Below are positions 1-64,000 of a stretch of 64,000 nucleotides of DNA, piece by piece. Each line of letters starts with the position of its first letter. Position 1 is the stretch's first letter. The DNA lies in the NCBI GenBank assembly GCA_965248535.1, contig CBDFJR010000002.1, forward strand, positions 1,376,001 through 1,440,000, in the 5' to 3' direction. This DNA comes from Phormidesmis sp. GTDB taxonomy: Bacteria > Cyanobacteriota > Cyanobacteriia > Leptolyngbyales > Leptolyngbyaceae. The notes below the pieces were generated by a model. It was not told the origin of the DNA. It worked only from the letters and a program-made list of their open reading frames with translations, and did not search any database. Made by a program: the position numbers and the translations under genes.

Positions 1-1
1 T

Positions 2-997
2 GAGTCTAGTAATCCTTTTTTTCAATACGGCAGGCTTCAGCAGTTTGTTGCGATTCGCGGGGCAAAACCCATCGGTCGCATTGTGGCGGCAGTCAACGAT
101 CGGTTGGTCGATCGCGAAGGCAAACCCATCGGCATTTTTGGTTTTTTTGAGTGTGTTGAAGACTTTGAGGTTGCCCAATCTCTTTTTGGTGCTGCCGCTG
201 ACTGGCTAAGAGCGCAGGGAATGACCGAAGTCAGAGGCCCGATCGATCTTTCAACTCACAATAATTGCCTGTTTTTAGTAGATGGCTTTGACTCGTCGCC
301 CATGGTGATGATGCCTTACAATCCTGCTTACTATCCTCAGTTTTTAGAACGAGACGGCTGGCACAAAGCCAAAGACGCTTATGCCTATAACTTTCTGCTT
401 GATCAACCCCTCTCTCCAGAATTTGAAAAAGGCTACAAAATTGCCTGCAAATCTGGGGTTAACTTTCGACCCTTGAGAACCAAAGGCGAAGGATTTGAGC
501 AAGACGCGATCGGTCTCTATAATCTGTTTACCAAGGCCTTTTCTGATAACTGGAGTTCTACCCCTCGCACTCAAGCAGAGTTTTTAGAAGAGGCAAAATC
601 GCTGCAAAGTTTGGTCGATCCTGATGTGTTTCCGATCGCTGAATACAACGGTGAAATGATCGGGTTTTGGATGGGGTTGCCGGACTACAACATTCCCCTC
701 AAACACGTTAACGGTAAGCTGAATTGGTTGGGAATTCTCAAGTTTCTCTGGCATCGTCGCCAAATCGATCAAGGGCGAGTGATTGCGATCTGTTCGCTTC
801 CAGAATTTCGCCGCAAAATGGTTCCTCTGGCGCTGATTTATTTGGGCATGAATGGCGGAATTCAAAAGGGAAAACCTTACAAACGAGCCGAATTATCTTG
901 GGTTTACGAAGATAATTTTGCTTCCCGTAAATTGATCGAAGCGTCGGGTGGCAAAATCTATAAAACCTATCGAATGTATGAAAAAAGTCTAGTTTAA
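2..997 (+). CDS. GNAT-fold acyltransferase of the YghO / bacterial ceramide synthase-like family (5' truncated by window edge)
   Basis: Frame is open from base 2 (ESSNPFFQYG..GRIVAAVND). Motifs GFFEC, RGPIDLS, LVDGFD..PMVMMPYNP.YY and ELSWVYEDN..S are present. Confidence 0.7.
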   Translation, partial: ESSNPFFQYGRLQQFVAIRGAKPIGRIVAAVNDRLVDREGKPIGIFGFFECVEDFEVAQSLFGAAADWLRAQGMTEVRGPIDLSTHNNCLFLVDGFDSSPMVMMPYNPAYYPQFLERDGWHKAKDAYAYNFLLDQPLSPEFEKGYKIACKSGVNFRPLRTKGEGFEQDAIGLYNLFTKAFSDNWSSTPRTQAEFLEEAKSLQSLVDPDVFPIAEYNGEMIGFWMGLPDYNIPLKHVNGKLNWLGILKFLWHRRQIDQGRVIAICSLPEFRRKMVPLALIYLGMNGGIQKGKPYKRAELSWVYEDNFASRKLIEASGGKIYKTYRMYEKSLV

Positions 998-1025
998 GTC
1001 TCTATAAAAAATCGGAACTTTTTCA

Positions 1026-1985
1026 ATGAAAGCATTAGTAACCGGGGCTAACGGCTTTACTGGGTCTCATTTAGTCAAAGCGCTTGAAAAGCGAGGCGAT
1101 GCTGTGGTGGGGTTGGTGAGACGATCCAGCGACTTATCGCGATTAGACAACACCGCGATTGAACTAGTCTATGGAGACATCACCGATCGCGCTGCCCTGC
1201 AACAAGCCATGAGTCAAGTTGATACCGTTTTTCACACAGCCGCCTACGTCGAACTCGGTTTAGTCGATGCCGCACGAATGGAACAGGTCAACGTTCAAGG
1301 AACGCGCACCGTGCTGGAAGTTGCCCAAGCTGCGGGAGTTTCTAAAATGATTTATTGCAGCACGATCGGGGTTTTTGGCGACACCCAAGGCAAAGTCATT
1401 GACGAAACCTTCGAGCGGATTCAAAAAGATTTTTCGTCTGCCTACGATCGCACCAAATACAACGCCCAACAACTCGTCAATCAAGCGGCGGCTAGCGGGT
1501 TTCCGGTCATAAGCGTGATGCCTTCCGGCATTTTTGGACTGGATGATCCACATTTTATGCCCGTCCTCAATACCTTTCTTAAAAGACGGCTAAAAGTTTG
1601 GGCAGGCGGACAAAGAATCACAGGCATCGTTCATGTCGATGATTTAGCAAAAGCGATGATATTGGCAGCCGATCGGGGTCAACCTGGCGAACATTACATT
1701 ATCTCGTCAGGCGATTTATCAACTCGTGAAATGTTTGAGATTTTTAGTCGAGAAACCGGAATCTCTGCCCCGGCTGACGCGCCCGAACCACTAGTTCGCA
1801 CCGTTGGCGCAGTCTTAGATCTCATTGGCCGCACCTTTTCGTGGCAGCCTCCGATCGACCGAGAACGAGTGCATTATCTCTACGATCGCTGCGTCCGCGT
1901 CGATGCTGCCAAGGCAAAACGAGAACTTGGATGGAACCCTCGCTCTATTGAAGCCACCCTCAAAGAACTAGTCCAACAGCCTTGA
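1026..1985 (+). CDS. NAD-dependent epimerase/dehydratase (extended SDR)
   Basis: N-terminal VTGANGFTG Rossmann motif; YDRTK (YxxxK) catalytic motif. Confidence 0.9.
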   Translation: MKALVTGANGFTGSHLVKALEKRGDAVVGLVRRSSDLSRLDNTAIELVYGDITDRAALQQAMSQVDTVFHTAAYVELGLVDAARMEQVNVQGTRTVLEVAQAAGVSKMIYCSTIGVFGDTQGKVIDETFERIQKDFSSAYDRTKYNAQQLVNQAAASGFPVISVMPSGIFGLDDPHFMPVLNTFLKRRLKVWAGGQRITGIVHVDDLAKAMILAADRGQPGEHYIISSGDLSTREMFEIFSRETGISAPADAPEPLVRTVGAVLDLIGRTFSWQPPIDRERVHYLYDRCVRVDAAKAKRELGWNPRSIEATLKELVQQP

Positions 1986-2001
1986 GATAAAAGAATCCTA
2001 T

Positions 2002-2033
2002 AAAAAAGGCTCCGCGGTCGCGGAGCCTTTTTT
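2002..2033. terminator. Bidirectional intrinsic terminator
   Basis: AAAAAAGGCTCCGC-ggtc-GCGGAGCCTTTTTT lies between convergent genes. Confidence 0.85.
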
Positions 2034-2056
2034 GTCGATTTCAGAAGAAGCTTCGA

Positions 2057-3955
2057 TTAGAAGGTGAAGGTCGTTCTCACCGTGCCAATCACAACATCAT
2101 CGTTTGTGGTATTCTGACCGGGGTTAATCACCCAGATGATGCCAGGCGTGATTGAGATGTTGTCATTCAACTGATACTTATAGAACCCTTCTAGGTGAAG
2201 AGGAATCGCGTTGCCCACACCCGCTGCTCTTTGAGCAGCAGACGGATTAGACACATAAGGCTCTGCCCCTGCCATAAAGCCCAAGAGGTTACCTTTCTTG
2301 CCAAAATCAGGGAAGGCTAGACCAGCGCCATAAGTCCAGATTTTGCGAGAACCGTTGCCATCATCAACAAAATCAGCGTTGATGTAAGACGCAAAGCCAT
2401 TCAACACGATCTGGGGGCTGAGTCTAAAAGCGACTTCTGCTCCATAAGCGTTGACCTTAGCTGGGGTAATTGCGCCGAGTACGCTCGTGCCTTGGTTAGC
2501 CAGCAACGTGCCCGAAGCGCCAGTGCCGCCGTTTCCAGTGTCAAAGATCGCCGATCGTCTATAGGCATTGACGTAGGTCAAGCCAAGACTTAGAGCATTA
2601 CTAGCTTTGAAGGTCACTTGAGCCAGCGCAGAATAACTGCCGTTAAACAACCCATTTTTATCAGCAGGACTGTTTGCACTAGCGACCACTGCACCCGCAG
2701 AGGTTGAGTTGTCAGCCAAATAGCCACCGCTAATCGTAAAGGCTGGGGTCAATTCAAAGTTCACGCCTGCACCACTGCCACCACCAATCAAATAGATGGG
2801 GTTGCGTTGAGCAAAAACCGACAGAGGGCCTGTGCCGCCGTCAAACGCATCTAGAGCAGGGCTGACTGTGGGCGCATAGTCATAGTGAAGACCGCCTACA
2901 GCCGGGACGTAGACTCTCACCTTGTCAGTGATGTTAAAGAAATAGGCGACCCAATCAGCAAAAATTTTGTTGCCAACCGTGTTTCCAAAGTTAAAGGTCT
3001 GAAGCCCTTCAGCGTTTACGCCACCCGGTCGGTTGGGATTGTTTAGGTTGAAAGCGCCTGCATTACCTGCGGCAAGACGAGTAACCAACAAATCTTTGCC
3101 TGTAAAGCTGGTGTTGAGCGCCAGACGAACCCTGTCTTGAAACACCGTGTTGTTGCCACCAGAGTTTCTAACGCCAAACTCATCAGTGACTGCAAAAATA
3201 ACCTCGCCTGCAAGCTTGGTTGTGGTTGAAAACTGCTGCTTTTCAAGGGTTGCCGTCCGAGCTTCTAGAGCATCAACACGACCACGCAGGGTTGCCAACT
3301 CAGCCGCAAACTCTTCTTGCAGCTTTTGCAGGGTTGCCAAGTCTTCTTTCTTTACCAAATCGGCTGTGGCAGCCGCGATTAGCTCATTGACGCGATCGAG
3401 ACAAGCGTTCAAACCAGCCGCAAACTCATAGCGACTTAAAGCGCGGTTGCCGCGATAGGTTTTGTCGGGGTAGCCCGCGATGCAGCCATAGCGCTCAACC
3501 AAAGACTGCAAGGCTTGGAATGCCCAGTCAGTCGGCCGCACGTCAGACAGTTGAGAAACCGATGTGACTTGCCCGATCGCTGCCCCACCTTTTCCTTCCC
3601 GGCTGTAGCGATTGATTTGGTCGATTGAGTTGAGATCAGCACTCTGGTCTGCCGGAGAAGACACTTGAGCAACTTGAACCGGGGCAATCTTAGAAAGCTT
3701 TAGCTCGGTAGATTTTTCAGAAATCTCTTTGGCTTGAGTGGTCTTCGAGGTGGCAACTTCAGCAACCTGAGCCGCTTTGACTTCAACAGACGGTGCGACA
3801 AGCGCCTCAATTGCTTGAGTTTTCGCTGCGATCGCGACCGGAGATGTCGGAACAACGACTGACTTTTCTGCGGCGATCGCCCCAGAAGAAACCGCTAGAG
3901 CTACCCCAAAAAGCGCTGGGCTGACCACTAACGAATTCAACAGAAATTTAAACAT
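2057..3955 (-). CDS. Cyanobacterial outer-membrane porin (SLH domain plus OprB-like barrel; SomA/SomB type)
   Basis: Signal peptide; QVTSVSQLSDVRPTDWAFQALQSLVERYGC; QFSTTTKL; C-terminal RTTFTF. Start placed at ATG 3955 after GAGGAG. Confidence 0.95.
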   Translation of the reverse strand: MFKFLLNSLVVSPALFGVALAVSSGAIAAEKSVVVPTSPVAIAAKTQAIEALVAPSVEVKAAQVAEVATSKTTQAKEISEKSTELKLSKIAPVQVAQVSSPADQSADLNSIDQINRYSREGKGGAAIGQVTSVSQLSDVRPTDWAFQALQSLVERYGCIAGYPDKTYRGNRALSRYEFAAGLNACLDRVNELIAAATADLVKKEDLATLQKLQEEFAAELATLRGRVDALEARTATLEKQQFSTTTKLAGEVIFAVTDEFGVRNSGGNNTVFQDRVRLALNTSFTGKDLLVTRLAAGNAGAFNLNNPNRPGGVNAEGLQTFNFGNTVGNKIFADWVAYFFNITDKVRVYVPAVGGLHYDYAPTVSPALDAFDGGTGPLSVFAQRNPIYLIGGGSGAGVNFELTPAFTISGGYLADNSTSAGAVVASANSPADKNGLFNGSYSALAQVTFKASNALSLGLTYVNAYRRSAIFDTGNGGTGASGTLLANQGTSVLGAITPAKVNAYGAEVAFRLSPQIVLNGFASYINADFVDDGNGSRKIWTYGAGLAFPDFGKKGNLLGFMAGAEPYVSNPSAAQRAAGVGNAIPLHLEGFYKYQLNDNISITPGIIWVINPGQNTTNDDVVIGTVRTTFTF

Positions 3956-3962
3956 GAATATT

Positions 3963-3972
3963 CTCCTCACAC
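3963..3972 (-). promoter_or_regulatory. Putative Yfr1 sRNA target site over the porin RBS
   Basis: mRNA reads GUGUGAGGAG just upstream of the ATG, complementary to the conserved Yfr1 motif ACUCCUCACAC. Confidence 0.6.
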
Positions 3973-4379
3973 CTGGTTTATAGAGCGACTGTTTGAGCCT
4001 TCTACCTGTCTAGTCTAGACTTGTAACCACTTCTGCAAACTACAAAACCTACGCCAGCCTATCACTCAGGCAGTTGAGTTATGTATGCCAAATTACAACT
4101 AGAGAGCGACTTTGGAAATAATAGCAGATGTTTGCCAAGAGTGTCTGGCTGTTGTTGGGATCGATCACAGCAAAAAATCCCTTGCAAATCTCCTCCTATA
4201 AATCTCCCAGAGGTTAGCCAACTATCACCTCTATCGAAAGGAATACATACTTTTAATCAAGACCGCTAATTCTCTGCAATGCTGGGAATTGGGGGTTAAA
4301 CCAGCCAGAATCTCTCAGGATCTAGCACTGCTCTAGGTCGATATATTCGACTAGCTCCCATCGAAGATCCTCCCTTTTA

Positions 4380-4640
4380 AAAACTATCCGCTCCTGCTAA
4401 AGAAACGTTGGTAAAACCAAAATCCCAAGGAGCAGGAGCGGTGTAGGGGGTCTTCAGATTGCAACTAGACTGCCGGAAGGGACTCCAGGCTAGTCAGCCG
4501 TTATGGATGAGCCATCTCTACCAGTGTGGAAGATCTAACTCTAGAGAGCAGCCCCGGCGCACAGCCAGTTCAACACAACCTGACGACCCAGGCGTATACT
4601 ACTATCTTGCATGGGCATCACCTCCTATCGCCTAAACGGC
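4380..4640 (-). ncRNA. Candidate sRNA with internal small ORF (4541-4612, MQDSSIRLGRQVVLNWLCAGAAL) and 3' hairpin
   Basis: GGAGG RBS at 4621-4625. Inverted repeat CCGCTCCTGCT/AGCAGGAGCGG (4388-4441) is followed by a T-run on the minus strand. Boundaries are approximate. Confidence 0.45.
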
Positions 4641-4734
4641 TTTATTATCAAGGGTTTACACCGTCGAAAGCAGATAAATTTCGCTGCTTCAATTCAAGAT
4701 AACACAGACTTTTTCGAGTGTGTTGCAATCTCAC

Positions 4735-4763
4735 AAAAAAGCTCCCACCTGACTGGCGGGAGC
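4735..4763 (-). terminator. psbD terminator
   Basis: Minus strand reads GCTCCCGCC-agtca-GGTGGGAGC-TTTTTT. Confidence 0.8.
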
Positions 4764-4790
4764 GATCGAAAATGTGCAATTCCAGACCCT

Positions 4791-5849
4791 TTAGAGAGCG
4801 TTACCGCGAGGCAGAACCTCTTCAGGGAATACAAATTTTTCGTGGGGCTGGTCCTGAGAAGCCATCCAAGCGCGGATGCCCTCGTTCAACAAAATGTTCT
4901 TCGTGTAGAACGTTTCAAATTCCGGGTCTTCCGCCGCCCGCAGTTCTTGGGAGACGAAATCATACGCCCGCAGGTTTAGCGCCAAACCAACGATGCCCAC
5001 CGATGCCATCCACAACCCCGTCACCGGGACAAACAGCATGAAAAAGTGCAGCCACCGCTTGTTGGAGAAGGCAATCCCAAAAATCTGTGACCAGAAACGG
5101 TTTGCCGTCACCATCGAGTAGGTTTCTTCACTCTGGGTGGGGTTGAACGCCCGGAAGGTGTTGGCGTTTTCGCCGTCTTCAAACAGGGTGTTCTCCACCG
5201 TCGCGCCGTGGATGGCGCACAGCAGCGCGCCGCCCAAGATGCCCGCCACGCCCATCATGTGGAAGGGGTTGAGGGTGAAGTTGTGAAACCCTTGGATGAA
5301 CAGAATGAATCGGAAGATGCCCGCTACGCCGAAGCTCGGAGCGAAAAACCAACTCGACTGTCCCAACGGGTACATCAAGAAGACGGAGACGAAGACGGCG
5401 ATCGGGCCGGTGAAGGCGATGGCGTTGTAGGGACGGATGCCGACTAAGCGGGCAATCTCGAGCTGCCGCAGACAGAAGCCAATCAAGCCGAAGGCTCCGT
5501 GCAGGGCGACAAATGCCCACAGACCGCCGATTTGGAACCAGCGAGTCAGGTCGCCTTGGGCTTCAGGGCCCCACAACAGCAGCAGGGAGTGCCCCATGCT
5601 GTCGGCGGGGGTGGAGACGGCGACGGTGAGAAAGTTGGCTCCTTCGAGGTAGGAGGAAGCCAAGCCGTGGGTGTACCACGAGGTGACGAAGGTGGTGCCA
5701 GTCATCCAGCCGCCCACGGCCAAAAAGGCGCAGGGGAACAGCAGGAGGCCTGACCAGCCGATGAAGACGAAGCGATCGCGTTTCAACCAGTCGTCGAGTG
5801 CGTCAAATACGCCTCGGCTTGGTTGCGCGCGCCCTACTGCTATGGTCAT
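4791..5849 (-). CDS. psbD: Photosystem II D2 protein (monocistronic copy, no psbC downstream)
   Basis: [35 protein letters not shown]. Confidence 0.99.
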
Positions 5850-6034
5850 AACGCAAATCTCCAAAGATTATGAGAACGGAAGACAAACCATCAAACTTGC
5901 TACCAGCAATCGCTCCGATTGGAGTTGACTCGGCCGCCGGGCAAGCATGATTTACTTTTCTTCACTTATTCCATCGATTATAGAGGCATGTTCTTCAAAA
6001 ATTCCAGGTTTGCACCCGCAAATCTTAAAGCTTC

Positions 6035-6052
6035 TTTATATTTCTTAACACT
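6035..6052. promoter_or_regulatory. Possible HLR1 (RpaB) site upstream of psbD
   Basis: TTTATATT-TC-TTAACACT is an imperfect match to the (G/T)TTACA(T/A)(T/A)-N2 direct repeat. Confidence 0.35.
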
Positions 6053-6124
6053 TGAAGACAGAGCCAACCGCATCAGGCAGATATTTGCGATACTAGAGCT
6101 TGGTTATCCGTAAAGCACTCTCCT

Positions 6125-6391
6125 ATGTTCATTATCGAATTGACGTTAAAGACTACACCTGTTCCCCTCTCGGTGCAGCGCAAATCAGCAGAAGATGCAG
6201 AAAAGACTTACCAAGAGATCACGGCGGCAATGCGCGCTGGCAGTAGCCAGGTTTTAGAGCTAACCTGCGATCGTCAAACCGATAAGAAACTGGCGCTGCT
6301 CAGTGACGGTCTAGCTGCGGTGCAAATCTATGAAAAATCAAGTGCGTCTGCTTCTGGTAGAGCGCCCGGTTTCTTCGCGATGGCCGAGTAA
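6125..6391 (+). CDS. Conserved cyanobacterial hypothetical protein
   Basis: Well-formed 88-aa ORF ending GRAPGFFA, 6 nt upstream of the ABC ATPase. Confidence 0.8.
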   Translation: MFIIELTLKTTPVPLSVQRKSAEDAEKTYQEITAAMRAGSSQVLELTCDRQTDKKLALLSDGLAAVQIYEKSSASASGRAPGFFAMAE

Positions 6392-6397
6392 GCCCCC

Positions 6398-7084
6398 ATG
6401 ACTTCTGGATCGACTGCTGCCATTCACATTCACGATCTCTGCTTTAGCTGGGCTAAAGATAGAACCGTTTTGCAATCTTGCTCTCTAGAAGTGCCAACTG
6501 GAGAGTTTTGGATGCTGTTGGGCACGAATGGCAGTGGTAAATCCACTCTATTGAGGCTCTTGGCTGGGCTGTTAACGCCTGACTCAGGAGACATTGAGAT
6601 TTCACCCCCGATCGGGTTTGTGTTTCAAAATCCTGACCATCAGCTTGTGATGCCTACGGTTGGTGCAGATGTAGCGTTTGGCTTGGTTCAAGAAGGGTTG
6701 TCAATTTTAGACGTGCGGCAGCGAGTCGAAGAGTCTCTGGCTGCCGTCAATTTATTGGCACTGCAAAGGCGGCCGATCTACGCCCTCAGTGGAGGACAGA
6801 AGCAGCGAGTCGCGATCGCTGGAGCTATTGCCCGCCACTGCGGGATTTTGCTGTTAGATGAACCCACCGCGCTGCTTGACCCCGACAGTCAGTTAGACCT
6901 AGTGGCTCAAGTGCAAAAACTAGTTAAAAACCGGGGCATGACGGCCCTGTGGGTGACTCACCGATTGGACGAGTTGGACTATTGTGACGGAGCCTTTCTA
7001 CTAGACCAAGGGCGAGTCGTAGATCAGGGAGACCCCAAACGGTTGAGACAGCGCTTAATGCAGACTGAAGAACTAGCAGACTAG
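6398..7084 (+). CDS. ECF-type / CbiO-like ABC transporter ATP-binding protein
   Basis: GTNGSGKST; FQNPDHQ; LSGGQKQR; LLLDEPT. Confidence 0.9.
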   Translation: MTSGSTAAIHIHDLCFSWAKDRTVLQSCSLEVPTGEFWMLLGTNGSGKSTLLRLLAGLLTPDSGDIEISPPIGFVFQNPDHQLVMPTVGADVAFGLVQEGLSILDVRQRVEESLAAVNLLALQRRPIYALSGGQKQRVAIAGAIARHCGILLLDEPTALLDPDSQLDLVAQVQKLVKNRGMTALWVTHRLDELDYCDGAFLLDQGRVVDQGDPKRLRQRLMQTEELAD

Positions 7085-7242
7085 CGCTGATTGAAGACTC
7101 ACAAACCCGCTGTGAGGATGAGCTTTTCTGGTTCGTCTGACATCTTGGCGCAAATTTTTGTATCCAAACCTCAATCGGAGGTGCCAATATTAAGAAGTGA
7201 GAAGCCAACGTCAGCGTCCGTCTGTCCCATCACCCTAAATCC

Positions 7243-7797
7243 ATGCCCCGTTCTGCGCCCCAAGCTGTGCTGTTGGTGGACGGCTATAACATAGTCGGCG
7301 CTTGGCATGACTTGAAGCAGGTGCGAGACGGTCAGGGGCTTGAAGAAGCGCGCCGCCACCTGATTGCAGCGTTAACGGGTTACAGCGCTTTTCAGGGATT
7401 TGACACTCAGGTCGTTTTTGACGCGCAATATCGCGACAGCCTGGCTACTCGCGAAGTGGTCACGCCCAATTTGTTGGTTCACTACACTGATTTTGGGCAG
7501 ACCGCAGACACTTATATTGAGCGATCGTGTGCTGATTTTCGTCACGACATTCGCAAATTTCATCAACGGCTGATTGTGGCAACCTCCGATCGGGCCCAGC
7601 AACTGACCGTGGTGGGCTATGGAGCAGAGTGGATGTCAGCCCAACAGTTAGCCAACGATGTTGAGTTTGCGGCTCGGCGAGTGCAACGCAAACAGAAAGA
7701 CGTTAAGAAATCATCGGGTCGGTTTTTGTTTAATGCTCTCGACCCGATCGCTCAAGAGCGGTTAACCCGGCTACGGTTTGGCAAAGATCAGAAATAA
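7243..7797 (+). CDS. NYN-domain (YacP/Rae1-like) ribonuclease
   Basis: LLVDGYN; VVFDA; TADTYIE; VATSD. Confidence 0.9.
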   Translation: MPRSAPQAVLLVDGYNIVGAWHDLKQVRDGQGLEEARRHLIAALTGYSAFQGFDTQVVFDAQYRDSLATREVVTPNLLVHYTDFGQTADTYIERSCADFRHDIRKFHQRLIVATSDRAQQLTVVGYGAEWMSAQQLANDVEFAARRVQRKQKDVKKSSGRFLFNALDPIAQERLTRLRFGKDQK

Positions 7798-7810
7798 GTT
7801 GGCAAAAGGC

Positions 7811-7840
7811 TTGTCAAAAGGTCGGGTTTGTCGTTATTAT
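7811..7840 (+). promoter_or_regulatory. Putative sigma70 promoter of tRNA-Asn
   Basis: TTGTCA-N18-TATTAT. Confidence 0.45.
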
Positions 7841-7861
7841 TGGATTCGCAACGAGTAACGT

Positions 7862-7933
<72 letters not shown>

Positions 7934-7952
7934 TTTTCAAAATCAATAGCTT

Positions 7953-8249
7953 TTACTGACTCCGAGCCTTATCTGTCAGCCAGGCTAAAAGTGGCTGTAT
8001 TGCCTCGGTCGCGGCTTCATCAACGTGGATCGTGTGCTGCTTCCTGCCTTCTTTAGCGGTGATTTTGTAGTGAAAGCGATCGGGTTGAAAAGGGGTGGCT
8101 GCGACTTTTGAAGGCAGATGAAAAAAGTCTGCCGCTTGCATGAGTTGCCGAAGTTGTTCCGCGTCAGATGACGACAAGGTTTCTGTGTCAACCGTTGCCG
8201 TCATCGTCATTCCCGCAAAACCACCGCTACGCTCGAATGTGACTTTCAT
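7953..8249 (-). CDS. Emfourin-family protealysin inhibitor
   Basis: ERSGGFAG and DRFHYKIT motifs; lies directly downstream of the M4 peptidase. Confidence 0.9.
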   Translation of the reverse strand: MKVTFERSGGFAGMTMTATVDTETLSSSDAEQLRQLMQAADFFHLPSKVAATPFQPDRFHYKITAKEGRKQHTIHVDEAATEAIQPLLAWLTDKARSQ

Positions 8250-8274
8250 GAGGCAAAAAGTGAGGAACTAGTCT

Positions 8275-9345
8275 CTAAATAACTCCAACCGTTTTCCAAG
8301 CATTTTGCACCGCAACGTGTTCTTTACTATTTTTGCCGTAAAGTTCGGCGGCGATCGCGATCGTCACGTTAGCAGCCGTTTTGAAGGTGGCTCGGCGGCT
8401 CAGACGCTCGGTTAGCGCCACATACCAGATTTTCCCAGCTTTTTCCCAGGCGTGTCCTCCCATCTCGATCGCGGACAAACAAAAAGCTCGATTGGGAATG
8501 CCCGAATTAATGTGAACGCCGCCACTGTCTGCCGTGCCCGTGTATAGATTTTTGAAAACCGCAGGTTGAGGATCTTTTCCCAAAACTTTATCGTCGTAAG
8601 CCGTGCCGGGGGCCTTCATCGATCGCAGAGCCACCCCATTTACTTTGGCCGTAAACAGCCCTTGCCCGATCAGCCAATCTGCTTGGTCGGCAGTTTGGTT
8701 CAAAGATTTTTGCTTGATCAACGAGCCAAAGACATCCGAAAAAGATTCGTTAAGCGCCCCCGGCTGTCCCTTGTAGATCAGCGCGGCCTCACTTTGCGTG
8801 ACTCCGTGGGTTAGCTCGTGCCCAATCACGTCGATCGATTTCGTGAAGCGATCGAAGATTTCACCATCCCCGTCGCCATAAACCATCTGACTGCCATTCC
8901 AAAAGGCATTGTCATACTTACGATCGAAGTGAACTGTAGAATCGAGTCGCATCCCCAACCCGTCGATCGAGTTGCGCTGAAACACATCGTAATAAAAATC
9001 GTAGGTTGCGCCTGATCCGTCATAGGCTTCATCAACCGCGATATCGCCTGTGGGCGGGTCGCCTTCTCCCCGAACTAGCGTCCCTGGTAAGTCGGTGGCA
9101 TTTTTGGCGTTGTAGATGGTGCGGCGCTTAGTTCCGGCGGGGGCCATAAATCGAGTGGCTCCGATCGCCTCCCGTCGTCCTCGAAATTGCTCCGATGCTC
9201 TCAGCGTTTCTAAAGCCCACTCGCGCTGAGTTTGGCTGCCGCTCAGAATAATATGATCAGTCATGTAGGGAGGCAAAATGCAGCAAATGGGACAGATATG
9301 AGACCCTTGGTGCTTGCCTGATAACCGTTTAGCTGTCGTTCTCAT
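8275..9345 (-). CDS. Protealysin-like M4 zinc metallopeptidase
   Basis: CILPPY propeptide motif; NAFWNG; HELTH; GALNES; GGVHINSG. Confidence 0.95.
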   Translation of the reverse strand: MRTTAKRLSGKHQGSHICPICCILPPYMTDHIILSGSQTQREWALETLRASEQFRGRREAIGATRFMAPAGTKRRTIYNAKNATDLPGTLVRGEGDPPTGDIAVDEAYDGSGATYDFYYDVFQRNSIDGLGMRLDSTVHFDRKYDNAFWNGSQMVYGDGDGEIFDRFTKSIDVIGHELTHGVTQSEAALIYKGQPGALNESFSDVFGSLIKQKSLNQTADQADWLIGQGLFTAKVNGVALRSMKAPGTAYDDKVLGKDPQPAVFKNLYTGTADSGGVHINSGIPNRAFCLSAIEMGGHAWEKAGKIWYVALTERLSRRATFKTAANVTIAIAAELYGKNSKEHVAVQNAWKTVGVI

Positions 9346-9667
9346 GGCTTTAAATTGCTCCTAGTTTTGAAAATGAGAGACTGACTTCTAGCGCCGAATT
9401 CTGATGTTTTGTTACAAAACTTATATTTGTTCTCAGATAATTTCCCTCTTACTTTTATGATATTTAACAGACCTGACAAATTGGTTCTACACACTTTTTA
9501 ATAATTCAGTGTTTGAACCCGAAACGTTTTAATCTAAAAGTAAGCGTGGTTGACCCTGGATAACGTTGTATTCATGTGGTTCATTACTTCAACAGAATGT
9601 GTGTTCTAGAAGTAACGAGGCTGATTGACGGAGACAGGTGACACTCTGGTCAGATTTAACACAGTAA

Positions 9668-13099
<3,432 letters not shown>

Positions 13100-13163
13100 T
13101 CAACCCTTGAGCGAGTCAACAAGGGGCAGGGCTGCCCGTCCCTAAGCCAACTGTGATTAAAGA

Positions 13164-13200
13164 GGTCTCGATCGAGGTGATAGCGATCGAGACCTTTTTG
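13164..13200. terminator. Terminator between apcE and the NIL gene
   Basis: AGGTCTCGATCG..CGATCGAGACCT-TTTT. Confidence 0.7.
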
Positions 13201-13226
13201 TTGACCCATCAGAGTCAACAAGCGCC

Positions 13227-13505
13227 TCACCAGCCATCGGTTTCAGACTCGTTCCAGACTTCTAGATCTAACTCTGCCAAATAGGTCAGGGCATTTTCAA
13301 TCTGAGCTTGACTTCCTTGAAGGTTGAGGTCAAACCAGCCGTCGCCATTGGCGTTGGCTCCCAAAATAGCGGCGGTGATGTTGACGGTGAGCGAATAGTC
13401 AGAGATGAGATGAGAAATCACGGGTTCTTGATGATAGTGCTTGGGAATGCGGATGCGGATGCGCTTTTGCGTCGATCGCGTGTCTGGATTAGTGAGGGTT
13501 TGCAT
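13227..13505 (-). CDS. NIL-domain protein
   Basis: RIRIPK.Y.QEPVIS.L...VNI..A.L..GWFDL.L.G pattern. Confidence 0.85.
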   Translation of the reverse strand: MQTLTNPDTRSTQKRIRIRIPKHYHQEPVISHLISDYSLTVNITAAILGANANGDGWFDLNLQGSQAQIENALTYLAELDLEVWNESETDGW

Positions 13506-13591
13506 GATGGCTTATTTTAATCTACAGATTGTCAGTCGGAATACTGTACTTAATAGACCCTATCTTAGCGAGAAACGTTTTTAAACGCAAG

Positions 13592-13627
13592 TAGCGCCCT
13601 GCTCCACCTCGGTGGAGCAGGGCGCTA
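13592..13627. terminator. Hairpin downstream of ispG
   Basis: TAGCGCCCTGCTCCACC-tc-GGTGGAGCAGGGCGCTA. Confidence 0.75.
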
Positions 13628-13667
13628 TTTTGGACTTGTGGTTTAGCAGAATCTTGGCAATCTTTGA

Positions 13668-14891
13668 TTAGGGGTCGATCCAGCGATCGTCGCCCTTGAT
13701 CAAATTAATCAACTCTTGCACCCCATCCGCTTCAGGCACTTTTTTAATCTCGTCTCGACCGCGATAGAGAGAAATCAGCCCGGCTTGTTTGCCAACATAG
13801 CCATAGTCAGCGTCAGCCATCTCACCGGGGCCGTTGACAATGCAGCCCATGACCGCAATGTTTAGCCCCGTCAGATGCTGGGTTGCGTTTCTGACTTGAT
13901 GCAAGACTTCTTCTAGATTAAAGAGCGTCCGGCCACAAGAAGGGCAGGCCACATACTCTACCATCGTTCTTCGCAGACCCAGCGCTTGCAAAATGCCATA
14001 GCAAACCGGAATCTCTTTTTCAGGAGCCTCAGTCAGAGAGACGCGAATGGTGTCGCCAATGCCTTCAGCTAAAAGGGTGCCAATACCTGCGGTGGACTTG
14101 ATGCGCCCATATTCACCGTCTCCGGCCTCAGTCACGCCTAAATGCAGGGGATAGTCCATGCCTAGCTCATTCATGCGCTTGACCATCAGACGGTTTGCAG
14201 CCAGCATGACGGGCACCCTAGAGGCTTTGAGCGAGAGTTCAATATGGTAGAAGTTGAGCGATTCACAAATGCGAATAAACTCTAGCGCCGACTCGACCAT
14301 GCCTTCAGGGGTGTCGCCGTAGGTAAACAACATTCGCTCTGAGAGGGAGCCGTGATTGACCCCGATCCGCATTGATTTGTTCTGGTCACGCAGCGACACA
14401 ACCAAAGGCTCTAGAGTTTCGTAGATTTTGTCACCGATCTCTTTAAATTCTGCGGGGGTGTATTCGGTGCGATCGCTCTTGGGCTTTTCAAACACATAGA
14501 GGCCAGGATTGATCCGCACGTTATCGACATAGTTCGCCACTTCTAGGGCGATTTTCATGCCGTTGTGGTGCACATCGGCGACCAGAGGCACGGGCTGATA
14601 GGTTTTGTGGAGGCGATCACGAATCTCTTCCATCGCTTTGGCGTGGGCCATGCTCGGCACCGTCACGCGGACAATCTCGCAGCCGATTTCGTGCAGTCGT
14701 TGAATCGCCGCGACCGATCCCGCAATGTCTAACGTGTCTTCGTTGATCATTGACTGAACCGCAACCGGATGACTGCCTCCGATCGTAATGCTGCCCACCG
14801 GAACGGGGCGGGTCTTGCGACGATGAATGGTGGAGTCTGTAGATAGCTCACTGGAAATCGGAGCAGGAACGAGGCTGGGCAAGGTTTGCAT
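13668..14891 (-). CDS. ispG: (E)-4-hydroxy-3-methylbut-2-enyl-diphosphate synthase
   Basis: [30 protein letters not shown]. Start placed at MQTLP. Confidence 0.97.
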
Positions 14892-15029
14892 ACGGCTGTT
14901 ATTAAGGCTCGACAGCAGGAAAACAGGGTGAATAGTCTCTCTGTCTCTCAGATTGCCACAGATGGAGCCGTTTTGCCTGATTTGTAGCGCACAGCGCAGC
15001 AGAAAATGCATCGCTTTAACTATCGAGAA

Positions 15030-15224
15030 CTATCGGGCCGACACACAGCACCGCGATTCTTGCTTGACTGAGCCAGACATCGCAGCCGTTTGCAGGGTCA
15101 TAAATGCCCGCAGATCTTCTTGGTCGTATTTGGCTGACAGAAGCTGTCTCAGTTGATCTTCAGCCTCGATCGTCAAGAAGCCAGTCGTCAGAGCTTGTTG
15201 AACCACTTCACGAATTAATGCCAT
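15030..15224 (-). CDS. Small conserved cyanobacterial hypothetical protein
   Basis: MALIREVVQQALTTGFLT.EAE.QLRQLL..AFM.LQ.A.M.G.V.QESR. Confidence 0.75.
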   Translation of the reverse strand: MALIREVVQQALTTGFLTIEAEDQLRQLLSAKYDQEDLRAFMTLQTAAMSGSVKQESRCCVSAR

Positions 15225-15815
15225 AAGAATGCCCCAGCACAGATTGAGAGAAAACAACCGCCGTCGGTCTTGTAAGTCTTATAGTTAGCAACTTGAATAG
15301 TTATGCAGATTAGCCCACTTTTCACTTGACTTAGTTTTTAGCTAAATGAGCCATTCTGGTTTTGAATTTAAGCAACAGATTGCTATAAAAAGGGTTGAAG
15401 CAGTTGACCGAAAACAGACTTCTGATCTGCACCTTTCGCACCTGCCCTAAGAACGCGACGGAGATCAAACTTAAAAAGTTCCTGTCCTTTTTTAAGAAGC
15501 GGCACCTTATAGTCAGCAAAGGTTTCAGAGAATCAAGCGGTGTGTATCTTTAGTGACATGATCTAGAGATTTCGTGCTGATACCTAGGTCTGTCTGCCGG
15601 GCAACCCGATCGGGCATTCGTTAACTAGCTCAGAATCTCAGTGATCAAGTTGCGCGTTATGGATGAACTGGCCCAACTAAAACTGTCGTAACCGTCACAT
15701 TTTTTTAGCTTGACAAACGCATTGTCTGGTTCTTTTTTTAAGCAAGAATACCAGCTTTTAGATCCGAGGTTGCCCTCCATCAAAACCTGCCCAAGCTCAA
15801 AAAAAATTGATTAGC

Positions 15816-16652
15816 TTAGGGAAGTTCTAGGGCGATCGAGCCTAAAACTCCCTTGCGAAAATCGTTGAGAATCTGACGCGCCGATCGCTCCACATCGCCT
15901 TTATATTTCCGCTCTGCCAGAGCTTGCAGATAGCTCTCCCCGGTCAACTCTGCCGCATCGACTTGATATCGAGAGGCTAAGGCCCGATCGTAGTGCAACT
16001 GTTTAAGCAGATCGACCAGCGATGCCGCAACGCGCTGATTGTCATAGGCGGCTTCACCAATGTCATCACAAATCGCCAGCTTGATCGCCGCTTCTTGATC
16101 ATTGAGCTTGTTGGGCAACACGCCAGGGGCATCTAACAACTCAATCTGATCTGAGATTCTCACCCATCTCAGTTGCCGCGTCACCCCCGCCCGCCGAGAG
16201 CTATCCACCACTCGCCGATTAAGCAAGCGATTGATCAGCGCCGACTTGCCCACGTTAGGAAAGCCAATCACCACGGCTCGAATCGGCCGAGGCAACATGT
16301 CGCGATCGCGCCGTCGAGCATTGACCTGGGCCCCCGCTTCTTGCACGGCCTGAGCCACCGCTGCAATGCCCTTGCCGTGTTGAGCGTCGGTAAAATTGGG
16401 TTCTTGCCCCTGCGATCGAAACCACTGCGTCCACTGCTGACGAGTTTGGGCTGAGATCATATCTGTGCGATTGAGCACCAACACTTGTCCTCTCGTGCCG
16501 ATCCACTGATCGACCTGCGGGTGATGGGTTGAGCTTGGAATTCGAGCATCCCGCACTTCTAACACCACATCCACTCGCTTAAGCTGCTCAAAGAGCGCTC
16601 TTTCTGCTTTGGCAATGTGACCGGGATACCACTGAATGGGGGGAGAAGACAT
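15816..16652 (-). CDS. ylqF: Ribosome biogenesis GTPase YlqF/RbgA
   Basis: IQWYPGH; DARIP; GFPNVGKS; DAPG. Confidence 0.95.
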   Translation of the reverse strand: MSSPPIQWYPGHIAKAERALFEQLKRVDVVLEVRDARIPSSTHHPQVDQWIGTRGQVLVLNRTDMISAQTRQQWTQWFRSQGQEPNFTDAQHGKGIAAVAQAVQEAGAQVNARRRDRDMLPRPIRAVVIGFPNVGKSALINRLLNRRVVDSSRRAGVTRQLRWVRISDQIELLDAPGVLPNKLNDQEAAIKLAICDDIGEAAYDNQRVAASLVDLLKQLHYDRALASRYQVDAAELTGESYLQALAERKYKGDVERSARQILNDFRKGVLGSIALELP

Positions 16653-16733
16653 GGGGAAGAGCAATGAGGTGAAGTTTAATCGGATGGCAAACCTCTATCT
16701 TAGAGACTTATGAACCCCTCACCCCTCAGCTTT

Positions 16734-17138
16734 TTAAGGAATGACTAAGACTGGGCACGGCGATAGGCTGATGACGCGAGTCGTCACACTTTCAGAGGTG
16801 CCTTCGTGGGTGAGTCCCAATCCTCGGCTGCCCATGACGATCAGATCAGCCCCCACGTCATCAGCCACATCACAAATTGTGAACGCAGGTTTGCCTGTTC
16901 GCTCTAGGGCTTCGGCTTGAATGCCTTGTTGAGAAAATAACGTTTGGGCATTTTTCAGCAACTCAGCGACTGCCTGGGGTGACTCCATCGCATCTGCCGA
17001 CGGGTCAACTGCGGGCGGCTCGACCACCGAGAGAATAATCAAACGGCTCTGGTGAGTTTTGACCAGCGTGGCCACGGTTTCGGCTGCTTGCCACGATTCT
17101 CGACTTTGGTCAACGGGGAATAAAACAGTCTTGAACAT
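16734..17138 (-). CDS. Universal stress protein
   Basis: DLIVMGSRG; SVT..V....PCPVLV. Confidence 0.92.
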   Translation of the reverse strand: MFKTVLFPVDQSRESWQAAETVATLVKTHQSRLIILSVVEPPAVDPSADAMESPQAVAELLKNAQTLFSQQGIQAEALERTGKPAFTICDVADDVGADLIVMGSRGLGLTHEGTSESVTTRVISLSPCPVLVIP

Positions 17139-17334
17139 AAAATCTTATTTCAACTAAACAGACTTCAGTGCGGGGCTAGGAAGCAAGCATTTGAGACCTT
17201 CTTTGTCTTTAATTTTGACGCTAATTGGCCCCCTGCTTCTGAACTTAGCGCATTAGTCCAGATTCGCGATCGACATCACGACACTTTCAGGGAAAATGAA
17301 GACGGGTAGAAGACTCATTCAGGAGACTGGTTCT

Positions 17335-18537
17335 GTGTCCAAGAAGACTGTAAACGATTTATCATCCTCAGATTTACAAGGCAAGCGAGTTTTAGTTCGG
17401 GCTGATTTTAACGTTCCGGTAGACGATCAAGGCAAGATTACCGACGATACTCGCATTCGTGCCGCGCTGCCGACCATTCAAAATTTAACGGCTAAAGGGG
17501 CAAAGGTGATTTTGTGCAGCCACTTTGGTCGCCCCAAAGGAGTCACTGATAAATTGCGTCTTACCCCCGTGGCAGCGCGCCTCTCTGAAGTGCTGGGTCA
17601 GCCTGTGGTTAAGTGTGATGACTGCATTGGCGATGAAGTGGCTGCCAAAGTCGGGGCCATGCAAAACGGCGACGTGATCCTGCTCGAAAACGTTCGATTC
17701 TACCCAGAAGAAGAAAAGAACGATCCAGAGTTTGCAAAGAAGTTGGCCGCGATCGCGGATCTCTACGTCAACGATGCCTTTGGCACGGCTCACCGCGCTC
17801 ACGCCTCAACCGAAGGGGTGACTCACTACCTCAAGCCCTCTGTAGCGGGGTTGCTTGTTGAGAAAGAATTGCAGTATTTGCAAAACGCGATCGAGCATCC
17901 TCAGCGCCCGTTAGCGGCGATCGTCGGTGGCTCAAAAGTCTCCAGCAAAATTGGCGTGATCGAAACCCTGCTGGATAAAGTCGATTATCTGCTCATGGGC
18001 GGCGGCATGATCTTCACGTTTTATAAGGCTCGTGGGCTAAACGTGGGCAAGTCGCTGGTCGAAGAAGACAAGCTAGAACTGGCCAAAATGCTAGAAGCCA
18101 AAGCCAAAGAGCGCGGCGTTGCTCTGCTGCTGCCGACGGATGTTGTTGTGGCTGACAACTTCTCTCCTGATGCCAACGCTCAAACCGTCAGCATTGAGAA
18201 TATCCCCGATGGCTGGATGGGCTTAGACATCGGCCCTGACTCGATCAAAGTCTTCCAAGATGCTTTGAGTCAGTGCAAAAGCGTGATCTGGAACGGCCCA
18301 ATGGGCGTATTTGAGTTTGATAAATTTGCCGCCGGAACGGAAGCGATCGCCCACACCTTGGCCGAGCTAACTCCCAAAGGCACGACGACGATCATCGGCG
18401 GCGGTGACTCAGTAGCAGCCGTTGAAAAAGTGGGACTGGCTAGCCAGATGAGTCACATCTCGACAGGCGGTGGCGCAAGTTTAGAACTGCTAGAAGGCAA
18501 AGAACTGCCAGGAATTGCGGCTCTAGACGAAGCGTAG
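17335..18537 (+). CDS. pgk: Phosphoglycerate kinase
   Basis: [39 protein letters not shown] start follows AGGAG. Confidence 0.98.
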
Positions 18538-18607
18538 CCATTAAATCTCCGACTTCTTCAAACCTCCGAATTCTTGAAGACTTCGGAGGTTTGGGTTTTC
18601 GAGAGTC

Positions 18608-19255
18608 TCATAGCTGACCTGAGATTTCCTGGCAGGTGTTGCCATCTTTAGAGTCAGAGTTTTGAGGAGAGATCAATTCGTTTCGCTGCAAAATCTGGTT
18701 ATCAAACCCAAACACTCGAATGTCACAAATGCCCGTTGCCCCCGGAGCAACTAGGGCAAATAACCCATCCGGGCTTTCATCACGAAGACTTTTGCCATTG
18801 TTAAACGTGACTTCTATCGCCGAAACTTGAGGCGAGAGCACCTGACCATAGACGATGGTTTGACGATTAGTGCCTTTGCCGATCGTGTGGCCAACTCCAT
18901 AGTCAATTAAAGAGGCGGGTGTGGTTTTAGACGGTGCCATCACAAAATAGCTGCTGGTGCCACTGAGTCGCCATTCCATTCCAGTTTGCTTCATTACCCG
19001 ATAGCTCAAAACGGGTTGATCTGAGCTTTGTTTATCGGCGGTGAGACAGTTTCCTCGATAGATCGCCAAAATTCCCTTTGACCATTTGCGAGTGGTCAAC
19101 ACCTGCACGTTTCTGGCCTCAACTTCAGGCTGCCCTGGGCAGGAAAACGAGCGGCGAAGGGCTTCATCGGGAGTGGCGGCGACGAGAGCAACGGCCCAGC
19201 CTGCTGTCGTCAAACCTAAACCAATCATCAGACTCATTACCAATCGTCGGCTCAT
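18608..19255 (-). CDS. Exported hypothetical protein
   Basis: N-terminal hydrophobic segment; several Cys; beta-rich C-terminus. Confidence 0.7.
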   Translation of the reverse strand: MSRRLVMSLMIGLGLTTAGWAVALVAATPDEALRRSFSCPGQPEVEARNVQVLTTRKWSKGILAIYRGNCLTADKQSSDQPVLSYRVMKQTGMEWRLSGTSSYFVMAPSKTTPASLIDYGVGHTIGKGTNRQTIVYGQVLSPQVSAIEVTFNNGKSLRDESPDGLFALVAPGATGICDIRVFGFDNQILQRNELISPQNSDSKDGNTCQEISGQL

Positions 19256-19374
19256 GGTCGATCGTGCCCTGTGCTCGTGGAGTGAACAATCTATCAACGA
19301 ATCCGCCAACTCTGGGGAAATAGAGAAGCTCTTAACTTCCCACCCGTCATGCAGAACTCGGCTTAAGGCTAACT

Positions 19375-20349
19375 TTAAGGATTTGAGAAGGTGTTGATCT
19401 GGCCGCCGCCCAGAACTCGACCCGGAATCGGCCGCGGAGCCGTGAAGGGTGCATCGGAGGGAAAACTCTGGGGCGGTTGCAGCGCTGGCCCTACGGGCAC
19501 CGGATTTAAACTTGGCGAATTGTTTAAGGCTGGCGATGCGATCGCTGGCGGTTGGGTTGAAAGAGGAGACAGGAGCACGATCGGCACTGTTCCACTAGCC
19601 GGAAGCGGCTGTGTGCCTTCGACCAGACCCGTATAAGAATTGGGATAGGAAGTCGCTGTCGGTGCGGTTGCGCCAAAGCTGCCCGCAGTCGGGCTGTAGC
19701 TGGGAGTAGCGGGCACGATCGCCGAAAAGCTGGCAGGAGTCTGAACCGCCCGATTAGTAAAAGAGATCGCCAAATCGCCCCCAGAAACGCCGTTGTCGCT
19801 CAAAGCAGGTTGCGGATTTTCTGTAGGCGCTCCAGCGTTAGGAAACCCCAGTAGAGGAGTAGGACTTGGCGGCTGAGTTGAGTTTGATTCTGCGATCGGG
19901 GCGGTGCCTGTCAAACCAGCGTCAGGCAGTCCGAGCTTCTGCATGGTTGCCGAAAAGACACTGCCATTAGAAGGCTGAGACGCGATCGGGGTCAAACCAG
20001 CGATGGGAATCTGCGGCAGCGTCTTTAAATTCGTCGCGGCGGGCACCGATCCAGAGGGATCAACCTGTCTATAAGCCGAGTTAGCCGACAGTCCAATGTC
20101 GTTAAACAGCAGGGGCAACGTGTCAATATCTGCCCCGATCGCCCGATCTTCTGGCGACAGCCCACTGGCATCATCCGAGCTAGGGGCAACCCCCAAATAG
20201 CTGACCCATTCGGGGCGCATCCAATATTGCCAAGTGAACAAAATCACGAACATGAGCGCGATCGACGGCCCCCAAAAAATGGGTTGCGTCAAAGGCCGCA
20301 GCCTAGCCAGCAAATAGCGAGCAGCGACAGAAGAGGGTTGGCGGCGCAT
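19375..20349 (-). CDS. Membrane-anchored Pro/Ser-rich hypothetical protein
   Basis: One TM segment; ADID motif; C-terminal GGGQINTFSNP. Confidence 0.75.
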   Translation of the reverse strand: MRRQPSSVAARYLLARLRPLTQPIFWGPSIALMFVILFTWQYWMRPEWVSYLGVAPSSDDASGLSPEDRAIGADIDTLPLLFNDIGLSANSAYRQVDPSGSVPAATNLKTLPQIPIAGLTPIASQPSNGSVFSATMQKLGLPDAGLTGTAPIAESNSTQPPSPTPLLGFPNAGAPTENPQPALSDNGVSGGDLAISFTNRAVQTPASFSAIVPATPSYSPTAGSFGATAPTATSYPNSYTGLVEGTQPLPASGTVPIVLLSPLSTQPPAIASPALNNSPSLNPVPVGPALQPPQSFPSDAPFTAPRPIPGRVLGGGQINTFSNP

Positions 20350-20454
20350 GGTCAAAAGACTGTAGAGAACCGAGACTATCCCTGATAAATGGAATTGTAG
20401 ACGATCGCCCTCGCGGTAGACATCAGCGATCGGACAGATCCCCACAAAGACCGT

Positions 20455-21639
20455 TTATCGCGCCGCCCGAACGAGTAAAAATCCGCCTGCAATCAGCCCC
20501 AAAACGGTTGGCAACCAGGCTGCGACATAAGGAGACAAGATTTCTAAAAGCCCCAGAGAATCGCAGATAAACGACAGGAGATAATAGGTGAAAATAATCA
20601 CAATGCTAACGGCAAAACTTGCGCCTCTGCCGCCACGCTGGGGGCGAGTTCCCAGGGTTGCTCCCGTCAACCCAAACACCAAACACACAAACGGAAACGC
20701 AAGCTTTTGCTGAATTCGCAGCCGCACTTTACGCGCTTCTTTTTGATCACCACTCTGAGTCACAATGTTGAGCGAGTCGCGCAGTTCGGCAATGTTCATC
20801 TCGGCTGAGTCTTGCTTGCGATTGGCTAGATCGAGGGGCGTGCGCGGCAATTCTAGCTTTTGCCGCACAAACTTGACAATGTTGCGATAAGACCCATCAG
20901 GGGCGACCACATAAATGGTGCCGTTAAAGAAATCCCAGGTGGTGTCTTTGGGGTTCCAGACCGCCGACTCTGAAGCGACGATTTGATTTAGCCCTCCCTG
21001 AGAAAAATCGAGAACCGTCAAGCCTTTCATTTGCCGCCCATCAAACTGCCGCGCATAAAAAATTCGTTCTAGGGTCTGGTCGCTAGAGCCATCTGACTGC
21101 TTGCCGTTGCTAAACTGCGTCACCAGAATATTTTTTTCTCGAAAGGTTGGCTTGTCTTCTTTAAGCGCCGAGTCGAGGGTGCGGGCGGCCCGATAGGTGG
21201 CAGCGGGGACGATCGCTTCATTAAACCCAAACGTGATCCCCGTCACCATCAGACTCAGCACGATCGCGGGCAAAATCAGTCGATAGACGCTGATCCCCGC
21301 ACTGCGGAGGGCAATCAACTCGCTGTCGGTGGAGAGACGACTGTAGACCAGCAGCGCCGCTAACAGCATCGACATGGGCAACGCCAGGCTCACAAAATAA
21401 GGCAGTTGCAAGAAAAAAACCTGGATCGCGATCGAGAACGGCAACCCCGACTGGGTAACTTTGCGAATCAAGTCAAACAGCGTCCCCACCGAAGCCACCA
21501 CCGACGAAAACGCGGCCACCCCAAATAAAAGCGGTGGAATCAGTTGAGTCAAGACATACCGATCCATCACCGACAAGAAAGAGAGGCGGCTGACAGGTCG
21601 AAACGAAGGCTGAGGCGGCTGAGAAAACCCGGAGGACAT
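20455..21639 (-). CDS. LptF/LptG family LPS export permease
   Basis: MDRY; SELIALRSAGIS..R; multiple TM segments; in operon with lptB and lptA. Confidence 0.92.
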   Translation of the reverse strand: MSSGFSQPPQPSFRPVSRLSFLSVMDRYVLTQLIPPLLFGVAAFSSVVASVGTLFDLIRKVTQSGLPFSIAIQVFFLQLPYFVSLALPMSMLLAALLVYSRLSTDSELIALRSAGISVYRLILPAIVLSLMVTGITFGFNEAIVPAATYRAARTLDSALKEDKPTFREKNILVTQFSNGKQSDGSSDQTLERIFYARQFDGRQMKGLTVLDFSQGGLNQIVASESAVWNPKDTTWDFFNGTIYVVAPDGSYRNIVKFVRQKLELPRTPLDLANRKQDSAEMNIAELRDSLNIVTQSGDQKEARKVRLRIQQKLAFPFVCLVFGLTGATLGTRPQRGGRGASFAVSIVIIFTYYLLSFICDSLGLLEILSPYVAAWLPTVLGLIAGGFLLVRAAR

Positions 21640-21667
21640 GGGAAAAAAGAGTGATGGGCTACGAAAA

Positions 21668-22396
21668 TCAACGCTGGAAGTTATCTCCCAGATAATATTG
21701 TCGGACGAGAGGATTTGCATAGAGTTCTTCGGCGTTGCCCGACGCAAGAATCTGCCCATCGCGCATGATGTAGGCCCGATCGGTGATGGCCAGCGTTTCT
21801 CGCACATTGTGATCGGTGATCAGAATGCCGATTTGACGATCGCGCAGTTGAGCCACAATGTCCTGAATCTCAGCCACCGCGATCGGGTCAACGCCTGCAA
21901 ACGGCTCGTCTAGAAGCAAAAATTTGGGGCCGCTCACCCCCGACGCAAGGGCCCGCGCCAACTCTGTGCGCCGCCGCTCTCCCCCAGACACCTGCACTCC
22001 TAGGGTAGAAGCCACCTTCTCTAATCGAAACTCTTTGAGCAGACCACTCAAGCGATCGTTCCACTGCCAGCGCGGAACATTGGTTTGCTCTAGGACGAGT
22101 AAAATGTTTTCTTGAACTGTGAGATATCGAAAAATGCTCGGCTCTTGGGCCAGATAACCAATGCCTAAGGTCGCTCGTTGGTTGATCGGCAGGGCAGTGA
22201 CTTCACGATCGTCGAGCCAGACCTTGCCGCTATCGGGTTTTTCTAAGCCCGTCGCAATATAAAACGTCGTCGTCTTGCCAGCCCCGTTAGGGCCCAGCAG
22301 CCCCACCACCTCGCCTTGAGCCACAGAAAGACTGACCCGATTCACCACCGATCGCGCCCCATAGGACTTATGAATATTTTCTAATACAATCCTCAA
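21668..22396 (-). CDS. lptB: LPS export ABC transporter ATPase
   Basis: GPNGAGKTT; SGGERRR; DEPFAGVDPIAV; ITDHNVRETL; YYLG. TTG start follows GAGGAG. Confidence 0.95.
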   Translation of the reverse strand: MRIVLENIHKSYGARSVVNRVSLSVAQGEVVGLLGPNGAGKTTTFYIATGLEKPDSGKVWLDDREVTALPINQRATLGIGYLAQEPSIFRYLTVQENILLVLEQTNVPRWQWNDRLSGLLKEFRLEKVASTLGVQVSGGERRRTELARALASGVSGPKFLLLDEPFAGVDPIAVAEIQDIVAQLRDRQIGILITDHNVRETLAITDRAYIMRDGQILASGNAEELYANPLVRQYYLGDNFQR

Positions 22397-22440
22397 TAAC
22401 CTGCTCCTCAAACTAGCCAAAGGGGAATCGAGTCAGGCAG

Positions 22441-22968
22441 TTAGCGCTTACCTGAAGGGGGTGACTGAAATTGGGGACTGGGGCTAAATGGAGCAGGACT
22501 CACCGCCCCCGGACTGGAGACAGCAGGAGTGTCGGTAATTAAATAAATAGCCTCTACCTGCTTACTCGCTTGGGGCAACGCCACAAACCGCCCTTCGTCA
22601 ACCAGGTAAGTGATATTTTCTCCTCGCAAACTGTTGCCCTGCTGCAAGACATAAACGTCACCCGTCAACACAATTCGGCGCTCTTTGCTGAAGTAGATGG
22701 CTTGAGCTGAGGTCGCTTGAATCTGCCGAGACGGATAATTGATCTGCACATTGCCCCGTGCCACGACCACCCCAGTTTTAGCATTGGCTTCGGTGCTGTT
22801 GGCTCGCAGGGTTAGAGGCTGGGCAGGGGCCACTTGAGGAGATGCCTCAACCTGATTAGGCACCGCATCGGCAGAGAGGTTTGAGGCTGTCAGGCTAAGA
22901 GTCAGGCTGACCGGAACCAGCAGGGCAAGCCCCAGACGATCGAGGGAAAATTGGTTTAAAAATATCAT
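22441..22968 (-). CDS. lptA: LptA/OstA family protein
   Basis: Signal peptide; ARGNVQI; LTGDVYVLQ.GN...GE.I.Y; upstream of lptB. Confidence 0.85.
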   Translation of the reverse strand: MIFLNQFSLDRLGLALLVPVSLTLSLTASNLSADAVPNQVEASPQVAPAQPLTLRANSTEANAKTGVVVARGNVQINYPSRQIQATSAQAIYFSKERRIVLTGDVYVLQQGNSLRGENITYLVDEGRFVALPQASKQVEAIYLITDTPAVSSPGAVSPAPFSPSPQFQSPPSGKR

Positions 22969-23190
22969 GGGGTCAATGGCAGACAGAGAAATGAGAGAGC
23001 AATCCCGTAGAGCACCGCTGATGACCTCGAATATATCATCATGTGAGTTTAACAAATCTCGCTTGAGAGTCGAAAACTAGACTGCTTAGTCTCAGAGACG
23101 AAGCGCGTTCCCAGAAGTTTCGAGCCGATCGAGCCTGCTCTACTCTAAGACTATAGGCAACCGTCTTAAAGCCGATCAGGTCTGATTTGA

Positions 23191-23634
23191 TTATTCCACT
23201 GATGCCGTCAGCTTCTGGACAATCGGAATCTCTAGAATAATCTTGCCTTCTTGATCAGTCACGCCAGAAATCGCGGTGTCTAACGACTGAGACAAGATAA
23301 CATTGCCCACCTGTTCGGCTCCCATTTGCTGTAGACGGGTCAGCAGATTGGTGCCGTCACGGATGAAGCGATCGAGATCGACCCCTCCATAGTCTGACGG
23401 ATAGTTTCGCAAGCGGTGCAGCCCCTCGCCCAGCAGAATCACGGCTCCGCGCCAGTTGTGATTGCCCAGGTGGTAAATCGCAACCGCAACTTGCAAAATT
23501 CCCTGATAGAAGTTTTTCTCAAAGGTAGGCGCTTCAATCCAAATCGCTTCTAGGGTGTCGTGACAGGCATAAAACTCGCCTTGATTAAATTGCTCAACGG
23601 CTTGCCAAAAGGCTGCTGGTGGGTCATCTGTCAT
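23191..23634 (-). CDS. DUF309 protein
   Basis: FN.GEFYACHD.LE..W; QGILQ.AV..YH. Confidence 0.9.
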   Translation of the reverse strand: MTDDPPAAFWQAVEQFNQGEFYACHDTLEAIWIEAPTFEKNFYQGILQVAVAIYHLGNHNWRGAVILLGEGLHRLRNYPSDYGGVDLDRFIRDGTNLLTRLQQMGAEQVGNVILSQSLDTAISGVTDQEGKIILEIPIVQKLTASVE

Positions 23635-23647
23635 CGCATAATTTCCA

Positions 23648-24802
23648 CTAAAGAGGATCTAGAAGCTGGGATTGCAGCGATCGCTCTGGGCGAATCATGA
23701 GGCCCGGCGAAGGGGGTGGCTTTTGTCCGGTTCGCCGAGACTGCCACAACACCCAACGACTGCCTAAAGGCAGCGCGTTGAGACTTTCGGGGGTTTGAGT
23801 CAGCCAAATCAAAGGCAGATTGGGGGGGCTAACCGGGGAAGTCTCTTCTCCAGCATAGGCTGCTGCCAGAGCCTCTAACACGGGTTGCTCTCCTTGCAGC
23901 ACTCCCGTTCTAGCTGTCCAAAATCGAATCTCTGGCATCTGACGCACCCCATAAAAATAAAGCGATGCGGCCGCGATGACAGCCTGCTCGAATAATTCTG
24001 GTTCCCAAGCAGCGGCGCTGTCTAGACAGACGACCAGTTCTTGACCACCCGTAAACGATTCGAGTTCTCGAACCCGCAGTTCTCCATAGCGGGCACTGGT
24101 GCGCCAGTGAATCAGTCGGGTTGGGTCACCCCAGCGATAGGGGCGCAGCGATCGGGTCACTCCCTCATGGGCAGCCGTAGTGCGTTGATCACTGGTGAAC
24201 TGCCTCTGCGATCGCCCAGTTTGATCAATTAAGGGACAACGAGCTAACGGCAGCACCGTCGGATACACGATCGCCCTAGCCTCAACCTGCTGATTTTGTC
24301 GTCGCCAAAATAATCCGAGGGGAGCCGCCGATCGTAGGTGCACCGTTTGCCATCGATAAACGCCGCGCTGGTGAGTCGGGTGCTGATAGACCCAATATTG
24401 AGTCGCATCTGCGCCCAAGCTTTCAATCACTTTAGTCGCTGGCTCACCCAATCCATAAGGCATCAGGTCAGACAGTTGCAGAAGCGTTTTGGGGTGAGGC
24501 GTTAAATTCTGAATCAGCAATTCTATCGTCAGCGGGTCGCCTGCGCTCACAGGGTAAATCGGGCGGCGACGGACTTCAATGCCTTTCAGGTTTTGGGTCG
24601 ATAGAGTGATGGCGATCGCTAACAGCGCCCAGATCACCCCGCTGATCACATAGAGCCACCCCGACAGCGTGTTAGTGGCAGCAACGAAAAAAAACAGAGC
24701 CAGACCGCCCAACACCCACCCGATATAAGCCGGGTTGACCCAGCGAGTCTCTAGCCAATGGGTCAGCCGAAATTTGATGCTCATCGCCGCCCGTGATTCC
24801 AT
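23648..24802 (-). CDS. DUF58 protein
   Basis: LRPYRWGD..R.IHWRTSAR..L.VRE. Confidence 0.9.
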   Translation of the reverse strand: MESRAAMSIKFRLTHWLETRWVNPAYIGWVLGGLALFFFVAATNTLSGWLYVISGVIWALLAIAITLSTQNLKGIEVRRRPIYPVSAGDPLTIELLIQNLTPHPKTLLQLSDLMPYGLGEPATKVIESLGADATQYWVYQHPTHQRGVYRWQTVHLRSAAPLGLFWRRQNQQVEARAIVYPTVLPLARCPLIDQTGRSQRQFTSDQRTTAAHEGVTRSLRPYRWGDPTRLIHWRTSARYGELRVRELESFTGGQELVVCLDSAAAWEPELFEQAVIAAASLYFYGVRQMPEIRFWTARTGVLQGEQPVLEALAAAYAGEETSPVSPPNLPLIWLTQTPESLNALPLGSRWVLWQSRRTGQKPPPSPGLMIRPERSLQSQLLDPL

Positions 24803-25006
24803 AAATGACTGACGCTTTCTCTTTGACTCAGCTTACTCTTTTAGAGAGTTTGACAAAAATCGCAAAAACCTGAGCAATACTATTTATGATCGATAGAATC
24901 TTAGATACATTCAAAAAAACTAGAAAAGTTTTGCACATCTAGCGTTTTGATGCGCTCAACCTGGATTGAGCAGGGAGCTTACCAACTGGACTCAGCCTGA
25001 TTAATT

Positions 25007-26260
25007 ATGACCAACTTCAACCCATCAGACGAGAAAGCTAAGAAAGAATCCCCAATGCGGGGCACCCCTGCCTCTCCACCCCCGCCGCCCCCTGCTCAAC
25101 TGGCAACTCCGCGCTCAAAACTCGCTGGCGCTCGGCTGACGATCGAGCAGATGGTTAGAGATGCCCATGCGCGCCAAGCGTCTGATATTCACATTCGCGT
25201 CGGTGAGCCGCCCCGGTTGAGAATTCGAGGTCAAATTGTCCGGTTGTCAGATCATGTTGCTGTGTCTGCTGAACTGTTTGAAACCTATCTGGCTGAAATG
25301 CTGAGTGAGCAGCAAAAAAAGCAGTTTGTTGAGAAAAAAGAGCTAGACACCGCCATCTACTATCCAGGCTTTTTGCGCTGTCGGGTTAACTGTTTTGAGA
25401 CATTGACGGGTGGAGCGATCGTGCTGCGTTTGATTCCCCTTGATGTGCCGTCAATTGATGGGTTGGGGCTGCCACAAGTGCTTAAGCATTTGGTCACCTA
25501 TCCGCAGGGTCTGATTTTGGTGACTGGGCCCACTGGGTCGGGCAAGTCTACCTCGATCGCGGCGATGATTCGAGAATTAAATGAGTCAGACAGCCGCCAC
25601 ATTGTGACGATCGAAGACCCGATTGAATATGTCCACGCGTCGGGCAAATGTTTGATCAGTCAGCGAGAAGTCGGGCTGCACACCCACGAATTTCACGAAG
25701 CGCTGCGGGCCGTTTTGCGAGAAGACCCTGATGTGATTTTGATCGGGGAAATGCGCGATCGCGTCACGGTCGATACGGCCCTCAAAGCAGCGCAGACCGG
25801 GCACCTGGTTTTAGGAACGCTGCACACCAAGAGCGCGATCGGCACGGTTAACCGACTGCTCAATATCTACAACCCCGATGAGCAGCAGGCAATGCGGACT
25901 CAGATTTTAGAGTCTCTAATCTCGGTGGTTTCTCAGCAGTTGTTGCCGACCACAGACGGCAGACGCACTGCCGTCCACGAAGTTTTGCTGAACACTGCTG
26001 CGATGCAAGATTATTTACTCAAAGGTCAAGAAACGGATGCTTTCCAGTTGATGGAGACGGACACCAATGAGGGAATGCAGGTGATGAACCAAGCCCTTTG
26101 TGAACTGATTTTGTTGGGGAGGATTAGTCCTGATGATGCGGTGAAAGCGTCTCCTGATGCGGGAGACCTGCGTCGCCGAGTTCGCAATGAGGGCTACGAT
26201 CCGGCTCGGTCTTCTAATCGGGAGTTTGACCCGACAGCGCGGGAATATAACCCGGTTTAG
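25007..26260 (+). CDS. pilT: Type IV pilus retraction ATPase (PilT2-like, Pro-rich N-terminus)
   Basis: ASDIH; GPTGSGKST; TIEDPIE; LREDPDVILIGEMRD; TGHLVLGTLHT. Confidence 0.93.
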   Translation: MTNFNPSDEKAKKESPMRGTPASPPPPPPAQLATPRSKLAGARLTIEQMVRDAHARQASDIHIRVGEPPRLRIRGQIVRLSDHVAVSAELFETYLAEMLSEQQKKQFVEKKELDTAIYYPGFLRCRVNCFETLTGGAIVLRLIPLDVPSIDGLGLPQVLKHLVTYPQGLILVTGPTGSGKSTSIAAMIRELNESDSRHIVTIEDPIEYVHASGKCLISQREVGLHTHEFHEALRAVLREDPDVILIGEMRDRVTVDTALKAAQTGHLVLGTLHTKSAIGTVNRLLNIYNPDEQQAMRTQILESLISVVSQQLLPTTDGRRTAVHEVLLNTAAMQDYLLKGQETDAFQLMETDTNEGMQVMNQALCELILLGRISPDDAVKASPDAGDLRRRVRNEGYDPARSSNREFDPTAREYNPV

Positions 26261-26275
26261 ATGTGTGGGTCGCGA

Positions 26276-26305
26276 AAAAAGGGGCTACTTGCGTGGCCCC
26301 TTTTT
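26276..26305. terminator. Bidirectional terminator between pilT and typA
   Basis: AAAAAGGGGCTAC-ttgc-GTGGCCCCTTTTT. Confidence 0.8.
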
Positions 26306-26363
26306 GATGGGAATTTGTGCAATTCCCGGTTTGGTGATTTTGGAGGTGGTTGGTTGGTGGGGG

Positions 26364-26388
26364 AGGGCATGGCGTGCCATGCCCCTAC
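26364..26388 (-). repeat. GTAG-type REP element
   Basis: Minus strand reads GTAGGGGCATGGCACGCCATGCCCT, the same family as the REPs inside the Y1 transposase. Confidence 0.75.
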
Positions 26389-26462
26389 CGGGTTTCGCGT
26401 TTTTTGGTCGGGCATTGCCGGACTTTTTTGCGGCTCTATCGGTTTTCCTAATCAAATTCGCC

Positions 26463-28259
26463 CTATTTTTTGGCGAGCTTTTTCGCTTTGGCGACTTTGC
26501 GGAGGCGGATTGACTTGGGCGTGACTTCTAGCAACTCGTCTCCACCGATGTACTCTAGCGCTCGTTCGAGGCTCATGTCGATCGGTTCTTTTAGCTGCAC
26601 CAGTTCTTCACCGCCAGAAGCCCGGTGGTTGGTCAACTGTTTTGCTTTGCAGACGTTTAACTCTAGGTCTTGTTGACGGTTGTGCTCACCGAGCACCATT
26701 CCCCGATAGACTTTAACGCCGGGTCTGATAAAGAAGACTCCGCGATCTTCGGCGTTTTGCATTGAGTAGAAGGTGGCAACCCCTTCCTCAAAGGAGATCA
26801 GAACGCCGTTGCGTCGCGTCTCGATTTCGCCGCTAATCGGGCGGTAGTCTAAGAAACTGTGGTTCATGATGCCTGCGCCGCGAGTCATGCGCATAAACTC
26901 GCCCCGGAAGCCAATCAGACCTCGTGCCGGAATCACAAACTCTAGCTGGGTGCGCGATGCGGTGCCGACCTGCATATCCTGCATTTCGCCTTTGCGCTGA
27001 CCCAACCGCTCAATGCAGCCGCCAACCGATTCTTCAGGCACGTCTAGGACGAGAGTTTCAAACGGCTCACAGGGTTGACCGCTGACTTCACGATAGATGA
27101 CTTGAGGCTGAGACACTTGGAACTCGTAGCCTTCACGTCGCATGGTTTCGATCAAAATGCCGAGGTGCAGTTCACCACGACCTGAGACCGCCAGTTTGTC
27201 AGGAGAGTCGGTTTCTTCGATGCGGAGAGCAACGTTGGTTTCAAGCTCACGGAACAGGCGATCGCGCAACTGTCTTGAGGTGACAAAATCGCCTTCTTGA
27301 CCCGCAAACGGCGAATCGTTGACAGAGAAATTCATCCGCAAGGTGGGTTCGTCAACTTTGATCAGCGGCAACGCTTGAGGATTGTTAGGATCGGTAATCG
27401 TTTCGCCGATGTTAGCGTTGGCAAACCCGGCCACCGCAACGAGGTTTCCGGCCGTCGCTTCTTCAATGTCGATGCGCTTCAACCCTTCAAAGCCCATTAG
27501 CTTTGAGATTTTAGCTTTGACGATCGCGCCTGTATCGGTGACGATCGCTGCTTGCTGCCCGACGCGAATCGTGCCGTTGTGAATCTTGCCGATCACAATC
27601 CGACCCAGATAATCGGAGTAGTCTAAGGTCGTGACTTGCAGTTGCAGGGGCTTGGAGGCATCGCCAACGGGGGGGGGAACGTGGCGCAGAATCGCATTAA
27701 ACAGCGGCTGCATATCAGACGACTCTTCTTCAAGGGTTTCTTTAGCAAACCCTGCCATGCCCGAACCAAACAGATAAGGGAACTCGCACTGAGCATCGTC
27801 AGCACCCAGTTCTAAAAAGAGATCTAATACTTTATCGACAGCGACGTGAGGGTCAGCGCGGACTCGATCAATTTTGTTGATAAACACGATCGGGCGCAGC
27901 CCTTTTTCTAGGGCCTTTTTGAGCACAAAGCGGGTCTGAGGCATTGGGCCTTCGTTGGCATCGACGATCAGCAGACAGCCATCTACCATGCCCAACACGC
28001 GCTCAACTTCGCCGCCAAAGTCAGCGTGCCCCGGCGTATCGACAATATTGATCAGCGTCTCTTTGTAGTGAACTGCCGTATTTTTAGACAGAATGGTGAT
28101 GCCGCGCTCTCGCTCAAGATCGTTAGAGTCCATCACGCAGTCTGGAACCGTCTCCCCTTCTCGGAACGTCCCAGATTGTTTGAGCAGTGCATCCACGAGC
28201 GTTGTTTTGCCGTGGTCAACGTGGGCAATGATAGCAACGTTGCGAATCGGGAGAGTCAT
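26463..28259 (-). CDS. typA: Translational GTPase TypA/BipA
   Basis: [34 protein letters not shown]. Confidence 0.98.
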
Positions 28260-28416
28260 AGAAAAGGTTCCAGTTGAAAAGGATTAAGAAGTTTGCGTTA
28301 GAGGGCTTCGATTGCCATCACGGTTTGGCATCATGCGTCGAAAATAGTAAAGAAGCCTTAATAATTCTATCTTAGCGGTTACCTAAATAGATGACCCGTC
28401 AAGGTGCAATATTAAG

Positions 28417-28872
28417 TCACGCGTTGGGCAAGGCGAGAATGCGCTGGGCAATTTCTAACGCGATCGGCATCACCGAAAGGCGATTGCCTGGTCTAACAAC
28501 GAGCAGGTCATCGGGTGAGAACTGCGATCGTAGCGTGTCTAAGGAAACTAAATGGGGCAGTTCTTCGACAAATTCAACACAGACGGTTTGCCAACGGGGT
28601 GACTCGTTTGTAGACTTCCTATCGAAATAGGGGCTAGCGGGGTCAAACTGCGTTGGGTCTGCCATGTCTGCTTCAACCACTTTCATCACGCCAGCGATGC
28701 CTGGAGGGGTAGCATTTGAATGGTAGAAAAAGGCTAGATCGCCCGGCTGCATTGAGCGCAGGAAGTTGCGCGCCTGATAATTTCGCACCCCGTCCCAAAT
28801 CGTTTGACGATCGCGCTTTAGGTCAGCGATCCCATAGACATCAGGTTCAGATTTCATCAACCAGTAATTCAT
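28417..28872 (-). CDS. EVE-domain protein
   Basis: YWLMKSEP; WDGVRNYQARN; FFYHS; RLSVMP. Confidence 0.95.
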   Translation of the reverse strand: MNYWLMKSEPDVYGIADLKRDRQTIWDGVRNYQARNFLRSMQPGDLAFFYHSNATPPGIAGVMKVVEADMADPTQFDPASPYFDRKSTNESPRWQTVCVEFVEELPHLVSLDTLRSQFSPDDLLVVRPGNRLSVMPIALEIAQRILALPNA

Positions 28873-29002
28873 GGCAAAAACTCTCTGCTAAGGCGATTTA
28901 GAAGTCTAGCGGAAGCGCACCAAAAAACGGGCTTTGTCATAGGAAACCGCTTTTTTAAATCACAACCTGTTATAAAGGTTTCGGAGAGGAGTGAGCACAA
29001 GC

Positions 29003-29824
29003 ATGAACCTACGCAAAGACGCATTAGAGATTCTTAAAGAGACGAGTCGGACGTTTTATATTCCCATCAGTCGGTTGCCATCGGGCTTGCAGGCAGCCGT
29101 TTCGTCGGCTTATTTGTGTATGCGGGCGATCGACGAAATTGAAGATGACCCCGACTTAGAAAATGCCATCAAAGCCAAAATTCTCAGAGAAATCAGTCTG
29201 ATTTTGCAGTCTGGCACCGTTGGGTTTAAAGAGGGTGATTTTGACTCAGCCTTTGGAATCTACGCCGATCGACTCCCTGAAGTCTCGCTGAGAATCGGTG
29301 AATGGGCGACCTTGGCTCCGGCTGATATTGCGCCCCGCATTTGGGAATCGACCGCAGCGATGTCAGACCGAATGGCGCACTGGGCAGACTGCAATTGGCA
29401 CATTGAGACCGAGACGGATCTCGATCGCTATACCTTCAGTGTGGCGGGGTCGGTGGGTCTGCTGCTCTCAGACCTATGGAGTTGGCATGACGGCACCCAA
29501 ACCGATCGAATGGAAGCGATCGGGTTTGGTCGCGGCTTGCAGGCGGTCAACATTCTTCGCAATCACGGCGACGATCTGACGCGTGGCGTTGACTTCTATC
29601 CTCACGGGTGGACGAGTGACGATCTGCAAACCTATGCCCGTCGCAACATTCAGTTAGCCGATGCTTATACCGCTTCGCTGCCGTTAGGAAGTCCGGCTTC
29701 TGATTTTTGTCAGATCATTCTAACGCTGGGTCATGCCACGTTAGACGCGATGCTGCACGGCTCTGAGAAGCTCAGTCGCAGTCAAGTGATAGATCTCGTT
29801 CAGCAGGTGACGAGCGCGAGTTAA
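29003..29824 (+). CDS. sqs: Squalene synthase (squalene/phytoene synthase family)
   Basis: TSRTFYIPI; YLCMRAIDEIED; YT..VAG.VG; GLQAVNILRN. Confidence 0.8.
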   Translation: MNLRKDALEILKETSRTFYIPISRLPSGLQAAVSSAYLCMRAIDEIEDDPDLENAIKAKILREISLILQSGTVGFKEGDFDSAFGIYADRLPEVSLRIGEWATLAPADIAPRIWESTAAMSDRMAHWADCNWHIETETDLDRYTFSVAGSVGLLLSDLWSWHDGTQTDRMEAIGFGRGLQAVNILRNHGDDLTRGVDFYPHGWTSDDLQTYARRNIQLADAYTASLPLGSPASDFCQIILTLGHATLDAMLHGSEKLSRSQVIDLVQQVTSAS

Positions 29825-29870
29825 AGAATCTGGGTGGGCAATCTGGTCGTAGACCCTAGCACCAGATTGC

Positions 29871-30569
29871 ATGGATTACAGCGCCGACATCCACCATCGT
29901 CGATCGATTCGGTTAAAGAGACACGACTATTCAGAGCCAGGTGCCTACTTCATCACCCTTTGCACCGACCAGCGATCGTATTTATTTGGCACGATCATCA
30001 ACGGCGAGATGCAGTTGAATGATTATGGCGCGATCGCCGCCGATTGTTGGCATCAAATTCCGCAGCATTTTCCCCATGTGGCGTTGAGTGCGTTCGTCGT
30101 GATGCCCAACCACATTCACGGCATCATCGTCGTCACCCGTAGGGGCACGGCAATGCCGTGCCCTCCTCCAGACGATCGCGCCCATTCCCCCAACCCCATT
30201 GGCGAGTCGATCGCCGGGTCGCCCAAATTTCAACCCGATCGTCAACCCAAATTTCAACCCGATCGTCAACCCAAATTTCAACCCGATCGTCAACCCGACA
30301 ACGGCGAAGAGGGCACGGCAATGCCGTGCCCGTACTACGAGCGAAAATTTGGTGAGTCGATCGCCGGATCGATCCCAACGATCGTGGGTTCCTATAAATC
30401 TGCGGTAACCAAAAAAATTAATCTTCTTCGTCACGCACCGGGCACCCCGGTTTGGCAACGCAACTACTACGATCGCATCATTCGTGACCAACACGCACTC
30501 ATTACCATTCAAAACTACATCGTCAATAACCCCCGATCGTGGATGACCGATCGCTTTCGTCGCTGCTGA
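29871..30569 (+). mobile_element. REP-associated tyrosine (Y1, IS200-like) transposase
   Basis: RRSIRL..DYS..GAYFITLCT; HUH motif MPNHIHGI; WQRNYYDRIIR; YIVNNP..W. Confidence 0.92.
30139..30335. repeat. Inverted REP pair with an internal 3 x 24-nt tandem repeat, inside the transposase
   Basis: GTAGGGGCACGGCAATGCCGTGCCCT at 30139-30164; inverted copy at 30310-30335; CCCAAATTTCAACCCGATCGTCAA x3 at 30222-30293. Confidence 0.9.
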
Positions 30570-30677
30570 CTTCGGCAATACCCCTACAACGAGGTGTAAA
30601 CACCGCCCTTCCGGAAATCGCTCATCTCTCTACAATAGCGATATCAAGATAAAACTCTAAAGACACAGGGGGACGCG

Positions 30678-33302
30678 ATGCAGCCAACCAACCCCGATCA
30701 ATTTACCGCCAAAGCCTGGGAAGCGATCGTTCGCACCCCAGAAATTGCCAAGCAACATCAGCAGCAGCAGATCGAAAGCGAGCACCTGATGCGCGCCCTG
30801 CTAGAGCAAGATGGGCTAGCCACCAGCGTCTTTAAAAAGCTGGGGATCAATTTGCAGCGGTTGCGCGATCGCACCGACGAATTTATTAACCGTCAGCCCA
30901 AAATCTCTAGCAGTGGGGGATCGGTCTATCTCGGTCGCAGTTTAGACACGCTGTTTGATCGAGCCGAAGACTATCGCAAGCAGTTTGCTGATGAGTTCAT
31001 CTCGATCGAGCATCTGCTGCTGGGCTATGCCAAAGACGATCGGTTTGGCAAAGGACTATTTGCAGAATTTAAGCTTGACGAAACTAAGCTCAAAGATACG
31101 ATCAATCAGATACGAGGAAGTCAAAAGGTGACGGATCAAAACCCGGAAGGCAAGTATGAAGCGCTCGAAAAATATGGACGAGATCTCACGGAGTATGCTC
31201 GTCAAGGCAAACTCGATCCGGTGATCGGGCGAGATGATGAGATTCGGCGCACGATTCAAATTCTGTCGCGACGGACGAAGAATAACCCGGTGCTGATTGG
31301 CGAACCGGGCGTGGGCAAAACCGCGATCGCCGAAGGACTAGCCCAGCGAATTATCAAGCGAGACGTGCCGGAATCGTTGCTCGATCGCAAACTGATTGCC
31401 CTAGATATGGGTTCTCTGATTGCTGGCGCGAAATATCGGGGCGAATTTGAAGAGCGCTTGAAGGCCGTTCTCAAAGAGGTCACGGAATCTCAAGGCACGA
31501 TTATTTTATTCATCGACGAAATTCACACTGTAGTGGGTGCAGGGGCAACTCAGGGCGCAATGGATGCCGGAAACCTGCTCAAGCCAATGCTGGCAAGGGG
31601 TGAACTTCGATGTATCGGGGCAACGACGTTAGATGAATATCGGAAGTACATTGAAAAAGACGCAGCGCTAGAGCGAAGATTCCAGCAAGTCTATGTTGAT
31701 CAGCCCAGTGTCGAAGAGACGATCTCGATTCTTCGGGGTCTGCGAGAACGCTATGAACTTCACCACGCAGTCACAATCGCTGATAATGCTTTAGTGGCAG
31801 CCGCTGTGCTTTCGACTCGATATATTAGCGATCGCTTCCTCCCCGACAAAGCGATCGATCTCGTAGACGAAGCCGCTGCCAAGCTAAAAATGGAAAACAC
31901 GTCTAAGCCAGACGAGCTAGACGAAATCGATCGTAAAGTCTTGCAGATGGAGATGGAGCAGCTTTCTTTGAAAAAAGAGACTGACCCGACATCCCTCGAT
32001 CGCTTAGAGCGGCTCGATCGTGAACTGGCAGACCTCAAAGAAGAACAAAGTCACTTGAGTGCTCAGTGGCAGGCTGAGAAGAGTGGCAGAGACCAGATCA
32101 AGGAGTTGAAGGAAGAGATCGATCGGATCAACCTTGAAATTGAGCAGGCAGAACGTGATTATGACCTCAATAAAGCGGCTGAATTGAAGTATGGGACTCT
32201 CACCGATTTAAATCGCCGACTTCAAGAAGCAGAAGCTCAAACGGCTCAAACTAAGAAAAGTGGTTCGTCTCTGCTGCGCGAAGAGGTCACCGAAGCGGAT
32301 ATTGCTGAGATCATCTCAAAGTGGACGGGCATTCCTCTCAGCAAGCTGGTTGAGTCGGAAATGCAAAAGCTGCTGCACTTAGAAGACGAACTGCATAACC
32401 GTGTGGTGGGTCAAGATGAAGCGGTGACGGCCGTGGCGGATGCGATTCAGCGATCGCGGGCCGGCCTTGCTGATCCCAATCGACCAACGGCGAGTTTCAT
32501 CTTCTTAGGGCCCACGGGTGTAGGCAAAACTGAACTTGCAAAAGCCCTAGCCGTCTACCTCTTTGACACCGAGGAATCGATGGTGCGAATCGATATGTCG
32601 GAGTATATGGAGAAGCATTCTGTCTCTCGTCTGATCGGTGCGCCTCCGGGCTATGTCGGCTATGAAGAAGGCGGACAGTTGACAGAGGCGGTGCGTCGTC
32701 GTCCGTTCTCGGTGATTTTGTTTGACGAAATTGAGAAAGCGCACCCGGATGTGTTTAACGTCATGCTGCAAATTCTCGACGATGGGCGCGTCACAGATTC
32801 TCAGGGTCGTCGGGTGGATTTTAAAAACTCCATCATCATCATGACCAGCAATATCGGGTCGCAATATATTTTGGATCTGGCTGGCGATGACACGCAATAT
32901 GAAGAGATGCGATCGCGGGTGATGGATGCGATGCGATCGAGCTTCCGTCCTGAGTTTCTCAACCGCATTGACGAAATCATCATCTTCCACAGTTTGAACA
33001 AAGCTGAGTTGCGCGAGATTGTCAAACTGCAAGTGCAACGGCTTGAGAAGCGACTGGCAGACCGGAAGATGTCGCTCAAACTGTCTGACTCGGCGCTAGA
33101 TTTCTTAGCAGAGGTGGGCTTTGACCCAGTGTTTGGAGCGCGTCCGCTTAAGCGGGCGATTCAGCGCGAGTTAGAGACTCAGATCGCTAAGTCAATTTTG
33201 CGAAGTGAGTTTAACGAGGGCGACACGATCTTTGTCGATGTTGGTGAAACCGAGCGGTTAGAGTTTCGGCGCTTGCCGTCTGAAGTGTTGACCACTCAGT
33301 AA
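30678..33302 (+). CDS. clpB: ATP-dependent chaperone ClpB
   Basis: Two AAA+ modules ([16 protein letters not shown]); middle coiled coil; GARPLKR. Confidence 0.98.
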
Positions 33303-33370
33303 TATAGGGTTGAGGGTAGGCAAAGTCCTGCCCTTTTTGTTGATACCTGATCCCGATCGCTTCGACCTTC

Positions 33371-34363
33371 ATGCCGCAAACCCTATCTTTTGAAGAATTT
33401 CTCAACGCTCCTGGAATCATTTTGGATGCTAGAAGTCCGGCTGAATATGCTCAAGGGCACATTCCCCAAGCCGTCAGCTTTCCCCTGTTTAGCGACGACG
33501 AACGGGCACAGGTTGGCACTTGCTATAAGCAACAGGGCAGAGAGGTCGCGATCGAGCTTGGCTTAACACTCGTCGGTTCAAAACTGGCTCAGTTTGTGCA
33601 GACTGCTAAAAAACTGTCGCCCGATCGCCGAGTTCGGCTCCACTGCTGGCGCGGCGGAATGCGAAGCAGTAGTTTAGCGTGGCTCCTTGAGACGGCAGGA
33701 ATGGAGGTTTCTTTGCTGGAAGGGGGATACAAAGCATTTCGGCAGTGGGTGCGATCGACGTTGGCAACTCCGCAAGCGATCGTGACTCTGGGCGGCATGA
33801 CGGGCACCGGGAAAACTATTCTGCTCAACGCTTTGGCAGATCGAGGCGAGCAGATTCTTGACTTAGAGCATCTGGCCAATCATCGCGGCAGCAGCTATGG
33901 CAGTTTGGGTCTACCGCCGCAGCCAAGCAATGAGCACTATGAAAATCTGCTGGCGATGCAGTGGGTGAAGCTCGATCGTCACCGTCCCGTGTGGATCGAA
34001 GCCGAAAGCCGTCGCGTCGGATCGTGTCGCGTGCCCGATGAGATTTTTTCGCAGATGATTGAGTCGCCTGTGGTGCAGGTTGAGCGATCGCGCCTCGAAC
34101 GCATCAATCTGTTGCGAGAAGTCTATGGCTCGGCTGACTCTGAAGAACTGATTGCGGCAACTGAGCGAATCAGCAAAAAGCTGGGCGGACAGAATGCACA
34201 GGCAGCGATCGCTTATATCCGTCAGGGTAACTTAGCACCCGCTATTGACATCGTTCTGAACTATTACGATAAAAGCTATTTGTTTGATTTGAAGAAGCGA
34301 TCGGTTCCGATTTATCCAGTCGATGTCTCTGAATGTCTGTCGATGAAAGCGTCGATCGACTGA
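33371..34363 (+). CDS. mnmH: tRNA 2-selenouridine synthase (extreme C-terminus possibly frameshifted)
   Basis: Rhodanese DARSPAEY..GHIP; CWRGGMRS; GMTGTGKT; LANHRGS; EAES. Confidence 0.93.
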   Translation: MPQTLSFEEFLNAPGIILDARSPAEYAQGHIPQAVSFPLFSDDERAQVGTCYKQQGREVAIELGLTLVGSKLAQFVQTAKKLSPDRRVRLHCWRGGMRSSSLAWLLETAGMEVSLLEGGYKAFRQWVRSTLATPQAIVTLGGMTGTGKTILLNALADRGEQILDLEHLANHRGSSYGSLGLPPQPSNEHYENLLAMQWVKLDRHRPVWIEAESRRVGSCRVPDEIFSQMIESPVVQVERSRLERINLLREVYGSADSEELIAATERISKKLGGQNAQAAIAYIRQGNLAPAIDIVLNYYDKSYLFDLKKRSVPIYPVDVSECLSMKASID

Positions 34364-34436
34364 TTGAAGCATCCAAAAAAATCTCTGTAGAAAATCAATC
34401 TGAATTCACACCAGAACTATTAATTAAGAGGTGACT

Positions 34437-34808
34437 ATGGAGTTATCAATCAACCACGATCGCTTGCGAATTGATCTCAACTTTTGGGAGCGAATCTGGG
34501 CGTTTTTCTTTAATCAAACGCTTGATATTCCGCTTAATCATATTCGTCAAGTCACGATCGCCAAGCCTGAAATTGACTGGAAAGCGGTGCGATTGCCTGG
34601 CACATTTGTCCCCGGTGTGATCAAAGCGGGCACCTATTACACCAGTCAAGGGCGAGAGTTCTGGATTGTTACTCGTGACGAAGATTATTTAACCCTTGAA
34701 CTCAACGACGAGTTTTATAAGAGGATTGTTTTGACGATCGAGCAGAGTCAGATGTGGCACGATCGGATTAACCAAGAGAAGGGCACGATCGAGCAAGTCA
34801 ATCACTAG
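34437..34808 (+). CDS. Hypothetical protein (PH-like beta fold suspected)
   Basis: R.PGT.VPG.IKAGTYY...REFW pattern; GAGG RBS. Confidence 0.8.
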   Translation: MELSINHDRLRIDLNFWERIWAFFFNQTLDIPLNHIRQVTIAKPEIDWKAVRLPGTFVPGVIKAGTYYTSQGREFWIVTRDEDYLTLELNDEFYKRIVLTIEQSQMWHDRINQEKGTIEQVNH

Positions 34809-34872
34809 TTGTGTGGTGTCAGGGATCAGTGATTTCTGGAGTTGTGATGGATGGATAGGCGATCGTGACACT

Positions 34873-35138
34873 AACAATGACTCTTTTGATCTCAAGCTTG
34901 ACTCTCTAACACTCAATAATGACTCTCGAATACTCGACGATGACTTTCTGACACTCAAGCTTGATTCTCGAATACTCAATGATGACTTTCTGACACTCAA
35001 TGATGATTCTCGAATACTCGACGATCACTCTCGAATACTCAACGATCACTCTTTCTATCCCAAGCTTAACTCCTTTGATCTCAATGACAACTCTTTTGAT
35101 CTCAAGCTTGACTCTCGGATATTCAATGATGACTCTTT
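34873..35138. repeat. Degenerate 21-nt tandem repeat array (about 12 units)
   Basis: Units such as AATGATGACTCTCGAATACTC and AAGCTTGACTCT recur with a 21-nt period. Confidence 0.8.
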
Positions 35139-35180
35139 GATAAGTAGAGAGGCTCAATTAAACATAAAACGTCGAAAAAG

Positions 35181-35272
35181 ACCCTCACCCCAGCCCTCTC
35201 CCAAGCTGAGAGAGGAAGCAAGAGGCCGGTTCCCCTTCCCCTATTTTGAGAGAAGTGGTTAAGTGATGGGGG
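35181..35272. repeat. Degenerate CCCTCACCCC..CCCTCTCCC palindromic dispersed repeat
   Basis: CCCTCACCCCAGCCCTCTCCCAAG..GAGAGAGG, followed by an inverted second half ..GAGAGAAGTGGTTAAGTGATGGGG. Confidence 0.5.
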
Positions 35273-35325
35273 TCTTCAATTTAATTGCTCCCACCTACTT
35301 AAAGACTGCATTTTTTGCCCTGGGA

Positions 35326-35631
35326 ATGAGTAACGAAAATCCAAAGATGCGTGAGTTTTTAATTAACTGCCTTGATGATGACTGGGCGATAGATTACAGG
35401 CAGTGGTCAAGAGCATTTCATCCTAACTCGATCGCCTTTAGAAATCTGCCAGGAACCCAACATCGTATAGAGATTAATGGAGTTTCCATTTACTTTGCTC
35501 ATGAATGTCCTGGGATTCATGTCTGTGTTGAAGGTGAGCTATCAAATGTAATTACATACCAAATTATGGAAGAGGTGTTGAGCAACCTACAGCAATTGAC
35601 AGGACAACAAGGTCAAATTATCGAGCTTTGA
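35326..35631 (+). CDS. Hypothetical protein
   Basis: AT-rich ORF; start is uncertain. Confidence 0.45.
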   Translation: MSNENPKMREFLINCLDDDWAIDYRQWSRAFHPNSIAFRNLPGTQHRIEINGVSIYFAHECPGIHVCVEGELSNVITYQIMEEVLSNLQQLTGQQGQIIEL

Positions 35632-35720
35632 CCCACCAGTCTATACATCTTGTCAAAGCAGCATATCTTTGATAGCGTCCTGTTAAACTGCAAGTAAGAT
35701 TCAGTAGATTATGTGGACTC

Positions 35721-35948
35721 ATGAGGTCGATCGAAGAGCTAACTGAGGAACTTTTGTCTCTACCCAATGCGTATAGGGCGCTTCTAGCCGAGAAGCTGGT
35801 AGAAAGCTTGGAATTTGACCCTGATCCCTCAATTCAGGAGGCGTGGACAGCAGAGGCAAAGCAGCGACGCGATGAAGTGATAAACGGGAATATCCAACCT
35901 ATTGCCGGAGAAGATGCCTTAGCTCAAATGAGGCAGATCCTTAAGTAA
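35721..35948 (+). CDS. Addiction-module antitoxin (no adjacent toxin)
   Basis: L.LP...RA.LAE.L.ESL....I.EAW..EA..R pattern. Confidence 0.85.
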   Translation: MRSIEELTEELLSLPNAYRALLAEKLVESLEFDPDPSIQEAWTAEAKQRRDEVINGNIQPIAGEDALAQMRQILK

Positions 35949-35976
35949 ACTCCTGAAAGCTATGGCCTAATCGAGG

Positions 35977-36020
35977 ATAACTTTGACACTCTTTAGAAAA
36001 TAACTTTGACACTCTTTAGA
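35977..36020 (+). repeat. 21-nt direct repeat x2
   Basis: ATAACTTTGACACTCTTTAGA at 35977 and 36000. Confidence 0.9.
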
Positions 36021-36027
36021 GACTAAT

Positions 36028-36160
36028 AGACCTCCTACACGAATCCGGGAACGCCCCCCTAAATCCCCCAGAATGGGGGATTTAGGGGGCACCAGCCGAC
36101 CTTAACGTAGCGCGATCGCAGAGCACTTTGTCCCTAGAATTCTATTCATGCAGGAAGTCT
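36028..36160. mobile_element. MITE-like element (133 bp)
   Basis: 17-bp TIRs AGACCTCCTACACGAAT and AGACTTCCTGCATGAAT (reverse complement); internal CCCCCTAAATCCCCC..GGGGGATTTAGGGGG hairpin. Confidence 0.7.
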
Positions 36161-36161
36161 G

Positions 36162-36917
36162 ATGACTCAACAAACCTGGAATCCAGAACGCTATGCCAAG
36201 AATGCTCGGTTTGTCTCTGACCTAGGCGAACCGCTTCTTGATTTACTGCAACTGGTGCCTGGCGAGAAAGTTCTTGATCTTGGCTGTGGAGACGGAGCGC
36301 TAACCGAAAAACTGGCGGCCGCAGGGGGGCTAGTCTTAGGAGTCGATGCCAGCGTTGACCAAGTGCAGGCGACTCGTCAGCGCGGACTGGATGCGGAAGT
36401 CTTCGCGGCCGAAGATCTGCCCTTTGTTGAGGAGTTTGACGCGGTTTTCAGCAATGCCGTTTTGCATTGGGTTAGAGATCAGCCGATGGCACTGGCTAAA
36501 ATCTACCGATCGCTACTCCCAAACGGGCGATTTGTCGCCGAAATGGGTGGATTTGGGTGTGTGGCAACGATTCGTAACGCCCTTCACGAATCACTCCGCG
36601 ATCGTGGCATTGACCCCCAAGACTACGATCCCTGGTTTTTCCCAACCGTCGATCAATATCGCGTTCTTTTAGAAGATCAGGGCTTTGAAATCGATTCGAT
36701 CGTGCTCTTTCCCCGACCAACACCTTTGCCGGGTGATCTCTCCGGGTGGCTCGAAACCTTTGCCCAGCCATTTCTTCGGGCGCTTCCGTCAGAGGATTGG
36801 CAGACTTGCATTGAAGAAGTGCGCGATCGCGCCTATCCCACCCTCTTTCACAGCGATCAAGGCTGGGTTGCTGACTACACTCGATTGAGATTTCGAGCTA
36901 TTCGGCAGGCGGCTTAA
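36162..36917 (+). CDS. Class I SAM-dependent methyltransferase (Tam-like)
   Basis: VLDLGCGDG; FDAVFSNAVLHW; ADY.RLRF. Confidence 0.92.
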   Translation: MTQQTWNPERYAKNARFVSDLGEPLLDLLQLVPGEKVLDLGCGDGALTEKLAAAGGLVLGVDASVDQVQATRQRGLDAEVFAAEDLPFVEEFDAVFSNAVLHWVRDQPMALAKIYRSLLPNGRFVAEMGGFGCVATIRNALHESLRDRGIDPQDYDPWFFPTVDQYRVLLEDQGFEIDSIVLFPRPTPLPGDLSGWLETFAQPFLRALPSEDWQTCIEEVRDRAYPTLFHSDQGWVADYTRLRFRAIRQAA

Positions 36918-37308
36918 TCGGTTGAATATCGAGTTCTAGAAACCCAGTTTGGGGATCGGGCGATCGTGAAAAAATCAGATCCTCACACTCTCCGATCACA
37001 ATCTCGGCAGTCGTGTAGATAATGCTGCCGTTGTCCAAGTGTCCCCCGATCGTGCGCCCGGCTGAGTCAGCGATCGCAATATGCAAATGCAGCCCCTTCA
37101 CCGACAGCGTGCCATTGAGCGAGAGAATCTCAAATCTTCCGGGCAAAAGCTGACTCGTTGGCTGATCAGCAAATCGGATGGCGGCTTGTTTGAGACTCCC
37201 GATCGCCGACAGCACAAACCCGGCTTGAATCTCATTCTCAAGCGCAAATTCCTTGAGACTTTGACGTAAATCCCGATCGGGCTTCAGCCGCAACGCAAAG
37301 ACTTTCAT
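36898..37308 (-). CDS. PPC/DUF296 domain protein
   Basis: FEILSLNGT; HLHI; GGHL; TTAEI. Confidence 0.92.
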   Translation of the reverse strand: MKVFALRLKPDRDLRQSLKEFALENEIQAGFVLSAIGSLKQAAIRFADQPTSQLLPGRFEILSLNGTLSVKGLHLHIAIADSAGRTIGGHLDNGSIIYTTAEIVIGECEDLIFSRSPDPQTGFLELDIQPIKPPAE

Positions 37309-37337
37309 AGTTACTAATTGAGATCCCCGGATTCTTG

Positions 37338-37946
37338 CTACGACTTTCCACAAATGACTCGCCGCATCTGCTTAAGATTAGTCGGCAAATCAAACTGAAT
37401 CGCCTGCTCAATCAGCACCCCCGGAATCGGAATCGTCGGAGTCGCCTGCACCGAATAGGTCAAAATCGTGCCATCTCCACAAGCTTGAAGCTGCAAATCG
37501 GCGCTAAAATCGCGAAAACTTCCCGACTCAAAATAGAACTGAATGCGCTGATGTTGGGTCTCTAAAACTTTGAGATGAATCTCAACCTGCGCCGTGAGAA
37601 ACAAAAAGGCTCGGCTGGCTTTTTGATAAATGCGCTTGACCTGCTGCTTAAGCACCGTTGCGCTAGTAGAGCCATTTGGGTCAGAGTGCACCACTTCGCT
37701 GCGGGTGATATCAGGAAAAAACAGCGTCCAGCGCGGATAATCAGTCAACTGCTGCCAGACTTGAGTCGGAGAGACAGGCAAATACATCTGGGCGGTGACA
37801 GCCCCTCCCCAAGCGGTGTAAGCGCGAGTTTTAAGCAGAATTTCACCATTGATCAAAGAAGTGCGCTGAGAGTCACGAATCTCTGGAACGAAGGACACAG
37901 CCTCTGTAGATCTCTGAGATAGATGGGGTTTTGTCGATGCAGTCAT
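37338..37946 (-). CDS. SRPBCC / polyketide cyclase family protein
   Basis: VWQQLTDYPRW..FFPD; G.F.DF; C-terminal helix. Confidence 0.85.
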   Translation of the reverse strand: MTASTKPHLSQRSTEAVSFVPEIRDSQRTSLINGEILLKTRAYTAWGGAVTAQMYLPVSPTQVWQQLTDYPRWTLFFPDITRSEVVHSDPNGSTSATVLKQQVKRIYQKASRAFLFLTAQVEIHLKVLETQHQRIQFYFESGSFRDFSADLQLQACGDGTILTYSVQATPTIPIPGVLIEQAIQFDLPTNLKQMRRVICGKS

Positions 37947-38166
37947 CTTGATTTAGCACTCCTCAACGAAGGTCATTGGGCGATTGGATCAAGGGTGCAA
38001 ACCATCGACGAAAATTGTAACGAGTCGTCGATCGTGCCCCTACCAACGCTAAGTTATCAATATAATTAACACCTTGACATAAAAATCTGCCGTTTTCTGA
38101 TGAAGATTTAGATAAATCTACTCATGACAAGAGACTTAAAACCATCACCGTTGTGTGTAAAAAACT

Positions 38167-38346
38167 ATGAGCAAGTCATCTAACTCGCGAGTTATCGTCT
38201 TTCTAGGAGTCCTTGGGCTAACGGCTCTGATGTGGCTGCTGAGAGGCATAGGATTCCTCACCTTTATTCCTGGATTTGTCTTGTGGACGTTAATTTTACT
38301 GACGATCGTGCTGGCGATCGTCAACGGGCTAATTGAGACCAGATAA
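38167..38346 (+). CDS. Small two-TM membrane protein (59 aa, not in the ORF track)
   Basis: MSKSSNSRVIVFLGVLGLTALMWLLRGIGFLTFIPGFVLWTLILLTIVLAIVNGLIETR. Confidence 0.7.
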   Translation: MSKSSNSRVIVFLGVLGLTALMWLLRGIGFLTFIPGFVLWTLILLTIVLAIVNGLIETR

Positions 38347-38563
38347 TCGTTAAATCGCTCCCCATTATCCCTATTAAGGGTTATTCTCTTGACTCAAAAA
38401 CCGGGCTTCTAACCCCAAAGCATGAGCCGATTAATGACTGTTTTCTGGCTTCAAACCCATCCTCAGATGGATTGTTATAGAGGCGGTAATCGAGATAATA
38501 ACAACTACTTAGTTAGGGAATTCTAGCTAGTTATTGAAATCTTTATTTTGAAATTTCTGCACT

Positions 38564-38995
38564 ATGAATCTTGAAAGCCAAACCCGTGGACAGCTAGAGC
38601 GCATCCTCTCCCAGCGCATTCAAGCGCTTTATCGAACGCAGCTTGGGCAGCAACCTAGTCGAGTGCAGTGTCAAATTTTTGATGGCAAAGTAGTGATCAT
38701 TTTAGAAGATTCGATTACTAAAACTGAGCAAGTTTTGGTAGCCAATGGTCAAGAAGATTTAGCCGAGCAAGTCAGACAAGATCTCGATAAAGCCTTCAAT
38801 CCTCAACTGACAGATTTGATTCAAGAAGTGATGGGAATCGAAGTAATCGATGTTTTAACCGATGCCACCCTCAAAACTGGCAGAATGGGCACGATCGCCG
38901 TTTTAGCCGACACGCCCCAGTTTCGCGAGTCTCAAAACCCTCGCAGACTCAAGAGTGACCCAGAAGCGGAAGACCCCGATCATCCCGATAATTAA
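38564..38995 (+). CDS. DUF2294 protein
   Basis: LSQRIQALY...LG..P; TKTEQ.L; VR..LD; D..L.TGR. Confidence 0.85.
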   Translation: MNLESQTRGQLERILSQRIQALYRTQLGQQPSRVQCQIFDGKVVIILEDSITKTEQVLVANGQEDLAEQVRQDLDKAFNPQLTDLIQEVMGIEVIDVLTDATLKTGRMGTIAVLADTPQFRESQNPRRLKSDPEAEDPDHPDN

Positions 38996-39031
38996 ATATA
39001 TTGAGTTCAAGATCATCAGGAGCATAGGCTT

Positions 39032-40399
39032 ATGGCAATCGCCAGCACAAATCCAGCCACTGGAGAAGTTTTAAAAACGTTTGAGGCGTTGAGCGATCGC
39101 GATCTTGAAACCAAGCTTGACCACGCCCAGCAGACGTTTTTAGACTACCGAACGGTGCCAATGTCCCAAAAAGCCACTTGGCTAAATCGGGCGGCTGAGA
39201 TTTTAGACGCAGAGCGCGATCGCTTCGCCAAGACCATGACGCTAGAAATGGGAAAACCTCTCAAAGCGGCGATCTCCGAGGTCGAAAAATGTGCCTCAGT
39301 CTGTCGCTACTATGCTGAAAATGCTCCTCAGCTTTTGGCCGATGTGATCGTCAAAACCGACGCGAGTCACAGCTTTATTCGCTATCAGCCCTTGGGCATC
39401 GTTTTGGCGGTCATGCCGTGGAATTTTCCGTTTTGGCAGGTGTTTAGATTTGCGGCACCCGCCCTGATGGCAGGAAACGTGGGCTTGCTGAAACACGCCT
39501 CTAATGTGCCCCAGTCGGCTCTGGCGATCGAAGAAATTCTGCACCGGGCGGGCTTTCCGACGGGATCGTTTCAAACATTGCTGGTTGGCGCAGATAAGGT
39601 GGCGGCGATCGTGGCAGACGATCGGATCAAAGCCGCCACTTTAACAGGCAGCGAACCTGCGGGCATCAGTTTGGCCTCAACCGCCGGAAAACACCTTAAA
39701 AAAGTCGTACTGGAATTGGGGGGCAGCGATCCGTTTATTGTCATGCCCAGTGCAGATTTAGAGATGGCGGTCTCTATGGCGGTGACTGCCCGCATGATCA
39801 ACAATGGACAGTCTTGCATCGCGGCTAAACGATTTATTTTGGCAGAGACGATCGCTGATGAATTTATCGATCGCTTAGTCGAAAAATATCGCGCCCTCAA
39901 AATTGGTGACCCGCTCCTACCCGACACCGACATTGGCCCCCTCGCCACACCTGGGATTCTCAAAGATTTAGACCAACAGGTCAAAACCAGTATCCAGCAG
40001 GGGGCAAAAGTCTTGATCGGCGGTGAGCCGCTGGCCGATCGTCCGGGCAATTTTTATTCACCAACGATTTTGAGTGAGATTCCGGTGGGCTGCCTGGCAG
40101 AGCACGAAGAATTTTTTGGGCCCGTGGCGCTTCTGTTTCGAGTTCATGACATTGATGCCGCGATTCGGCGCGCTAATGATTCGCCGTTTGGCTTAGGCGC
40201 GAGTGCTTGGACGACTGATCTAAAAGAGCGCGATCGCTTCATCGCAGAAATCGAAGCAGGGTCAGTCTTTATCAACAGCATGGTCAAATCTGACGTGCGC
40301 TTGCCTTTTGGCGGCATCAAGCGATCGGGCTATGGTCGCGAGTTGGGCAAAGAAGGCATCCACGAGTTTGTTAATATCAAAACAATCTGGGAAAAATAG
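39032..40399 (+). CDS. gabD: Succinate-semialdehyde dehydrogenase
   Basis: MPWNFP; LELGGSDP; GQSCIAAKR; EEFFGP; PFGG.K.SG.GRE. Confidence 0.9.
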   Translation: MAIASTNPATGEVLKTFEALSDRDLETKLDHAQQTFLDYRTVPMSQKATWLNRAAEILDAERDRFAKTMTLEMGKPLKAAISEVEKCASVCRYYAENAPQLLADVIVKTDASHSFIRYQPLGIVLAVMPWNFPFWQVFRFAAPALMAGNVGLLKHASNVPQSALAIEEILHRAGFPTGSFQTLLVGADKVAAIVADDRIKAATLTGSEPAGISLASTAGKHLKKVVLELGGSDPFIVMPSADLEMAVSMAVTARMINNGQSCIAAKRFILAETIADEFIDRLVEKYRALKIGDPLLPDTDIGPLATPGILKDLDQQVKTSIQQGAKVLIGGEPLADRPGNFYSPTILSEIPVGCLAEHEEFFGPVALLFRVHDIDAAIRRANDSPFGLGASAWTTDLKERDRFIAEIEAGSVFINSMVKSDVRLPFGGIKRSGYGRELGKEGIHEFVNIKTIWEK

Positions 40400-40695
40400 A
40401 GCGGTGAATTCACCCTGAGGCTTAAGGTTTAGAGTTCTAGAGATCGGCTATAACTTGAGGGGGATCGATCATTCCCCCCTAAGATCATTGATTGGTCTAG
40501 TTAAAGCCTTTCTAGAAATCACATCCCCATAAAAACCCTGAAGTCAACTCCCATAACACCGATGCAGGTGGCTCTCTGAAGTCTCCCAGCTTTTGCTTGA
40601 GTGCTTAACAGCAAGGGAATTCAGGCTTCAGGCTTTTTTAAGAAACACCTTACATCACGACTTACCTTGAACCCCTTTCCCCGGAGGGCAGACCT

Positions 40696-42342
40696 ATGAG
40701 CGCAATGAACACGGCTGAACTATTGATTCGATGTCTAGAAAATGAGGGCGTAAAATACATTTTTGGGCTACCCGGAGAAGAAAATCTTCACGTTTTAGAA
40801 GCCCTGCAAAAGTCCTCAATTCAATTCATCACGACTCGTCACGAGCAGGGCGCGGCCTTTATGGCCGATGTCTATGGGCGCTTGACTGGGTGTGCAGGCG
40901 TGTGTCTCTCGACGCTGGGGCCAGGGGCAACTAATTTGATGACGGGGGTGGCAGACGCAAACCTCGATCGCGCCCCCCTTGTGGCCATTACGGGGCAAGT
41001 GGGCACCGATCGGATGCACATTGAGTCTCATCAATATCTCGATCTAGTGGCGATGTTTGCCCCGGTCACCAAGTGGAACGCTCAGATCGTTCGCCCTAGC
41101 AACACGTCAGAGATTGTCCGGCGAGCGTTTAAGATAGCTCAGACCGAAAACCCCGGTGCCGTTCACATTGATTTGCCTGAAAATATCGCTGCCATGTCGG
41201 TCGAAGGTCAGCCCTTAATGACGGGCGAGATCGAAAAAACCTACGCCTCGTTTCGCAGCATTGAGAAAGCGGCGATCGCCATTGCTGCCGCCAAAAATCC
41301 CTTAATTCTGGTAGGAAACGGGGCGATTCGCGATCGCGCCAGCGAGATGGTGACTAAATTTGCCACTCAACTCAACATTCCCGTTGCCAACACGTTTATG
41401 GGCAAAGGCGTGATTCCCTACACCCATCCCCTAGCGCTGTGGGCGGTTGGCTTGCAGCAGCGTGACTATATTAGCTGTGGCTTTGATCAAGCAGATTTGG
41501 TGATCGCGATCGGCTATGACCTGATTGAATATTCGCCCAAAAAGTGGAACCCCAAAGCCGATATCCCGATCGTGCATATCAGCGTCACCCCGGCTGAGAT
41601 TGACAGCAGCTATATTCCGATCGCTGAGGTGGTCGGCGATATCTCAGATGCGCTGCAAGAAATTTTGCATCGCGCCAATCGTGAAGGCAAACCTGAACCC
41701 TATGCCCTAGAGCTTCGGGCAGAAATTAGGGCCGACTATGCTCAATATGCTGACGATGAGGGCTTTCCCATCAAGCCACAAAAGCTGATCTATGATCTGC
41801 GGCAGGTGATGGGCCCTGACGACATCGTGATCTCAGATGTGGGAGCGCACAAGATGTGGATGGCGCGTCACTATCACTGTCATCGCCCCAACACTTGCAT
41901 TATTTCTAACGGGTTTGCGGCCATGGGCATTGCGATTCCGGGCGCGATCGCTGCCAAACTCGTGCATCCTCAACACAAAGTGGTGGCAGTCACGGGCGAC
42001 GGGGGCTTTATGATGAACTGTCAAGAATTAGAAACCGCCCTCAGAATCGGCACAGCTTTCGTGACGATTATTTTCAACGATGGCGGCTATGGACTGATCG
42101 AGTGGAAACAAGAAAATCAGTTCGGGCATTCTTCATTCATTAAATTCACCAACCCCGATTTTGTCAAATTTGCTGAGAGCATGGGTCTCAAGGGTTATCG
42201 AATCAACTCCTGTGCAGACTTAATTCCTACTCTAAAAGAAGCCTTGGCCCAAGATGTTCCGGCGGTGATTGACTGCCCGATCGACTATCGAGAAAATCTC
42301 CGCTTTACCCAACGCGCTGGTGATTTAAGCTGCACAATTTAG
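40696..42342 (+). CDS. ThDP enzyme of the acetolactate synthase family; likely 2-oxoglutarate decarboxylase
   Basis: FGLPGEEN; RHEQGAAFMA; GDGG..NDGGYG. Adjacent to SSADH, with no ilvN nearby. Confidence 0.8.
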   Translation: MSAMNTAELLIRCLENEGVKYIFGLPGEENLHVLEALQKSSIQFITTRHEQGAAFMADVYGRLTGCAGVCLSTLGPGATNLMTGVADANLDRAPLVAITGQVGTDRMHIESHQYLDLVAMFAPVTKWNAQIVRPSNTSEIVRRAFKIAQTENPGAVHIDLPENIAAMSVEGQPLMTGEIEKTYASFRSIEKAAIAIAAAKNPLILVGNGAIRDRASEMVTKFATQLNIPVANTFMGKGVIPYTHPLALWAVGLQQRDYISCGFDQADLVIAIGYDLIEYSPKKWNPKADIPIVHISVTPAEIDSSYIPIAEVVGDISDALQEILHRANREGKPEPYALELRAEIRADYAQYADDEGFPIKPQKLIYDLRQVMGPDDIVISDVGAHKMWMARHYHCHRPNTCIISNGFAAMGIAIPGAIAAKLVHPQHKVVAVTGDGGFMMNCQELETALRIGTAFVTIIFNDGGYGLIEWKQENQFGHSSFIKFTNPDFVKFAESMGLKGYRINSCADLIPTLKEALAQDVPAVIDCPIDYRENLRFTQRAGDLSCTI

Positions 42343-42345
42343 CCG

Positions 42346-43029
42346 TCAATTTAGCGGCAGCAGTCGTTCTAAATCTAAGTTGCTAGCCGCCTGAGCCAGT
42401 TTTGACCGATCCGTTGGGTCAGATAAAAAAGGTATCAGTCCTAAAACCGGAACCTGGGTCAATGACTCGATCAAGTCCGCAGGTGCCCAGTTGTCAACCT
42501 CTTCATCAGAGCAAGACTTGACACAGTTGAGCACAATGCCCTTGAGATGAACTCGGCACGATCGGGCTAGCGCGATATTTGCAACCGCTTGCCCGATCGC
42601 GCCCAACTTGACAGGCACCACCAAAACCGTTGAGATCCGCCAATCCCACGCTAAATCTGCCACCGTGGTCTCTCTGGTGATCGGCGACCCCAACCCCCCC
42701 AGTGCTTCGACTAAAACCCAGTCGCGTTTTTGGCGCAGCGCCTCAAAGCTCTGCCAGACCTTTTCTAGTTTGACGGACGTTCCTTCTTTTTCAGCCGCTA
42801 ACGGAGGCGCGAGCGCCGCTGCAAAATAAAGCGGGTTCAACTCCTCTAGAGTTTGGTCAAGGGAAAATAGCCGAGCGTAGAGTTCCCGATCGCCCGTTCC
42901 GGTCTGAATCGGCTTCATCACCCCCAGCGATCGGGGCTGACAATGGGCTTGCCAATAGGCCGCGAGCGCAGTCGTTAAAACGGTCTTTCCAGCGTCGGTG
43001 TCAGTTCCAGTGATTAATAATGCGTTCAA
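42346..43029 (-). CDS. bioD: Dethiobiotin synthase
   Basis: ITGTDTDAGKT; KPIQTG; VEALGG. Confidence 0.95.
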   Translation of the reverse strand: MNALLITGTDTDAGKTVLTTALAAYWQAHCQPRSLGVMKPIQTGTGDRELYARLFSLDQTLEELNPLYFAAALAPPLAAEKEGTSVKLEKVWQSFEALRQKRDWVLVEALGGLGSPITRETTVADLAWDWRISTVLVVPVKLGAIGQAVANIALARSCRVHLKGIVLNCVKSCSDEEVDNWAPADLIESLTQVPVLGLIPFLSDPTDRSKLAQAASNLDLERLLPLN

Positions 43030-43056
43030 ACAAAGCCACTCAAAACTTCCCTTACT

Positions 43057-44938
43057 CTAGCGGACATTGACATCTAGCTGAAAGTCAGTGTCTTGAGTCG
43101 CCATCACATCAATTTGATAGTCTCCACTTCTAGACAGTTGAGCTTGCCATTTGACAACCCCCGAAGAATCTTCTACCAGTTTGCCGCTGGGGTAGTGAAT
43201 CGCCAACGTTGCCGTCCCCGAATTGAGTTGCACACTCAAGGTTTGACCCTTTTGGGCATTGACCAAATAGCGCCGGATCACTAGGGGAGTCGTTTGTCCG
43301 ACAACTTGCGTTCCAGTCTGCCCTGGCAAAAAGCTGACCCGATCGGTTTGAACGGTGGGCGTAGCGCGTGGGCAAAGGAGTCGGCGTTGGGGTGGTTGAA
43401 GGAACGGGAGTGGGGGGCGCTTTTAGCGCGACATCTAGCTTATAGTCGGTTTTAGGAATCCCTTTAACGGTTTTGAGTTGAATGGTGTAATCGCCCGTAA
43501 ACGGCAGTTCGCCCTCCCAGCGAGAGACGCGACTGGCCCGATCGTCAACCGGATCTTGATTGGGAGCCAAGACACTCAGCAACACGCCTTCACTGGCCAA
43601 CGCAGTACTCAGCGTCTGTCCCTGCTGCCCTGGCACCACAAAACTCAGCGTTTCATTAGCTCTCAAGGTGCCGTTTTTAGCAGCATTTTCTCCAGGCGCT
43701 AAATTTAGGCGCTGCTTATAAAGCACTGGCTCACTGCTGGGGCTAGCGCTAGGAGAAGGACGAACGCTCGGTGAGGTGGTTGGGCTAGGAGTCGCCACGA
43801 TCGTCTGACTCGGTGTAGGCGTGGGCGTAGGTTGCGGATTCATCAACGCCCGCACCAAAGTCCAAGAACCCAGACCCGTCAGCAACACTAGCCCAGTGCC
43901 GATCGCGCCCACAGCCCAGGGATCATCCCACAGAGACCCCCGCGTCGGAATCGTTGGATCAGAGCGAGTCAGATTGGTGGGCAAAGTGGTCGGGTCGATG
44001 TTGGCACGCCTCCCTACAGCCACGGTGTCCATGCGTGAAGCGGGTGGCTGCTGGGGTTGAGCCGCGATCGGGGGCGGCGTTTGCGGCACAGGCGTAACAT
44101 TGGGCGGAGACTGAAGCGCGTGAAGCACGTCTTGAGACGATTGATAACGATCGGTCGTGCGGTAGCTCAACATCCGATTGATCACCATGGCAAACCCAGG
44201 GCTGACGGTGACTAATCGCTGCCAGCGCCAGGCCATCGTGGTTTCGTCAAATAATTCTTGTGGCTCTCGCCCCGTCAGCAGCACCACAGCCGTCACGGCC
44301 AACGCATATAAATCACTGTTGGGGTAGGCCCGTCCAGTCTGCATTTGCTCAGTCGGCGCATAGCCCAACTTGCCGACCGTAGTGGATTGTCTGACCGTAT
44401 CGGGAGACTGAATACGAGTGGCCAATTCTTTAACCACACCAAAATCGATCAGGACAGGGAGGCGATCGCTTTGCCGCAGCATTATATTGTCAGGCGCAAT
44501 ATCACGATGAATAATTCCCTTGCCGTGAATGTAAGACAGCACTGGCAGCACCTGCTGGAGGATCTGAATCACCTCGACCTCTGAGAAGACATAGCCCTGG
44601 GTTTTGCGTTCGTCTAGAAGGGCGCGATAGGTTTTGCCCTCGACATAATCTTGAACCAGAAAAAATCGCTGGTCTTCTTCAAACGTGGCTCTAAACTGCG
44701 GAATTTGGGGATGCTGAATCTGGTAGAGAATCTGAGCCTCTCGCTGAAACAGTTCTTTAGATTTATCTAGCGCATAGGCGTTGTCTTGGGGCGGAATCAA
44801 TTCTTTGAGGGCACACAGTTCGTTAAATCGCCCTTGGTCTTCAGCCAAATAAGTCCGACCAAATCCTCCCTGTCCTAAAATGCTTAAGACGCGATAACGA
44901 TTTTGCAAAGTAGTTCCGGTAGGAATAGCAGTTTGCAT
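43057..44938 (-). CDS. Hanks-type Ser/Thr kinase with TM and extracellular beta domains; frameshift near 43367
   Basis: GQGGFG; HRDIAPDN; DFG. The C-terminal domain continues in the frame of ORF 43057-43329. Confidence 0.9.
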
Positions 44939-45166
44939 AGCAGATTTAATCACTCACATTTCAATAATGTTAGAGAGGCAGAGGGCCGCTTGAGTTTCGA
45001 CGCGACTTACTCACGACTCGACCCAATGATTCCAGTCTAAAGTTTACAGTCCAAATCAGAACATGCTGCACCCCACTTCCTATTCTGGCAGAGGGGCAGG
45101 GTCGCGAGTGACTACAGCGTGCACAGCACTGGCTACGGATCGCTCACGATGAAGTCTGTAGAGACT

Positions 45167-45625
45167 TTAGCGGCTCAGCTTAGATTTGACGAATTCTTGA
45201 ACTTTTTTGCCATCTGTTTTGCCTTTTAACTGCTGCATCGCGGCACCCATGACTTTGCCCATATCTTTGGCAGAGTTTGCCCCGACTTGGGCAATGATGT
45301 CGTCAATCACCTGAGAAACTTCAGCGTCAGAGAGCTGCTGAGGCAAAAATTCTTCTACGATCGCTAACTCTTGCGCTTCTTGGTGAGCCAGATCAGTGCG
45401 TCCTGCGTTTTGATATTGCTCGATCGAGTCTCGACGCTGCTTTGCAACTTGCACCAACACTTCAGTCTCTTGGGCTTCTGTCAGATCAGATTGCCCCAAT
45501 GGGCGAACGCTCACCTCTTTCTCTAACAACACTTTTTTGATGCTCCGCAAGGTTTCAAGCCGCAGTTTGTCTTTAGACTTCATGGCCGCTTGAATGTCGC
45601 CAGTGATAATATCTTTTAGGGTCAT
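45167..45625 (-). CDS. GatB/YqeY domain protein
   Basis: AMKSKD; KQRRDS..QY..AGR.DLA..E; FLP.QLS; KDMGKVMG. Confidence 0.95.
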   Translation of the reverse strand: MTLKDIITGDIQAAMKSKDKLRLETLRSIKKVLLEKEVSVRPLGQSDLTEAQETEVLVQVAKQRRDSIEQYQNAGRTDLAHQEAQELAIVEEFLPQQLSDAEVSQVIDDIIAQVGANSAKDMGKVMGAAMQQLKGKTDGKKVQEFVKSKLSR

Positions 45626-46008
45626 ACGAGATAATTTCCTTTTCTTCCGGATCTCAAGATAGCTTAAACGAAGCTAGTTAAATAGCCGATTTTTAGGGCT
45701 AACTATTGATAATTGAGTCATCACAAATCTTGGTTGCAGTTGATGCCTAGATTTAATAATCGTAGAAAATATTAAATCCAGTTAGATTCGATTATTGCAA
45801 ACTGACTGACTGTTTTGCCCATGACTCTAGGCATTTGTTAACGGGCGCGGGCGGTGAATAGAACGAATGCTCCGGGGGAGATTCAGTCTCTGTCAAGGGT
45901 TATTTAGTTTCTTGTTGTTAATAACAAAAACTTAAAATTGTCAAGATTCAGGAGGACGTTTATAATCCTCAGTGATAAGATTGCGATGAACGCGTTCGAG
46001 GGCTAAAT

Positions 46009-47001
46009 GTGATCCGTTCTGCAACGTTAACTGCTCCTGCTGCTTTCCCAGCAGTTCCTGACAATAATCGTCTTCGACTACTTTCTGGTTCAGCAAATAT
46101 TGCGCTCTCTCAAGAAGTTGCACGCTACCTAGGGATGGATCTGGGCCCCATGGTGCGAAAACGGTTTGCCGATGGGGAGCTTTATATTCAACTTCAAGAA
46201 TCGATTCGAGGCTGCGATGTCTATTTAATTCAGCCCACCTGTCGCCCGGTCAACGACCATTTAATGGAGTTAATGATCATGGTCGATGCCTGCCGTCGGG
46301 CTTCGGCGCGGCAGATTACAGCAGTGATTCCTTATTATGGCTATGCGAGAGCCGATCGTAAAACCGCAGGTCGTGAGTCAATCACGGCAAAATTAGCGGC
46401 TAACCTAATCACTCAAGCAGGGGCAAGTCGCATTCTAGCGATGGATCTGCACGCTGCCCAGATTCAGGGTTATTTTGATATTCCGCTCGATCATGTTTAC
46501 GGCTCACCTGTTTTGATCAATTATCTAGCGAGCAAACAGCTTCCTGACATTGTGGTGGTGTCGCCCGATGTGGGCGGGGTCGCTCGTGCGAGAGCGTTTG
46601 CCAAAAAATTAAATGATGCGCCTCTAGCGATCATTGATAAGCGCCGTCAGGCGCACAACGTTGCAGAAGTCATGAATGTGATTGGAGATGTGCGCGGCAA
46701 AACTGCTGTGTTAGTCGATGACATGATTGACACGGCGGGCACGATTACCGAGGGTGCCAAGATTTTGCGCGAACAGGGAGCACGGCAAGTCTATGCTTGT
46801 GCCACTCATGCGGTGTTTTCTCCACCTGCGATCGAGCGCCTCTCAAGCGGCTGCCTCGAAGAAGTCATTGTGACCAACACGATACCTGTTGCCGAAGAAA
46901 ACCGCTTTCCCCAACTCACGGTTCTCTCAGTGGCTAATCTGCTGGGTGAAACGATTTGGCGGATTCACGAAGACACTTCTGTCAGCAGCATGTTTCGCTA
47001 A
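46009..47001 (+). CDS. prs: Ribose-phosphate pyrophosphokinase
   Basis: FADGE; PYYGYARADRK; SPDVGG; VDDMIDTAGT. Confidence 0.98.
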   Translation: MIRSATLTAPAAFPAVPDNNRLRLLSGSANIALSQEVARYLGMDLGPMVRKRFADGELYIQLQESIRGCDVYLIQPTCRPVNDHLMELMIMVDACRRASARQITAVIPYYGYARADRKTAGRESITAKLAANLITQAGASRILAMDLHAAQIQGYFDIPLDHVYGSPVLINYLASKQLPDIVVVSPDVGGVARARAFAKKLNDAPLAIIDKRRQAHNVAEVMNVIGDVRGKTAVLVDDMIDTAGTITEGAKILREQGARQVYACATHAVFSPPAIERLSSGCLEEVIVTNTIPVAEENRFPQLTVLSVANLLGETIWRIHEDTSVSSMFR

Positions 47002-47029
47002 ACCTGAAGGGTGAGCATTATTATTTTAT

Positions 47030-47065
47030 AAGGGTCAGTTGTCTATAGAGTGGCAACTGACCCTT
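47030..47065 (+). terminator. prs terminator hairpin
   Basis: AAGGGTCAGTTGTC..GGCAACTGACCCTT. Confidence 0.7.
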
Positions 47066-47475
47066 GATTGTCTGGGAGCGGTCATCAGGCTATTGCGGAG
47101 CCGAAGCGATCGGGCCTGATTTGTCTCACGTTAGTGGCTGAGATGAGTGTTCGATCGCGTCAACGTCATCCGTTAACGGGATCAACCTAAGATTTCTCTT
47201 AATCGGGATGTTTAATCACCCTAAGCCATCTGAGGGATTATCCTACGCCAAAAAACTCGATCGGCGGCCGCTTTAAGTCAGAGGTTTCCTGCCTAAAGTC
47301 ACTAAAATCTGACGAAATAGAATTTTTAATCTATCTAAAGTCTGATGCCACTCATAAATTAAAATATCTAATCAATCGGCACTAGTCGCTTGCTAATTAA
47401 AAAAAGATATGATTCGTGCGATTTCATCAATTTTCTGATCTAGCTTACACCGAGCGCAAAACTATCTTGATCGCT

Positions 47476-47937
47476 ATGCTCCGAGTCGTTCTTGTCTATC
47501 CTCAGATTCCTCCCAACACGGGCAATATCGCTCGCACCTGCGCGGCCACTGACACCGAGTTACATCTAGTCGGACCCTTGGGGTTTGAGATCAGCGATCG
47601 CTATCTTAAACGCGCTGGGCTAGACTATTGGCCCTATGTCAACCTGCATTATCATCCCTCTCTGCAAGACTTTCAGACATTTCATCAACATCAAAAAGGG
47701 CGCTGGATTGGCTTTAGCACATCTGGAAGCTGTAGTTATCTTCAGTTTCAGTTTGCCGATGGAGATTGGCTACTATTTGGCAGCGAGACTCAGGGGCTGC
47801 CTTTAGAGGTGTTGTCTCTGTGCTCTACCGTGGTTCGCATTCCCATGAGTCAGCCCAATGTCCGCAGCCTAAATCTCTCTGTCAGTGCGGCTGTTGGGCT
47901 GTTTGAAGCCCGCCGCCAGTTAGGGTATGCAGAGTAA
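47476..47937 (+). CDS. trmL: tRNA (cytidine(34)-2'-O)-methyltransferase
   Basis: PQIPPNTGNIARTC; RAGLDYW; FGSET.GLP; RSLNLS. Confidence 0.95.
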   Translation: MLRVVLVYPQIPPNTGNIARTCAATDTELHLVGPLGFEISDRYLKRAGLDYWPYVNLHYHPSLQDFQTFHQHQKGRWIGFSTSGSCSYLQFQFADGDWLLFGSETQGLPLEVLSLCSTVVRIPMSQPNVRSLNLSVSAAVGLFEARRQLGYAE

Positions 47938-48843
47938 AAAGGAGTGCGATCAACGTTCCCAGTAGAGTGCCCTCCAGAAAAGCTTGAATCCTTGACTCTC
48001 ATAGACTTACAGCGTTGACTCAGACAGCAGCCCTGCATCTATATATAAGGGTCTAAATATTGGGATCTAAAGGTCGATAAAGTCGGGCTGGCAACGGGGA
48101 TACCTGCCCGGTTTAACAGCCCGATCGCTCTGAGAGCACTTCTCTAGGTCAAACAACAGGTCAGATAAGTTATCCATACTACTAAATTGCAACAGTTTAA
48201 TAAGAAATTTGTATATGAATGTAAAACTCCTTTGAACGGCGCTGTGACGGTGCTTTTAATTCTAAATGACTTGCCCGATTAATCCTTGACAACCCTGATA
48301 GAGAGGCGCTTTAGAGAGATTATATGAGCTTGGATTAAGGCGCTTATCTTCACCACAATGGGGTGATTGCCTGCATGATCCTACGGTTGATAATTGCGCC
48401 ACCTTTGCCGTAACTTCAGGTCAGCCTATGCTGATAAATGCTGACTTGACGAACGCCCTATGATGGGCTTGGAGATTTTGAGCCAATGCTCATCAATCTC
48501 GCGGAATATGAATTTTTGGCTAGTCGTCTTCGCTCTCATGTTGCAATCTCCGCAGAGTAGGTTAAACTCCTGTTTGGATTTGTCGATATCGGACGACTAC
48601 CCGTTCCCTGTCACGATAAGTTGACATTGGCTAGGAAAATCTGTTATCGATTTGGGTCGAGTCCATCATTTAATTTTGTTGAAAGATGTGAACTTGTCTA
48701 AATCGAAAAAGCAGGGTAATCTTGCCTAAGTGTATTTACCGAATGTGATCTCGATCGCTTTTCGGAGCAGCAATGATCACTGACAAATGGTGAATTCAAT
48801 GGCTCAAGGACAGTTAAACGCTGGTCATTTAGGAGGTCGTTTT

Positions 48844-50841
48844 TTGAAACGAGCATTCCCGCAAGAAGAATCAAATCCTGTTCCGTTCTCGGTCATCAAC
48901 GATGGTGCCTTGGCCGAACAGCCGAAGCAGACGCTCTCTGAAGCAAACCGCCGGGTTCGCACTTCCGCCGCTATGATCGGGCTTGCCGCCATCTCAATGG
49001 GTGCTTATAGCCTACTCGCCCCGCAGCAAGGTGATTCTGCCATCGCCGCCGAGCCTGTAGCAACAGAGCCTACTCTCCCGACCGTCTCTAATTCACCCGA
49101 TGTTGCAGTGACCTCTACTGCACCTGAAGCTCTTCCTACTGTGCTCCCTGCCTCGACCATTCAAACGGTTGAACACACGGTTCAAGAAGGTCAGACCCTT
49201 TGGAAGATTGCCAAGTTTTACAAGGTTGATATCAATCAACTCGCCACCAAAAACAACCTAAGCCCTAACGCTGTGCTCTATGTGGGGCAGGTTTTGCAGG
49301 TTCCTGGAGATGTCCAGTCTGCTCAATTTTCTGTCAGCCCAGCGATCGTCGCTAAATCCGAGTTAAATGATGGAACTGTGACCTCGCCAGTCGAGCCTGT
49401 TGCCATCAATGCTTCCGGTGAGCCAACCGCCTATGCGCCACACGAGGCTCAACAACTGCTCAAATCTCGTCAAGATGTTGCTGTCGCAAACCTGAAGCAA
49501 CAACGGGATCGTCTAAAGCTAAGTCTGGCGGAGTTGAAGTCTGAGGAGTCTAAAACTGTATTGAAGCCTGCTCAAGTTGACCTTCAGGCGAAGGCTGAGA
49601 CAGCAGGTTTAGTCAGCTATCAGATCAGCCCAGGCGATACTCTGACCGCGATCGCTCAAAATCACGGCATTTCCTACGCAGAGCTAGCCAAAATCAATCA
49701 ACTGACAAACCCCAATCTGCTTGAGGTAAACCAGTTTATCAGGGTTCCTCAAGCTCAAGCTGCATTGGCTGCTCAACCAGTGGCTTCTTCGTCTCAGGTG
49801 GCAGCCACGCCCACTGAAACTGCAACGGCTGCTTCAGTGTCGCTGCCGACCGTGCCCAGCTTGATGGTTGCCAATAGCTCAGAGCCGACTTTGCTCAACA
49901 ACCAAACGGCTATTCCCTTAGGAATTGGCGGTGACGCTTCTCAGTTTGCGCTTAACCCGGCTCGATCGGGCAGGCAGTCGCCTTTTAAGGGCAATCAAGC
50001 CCCTGTCAACGATCGACAGATAGATAGTCAGCCCTACGTCAACAGCTTAGTGTCTGAAATTGTCAAGCTGCGCGAACGATATCAATCGAAATCAGTTAGC
50101 TTGCAGCCTAGGCATCAACTCCCCGATCGTGCTCAGGCTCCTGTTCCGGCTTCATTATCTCTAAGAAACGCTCATCGCGTAAACTCAGAGTTTAAGCCCA
50201 GCCGCAATTTAGAGGGTCTACAGGCAGAGCTGCAAAGCTTGCGGAGCGATCGCAAAAATGCATCTGCTTCGCAAACAAAGGTAGCGGCTTATGGTGCAGA
50301 GTTCCCTAAGCACAAGCCTCAGCTAGTCGCGATGGCTCCAGTCGGGTCAGAAACCTATGCCCCTCTAGTGCGCTCTTCGGTTGGCAAAATGGTTTCGCCA
50401 AGTCTGCCTCCTTTGGGCAAACCAGACGCATATCTGCCAGGTAATGGCAGCAAGTTTAATGGCTACATCTGGCCTGCGAAAGGGATGCTGACATCGGGGT
50501 ATGGCTGGCGCTGGGGACGACTGCACAAAGGAATCGATATTGCGGCTCCAGTCGGAACCCCGATCGTCTCTGCTGCCCCTGGTAAAGTCATTACCGCAGG
50601 CTGGAATGATGGCGGCTATGGCAACCTGGTTGAGGTGCAACATGCCGATGGAAGTGTGACGCTATATGGTCACAATAGCCGCGTTCTGGTAAGAGTCGGT
50701 CAAGCGGTTGCTCAGGGTCAGCAGATTGCTGAGATGGGCAGCACAGGCTTTAGTACGGGGCCTCACTCTCACTTTGAAGTTCATCTTCCAGGTCAGGGTG
50801 CTGTTAACCCAGTTGCTCATCTGCCTCAGTTCCGAGGATAG
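48844..50841 (+). CDS. LysM / M23 peptidoglycan endopeptidase (NlpD-like)
   Basis: Two LysM domains; HKGID; YGH; STGPHSHFE. TTG start follows AGGAGG. Confidence 0.92.
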   Translation: MKRAFPQEESNPVPFSVINDGALAEQPKQTLSEANRRVRTSAAMIGLAAISMGAYSLLAPQQGDSAIAAEPVATEPTLPTVSNSPDVAVTSTAPEALPTVLPASTIQTVEHTVQEGQTLWKIAKFYKVDINQLATKNNLSPNAVLYVGQVLQVPGDVQSAQFSVSPAIVAKSELNDGTVTSPVEPVAINASGEPTAYAPHEAQQLLKSRQDVAVANLKQQRDRLKLSLAELKSEESKTVLKPAQVDLQAKAETAGLVSYQISPGDTLTAIAQNHGISYAELAKINQLTNPNLLEVNQFIRVPQAQAALAAQPVASSSQVAATPTETATAASVSLPTVPSLMVANSSEPTLLNNQTAIPLGIGGDASQFALNPARSGRQSPFKGNQAPVNDRQIDSQPYVNSLVSEIVKLRERYQSKSVSLQPRHQLPDRAQAPVPASLSLRNAHRVNSEFKPSRNLEGLQAELQSLRSDRKNASASQTKVAAYGAEFPKHKPQLVAMAPVGSETYAPLVRSSVGKMVSPSLPPLGKPDAYLPGNGSKFNGYIWPAKGMLTSGYGWRWGRLHKGIDIAAPVGTPIVSAAPGKVITAGWNDGGYGNLVEVQHADGSVTLYGHNSRVLVRVGQAVAQGQQIAEMGSTGFSTGPHSHFEVHLPGQGAVNPVAHLPQFRG

Positions 50842-50861
50842 ATTCTCTTTTAATCATCTTT

Positions 50862-50891
50862 CAAGAGAGGAGCCACAAAGCTCCTCTTTTT
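50862..50891 (+). terminator. Intrinsic terminator
   Basis: AGAGGAGC-cacaaa-GCTCCTCT-TTTT. Confidence 0.75.
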
Positions 50892-50961
50892 GTATTCTAG
50901 AAATCAACCTAGATTTCCAGACTGCATCTGTGGTAATCTAGGAGCTGCATTGAATAGGTTT

Positions 50962-51034
50962 GGCTCAGTAGCTCAGTGGTTAGAGCAGGGGACTCATAAG
51001 CCCAAGGTCGCAGGTTCAAATCCCGCTTGAGCCA
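50962..51034 (+). tRNA. trnM: tRNA-Met(CAT), elongator type (Ile2 not excluded); probable integration site
   Basis: GGCTCAG/TTGAGCC-A acceptor stem; CTCATAA anticodon loop; GGTTCAAATCC T-arm. Confidence 0.92.
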
Positions 51035-51103
51035 TTTTTTAGGATGGAATAAAATATCCCGTAGCCCCGTATTTCAAGGGGTTACGGGATTTTCGCGTTT
51101 GTG

Positions 51104-51168
51104 CAATACCCTCTAACACCCTTTAATACCCTCTAATACCTGCCTACTTTTTAGGCAAACTTTAGGCA
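51104..51168 (+). repeat. Short direct repeats; putative integrase/Xis arm sites
   Basis: AATACCCTCT-AACACCCTTT-AATACCCTCT-AATACC (10-nt period) and TTTAGGCA x2. Confidence 0.55.
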
Positions 51169-51169
51169 C

Positions 51170-52300
51170 ATGATTGAAGGCAGACTTGCACAGGCTAACG
51201 GACGATTGAAAGCTTCTAACGTGGGTGTGAGCATCGAGATAAAGGGCAATCGCCTTTATTTACGATCGACGTTCCCCCCTAAACCCGGTTCAGATAGAGA
51301 AAAGCCCTCTCAGCAACGTTTGACGCTTGGCTACCATTCAAACCCGGCTGGTCTGAAACTGGCAGAACAAGAAGCGAGAAAAGTCGGCGCGCTGCTCGAT
51401 TGTCGTGAGTTTTCTTGGCAACCGTATTTAACGGCATCTATCATCAAACCCCTGACGATCGCTGATTGGGTGCAGAGATATGAGATTGATTATTTCAATC
51501 GTCGTGAGCAGACCCCTGAGAGTGTAACGACTTGGAAAGGTGACTATCTACAGGCTTTTTCGTGTCTGCCTCCAGATGAACCGATCACTCTGCAACTGCT
51601 AACAAGCGCTATCACTGCTACTAAACCAGATTCTAGGAATCGAAAGCGGTTTGTCGATGTGTTAGGACGGCTCGCAGTGTTTGCGGGGCTAGAAGCCAAT
51701 TTTAAGCCACTGAAGGGGAATTACTCACCGAGCAAGGTAACGCCGCGTGATTTACCTCCAGATAGCACGATCGCGGCATGGAGGGAGAAAATCCCTAACC
51801 CTAAATGGCAGTATGCCTATGGTCTGATTGCCACTTATGGAATTAGACCCCATGAGGTATTCCGGTGCAACCTGGATAAATTCCCGGTGCTGCAAATTGA
51901 GGAAACGACTAAAACAGGGCAGAGACGGGTTTATCCGTTCTACCCTGAGTGGCTTGAGCAGTGGAATTTAAGGGAGGGCACCTTGCCACGGGTCACGGGT
52001 CAGAATAACTCTGATTTGGGTAATCGGGTGAGTCACCAGTTTAGGCGCTATGAGGTGCCCTTTCCTCCCTACAATTTGCGGCACGCTTGGGCCGTGAGGT
52101 CGATGGAGTTTGGGCTAGACATTAGCCTAGCGGCGCAACAGATGGGGCATAGCGTCAGAGTCCACAGCGAGATCTATCACGCTTGGATTAGTGAGGAGGT
52201 GCATCAGAGAGCGTATGAGGCTCTCATGATGAGGAGCGATCGCCCGTTGCCTCCTATCTCATCTCTGGGGGAATCTCTAACGCCTCCTCACAGCGTTTGA
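51170..52300 (+). CDS. Tyrosine integrase
   Basis: YGIRPHE (R); KTG (K); YNLRHAW; MGHS; IYH (Y); N-terminal arm-binding-like region. Confidence 0.93.
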   Translation: MIEGRLAQANGRLKASNVGVSIEIKGNRLYLRSTFPPKPGSDREKPSQQRLTLGYHSNPAGLKLAEQEARKVGALLDCREFSWQPYLTASIIKPLTIADWVQRYEIDYFNRREQTPESVTTWKGDYLQAFSCLPPDEPITLQLLTSAITATKPDSRNRKRFVDVLGRLAVFAGLEANFKPLKGNYSPSKVTPRDLPPDSTIAAWREKIPNPKWQYAYGLIATYGIRPHEVFRCNLDKFPVLQIEETTKTGQRRVYPFYPEWLEQWNLREGTLPRVTGQNNSDLGNRVSHQFRRYEVPFPPYNLRHAWAVRSMEFGLDISLAAQQMGHSVRVHSEIYHAWISEEVHQRAYEALMMRSDRPLPPISSLGESLTPPHSV

Positions 52301-52466
52301 GGTGCCATCGGTAGGTCGGTCTAGCAGCTTGCGGGCTGGCAATATTTCGCCAATGGATTTTCTCTTTTAGGAGTCCTTCACGCCGAAGTTTCCAGAGATG
52401 CTCGTCAGTGAAACCCAATTCATTACAAACCGTGCCTGTAGGCACCCAATCAGAGGTTCTGCTCAT
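52254..52466 (-). CDS. Excisionase-like winged-HTH protein
   Basis: 70 aa: WV.T...CNELG....L..LR..G..K...HWR...RPTYRWH; convergent on the integrase. Confidence 0.75.
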   Translation of the reverse strand: MSRTSDWVPTGTVCNELGFTDEHLWKLRREGLLKEKIHWRNIASPQAARPTYRWHLKRCEEALEIPPEMR

Positions 52467-52728
52467 CACACCCCCCAAATAAACTGGGCTGCACGTATTT
52501 TTTAACGTACACCTGTCTCTCAAGTTGCTGACATCGCTGGTTTAGGGCAGTGGTCAGGATGTCAAATTCTCTCGATAGCAGAGAGTAGTGGGATTTTTTC
52601 CACTTCTTGTAGAGCGGCATATCTTGCCAGTCGCCCTCTGGCTCCCAATCTGTCAGCACCCCGATGGCGATTTTGAGCTTAGAAATCCGATCGCTGTGAT
52701 CGATGATGTCGTCAATGAAGTTGCTCAT
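52450..52728 (-). CDS. Prophage hypothetical protein
   Basis: 92-aa ORF tightly coupled within the leftward operon. Confidence 0.65.
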   Translation of the reverse strand: MSNFIDDIIDHSDRISKLKIAIGVLTDWEPEGDWQDMPLYKKWKKSHYSLLSREFDILTTALNQRCQQLERQVYVKKYVQPSLFGGCDEQNL

Positions 52729-53666
52729 CTATCGTTCCTCCAAGATTTGGTTGCCGTCGATCAAGAAGCGCCACTGGTTATCGGTAATCAGATTCCTCAC
52801 TAAATCGGCCCAGCCGGCCGCGAGCAGCGCTTGCAGTCGCTCTAAAACAAAGGTGCGATCGCCGAACTCGATCGCTCTTTGGCAACTTTCGCGAATTTCA
52901 AATAAATCGGGTGCCGCCGCCGCCACCGGAACCTGACCCGTCTCAACCTGACGATTTTGGCTGATCAGAAAGTCTTGCTGATTGGCTTCTAACGGTGCCT
53001 GCTTTTTGACCCACTGCTCTAAGAAGGTGGGCCGGACTGGGAGCTGCTCAGATTTCCAGATCAACCAGTCTCGATAGGCGGGTTCGATCTCCTGTTTTGC
53101 GTCAGCATTTTTGTCTCTCTCTCGATCATCTCTGTAGAGAGAGAGAAAGATTGTAAAGACTGTAGAGATAGAGGCGATCCAGACCCGTTATGGGATGCGG
53201 GTTCTGGCGGTTTTTTGTCGCAAATTTGCGAATTTTTGTCGCATAAGTGCGAATCTGAGTCGCAAAACTGCGAATCTGAGTCGCAAATTTGCGAATTTTT
53301 GTCGCACTTATGCGAATCTGAGTCGCAAATTTGCGACAATTCCTCCAAAAAAACATATTCTGGAACTCCCTCTGAGTTTGACATAGGAACGTTTAGTTCC
53401 ATTTCGTCGGGGGCGCTAATTTCGAGGCGATGCTGCTCAGAAAGTTTTCCGATCGCTCGGTAATAACTGGCTTTGTTGATGCCCAGTTGATCGCAAACCC
53501 AACTGATGCTGAGGCGCACCACTTTGCCAAGTTTGCGGGCACTGGCTACCAGGTAGAAAATTGCGCCCCTGGTCGTGAGCAACCCGGCTTTATAGTCTCG
53601 AATGACATCTTTAACGGTCAGTCTATGGTGGGGTTGGGTTTTGGGTGTTTTTACGCTAGGATTCAT
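52729..53666 (-). CDS. Putative replication initiator (N-terminal HTH), split by a frameshift in CT/AG tracts near 53113-53148
   Basis: HTH segment ISWVCDQLGINKASYYRAIGKL; internal 21-nt repeats; the downstream frame stays open back through the tracts. Confidence 0.65.
53213..53337. repeat. Six 21-nt tandem units with palindromic core TCGCA-N4-TGCGA (iteron-like)
   Basis: GTCGCA starts at 53217, 53238, 53259, 53280, 53301 and 53322. Confidence 0.9.
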
Positions 53667-53759
53667 GGGGATGTCAAGGTTTTATGGACAAGAGAAAGAA
53701 AAGGCAACCTTTAGCCTTAAAAAGGGGCAGTCCGTAACTAGCGGTCTGCCCTTTGGCTT

Positions 53760-53972
53760 TTAAATGTGATTGACGATCGTTCTAATCAGGGCTTTCTTTT
53801 GCTCAGGTGACATGGTTGCGATCTGAGGTTCTAGCGGCGCTGGCAGATGATCGACGTGAAAGCCCAGGGGCTTGTGGGCAGAGGGATAGCTGATCTGCTC
53901 AGTCAGGGCGTGAATGAGTTGGACTTTTTGGTCTGAGGTGAGCAGCAGAAGTTGCGCCGTGAGTTGGGTCAT
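53760..53972 (-). CDS. Prophage hypothetical protein (internal helical duplication)
   Basis: LTSDQKVQLIHAL matches MSPEQKKALIRTI. Confidence 0.65.
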   Translation of the reverse strand: MTQLTAQLLLLTSDQKVQLIHALTEQISYPSAHKPLGFHVDHLPAPLEPQIATMSPEQKKALIRTIVNHI

Positions 53973-54015
53973 GGGTTAACCTTTGCTTAGATGAATTTGA
54001 TCAATGAACAGGCGA

Positions 54016-54049
54016 TCGCACTCCCCAGACGGCAGCGCGATCGCTTTTT
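54016..54049. repeat. 34-bp direct repeat, copy 1
   Basis: TCGCACTCCCCAGACGGCAGCGCGATCGCTTTTT. Confidence 0.9.
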
Positions 54050-54084
54050 GTTGGGATAATGGATTGAGTAAAAGAGGTTGAGTG

Positions 54085-54249
54085 ATGTTCAACATTGAGC
54101 TTGAGCAGGAAGATGACCAACGGTGGATCGGTGAGGTTACAGACTTACCGGGTGTGCTGGCTTATGGGCAGACGAAGGAAGAGGCGATCGCCAATGCAAA
54201 AGCGTTAGCGCTGCGGGTGCTGGCTGACCGCATTGAGCATGGTGAGTGA
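54085..54249 (+). CDS. hicB: Short HicB-family antitoxin (54 aa, not in the ORF track)
   Basis: MFNIELEQEDDQRWIGEVTDLPGVLAYGQTKEEAIANAKALALRVLADRIEHGE. Confidence 0.85.
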   Translation: MFNIELEQEDDQRWIGEVTDLPGVLAYGQTKEEAIANAKALALRVLADRIEHGE

Positions 54250-54251
54250 CG

Positions 54252-54485
54252 ATGCCTAAGAAGGTTAGGGAGTTGAAAAAACTCGTGAAGAAAGCGGGGT
54301 ATGTCTACCAGCCGGATCGAGGGAAGGGTAGTCATAGTTTTTGGAAACATCCCCTGTTGCCGGGTGAGGCGTTGTGTATCCCTGGTAAGGATGGAGATGA
54401 CGCACCGAGATATCTTGAGAAAGAGGTTGATCGGGTGCTGATGAAGCTGAAGGAGTTAGAGAGCCAACAGGAGGATGAGGTATGA
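54252..54485 (+). CDS. hicA: HicA-family toxin
   Basis: K.RELK....KAG....GKGSH..W.HP. Confidence 0.9.
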   Translation: MPKKVRELKKLVKKAGYVYQPDRGKGSHSFWKHPLLPGEALCIPGKDGDDAPRYLEKEVDRVLMKLKELESQQEDEV

Positions 54486-54712
54486 AATCGCGCTACAGCA
54501 TGGTCATCCAGTGGTCGGATGAGGATGATCTCTACCTGGTTCATTTGCCTGAGTTTCCGTGGCAGCAGTTTGTAACGCACGGTAAGACCTATGAAGAGGC
54601 GGCTAAAAACGGGCGTGAGGTGTTGGAAACGTTTATCGAGATGTTTCAGGAGGAAGGAAAGCCTCTGCCTGAGCCGATCGCTTACCCTGAAAAACCTCTG
54701 AAAGTTGCTTAG
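54482..54712 (+). CDS. hicB: HicB-family antitoxin
   Basis: YSMVIQWS.ED..Y.V.LPEF....THG.TYEEA; G.PLPEP. Confidence 0.92.
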   Translation: MKSRYSMVIQWSDEDDLYLVHLPEFPWQQFVTHGKTYEEAAKNGREVLETFIEMFQEEGKPLPEPIAYPEKPLKVA

Positions 54713-54783
54713 TGGCATAGAAATCTCCGATCGGTAAAAAACAAAAGTCATTTCGGCGCACACGTCCCGTGCAGCGAGGCTGT

Positions 54784-54817
54784 TCGCACTCCCCAGACGG
54801 CAGCGCGATCGCTTTTT
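54784..54817. repeat. 34-bp direct repeat, copy 2
   Basis: Identical to 54016-54049. Confidence 0.9.
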
Positions 54818-54821
54818 TGTG

Positions 54822-55007
54822 TCAGTAGGGCATTTGGTCTTCTTCTTCTGACTCTTCAACGCAGAGGTCAAAGATTTGCTGTAGCTCGTCTAGCAGGGCT
54901 TCTTGTCGATCGGGCGGGAGTTGCTCAAAGAGAGTGACGATTCTGTCTTTGAGTTCGTCGTGGTCTTGATGGTCTGCTTCTAAAACGGTCATTTCGTCTT
55001 GGGTCAT
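54822..55007 (-). CDS. Small acidic prophage protein
   Basis: 61 aa; GGAGG RBS. Confidence 0.7.
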   Translation of the reverse strand: MTQDEMTVLEADHQDHDELKDRIVTLFEQLPPDRQEALLDELQQIFDLCVEESEEEDQMPY

Positions 55008-55151
55008 CGATAAGCCTCCGGGTGGGAGAGGGAATCACGGTAAGGGGTCTGAGGGGTTGGGTTCCTCAGATGGGTGATTCCGGTGGATCATTGGTTTTAG
55101 CCACACGGGGAGGACGGCAAATCTGCCCCGTGTGGATGTTCAGTACAGAAC

Positions 55152-55190
55152 AGGCGATTCATCTAGGTGAATCATCTAGACGAATCGCCT
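55152..55190. promoter_or_regulatory. Palindromic operator candidate between divergent operons
   Basis: AGGCGATTCATCTAG-N9-CTAGACGAATCGCCT (14 of 15 positions complementary). Confidence 0.7.
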
Positions 55191-55203
55191 ATTTCAAGAT
55201 ACT

Positions 55204-55473
55204 ATGGATTCAGAAAAAAACAACCCGTGGGAGGAAGGCGTGTCCCCTTTAAAAACAATCCGCCAGTTGCTCAAACTGACTCAAAGGCAGTTTGCAGAAA
55301 GGATTGGCTCAGACCAAAACGTTGTGAGCCGATGGGAAAGGGGTGTCTATGAGGCGACTTTTACCATCGCGCAAGTCAAGGCTATGGATGAGTTGCTAAA
55401 AGAGGCATCCCTTACCTGGCAAGACATTCCTAACAGTCTTGCTCCCTACTCAAACGAAAGCGCTGAGGCGTGA
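55204..55473 (+). CDS. XRE-family HTH regulator (repressor/Cro-like)
   Basis: LK.IR..L.LTQ.QFA..IG.....VSRWERG. Confidence 0.92.
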   Translation: MDSEKNNPWEEGVSPLKTIRQLLKLTQRQFAERIGSDQNVVSRWERGVYEATFTIAQVKAMDELLKEASLTWQDIPNSLAPYSNESAEA

Positions 55474-55602
55474 CCACAATCACACTTCAGCGCTCACTTA
55501 AGAAAGGAGGTCATTAACCCCACACTATTTAGATCAAATTCTTAGCCGGGGCACAGCTTCCAACTTCACCCCGGCTCTACCCCAAACAGAGGCACTTACA
55601 TT

Positions 55603-56016
55603 ATGAATCTTTCATCACACAGACGATCGCTCGGTGCGATCGTCGCTGCAACGATCACGATTGCGGCACCCGCAGCGATCGCCATGACCTACGACGATTT
55701 CGGAGACCTTTTCAAGAATGCCGTCAACGGGTTAGCGGGCGATCGACCGCCTGAGACTCGGTACCCAGATGTCCCCAACAACGCTCCCCTGACTCACGGC
55801 GCTAAACCCTACAGCAGTTTTGGCTCACTCACCGCCGGGCAAGTCGATGCGCTGCATAACCTAGCCTGGCCACAATCCACTAAAGCGATGCGTTCCCGGT
55901 TCGGCGCTCCCTCCTATATCAGTGCCGACCTGGATTGGTTTGAGCAACCCGACGGGGAGTTTATCGCTGTCCGTTACCAGGGTGCTCAAGCTGTCGGTGT
56001 GGAGGCGGGAAAGTAG
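55603..56016 (+). CDS. Prophage exported hypothetical protein
   Basis: Signal-peptide-like N-terminus; RFGAP motif. Confidence 0.75.
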   Translation: MNLSSHRRSLGAIVAATITIAAPAAIAMTYDDFGDLFKNAVNGLAGDRPPETRYPDVPNNAPLTHGAKPYSSFGSLTAGQVDALHNLAWPQSTKAMRSRFGAPSYISADLDWFEQPDGEFIAVRYQGAQAVGVEAGK

Positions 56017-56018
56017 TC

Positions 56019-56276
56019 ATGCCTAGAGAAACATGGATTATGGAATCTGATGACAAAGACGGAGACTTTAGCGACACTGCATCTCACCACACTTACCAGG
56101 TGGGCAACATCACAGATGCGGTTGAAGCTGAATCACGGGCGCTTGAAACAGGTGGTGATCCGGTTTGGATGGATGCCAAGATCGATGGCTCTGAGTATGA
56201 AATCGAGCAGAATCAGAAATTCACGATCGCTGAGTTTGAGCTTGATTCTCAAGGTGTTCAGTATCAACAGAAGTGA
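56019..56276 (+). CDS. Acidic prophage hypothetical protein
   Basis: Starts 2 nt after the upstream stop. Confidence 0.7.
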   Translation: MPRETWIMESDDKDGDFSDTASHHTYQVGNITDAVEAESRALETGGDPVWMDAKIDGSEYEIEQNQKFTIAEFELDSQGVQYQQK

Positions 56277-56285
56277 GGTTAAACA

Positions 56286-56588
56286 ATGCCAGGTTTTTTT
56301 GAGCGAGTATTTTTTGGCAATCAAGCCGATGATGATGAAAGCTTTACTGACACCAATTCAGGGATTCAGTACACGAATCACAGCAAGCAGGAAACGCTTG
56401 ATCATGCGGCGCGATTTGATGAGTACGAGGCCGGCTCTGATGTCCGGTCTAACGATGGAAGGCAGGCTTCAGAGGTGCGTGATTCGACAAGGTTTAACAC
56501 TGCTATCTTTGAAGTGGATGACCAGAAGTTTTACTTCCCAACTGAACTCGATCCAGGCAACCCTAGAAATCCAGCAAACAAGCCATGA
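56286..56588 (+). CDS. Acidic prophage hypothetical protein
   Basis: GAGG RBS; 100 aa. Confidence 0.7.
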   Translation: MPGFFERVFFGNQADDDESFTDTNSGIQYTNHSKQETLDHAARFDEYEAGSDVRSNDGRQASEVRDSTRFNTAIFEVDDQKFYFPTELDPGNPRNPANKP

Positions 56589-56737
56589 ACAGCCTAACCC
56601 GACTAACAGAAGTCATGCAGACTGAGACGACCCTTACCGCGATCGCAAAGAAAGCAAGGGTTCCGGTTTCGATGGTGCAGTTTCATCTCAAAAAGACGCT
56701 CCCATCTGGTAAGCGACTGATTGTAGTGAACGAATAG
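56585..56737 (+). CDS. Small HTH-like protein (50 aa, not in the ORF track)
   Basis: ATGA overlap with the upstream gene; MNSLTRLTEVMQTETTLTAIAKKARVPVSMVQFHLKKTLPSGKRLIVVNE. Confidence 0.55.
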   Translation: MNSLTRLTEVMQTETTLTAIAKKARVPVSMVQFHLKKTLPSGKRLIVVNE

Positions 56738-56841
56738 ACAGCGATTGTCCTTTTCTCACAACTTGGGAACGCACAAAAAGCCCCTCTTAGACCGATCTGA
56801 GAGGGGCTTATGATTAAAAATATCGCTGTTTCTAGACCATT

Positions 56842-57261
56842 ATGACCGACACACCCGATCAACCGACTAACTTGAGCGATCGTATTGAATCCTTATTAGG
56901 TCAATCGCAAGAGTCATTCAACGCACGAATGGATCGAATTGCCGAAAACCTTGAAACAAGTTTTGAGATACAGCAACGTCAGCACGAAAACACCCTATCA
57001 GAACTGCGAGAACTCAAATCAGTTGCTCAAGAGCAATCTCGCACCGCACATCAGCAACAAGAAACCGTCCGTCAATTTGTGGGCATCGTCGGTGAACTGA
57101 CCCGCACCATTGCAGAAATGTCACGCACCGTTAGCGACTCAGTAGAGTCATCCAGGAACGCCGCACAAGCAGCAGAAACCGCCTCTGTTTTAGCTCAAAC
57201 CAATCAGAACGCCATCAGAGACTTAATTGAAGAGATGCGAGAACGGAGAAATGGAGGGTAG
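56842..57261 (+). CDS. Coiled-coil hypothetical protein
   Basis: 139 aa, Q/E/A-rich heptads. Confidence 0.75.
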   Translation: MTDTPDQPTNLSDRIESLLGQSQESFNARMDRIAENLETSFEIQQRQHENTLSELRELKSVAQEQSRTAHQQQETVRQFVGIVGELTRTIAEMSRTVSDSVESSRNAAQAAETASVLAQTNQNAIRDLIEEMRERRNGG

Positions 57262-57349
57262 ATCGTCCTTTCTTCACAACTTGGGAACCTTAAAAAAGCC
57301 CCTATCAGATCTTTCTGGTAGGGGCTTTAACACGCTTAAGGAGACAATC

Positions 57350-57562
57350 ATGATCGACGAAATCAAAATTGATAACTCAGTCATCCCTTTCATGCCTGCT
57401 AAATATCACTTGGGGCAGAAAGTCACGGTTGATCGCACCGTTGGCTACATCATCGGCATCCAGCGCGAAAAGTATTCATGGAGCTACCTGGTAGTCGAGG
57501 GTGAACCACCTACCAGCGATAGTGATGAAAACTGGCAATCAGAAAGCGAACTTGCAGCGTAG
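57350..57562 (+). CDS. Small SH3-like beta-barrel protein (DUF1392-like, tentative)
   Basis: AAGGAG RBS; KYHLGQKV..GYIIGI..WSYLV..W..ESEL. Confidence 0.65.
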   Translation: MIDEIKIDNSVIPFMPAKYHLGQKVTVDRTVGYIIGIQREKYSWSYLVVEGEPPTSDSDENWQSESELAA

Positions 57563-57697
57563 ATCGCTTCATTCTCACAAAAGCCCCTCTTAGATCGGTC
57601 TAAGAGGGGCTTTTGTCTGGCAAGTTATCGCCATTAACCCGGTATAAACCGTTACTAGTGGGAATGTTTAGAGATGAACAGTCAGCCCTGAATCACT

Positions 57698-57994
57698 ATG
57701 TCAGCTTTACCCACTAGACCCAGCGCGATCGCCACCACCGAACAGGAAATCATGCGCCTGATGATGTATTACCGCGATGTCAACCCGCGCACGACTTGGC
57801 TAGAAGAATCTAACTTCACCATGCCCGTGGCCTCATGGGATTGGAAACCCAACCCAGAAGGACGGATTCTCTTTGTGGCCCGCGCCATTATCGAAGTCGA
57901 TTCAGCCCTTCTCAGCAGTGGGGTCAAACCGTGGATGAGTGCTAAAGAGGTTCCCGGCTCCGCTACGTTGACGGGCAACGCCTACACCACCTGA
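57698..57994 (+). CDS. Prophage hypothetical protein, putative structural
   Basis: 98 aa; first gene of the tightly packed rightward module. Confidence 0.7.
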   Translation: MSALPTRPSAIATTEQEIMRLMMYYRDVNPRTTWLEESNFTMPVASWDWKPNPEGRILFVARAIIEVDSALLSSGVKPWMSAKEVPGSATLTGNAYTT

Positions 57995-57998
57995 TGCA

Positions 57999-58697
57999 AT
58001 GAACTGGACACAGTTAGGCAAAAGCATCACGATCGCCTCACAGCGCAAGTGGACTGATACGACGGCTAAGACTTGGTTTAAGTTTGATTTCAACCCGGCA
58101 ACCGAGGGATTTTTAGAAGTCACTCAAGGGGATGGAAATCTGACGATCGGGGAACCGATCAACATTTCAACGGATAGAAGCCCGGTGATTTTATCCCTAC
58201 CAGTGCCGCTATTAGTCAGTCCACAAAGCAGAAAACTCGCGCTTAAATCGCTCCAAAAACTCAAGATTAGCATCTCTACTTTAGATGTTGAACCTATCAC
58301 AATCAACCCAGATTTAAGCGCAGTTGTTCAGGCAATTCAAACTCAACAATCGCAGATCGACCTCATCTCAAACCAACTCACAACCTTACTCACCATGCCA
58401 TTATTTCAATCCAATCCCACCGTTCAGCCGCCCAAGAATTCCGTCTCTGCAACGATCGCTAGCTCAACCACAAGCGTATCGCTGTTAGCAGCAAACGATA
58501 ATCGCAAAGGTGCCACTATCTATAATCGCAGCACTGCCACACTGTTTATCGACTTTGACAGCGCTGCAACAATTCTAGATTGTGCTGTGGCTATTCCTCC
58601 AATGGGTTACTACGAAGTGCCGTTTGGAATGCTCACCGCAATCTCAGGTATCTGGGATGCAGTCAACGGTAGCGCATATGTTAGAGAGCTAACCTAA
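57999..58697 (+). CDS. Two-beta-domain protein with coiled-coil linker, putative spike/vertex protein
   Basis: C-terminal domain (TTSV.L..R.G.TI.NRST..I.GIWD..EL) is paralogous to that of 63025-63705. Confidence 0.65.
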   Translation: MNWTQLGKSITIASQRKWTDTTAKTWFKFDFNPATEGFLEVTQGDGNLTIGEPINISTDRSPVILSLPVPLLVSPQSRKLALKSLQKLKISISTLDVEPITINPDLSAVVQAIQTQQSQIDLISNQLTTLLTMPLFQSNPTVQPPKNSVSATIASSTTSVSLLAANDNRKGATIYNRSTATLFIDFDSAATILDCAVAIPPMGYYEVPFGMLTAISGIWDAVNGSAYVRELT

Positions 58698-59308
58698 TGC
58701 CGTTGTATGCCTACGATAAACATGACACTTACACTCAGGCTATCAACTGGGAGACACCCGGTGAGATAGGAAAAACAACACCTAACACGGGAAAGTTTAC
58801 ACGGGTTAGTGTTGCCAATACTAACAATGAGATTAGTAGATTTAGTTCGTCTGCTCAATACTATGCACGGCTAGCAGTTGAACACTCTGGGAGTCCGGGT
58901 ATAGCGCTCTATCATGATTCAACTTGGGCATGGTCTATCTTCTCAGATAGCGTCCTATTGAGCAATGGACAGACTAATGGATATAGCTACGCCATTGTTA
59001 ACGAGCGAACCTCTAAAATGGTGTTTGCTATTGATGGCAATGTGCAAAAGGTCAATGTGTTTGGAGGGCTGAGAGTTAGCAAGGAAACACCTAACCTCAC
59101 CTTCACTTCACCCCCCTCACCCGGCGAAGGCAACCTAGCCGTCGAGGGGTTTGTTCAGTTGGGCAGGTTCACCCTCTCTACTCTGCCTAATCCCGCTAGC
59201 TGTGAGGGTGCGATCGTCTATCTCTCTAACGAGTCTGGAGGCAAGACGATCGCCTTCTCTGATGGTGCGAACTGGAGACGAGTTAGAGACAACGTTGTTG
59301 TTACTTAA
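58697..59308 (+). CDS. Fibre / receptor-binding-like protein
   Basis: IG.TTPNTG.FT segment; C-terminal TLP.P...GAIVY.S.E.GG...AFSDG.NWRRV.D, a motif I recognise from phage fibre proteins. Confidence 0.65.
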   Translation: MPLYAYDKHDTYTQAINWETPGEIGKTTPNTGKFTRVSVANTNNEISRFSSSAQYYARLAVEHSGSPGIALYHDSTWAWSIFSDSVLLSNGQTNGYSYAIVNERTSKMVFAIDGNVQKVNVFGGLRVSKETPNLTFTSPPSPGEGNLAVEGFVQLGRFTLSTLPNPASCEGAIVYLSNESGGKTIAFSDGANWRRVRDNVVVT

Positions 59309-59329
59309 ACGATAAGGGAATCGCTACAG

Positions 59330-61825
59330 ATGGCTAATTATCGCTTTGGTGACGGATTTCATTACGAAAAACCCGCCTACGAACCTACACCCTCGCAAAT
59401 TAATGCAGCACAGGAAAGTGCTAGACGAAGCGCTGAAGCAAGAGCACGAGTTCAAGCAGCACAAGAACAGACTGCACGAGCAAGAGCGAAAGCTCTATCA
59501 GATCAAATAGAAGCCGAGCGACCGCAGAGAGAAGCACAGCAGAGACGGAATGCTGAACTTCGGCAACAAGCACAACAACGGTCTGATGAGTATCGAGCGG
59601 GATTAGAAAGTATCAAACAACGGCATAGAGAACAAGATGCTAAGTCAAAAGAAGTTTATGATGCCCTGAGAAAATACCAACGAGAAGAGTACGTTAATCG
59701 AACCGCTCCTAAACTCGATATTGCCCCTGGTAGACCACCCGGCGAAAATGATTTTGATAGCTCCGCAAAATTAAGAAATAGTACGCTACCAGCGCCCGCA
59801 CCACTTCCCATCAATCCCACAAAAAATGGGGAAATGGTACACGTTCCTAACGCTTCAAAATCACCATTAGCAAGAACTCAAGGCCCGATCGGGCCTCAAC
59901 TCCCAAAAGCATCATTACCCAGCGCAACTAAAAGCGGATTTAAATTTAGCGGTGTTGGCATGAGCGGCGGCGGCTTAGGTTTTGATATATCGGAAGCAGC
60001 GGCAACGTCCATCGCCCTCGATTTTCTGAATTCAAACGGTAGACCTAACTTTCCTGGTTACAATCCAGGCAATTCTGACATTGAAAGGTTAGGCAGAGGT
60101 ATCAGTGACGCTCTGAGGAATTTAGGCAACTCTCTAAGTCACCCTAGCGATAGATTATCTGACCTTCTAAACTTATTCCCCAACCCCTATAGAAAGCACC
60201 CTAGAACCGACCCCCAAAATGAGGACGGTAGACCTAAACCTGTTCGCTATGTCTCTGAGTGGAGAGGGTTAAAGTTCTACTCACCCAACAACAAGCGAGT
60301 AGTGCAGATCGCCGCACCCCACGGCGAATATTCGCTAGGGGAGATCAAGCAAGATAACCCCGGCGGGAACTACGTTTTCTCCAGTCCTGAAAAAAACACC
60401 TATGCCATCATCTACTGGGATAACCTGCAAGGGAATAACACCGATGGTTATCAGGTCATCAGGGGTAGCAGCACTTGCGAGCCTGACACCATCCAACGCG
60501 ATCCGACATATTCTCCTCCCTCCTACGACTTGCCCGCGCTGCTACCACCCGGCACCACCCCTGACCCCGGCTACCCTCCCATCTTCACAGACGAAGACTT
60601 CAAGCCCCAACGGGATTTGAATAACGATCGGGCCCGGCAAGACGAGCAAGACAGACAAGACGCACCCGATCCAGAACAAGAGCGGCAAGACGCACGCAGC
60701 CCACAGCCCGCCCCCGACCCGTGGGAAAATCCATTTCCAGCCCCAGACGGAACGCCGCAGCCACAGCCTTACCCCTTCCCGCTCGATCCACCCTCCCCAG
60801 ACCCCACTAACCCGACCGACCCCTACCCCGACACAACCCTAGGCGATCGCCTGAGAGAGAAAGTAGATCGCATCAAAGAAAAGCTCAACGAGAGATTCCC
60901 GGCTCCGACCGATGGGCCGCAGGTCACAATCAACGGTGATCCGGTGCCCAGTCCCACTTCTCCCGCTCCGCTACCAGACACCTCACTGTCTCCGTTGCCA
61001 GACACCCGCACTAAATCGCCTCCATCGCCTACAACGACCAAACCGCCCACAGAGACTCGGCTAGACACAGAGACCGGGCTGACTCCCACAAAAGACCCTG
61101 ACCCAAAACCCGACACCCCGACACCCGAAAAGTGTAAAGACCCCTGTATGCAAGGCTTGCACGATAAAACGGATGCTAACTCTAAGCAGACTGAAATTAA
61201 GGTCAAGGTGTTTAAATCGTGCTCTAAAGCGGGTGCTGACGGCACGACAAAAAATGAGATTGACTTTGAAGAGAAGCTGGTGAAGGTGCTAGCGAGTGAA
61301 GCGGATGCCTATAGGTTGCTCTACAGTCGGATTTTTGCCCTAGAGTCTGAGCAGTGTGGCGATGTGAAAGCGATCGCCTCCGTCCCTGAGTGGTGGCAAG
61401 CTCGGCGCGGGGCAGACATCCCTCAGCTTGTGATTATTTTTGCCGAGCAGTTTTCATCAGGCAAGCTAGGCGGCTCGCGATGGAATCTATCCATCCCTCA
61501 TTACAACAAGGGCAAGGGGTCTAGACCCGCGATTCCCTCTTATAACAAGGGCAACTGGTTCGGCACCCTACGGCTAACGGATGGGTCAAAGCTTGGGGTC
61601 AATGCCGCCACATCAACCGAATGTAAACGCATCTTAAATCGGTTGAAAATTCACATTCCGGTCGAGTTCCGCACCAAAAAAGGCAAGGCGATTAAACCGC
61701 GCATTGTGGAAGACCCCACGGCTGATCTCAAAGAATGCAAAGTGACACCCGTTAGAGCCGATTACTACTCTAAGGGTCAAGCCAACATGAGGCCTGACTG
61801 GTCAATTAATCTCCGCAGCAAATAG
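59330..61825 (+). CDS. Large prophage protein: helical N-terminus, Pro-rich linker, basic globular C-terminus
   Basis: 831-aa uninterrupted ORF; function not recognisable. Confidence 0.8.
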   Translation: MANYRFGDGFHYEKPAYEPTPSQINAAQESARRSAEARARVQAAQEQTARARAKALSDQIEAERPQREAQQRRNAELRQQAQQRSDEYRAGLESIKQRHREQDAKSKEVYDALRKYQREEYVNRTAPKLDIAPGRPPGENDFDSSAKLRNSTLPAPAPLPINPTKNGEMVHVPNASKSPLARTQGPIGPQLPKASLPSATKSGFKFSGVGMSGGGLGFDISEAAATSIALDFLNSNGRPNFPGYNPGNSDIERLGRGISDALRNLGNSLSHPSDRLSDLLNLFPNPYRKHPRTDPQNEDGRPKPVRYVSEWRGLKFYSPNNKRVVQIAAPHGEYSLGEIKQDNPGGNYVFSSPEKNTYAIIYWDNLQGNNTDGYQVIRGSSTCEPDTIQRDPTYSPPSYDLPALLPPGTTPDPGYPPIFTDEDFKPQRDLNNDRARQDEQDRQDAPDPEQERQDARSPQPAPDPWENPFPAPDGTPQPQPYPFPLDPPSPDPTNPTDPYPDTTLGDRLREKVDRIKEKLNERFPAPTDGPQVTINGDPVPSPTSPAPLPDTSLSPLPDTRTKSPPSPTTTKPPTETRLDTETGLTPTKDPDPKPDTPTPEKCKDPCMQGLHDKTDANSKQTEIKVKVFKSCSKAGADGTTKNEIDFEEKLVKVLASEADAYRLLYSRIFALESEQCGDVKAIASVPEWWQARRGADIPQLVIIFAEQFSSGKLGGSRWNLSIPHYNKGKGSRPAIPSYNKGNWFGTLRLTDGSKLGVNAATSTECKRILNRLKIHIPVEFRTKKGKAIKPRIVEDPTADLKECKVTPVRADYYSKGQANMRPDWSINLRSK

Positions 61826-61998
61826 TCAGTAATTTTAATGAAGCCCACGATCGGATCAATTTGCCTCAGCAACACAGGAAACCTCCGTAATTATGTCTTC
61901 GCTCTTAGAGCGAAGAAAATAAACCGGGGTTACCCTTGGCACTTCTGAGTATCGGTTGCGTAGGGTTGTGAGTAGCAAAAACTACCTCTCATTCACCT

Positions 61999-62503
61999 AT
62001 GTCTGCAATCAGCGTCACTGGCTCTAGCCTCAAATCAACCACCCTCCCAGGTGCCCTTCTCGAAGCCTGCTCTATTTCTCGATTCTGCTGAGAAAGCTCG
62101 GAACGGCGCAAACCCCGGAATCACTCCTAAAAACAACGTCAGCATCACATTTTCGAGTGACGACGGCACCGCTAACATCGCGGCTACCTTACCCGTTGAT
62201 GTTTCACAGCTATCTGATGGTGGCGTGAAATATCTGCCTAAAGACTATCTGGGTGGCACCTATGCGGCCTTTACTGCTGGTGGCGATGTCACGGCTACTT
62301 CTCGCATGGCGGCGGTTGCTCAAATTGCTCAGATTTTGAGTGCGGCTGAGAAAGCGATTCAACCCTTAGAAGATCAGCCTAATTTCATCCAGGTTGAATC
62401 CTCTAGCGAAAATGGCACCATCACCGTGACGGCTGCTCTTCCGATCGTGCAAACCATCAGTTCTAGCGGACTGGTGACGATCGCCGCGCTCGACTACCTC
62501 TAA
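61999..62503 (+). CDS. Tandem-duplicated alpha/beta protein, candidate major structural protein; one extra nucleotide near 62068
   Basis: ATG at 61999 gives MSAISVTGSSLKSTTLPGALLEA, which joins ALFLDSAEKA; the two halves of the repaired protein align. Confidence 0.65.
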
Positions 62504-62534
62504 ATCAGGAAGAAACCTATAGGAGGTATAAATC

Positions 62535-62999
62535 ATGGCTGAAACAGCAGCAGCAAAGAAGCATAGAGCTAGAGGTCCGAGACAGCTTTTTGGATGGGGA
62601 ACGATCACGGTGACTCGTGAGAAGAAGAAGGTTAAGCACAACCCCTTTTCAACGATTCCTAAAAGCACGATGGATGCCTGCGGCTTGAAGATTGCCAAAG
62701 CCCCTGCGAGTGCAGGAGTGAAAACCAAGAAAGACAAAAAGGGGCGCTTGAGACTGGTTAACAGCCAAAATCTGACCAACGTCTCCTCTCGCTACATCAT
62801 GGTTTATGCAGGTGAAACCGACAACAAACAAGGGGAAGTCTGGCATCGGATCACCCTACCAACCGGGATTTCACTCGCTAGAGGAGCGTCTATTCTCACG
62901 GGTGGAGGCTCTAAAATCCAAAAGGTGAAATTCCCGAACGGTAAAGCCGTCCAGATTGGCAAGAAAATCACCCCGAAAGCGGCTCCTAAGAAGAAGTAA
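62535..62999 (+). CDS. Highly basic Lys-rich protein, putative nucleic-acid-binding core protein
   Basis: AGGAGG RBS; K/R-rich; ends KKITPKAAPKKK. Confidence 0.75.
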   Translation: MAETAAAKKHRARGPRQLFGWGTITVTREKKKVKHNPFSTIPKSTMDACGLKIAKAPASAGVKTKKDKKGRLRLVNSQNLTNVSSRYIMVYAGETDNKQGEVWHRITLPTGISLARGASILTGGGSKIQKVKFPNGKAVQIGKKITPKAAPKKK

Positions 63000-63024
63000 C
63001 GATCATCGCTGAGTAGCCCAATCA

Positions 63025-63705
63025 ATGCTTGACCCAACTGAATGGCGGCTACGCGGCACCCGGCTCTATGGGATTAGGGGCGATCGGTCTCCCCTAATCC
63101 TCTGCCGTGACCTCACTTCTCAACTCGTGCGGGTTGATGTAGTTTTCAAAAATCTCAAATCGACTTGGTATAAGGCGGGAACGATTCAGCAGGTGTCGGA
63201 TGGGATTAGAGCGGCTGAGAAGACCGTGCCGTTTGAGTCTCGCTACTATTTGTTTCCAACGGATTTAGCACCCACCTATTCGCTTTATTGGCAGCCCGTG
63301 CCATGGCTACCAGTGGGGCGCTTACAGGTGTGGGAGTATATCGGATTGATTCCTGATGCACTCCTTCATCAACTCGCTAACTTCTCTGGAGAGTCTCAAA
63401 TGCCTGTCATTACAAATCCCGTCGCTCGTGCAGCCACGTCACGAGACACTGACAAAGGGGTCAGCACTACGTCTGTTGTGTTGATGCCTGCTGAGTTACG
63501 CCGCGTGGGGGGCACGATCATCAATCGATCTACCATTGCCTCGCTGTCGATCAATTTCGGTGAAACAGCAACGTCTGCTGACTATCACCGCCTCACCCCT
63601 GGCGGCTCGATCGATATTCCTATCTCTTGGGTGGGAGCGATCGCCGGAATCTGGGATAAAGCAGATCCCCTCGGTAAAGCCGTCATGACCGAGCTACTGG
63701 GCTGA
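63025..63705 (+). CDS. Two-beta-domain protein, putative structural
   Basis: N-terminal domain with TWYKAG and PVPWLP..LQVWEY; C-terminal domain paralogous to that of 57999-58697. Confidence 0.7.
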   Translation: MLDPTEWRLRGTRLYGIRGDRSPLILCRDLTSQLVRVDVVFKNLKSTWYKAGTIQQVSDGIRAAEKTVPFESRYYLFPTDLAPTYSLYWQPVPWLPVGRLQVWEYIGLIPDALLHQLANFSGESQMPVITNPVARAATSRDTDKGVSTTSVVLMPAELRRVGGTIINRSTIASLSINFGETATSADYHRLTPGGSIDIPISWVGAIAGIWDKADPLGKAVMTELLG

Positions 63706-63742
63706 AAGCCCTTGAGTTAAATCAGTTCTCCTGAAGCACCAG

Positions 63743-63768
63743 GCGCGGGGTCAGTCCCGCGCTTTTTT
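63743..63768 (+). terminator. Intrinsic terminator
   Basis: GCGCGGG-gtcagt-CCCGCGC-TTTTTT. Confidence 0.7.
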
Positions 63769-63786
63769 GAATCATCTAAGGTCACC

Positions 63787-64000
63787 GTGAATAAAAATGA
63801 GTCGATTCTGTTTACGATCACCGTGCTCTCTTTTGGGGCTGGTCTGTTGCATCGTGTCTGGCTGATGTCCATGGCGGTTTCAGGAATGCGCCATAATCTG
63901 GAAAAACAAGACATCCGGTTGGAAAATCTCAACGATCTACATGAGGCCGGGTTTAATGGGTTTAAAGAAAGGATCGAACACTTCACTAACCGGACTCGCG
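63787..64000 (+). CDS. TM plus coiled-coil protein (3' truncated by window edge)
   Basis: GTG start; MNKNESILFTITVLSFGAGLLHRVWLMS..; open to the window end. Confidence 0.55.
   Translation, partial: MNKNESILFTITVLSFGAGLLHRVWLMSMAVSGMRHNLEKQDIRLENLNDLHEAGFNGFKERIEHFTNRTR

Follow-up and report, generated by a model that had tools for sequence, protein, structure and literature searches.

What kind of mobile element occupies the tRNA-Met gene near the end of the 64,000-nt window analysed here (the whole stretch of Phormidesmis sp. DNA), given that it pairs an integrase and a regulator with a set of co-oriented genes unlike those of tailed phages? The original prediction was a prophage whose late genes build an unusual, non-tailed particle. 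We find that the region is a single complete integrative element and a member of an unnamed family of small (7–14 kb) mobile elements residing mostly in filamentous cyanobacteria; that its late genes build a non-tailed virus-like particle is possible, at a little below an even chance.

An exact-repeat search of the whole contig delimited a complete element of 13,383 bp by a 52-bp perfect direct repeat, which is the duplicated 3′ end of the tRNA and occurs genome-wide only at attL and attR:

50961–51035, plus strand: tRNA-Met (anticodon CAT), the integration target (ARAGORN; Rfam tRNA, 60.8 bits)
50990–51041, no strand: attL, 52-bp core
64373–64424 (373–424 nt past the window end), no strand: attR, perfect copy of the core

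The predicted tRNA-integrated, discrete element was thereby recovered, including the second att site expected from extending the contig; the tRNA identity held, its start being 50961 by ARAGORN instead of 50962. Host genes flank the element on both sides, with TPR, DnaJ, GrpE and DnaK genes 3′ of attR; directly after attR lie ~100 nt left over from a related, older element. As the repeat closes the element and host genes follow, no terminase, portal, capsid or conjugation genes are hidden past position 64000, and the missing hallmarks described below are not a window-edge artefact. In line with the earlier observation of HIP1 sites throughout, the element contains 12 of them (0.89/kb vs. 1.02/kb genome-wide), and its GC content is host-like.

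The left half carries the integration, replication and control genes:

51170–52300, plus strand: tyrosine integrase, 376 aa (phrog_1 integrase, E 1.3e-10)
52254–52523, minus strand: small ORF with an HTH-like stretch seen by eye, possible excisionase
52450–53064, minus strand: two orphan ORFs of 92 and 111 aa from the ORF list (no Pfam, PHROG or NCBIfam match)
53061–53666, minus strand: ORF for a putative replication initiator with an N-terminal HTH-like part (no family match)
53196–53357, no strand: iterons, ~7 units of 21 bp, GTCGCAnnnnTGCGAATyTnn (repeat search and sequence)
53760–53972, minus strand: conserved 70-aa backbone ORF (copies at two further genomic loci, 97% and 40% identical)
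54016–54817, plus strand: HicB-HicA-HicB toxin-antitoxin cassette including its bracketing repeat (Pfam, PHROG, repeat search)
54082–54249, plus strand: HicB-like gene (Pfam HicB_lk_antitox, PHROG)
54246–54485, plus strand: HicA gene (Pfam HicA_toxin, 2.1e-10)
54482–54712, plus strand: HicB gene (Pfam HicB_lk_antitox, PHROG)
54822–55007, minus strand: 61-aa acidic ORF from the ORF list, divergent from the XRE gene (no family match)
55204–55473, plus strand: XRE-family HTH regulator (Pfam HTH_3, E 7e-11; 18 PHROG regulator families)
55603–57616, plus strand: five small orphan ORFs and three hairpins (ORFs, TM/signal segment, hairpin and repeat searches), as follows
55603–56016, plus strand: orphan ORF with a signal-peptide-like N-terminus
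56019–56276, plus strand: orphan ORF
56286–56588, plus strand: orphan ORF
56842–57261, plus strand: orphan ORF
57227–57562, plus strand: orphan ORF
56776–56812: strong terminator-like hairpin (z −5.1)
57294–57330: strong terminator-like hairpin (z −4.4)
57577–57616: strong terminator-like hairpin (z −8.6)

Integration is site-specific and proceeds via the tyrosine recombinase. This enzyme, correctly named in the original prediction, has an R..HxxR..Y-type C-terminus as read from the translation, matches a XerC-like PDB chain weakly (E 0.009) and no Pfam family at E≤0.01, and has paralogues of 42% identity at two further genomic loci. The neighbouring ORF called an excisionase drew no support from the Pfam, PHROG or NCBIfam searches and has no homologue in the fetched loci, its HTH having been seen by eye only. 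As for the iteron-bearing HTH replication gene, the iterons do lie inside the ORF, in its 3′ half, with palindromic cores and as six overlapping copies of a 57-nt family (53196–53357), but the ORF matches no family; its putative role in replication follows from the presence of the iterons. A 77% identical N-terminal fragment of this gene is found at a third locus of the genome.

The HicB/HicA/HicB cassette was absent from the earlier account. HicA (PF07927, 41 bits; cut-off 27) adjoins the HicB antitoxin genes, whose matches of 26.6 and 22.9 bits fall slightly below the cut-off of 27 (E 7.2e-6), and the cassette, which also matches phrog_353 and phrog_497, lies between the two copies of a perfect 34-bp direct repeat (54016–54049 and 54784–54817). 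The predicted XRE regulator is borne out by its HTH_3 match. Its presumed operator is represented by two ATTCATCTAG-like direct repeats, read in the sequence directly upstream of the XRE start, for which family searches give no support. Together, the iterons with their HTH initiator-like gene, the XRE switch and the HicAB addiction cassette form a self-contained backbone, which would also fit satellites or integrative plasmids.

The right half (57698–64083), correctly described as a co-oriented rightward module, returned no Pfam, PHROG or NCBIfam family match:

57698–57994, plus strand: core gene 1, ~100-aa protein (38–46% identical homologues in relatives L046 and L047)
57999–58697, plus strand: 232-aa protein with two beta-sandwich domains (1–85, 145–232), candidate vertex/spike protein
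58697–59308, plus strand: 203-aa fibre-like protein (C-terminal motif common to a DUF2793 protein)
59330–61825, plus strand: core gene 2, 831-aa large protein (1.6e-17 to its 867-aa homologue in a second element)
61999–62503, plus strand: core gene 3, frameshifted copy of a conserved 167-aa family (N-terminal 24 residues in another frame)
62535–62999, plus strand: core gene 4, very basic 154-aa protein, candidate DNA-binding (34 K+R, 7 D+E)
63025–63705, plus strand: 226-aa protein (C-terminal jelly-roll domain common to the 57999–58697 product, blastp 5e-11)
63741–63764, plus strand: terminator-like hairpin after the 226-aa gene (scan: 10 pairs, 7 GC, T-run)
63787–64083, past the window end, plus strand: core gene 5, 98-aa protein (hydrophobic helix at the N-terminus, plus a coiled coil)

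Much of this module recurs in a second element of the same genome (14,066 bp, adjoining tRNA-Glu), which uses a different replication gene (AAA_25) and encodes homologues of the large, jelly-roll and fibre proteins. Core gene 1 lies ahead of the large-protein gene in every relative and is weakly similar to the second element's 101-aa family (27 of 30 homologues exactly 101 aa, 53–98% identity). The 203-aa fibre-like protein, which the second element also encodes at 59% identity, has only four close homologues among 5.8 billion proteins. The large protein starts as a coiled coil, has a small conserved domain in the middle and a Pro-rich stalk, and ends in a conserved domain (602–831) that 24 ORFs among the fetched loci retain; in relative L059, collagen repeats replace the stalk (Pfam, 1e-49). 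The model of the 232-aa protein, with a floppy 50-residue linker between its beta-sandwiches (pTM 0.47), matches the PM2 spike P1, not the capsid protein. The 226-aa protein has homologues in L048–L051 (profile A3, jelly-roll, E 8e-37), and the basic protein has homologues at the same position in L049–L051 (81–84% identical) and L047 (36%). Core gene 5 homologues lie at the same position in L050 (65% identical) and in L046, L064 and L016; the second element's equivalent weakly matches the holin phrog_1296, and from sequence a holin-like or assembly role appears plausible. An antisense ORF at 63717–64022 was taken as spurious.

Core gene 3 carries a 1-nt frameshift near 62066–62068, leaving 62051–62503 as the longest intact frame and splitting its profile match into residues 1–26 and 20–167. 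Its family is highly uniform (91 homologues, nearly all 166–169 aa; 45–95% identity) and internally duplicated, and the AF2 model of an intact homologue (pLDDT 92.1) has no PDB match. With this gene frameshifted, the integrated element may be defective. The earlier account had not mentioned this change, which affects the best-conserved late gene.

The predicted absence of tailed-phage, conjugation and inovirus hallmarks was upheld. None of the 28 ORFs of the element matched a terminase, portal, capsid, tape measure, relaxase or Zot family in Pfam, PHROG or NCBIfam, and sequence-level tests of these ORFs likewise returned no large terminase. Portal and HK97-fold capsid gave no sequence match, and neither of the two module proteins folded, out of ~10, is HK97-like; a double jelly-roll major capsid protein was not recognised by sequence. 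In a six-frame scan, the Walker A pattern occurred twice, in open frames of only 23 and 15 codons, and in no real ORF; it was also absent from the scanned modules of the second element, L009 and L016, so that no FtsK/HerA-type packaging ATPase was detected in the element or in those modules. Marks of Inoviridae (Walker A, Zot or Rep family matches) were missing, as was a small TM coat-like ORF among those scanned. Relaxase, coupling protein and type IV secretion genes had no family match in any ORF and no ATPase motif, and no pilus gene was found in the element. Searches in Pfam, PHROG and NCBIfam returned no terS, Sid/Cpm-like or other known hijacking gene, although the orphan genes might conceal functions of this sort, and Terminase_6N, TerL_ATPase and Phage_capsid matched nowhere in the 99.76%-complete genome.

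Is the module conserved beyond this genome? We searched 185,579 species genomes with the jelly-roll profile and fetched 26 loci (23 Nostoc, one each of Tolypothrix, Myxacorys and Plectonema). Synteny in other cyanobacteria, suggested as a check in the earlier account, is present: 19 of these 26 Nostocales and other cyanobacterial loci retain the core, namely the ~100-aa, the 650–970-aa fibre-like, the 167-aa or 269-aa, the basic and the TM/coiled-coil proteins. The 101-aa/large/269-aa order occurs in 16 of the 26 and the subtype of the tRNA-Met element in three, and judged by the 167-aa gene 16 of the 401 cyanobacterial genomes sampled carry the module. Almost all hosts with a name belong to filamentous genera. 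Replication genes vary among loci (at least four backbones: D5_N with DUF5906, DnaB with AAA_25, Prim-Pol, or iterons), and the conserved co-oriented orphan module travels with interchangeable replication and integration backbones. The core also occurs on metagenome contigs, including circular 7.17-kb and tandem 10.1-kb units, both without integrase: L064 closes through a 127-nt terminal overlap into a circle of 7,171 bp that carries core genes, L065, which comes from a different sample, matches it at 99.99% identity and continues into a second unit, and L046 comprises 1.8 tandem units of 10,084 bp. Three module queries found no relatives in IMG/VR, and the 167-aa protein had no match in INPHARED or in 72,556 PLSDB plasmids.

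Our leading reading, a tentative one with slightly less than even confidence, is that the element family is a new family of non-tailed viruses. The module would then be the morphogenesis and adsorption set of a non-tailed virus-like particle: the 167-aa (269-aa in the other subtype) and ~100-aa proteins would be its main structural proteins, the basic protein would condense the dsDNA, the Pro-rich or collagen-stalked large protein and the jelly-roll proteins would serve as host-recognition fibres or spikes, and the last TM/coiled-coil protein might act in release or assembly. As a packaging ATPase is absent, DNA would be enclosed by co-assembly, not pumped in.

The case for the late module building such a particle is circumstantial. 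Spike-like and fibre-like proteins, including the PM2-spike-like double beta-sandwich, speak for it, as do the synteny kept across different replication backbones, the circular 7–10-kb relatives, the strong conservation of the small proteins (167-aa and 101-aa families), the collagen stalk in a relative's large protein and the holin-like last gene. BFVD returned 110 matches at E≤0.001, mostly Caudovirales proteins, a virion-like trait. The C-domain, found in 8854 representative proteins, is mostly C-terminal among the 150 proteins listed (chains of 102–1155 aa), and fibre-like repeats precede it in long chains (16 sequences read); a 326-aa protein of a relative weakly matches a discoidin domain. 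Against the particle stand the lack of an HK97, single or double jelly-roll capsid fold among the two of ~10 proteins folded, the lack of relatives in IMG/VR (three queries) and of the 167-aa protein in INPHARED and PLSDB, and the chance that the frameshifted copy does not work at all. A capsid label for the 167-aa protein is a guess, since its model matches nothing. Moreover, the missing packaging ATPase and the single membrane protein of the module depart from PM2-/PRD1-type viruses, those to which the spike-like match points. The fuller proposal, that the 7–14-kb elements are genomes or proviruses of a new non-tailed dsDNA virus family with ATPase-free assembly, virion folds unseen in solved viruses, collagen- or proline-stalked fibres and PM2-like jelly-roll spikes, forming a lineage in bacteria outside the HK97 and double jelly-roll realms, seems rather unlikely.

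Also unlikely, and slightly more so, is an analogue of phage satellites or PICI-like tycheposons, self-replicating after helper cyanophage infection and packaged in helper capsids, with the module supplying hijacking, adaptor or retargeting (fibre/spike) proteins. Such a plan suits the 7–14-kb size, the tRNA-targeting tyrosine integrase, the XRE switch and the family's own primase- or helicase-type replication genes; integrase, regulator and replication gene indeed share one tRNA-integrated unit within 7–20 kb. It also agrees with the absence of both capsid fold and packaging ATPase, with a jelly-roll C-domain common to many tailed-phage proteins, and with tandem copies and a remnant at the same att site, resembling the tycheposon tandem junctions reported in bioRxiv 10.1101/2020.12.28.424599. 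However, neither terS nor capsid nor any known hijacking gene was found by the family searches, the conserved module takes up about half of each element (6–7 kb, ~10 genes), far above the hijacking share of known satellites, and the 7.17-kb circular relative keeps it without integrase. No resident helper is visible either, given the genome-wide lack of terminase and capsid matches, though a lytic helper is possible.

Still less probable is an integrative or plasmid-like element with a non-virion module, be it a surface fibre or adhesin, an intercellular DNA-transfer device or cargo maintained by HicAB. Every module protein is an orphan, filamentous hosts prevail and the circular 7–10-kb relatives are plasmid-like with Prim-Pol-type Rep genes, all as such an element would have it; yet the large, 167-aa, 101-aa and jelly-roll proteins lack secretion signals and membrane anchors, relaxase, coupling ATPase and pilus genes were not found, the PLSDB plasmids hold no 167-aa match, and an intact module amid swapped replication and integration genes is typical of a self-transmission function. 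A decayed tailed prophage that lost its head and packaging genes is close to refuted: a frameshifted late gene, the remnant after attR and jelly-roll and fibre-like domains shared with tailed phages would suit it, but the att repeats are perfect, many genomes as well as circular or tandem units share the element's size and gene order, no terminase, portal or HK97 capsid fragments were found in the element by Pfam, PHROG or NCBIfam, and the three terminase/capsid Pfam families tried are absent genome-wide.

Cultured cyanophages are, as far as is known, nearly all tailed, and elements of this kind are invisible to virus-detection pipelines because these rely on known hallmark genes. Should the module make particles, it would add a new virus group to an ecologically important phylum, along with new structural folds; if it belongs to a satellite or transfer device, it would still give Nostoc-type cyanobacteria a new and testable route for gene flow. 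The fetched loci include the culture strains Nostoc linckia NIES-25 and Nostoc punctiforme NIES-2108, so the function of the module is directly testable with intact relatives.

How does the element compare with known systems? The lambdoid-like control half proposed originally holds for the integrase/XRE layout: the integrase adjoins att with a small HTH ORF downstream, and a small ORF and the XRE regulator diverge with repeats between them. The likeness is loose, as here the replication gene and iterons lie on the leftward arm and a HicBAB cassette sits inside the switch region; no CI, Cro, Q or antiterminator families were identified in the control region. Compared with XepA/YomS of the Bacillus prophages PBSX and SPbeta (PDB 6i56, 6i5o), sequence identity is ~9%, and the domain orientation is not shared, since the whole-chain rmsd exceeds 15 Å; the function of XepA is, to our knowledge, unclear.

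Tycheposons and PICIs follow the same satellite plan in bioRxiv 10.1101/2020.12.28.424599, where a terS or major capsid protein gene marks the PICI-like tycheposons. Our element resembles PICIs, P4-like elements and Prochlorococcus PICI-like tycheposons in tRNA-gene integration by a tyrosine recombinase, its own replication module, the 10–20-kb size and tandem arrangements at the att site, but it has a conserved 6–7-kb orphan module in place of the terS or major capsid gene. Unlike phage satellites, it has integrase-less circular relatives.

Corticoviruses are small dsDNA elements, integrated or circular, that carry an integrase and replication genes of variable type, and in these traits our elements resemble PM2-like corticoviral prophages and the PRD1-PM2 lineage, as they do in a candidate jelly-roll vertex spike or penton. 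In contrast to that lineage, a double jelly-roll capsid protein is unrecognised and an FtsK/HerA-type packaging ATPase lacking, the module has one membrane protein instead of a set of small ones, and the replication genes are of iteron, primase or helicase types, not rolling-circle Rep. Plasmaviridae (Acholeplasma phage L2) and pleolipoviruses are membrane-vesicle viruses with small (7–16 kb), temperate or plasmid-like dsDNA genomes that require no packaging ATPase, and the main proteins of these viruses are either membrane proteins or spikes that bear signal peptides and anchors; interchangeable replication modules surround a small conserved structural block. The core proteins described here are instead soluble, with no sequence or fold link to those viruses, but the overall design is alike: a small, ATPase-free dsDNA element with swappable replication genes around a conserved block.

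The window was placed in contig C2 of the source genome (G000) at 1376001-1440000. A repeat search downstream, the check proposed for locating a second att site, showed that 52 bp at the tRNA 3′ end recur perfectly and in direct orientation (50990-51041 and 64373-64424); this core has no third copy in the whole genome. The element measures 13,383 bp and, as this repeat closes it only 424 nt past the window, terminase, portal and capsid genes have no room beyond 64000; the caveat on the right end is thereby settled, and the condition named as refuting the original reading does not apply. Both GC content (49.9% vs. 50.4% in the host) and HIP1 density (12 sites; 0.89/kb vs. 1.02/kb) are host-like. 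The element is complete, was integrated site-specifically and brings replication and control genes of its own, with the following layout:

Upstream flank: M23/LysM peptidase gene
50961-51035: tRNA-Met(CAT), called by ARAGORN
51170-52300: tyrosine integrase (phrog_1, E 1.3e-10; weakly, a XerC-like chain; below Pfam reporting)
52254-52523: candidate excisionase (HTH by eye only)
53061-53666, minus strand: ORF with an HTH-like N-terminus, its 3′ half made of 21-bp iterons (53196-53357)
54082-54712: HicB-like, HicA and HicB genes (Pfam and PHROGs)
55204-55473: XRE regulator (HTH_3, 7e-11), opposite a small acidic leftward ORF
57577-57616: third hairpin, in addition to those of a 67-nt repeat
63787-64083, plus strand: last late gene, with a hydrophobic N-terminus by eye; 65% identical to a homologue in the relative locus L050
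Downstream flank: TPR, DnaJ-like, GrpE and DnaK genes

Just after attR, a ~100-nt stretch (64426-64527; 14426-14527 in L002, the element locus with flanks) contains 59 nt matching the left end of the element and 43 nt matching the 5′ end of hicB, each at 88%. The stretch is what remains of an earlier relative that had integrated in tandem at the same tRNA-Met site. Alignment of Logan contigs from three runs to the element gave no clean attP or empty-attB joint. In one sequencing run (X1), a single contig of depth 2 joins the attR end (L002 14423) back to position 2303 ('goes back 12121'), the base right after the integrase stop; the expected attP junction differs, and the joint might reflect an integrase-less variant element or an assembly artefact.

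Within the control half, the integrase, the iteron-bearing HTH gene and the XRE regulator of the original prediction were all borne out, the HicB-HicA-HicB cassette had been overlooked, and the proposed excisionase gained no further support beyond its visible HTH-like stretch. We infer the ORF at 53061-53666 and its iterons to be a putative replication initiator and origin; no Pfam, PHROG or NCBIfam family supported the initiator role, and PDB sequence/profile searches returned nothing credible for this gene or for the Rep of a small circle (L064, described below). Phospholipase A2 matches were rejected, as they stem from the Cys-rich iteron-encoded stretch. Since a perfect 34-bp direct repeat with a HIP1 site (54016-54049 and 54784-54817) brackets hicB-hicA-hicB, the cassette looks like a moron inserted as a unit. 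The XRE gene is followed by five small rightward orphan ORFs, with a strong hairpin (z -4.4 to -8.6) at the end of three of them, and a 67-nt repeat (56743-56809 and 57261-57327; 79% identity) carries a conserved leader, …TCACAACTTGGGAAC…, and then a terminator-like hairpin. The repeat and hairpins matched no Rfam family; placed before the late module, they may act as regulatory RNAs or as targets of antitermination.

The late module itself had been described as free of recognised tailed-phage hallmarks, and this held: ORFs 57698-64083 matched no family in Pfam, PHROG or NCBIfam, and a Walker A motif is absent from every real ORF of the element. The sole hydrophobic segment scored among the element's proteins is signal-peptide-like and lies in an early ORF (55603-56016). 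An antisense ORF over the last late gene was discarded as spurious, the real gene being that with the L050 homologue. ORF 62051-62503 covers just the 3′ portion of a 167-aa gene, which begins at an ATG (61999) in a different frame. In the assembled sequence one surplus base near 62066-62068 interrupts this gene, and the match to the family profile is split in keeping with that. All 91 homologues found are unbroken, nearly all of them 166-169 aa long; the frameshift may be a genuine mutation or may stem from misassembly. Proteins of the 167-aa family (alignment A7) consist of a ~80-aa unit duplicated in tandem; half-size homologues (76-116 aa) matching one half of it occur in other cyanobacteria, and some relatives bear a 170-210-aa N-terminal extension (339-378-aa forms), the variants touching loci L040, L044, L045 and L066.

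The model of the 232-aa protein (57999-58697), built from a 53-sequence alignment (pLDDT 80.7, pTM 0.47), comprises two beta-sandwich domains with a disordered linker between them. Foldseek against the PDB placed XepA of PBSX first (3.8e-4), and BFVD yielded 110 matches at E<=0.001, mostly uncharacterised Caudovirales proteins of ~90-100 aa. A profile of its jelly-roll C-domain recovered 8854 representative proteins; among the 150 matches listed, the domain is mostly C-terminal, chain lengths ranging from 102 to 1155 aa, and in the 16 sequences inspected the long chains have fibre-like repeats ahead of it. When 20 of these 150 proteins were compared with PHROG and Pfam, one matched a PHROG ('virion structural protein', on the N-terminus) and one a sub-threshold Pfam coiled coil. 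In known phage and plasmid collections, the 232-aa protein found only one uncultured podovirus, entered as three records and aligned to 28% of the query. Within INPHARED, the C-domain occurs in a single phage, the uncultured podovirus MW202524.1 (L035), whose major capsid protein and glycosyltransferase genes lie upstream of the unannotated stretch (6001-6201) encoding it.

Scans of IMG/VR found no relative of the 232-aa protein, the fibre-like family or the 167-aa family; the 167-aa protein also had no match in INPHARED or PLSDB, and genome and metagenome scans returned none of the fibre-like family. PDB sequence/profile searches with the fibre-like, 269-aa and 167-aa families and the large-protein C-domain gave nothing credible, and the ESM Atlas no usable match for the 150-aa and 831-aa proteins (scores <=0.88, recognition low). 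At E<=1, none of the PHROGs matched by the 269-aa family (17 members, all scanned) was common to more than one protein, and Pfam gave nothing consistent for 17 large-protein C-domains. Tandem cyanovirin-N also came up at E 5e-4, with 0 significant stretches, and was dismissed as an artefact of repeats or composition.

The source genome harbors only two copies of the late module, the other residing in a second element:

G000 C2:1014264-1028353 (L008 3264-17353): second element, 14,066 bp, bounded by a 24-bp direct repeat; adjoins tRNA-Glu(TTC)

Its backbone comprises an integrase (42% identical), an XRE gene and an AAA_25 replication protein instead of iterons. The large protein (1.6e-17) and the fibre-like protein (59%) both have homologues there, the jelly-roll domain is found in two small genes, and a TM/coiled-coil gene comes last. 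Its late module is of a sister subtype, with genes for proteins of 101, 867 and 269 aa, among others. The module is absent from a third locus, the backbone remnant C2:2357427-2358680 (rep N-terminus, 77%; 70-aa ORF, 97%; hicA and hicB), and from C5:1032684-1049402, which has a further integrase (41% identical) and hicAB ~15 kb away.

Scanning 185,579 species genomes with the jelly-roll protein profile led to 26 fetched loci, from Nostoc (23), Tolypothrix, Myxacorys and Plectonema (one each). The culture strains Nostoc linckia NIES-25 and Nostoc punctiforme NIES-2108 are represented among them with intact relatives. Synteny of genes for 101, ~900, ~270, ~160 and ~105 aa was observed in 16 of the 26 and the window's subtype, recognised by the large-protein C-domain, in three, two of them with the 167-aa gene; seven loci were too short for a synteny call. 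In relatives, a small tyrosine recombinase lies just upstream of the 101-aa gene, and replication genes vary by locus, e.g. DUF3854+D5_N+DUF5906 in one and DnaB+AAA_25 in another. Of 30 homologues in the 101-aa family, 27 have exactly this length; the name 'glucose-6-phosphate dehydrogenase' on two members (P0254 and P0260, Phormidesmis priestleyi ULC007) is almost certainly a misannotation. The slot after the large protein is filled by a member of either the 167-aa or the 269-aa family, never by both, and the 167-aa profile matches 16 of 401 sampled cyanobacterial genomes, source genome counted.

A metagenome scan yielded 21 loci. For instance, the two ends of contig L064 (7,298 nt) overlap by 127 nt, which closes it to a 7,171-bp circle. 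Besides a Rep-like ORF of 470 aa and small regulators, L064 has the core genes, whose products measure 100, 657, 170, 137 (basic), 121, 58 and 101 (TM/coiled coil) aa, but lacks both an integrase and jelly-roll genes. A contig from a different sample, L065, matches it at 99.99% identity and extends 1,031 nt into a second unit (87% identical). In L046, a 10,084-bp unit is repeated in tandem 1.8 times at 99.7% identity; it includes a Prim-Pol-type gene, and no integrase ORF was recognised. L059 (13,471 nt) has the same 46 nt of a tRNA 3′ half at both ends, an integrase 44% identical and a large protein whose stalk consists of collagen repeats (Pfam 1e-49).

A conserved orphan module moves between backbones and occurs on small circles too. 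Such movement is typical of a self-transmission module; conjugation genes are absent from the element. Spike-like and fibre-like proteins, a collagen/proline stalk, a weak discoidin match in a relative, a very basic protein and a terminal holin-like gene point to particles equipped for adsorption, and we therefore rank first, if tentatively, a non-tailed, ATPase-less virus-like particle. The lack of a recognised capsid fold is compatible with a novel fold as much as with the absence of any capsid. A satellite, suggested by the backbone and by the lack of capsid or packaging genes, is less likely; the module's size and constancy sit less easily with it, and so does a genome without the three terminase/capsid families tried (Terminase_6N, TerL_ATPase, Phage_capsid). 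A non-virion function keeps a small but real probability, as only two of ten module proteins were modelled, and a decayed tailed prophage is very unlikely indeed. That the family is a categorically new virus group is less likely than not, and we refer to a tRNA-integrating element or putative provirus.

Whether satellite, virus or other, the late module had no prior description that a limited open-access full-text search could find, which is no proof of absence from print. PMC12691664 describes the Nostoc punctiforme 'prophage' as a larger phage-like cluster (Npun_F1091-F1118) in which five genes putatively encode tail fibres. On the defining genes tested, membership of the element in Caudoviricetes, Corticoviridae, Inoviridae or ICEs is not supported. 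Its backbone resembles temperate-phage switches as well as tycheposons and PICIs, and one of its proteins resembles the PM2 spike and XepA.

Follow-up and report, generated by a model that had tools for sequence, protein, structure and literature searches.

The double jelly-roll major capsid proteins P3 of PRD1 and P2 of PM2 belong to small tailless phages with fibres at their vertices, such as the collagen-like P5 of PRD1. Single and double jelly-roll capsid proteins follow the same logic of single and fused units as the BMC-H and BMC-T shell proteins, which are small alpha/beta tiles found in cyanobacteria among others, either as single units of about 80-100 aa (BMC-H) or in tandem (BMC-T). 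To our knowledge, the capsid folds of bacterial DNA viruses are few. We describe here a two-repeat protein encoded by a frameshifted gene in the window (the whole stretch of 64,000 nucleotides of Phormidesmis sp. that was analysed, positions 1376001-1440000 of its contig). The double jelly-roll capsid proteins and the tandem BMC shell proteins appear to be its closest analogies in logic, and membership is supported for neither.

The gene under study was located as follows:

61999..62503, + strand: two-repeat family gene, frameshifted, with the frame break at about 62066-62071 (sequence, homologs, AlphaFold model and public contigs)

In translation, the frame that starts at the ATG at 61999 reads MSAISVTGSSLKSTTLPGALLEAC... 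(in full MSAISVTGSSLKSTTLPGALLEACSISRFC) and extends over 30 codons to a TGA at 62089-62091, and the adjacent frame is open from 62000 to a stop at 62501-62503. The list of open reading frames had a sole entry here, a 150-aa ORF with a GTG start at 62051-62503. The initial annotation proposed that one base less at about 62068 gives a 167-aa protein, and recommended a comparison with homologs at the break. When 5.8 billion proteins were searched, 91 of the 210 candidates were relatives with E<=1e-3, and 81 of these 91 were 166-169 aa long; all 16 homologs aligned with the frame of the window had the N-terminus MSxIxTTGSSLKS...LEAALLLDxAEKA. These lengths and N-termini show that the window copy carries one surplus base at about 62066-62071 and that the repaired 167-aa frame is the natural form of the protein. 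Among contigs of related strains, which came from two public runs of one study, every one that covered the break had one letter fewer than the window (X1, depth 25.5 of 25.5; X2, depth 28.7 of 28.8). These contigs also deviated from the window at other positions, and none matched its version at the break. The frame break is private to this assembly, and the contigs do not directly distinguish a real mutation from an assembly error. A real lesion is favoured because the element has a second gene, replication-like, that is likewise divided between two frames as compared with an intact 318-aa homolog, and because the host ORFs of the window show no split Pfam domain (7 of the 12 scanned have Pfam matches, with the domain models covered almost end to end). 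Programmed frameshifting was rejected, since the relatives read through the 167 aa in a single frame and the sequence shows no slippery site.

The two halves of the protein aligned with each other, as had already been noticed, with 21 of 64 positions identical (33%; BLASTP, E 3e-6), and in divergent relatives both halves matched the same part of the family profile. AEKA at the end of the helix and DYL at the last strand were found in both repeats, and DYL was the exact C-terminal end in 82 of 82 sequences. The structure was predicted with AlphaFold2 for the intact P0002, which is 95% identical to the window protein, using an alignment of 82 natural homologs. The model had a pLDDT of 94.5 and a pTM of 0.88, and its elements according to DSSP were H16-37, E47-52, E57-70, E76-80, H102-118, E130-135, E140-153 and E159-163, suggesting a covalent pseudo-dimer of two 83-aa helix-plus-three-strand units, in agreement with the covalent dimer of a helix-plus-strands unit that the initial annotation had envisaged.

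Fold searches with this model gave no clear neighbour. Foldseek found nothing in the PDB at E<=0.001 (best 4e-2), and the same was true of BFVD (best 4.7e-3, at a TM of 0.15). VIA-align against 48,161 representative chains gave no match with Z>=5, the best one (Z 4.1) covering 62 aligned residues in helices only; when the top 1000 chains of Foldseek were re-examined, the best Z was 3.5, and a tail chain of phage Sf11 (Z 3.4) was level with unrelated rows. According to a note on the fold tool, models without a clear match typically reach a best Z of 7-8. A structure search had been recommended as a check, and it matched neither a non-virion protein nor any other neighbour in the PDB or BFVD. 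The absence of a structural neighbour is no proof of a new fold for the predicted model. The earlier opinion that the protein has neither the HK97 nor the jelly-roll fold is compatible with these searches, in which no HK97-fold chain and no jelly-roll chain was among the matches listed, a missing match not excluding either fold; in the model, DSSP assigns a long helix and three strands to each repeat. A PDB sequence match to an engineered tandem cyanovirin (E 0.003) was discarded as chance, because this value combines two stretches that on their own have E values of 4 and 15.

The frameshifted gene belongs to a phage-like and cryptic element of 13.4 kb that this filamentous cyanobacterium carries in its tRNA-Met gene; the ends and early genes of the element are:

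50961..51035, + strand: tRNA-Met (CAT), the integration target (ARAGORN)
50990..51041, no strand: attL, a 52-bp exact direct repeat formed by the last 46 bases of tRNA-Met and 6 more
51170..52300, + strand: probable divergent tyrosine recombinase (integrase) of 376 aa (weak NCBIfam matches, motif by eye, homolog)
52729..53666, - strand: replication-initiator-like gene, wHTH-like, split over two frames with the break at about 53050-53130 (function from anatomy; intact 318-aa homolog)
55204..55473, + strand: HTH_3 (cI/Cro-type) regulator of 89 aa (Pfam HTH_3, 7e-11; PHROG transcriptional regulators)
64373-64424 in window-equivalent positions, just past the window (12373-12424 of L002), no strand: attR, the twin of attL (exact repeat)

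The distance between attL and attR was 13,383 bp, and host genes were found beyond attR, namely a TPR protein followed by DnaJ-, GrpE- and DnaK-like ORFs, of which only the TPR protein was scanned, the rest being assigned by sequence reading. The 376-aa ORF had no Pfam match; it showed weak NCBIfam matches to XerS, XerA and XerD in residues 292-348 (E 3e-4 at best, well short of the curated cut-offs) and, by eye, an R..H..R..Y-like motif (..LRHAWAVR...GHS..VHSEIY..). It was 29% identical to the 466-aa recombinase of a related locus (L023), which matches PHROG integrase families at 1e-15. The replication-like gene, without a family match in Pfam or NCBIfam, contains an iteron array at 53217-53336 (a 21-bp repeat in 5.7 copies, with an internal palindrome), and the wHTH-like gene and the array may be an initiator with its iterons. 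The gene of the HTH_3 regulator and the minus-strand genes are divergent. The element also contains small acidic ORFs, a coiled-coil ORF and a block of 98-, 232-, 203-, 831-, 167-, 154- and 226-aa genes.

No capsid, portal, terminase, tail-tube or packaging-ATPase family was found in 20 ORFs of the element scanned with Pfam, 13 scanned with PHROGs and 13 with NCBIfam, by a sequence-based scan that very divergent forms could escape, and no element ORF had a P-loop motif. The genome itself, 99.76% complete, had no match to the three families tested, Phage_capsid (PF05065), Phage_portal (PF04860) and Terminase_6N (PF03237). Because no capsid, portal or terminase family matched, the shell gene, if present, is of unknown type.

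The other genes of the block and the features that close it were the following:

57698..57994, + strand: conserved 98-aa protein of the structural-like block (locus comparison, profile comparison)
57999..58697, + strand: 232-aa protein, with its C-terminal ~100 aa common to the 226-aa protein and a 144-aa ORF of a podovirus
58697..59308, + strand: fibre-like 203-aa protein, whose C-terminal 57 aa match the C-terminal end of a fibre-like ORF (773 aa) in Erwinia phage UCB24
59330..61825, + strand: 831-aa protein, charged at the N-terminus, Pro-rich in its spacer and conserved in a C-terminal domain of ~230 aa (locus comparison)
63025..63705, + strand: 226-aa protein, paralog of the 232-aa protein in the C-terminal domain (sequence comparison)
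63741..63764, + strand: terminator-like hairpin of 10 pairs with a T run, which closes the gene block (folding)
63787..64000 and on to 64083 past the window, + strand: 98-aa protein, whose gene is the final one ahead of attR and whose N-terminal segment looks hydrophobic (by eye)

The element looks phage-like because two of its proteins have domains in common with ORFs of phage fibre regions; the podovirus 144-aa ORF is unannotated and is found just upstream of a 598-aa fibre-like ORF. Relatives of the 831-aa protein have collagen repeats, with tail-fibre PHROG matches, in place of the Pro-rich spacer. The C-terminal domain of the 831-aa protein gave a moderate-confidence model (pLDDT 78.2) without any Foldseek match, the best VIA result being a ZapA-like hairpin plus helix (Z 5.3 over 42 residues), and its profile found nothing among PDB sequences. 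A 2H-phosphoesterase fold was considered for this domain (Z 3.5-3.7) and rejected, as it has just one invariant His. The likeness to the family that had been suggested for the 98-aa ORF at 57698 was not upheld by hhalign (probability 0.2%), and the ORF itself is conserved. When phages were searched with tblastn, nothing was found for the family, the 831-aa C-terminus, the basic protein, the 98-aa protein or the 226-aa protein, and nothing was found for the family in plasmids.

In order to compare the element with related ones, 5 loci were fetched from genome contigs, 7 from metagenomes and 15 from sampled genomes. The order 98 aa, 232 aa, long protein with a conserved C-terminal domain, family gene, basic ORF and 226-aa type was conserved. 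In the five closest loci the family was 64-79% identical to the window copy, and the identities to the window were 41-55% for the 831-aa C-terminus, 31-43% for the basic protein and 32-46% for the 226/232 type, which makes the family the best-conserved protein of the module in these five loci. The 20 loci with a called family member clustered into three element types; the family is present in all 20 by construction, since the loci were found with the family as query, and the 226/232 cluster was present in 13 of them and the 831-aa C-terminal cluster in 12. The related elements are about 10-15 kb in size and carry integrases, and some of them encode endolysins (Amidase_3, Peptidase_M15_3 and C39-like peptidase) or primase-helicases (D5_N type and DnaB/AAA_25). 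Small tyrosine recombinases of ~190-200 aa adjoin the fibre genes in related elements, and one module was found on a 178-kb contig beside relaxase and MobC genes. No capsid, portal or terminase was detected among the 244 neighbour ORFs of at least 100 aa that were compared with Pfam, nor in 99 of these compared with PHROGs. The PHROG rows in the 'head and packaging' category were only 'virion structural protein' families, which matched fibre-like proteins in their collagen or fibre repeats, and one weak tape-measure row (2.6e-6) corresponded to a 509-aa homolog of the long protein. In the papers found by literature search, titles and the beginnings of abstracts contained no description of the family or of the elements.

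When 1.84 billion representatives were searched with the family profile, E<=1e-3 was reached by 273 clusters (50% identity) and E<=1e-10 by 105. A census of forms was made on the 150 clusters listed of these 273, in which the stand-alone tandem form was the most frequent (111 of the 150), followed by a single-repeat form of about 80 aa (19). Another 8 clusters had an N-terminal extension of ~175 aa, joined via a conserved YKYGYYIxY stretch, 5 had a short extension of 30-99 aa, 2 were long repeat proteins, 1 (P0111) resembled discoidin in a C-terminal part, with a Pfam E of 3e-5 that does not reach the cut-off, and 3 were other forms. One more of the 150, the PKD-repeat protein P0209, was dropped from the profile matches as a repeat artefact. 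The family was present in 15 of 401 sampled cyanobacterial genomes, our own genome included, and in 5 of 42 families, a patchy spread that fits a mobile element; the relatives were always in small integrase-bearing elements.

The gene immediately downstream of the family gene was the following:

62535..62999, + strand: very basic 154-aa protein, net +27, with an AGGAGG ribosome-binding site (composition count)

The initial annotation of this gene was confirmed by a count of 34 K+R as compared with 7 D+E and by the presence of the TAGGAGGT site 7 nt upstream of the ORF. A basic ORF was found directly after the family gene in 14 of 14 loci checked, the next gene having a charge of +24 to +30 in the type-A loci (10 of 10 checked) and of +10 to +21 in the type-B loci with the stand-alone form (4 of 4). 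In the Nostocales type, the basic ~175-aa extension is instead fused to the N-terminus of the family (+8 to +15 in 7 of 8). Homology between the basic ORFs of types A and B was not demonstrable by profile comparison (E 0.05, probability 1%), the comparison of the basic protein with the N-terminal extension gave a probability of 0.1%, and the ESM Atlas had no usable match for the basic protein.

We propose, with a probability of about 0.35, that the two-repeat protein is a self-assembling, capsomer-like building block of a particle surface, a capsid being plausible and unproven. The two fused repeats would stand in for two separate subunits of the single-repeat relatives of ~80 aa, the neighbouring fibre proteins would mount on this tile, and the downstream basic protein would work with it by neutralising DNA. 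The frame break, the family, its repeat, the confident model, the integration, the order of the genes and the lack of known capsid, portal and terminase genes are shown; we infer that the protein is located in the virion, assembles itself and makes up a shell, and what the basic protein does. Several observations point to a shell role: with functions for integration, regulation, replication and fibres and, in relatives, for lysis, the elements resemble small temperate viruses; they have no recognised shell gene; no other gene of the module is as well conserved as that of the family; its units occur both singly and as fused pairs; the acidic protein precedes a basic ORF or, in the Nostocales type, is fused to a basic extension; the C-terminal discoidin-like domain of P0111, below the Pfam cut-off, is of a kind often seen on surface-exposed virion proteins; and the confident model has no structural neighbour. 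A motor-driven capsid is not indicated, because neither a packaging ATPase nor a portal was found in any element. The shell role is weakened by the small size of the protein, whose single-repeat forms have just ~80 aa, by the other uncharacterised proteins of 241-862 aa in the type-C elements, which could be the shell, by a scan of IMG/VR in which none of 51 pattern matches was a relative, and by the lack of profile homology among the basic ORFs of types A and B and the N-terminal extension.

It is also weakened by the fibre-like genes that flank the family gene in every element type, and a possible alternative, nearly as likely as the capsid, is that the protein is associated with fibres and is not a shell protein, acting as an adaptor between fibre and particle, as a factor for fibre assembly or as a small adhesin at the distal end. 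In 12 of 20 loci a long gene of the fibre type immediately precedes the family gene, in 13 of 20 a member of the 226/232 cluster is adjacent to it or near it, and in one locus (L037) a 568-aa ORF with tail-fibre PHROG matches directly follows it. Moreover, a motif of ~20-40 residues, DYL..FTxGGDvtAT..A..q, is common to the family and to the eightfold repeats of two long phage fibre-like proteins; these repeat proteins (871-1266 aa) match phrog_31688 and a tail-protein PHROG. The fusions with a fibre-like N-terminal part (P0099, by eye) or with the discoidin-like part of P0111 would also suit a fibre-associated protein, as would the nearest clusters of the ESM Atlas (0.85-0.88, all <0.9 and leads only), which include the fibre families Fibritin_C and Phage_fiber_rpt. 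However, the match of the motif is short, with an E of 1e-7 for the whole protein and single stretches that are each weak, and neither Pfam nor PHROGs gave a match to a fibre-assembly family. The family is far better conserved than the surrounding fibre proteins, unlike adhesins and fibre chaperones, and its gene is upstream of the fibre genes in several loci.

A role outside the virion, for instance in partition, in immunity or as the part of a regulator that oligomerises or senses, seems improbable. It is suggested by the ~175-aa N-terminal extension, which is basic in 7 of its 8 clusters (of the 150 listed) and whose first ~60 residues in these 7 have, by eye, the look of an excisionase-type helix-turn-helix, and by a conserved hairpin upstream of the family gene:

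61896..61916, + strand: 9-bp hairpin with a CTTCG...CGAAG outer stem and covarying inner pairs, ~85 nt upstream of the start codon (folding of single sequences)

The hairpin was present in 10 of 11 type-A loci; it appeared when the sequences were folded singly, RNAalifold giving no pairs on the upstream alignment, whose columns were out of register. However, the excisionase-type reading of the extension had no Pfam match, the stand-alone protein is acidic and without a DNA-binding part, and most forms are stand-alone (the 111 tandem and 19 single clusters of the 150 listed). The gene is, furthermore, placed within the fibre block, before the closing terminator and far from the regulator and replication genes. 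The least probable reading is that the elements, as satellites or defective remnants, lack their own shell and that the protein adapts the element fibres to the particle of a helper phage. In its favour, the scans detected no capsid, portal or terminase in any of the elements, their size is only about 10-15 kb, and two genes of the window copy are frameshifted. Against it, the relatives carry their own endolysins and replication genes, and this genome, without a match to the three families tested (Phage_capsid, Phage_portal and Terminase_6N), has no resident helper of those types.

Extending the reading of the two-repeat protein as a building block of the particle surface, we venture a broader proposal, which we consider speculative and rather doubtful: filamentous cyanobacteria would be hosts to a lineage of temperate DNA viruses not described so far, small (10-15 kb), without tails and with fibres, in which the family serves as major capsid protein; the shell would have a new alpha/beta fold, in single or tandem repeats, and would form around DNA condensed by the basic partner and without a packaging motor, and at least some heterocyst interruption elements would be domesticated or decayed descendants of this lineage. 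Elements that encode integrase, lysis, replication and fibre functions without a recognisable capsid, portal or terminase, and that have in common a protein of unmatched fold, are a place to seek a new virion architecture. Even if the protein were only a fibre accessory, they would still be an uncharted class of small cyanobacterial mobile elements.

Compared with PRD1 and PM2, the family has in common two fused similar domains and single-domain relatives, and its context is likewise a small temperate element with fibres, some of them collagen-like, and no tail genes. However, the family model has a helix and three strands per repeat whereas theirs is an eight-stranded jelly roll, no fold match was obtained, and the element lacks an FtsK-type packaging ATPase, no P-loop motif being found in any element ORF. 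Like BMC-H and BMC-T, the family has single and tandem-fused small alpha/beta forms; unlike them, it has no Pfam BMC match or structural match, and its context is a mobile element and not a metabolic one. The initial annotation had offered an ssRNA-phage-coat-like fold as an option, and a levivirus (MS2-type) coat is indeed a small alpha+beta protein with a dimer as its functional unit. This option found no support, because no fold search or Pfam gave a match and the order of the elements differs, with an N-terminal hairpin, a five-stranded sheet and two C-terminal helices in the levivirus coat and the helix first, followed by three strands, in each unit of the family, which moreover is encoded on an integrated DNA element.

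As in the case of the Tfa/gp38-type fibre assembly proteins and tip adhesins, the family is encoded by a small gene beside fibre genes; it differs from them in having no match to their families (Pfam and PHROGs, Caudo_TAP included), in being much better conserved than the fibres and in being often upstream. The motif found in the long phage fibre-like proteins (phrog_31688) fits the junction of repeat 1 and helix 2 of the family, although only 20-40 residues match and those proteins have 871-1266 aa with eight repeats. Finally, according to a published account (PMC4874684), a viral origin has been put forward for the heterocyst interruption elements, and the conservation of their gene content is poor. 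The window element resembles one of these, the nifD element with its XisA-type recombinase, in that the L023 relative lies inside nifD, between ...YGIP and (W)MEYNFFG, beside the 466-aa recombinase that is 29% identical to that of the window. Unlike the nifD element, the window element is located in a tRNA gene and in the genome of another cyanobacterial family (f1 as against f7). The two-repeat family thus links a tRNA-integrated element to a nifD-interrupting element of another cyanobacterium, which makes the old idea of a viral descent of the heterocyst interruption elements directly testable.

One relative of the 13,383-bp element was found inside a host gene. At locus L023 (G366:C1:4980800-5000799), nifD was interrupted by such a relative at about 3020-14607, the N-terminal part of the gene ending in ...HMEEAYGIP and the C-terminal part starting with MEYNFFGPTK, and a NifH-like ORF lay upstream of the insertion. 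The L023 recombinase was XisA-like, with 466 aa and 29% identity to that of the window; the cargo included a collagen-type fibre gene, and the protein of the two-repeat family was a fusion with an N-terminal extension of about 170 aa. At locus L034 (2263-4512), the ORF for a ChlI-type Mg-chelatase measured only 235 aa, and a 500-aa integrase and a family-bearing element came immediately after it; this may represent another gene interruption.

Two different family genes were separated by about 10.1 kb on a single metagenome contig (L038; MWWH01000116.1, 1511-19975), where part of the gene set recurred at an exact offset of 10,084 bp and part had diverged. This arrangement could correspond to two related elements in tandem or to a circular form assembled twice.

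The window's element contained the following gene:

52729-53666, minus strand, replication-like gene holding a tandem array at 53217-53336

The array consisted of 5.7 tandem copies of a 21-bp unit with an internal palindrome (TCGCAAATTTGCGA). Compared with the intact 318-aa homolog of locus L005, the replication-like gene was split over two frames, a second lesion in the window's element. Between attL and the recombinase gene, AATACCCTCT was repeated 3.6 times (51105-51140), and these repeats may be arm-type binding sites.

A further conserved feature preceded the family gene:

61896-61916, hairpin separating the long fibre-type gene from the family gene

The same hairpin occupied the matching places of L004-L007, L038, L039, L041, L042 and L044, with a conserved outer stem (CTTCG/CGAAG), covariation in the inner pairs and, in 10 of 11 loci, folding energies between -9.7 and -19.3 kcal/mol. 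Because it lacks a trailing U-run, the hairpin does not qualify as a classic terminator; it may serve as a site of processing, binding or regulation.

Small tyrosine recombinases (about 190-200 aa), comprising the catalytic domain only, adjoined family or fibre genes at five loci:

L024, 5503-6075
L030, 14632-15231
L032, 7866-8447
L033, 10456-11058
L035, 8615-9187

These enzymes may be invertases switching the fibre genes.

In the 312-aa family member P0111, the C-terminal part resembled an F5/8-type-C (discoidin) domain (Pfam E 3.4e-5, under the cut-off), which hints at a glycan-binding, surface-exposed version of the family. Finally, the domain at the C-terminus of the 232-aa and 226-aa proteins of the window was also present in a podovirus, in a 144-aa ORF that lacks annotation (L021; MW202524.1, 5770-6204). 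This ORF abuts a 598-aa fibre-like ORF that starts with MPL..., the same gene order as that of the window's 232-aa and then 203-aa (MPLYAY...) proteins.
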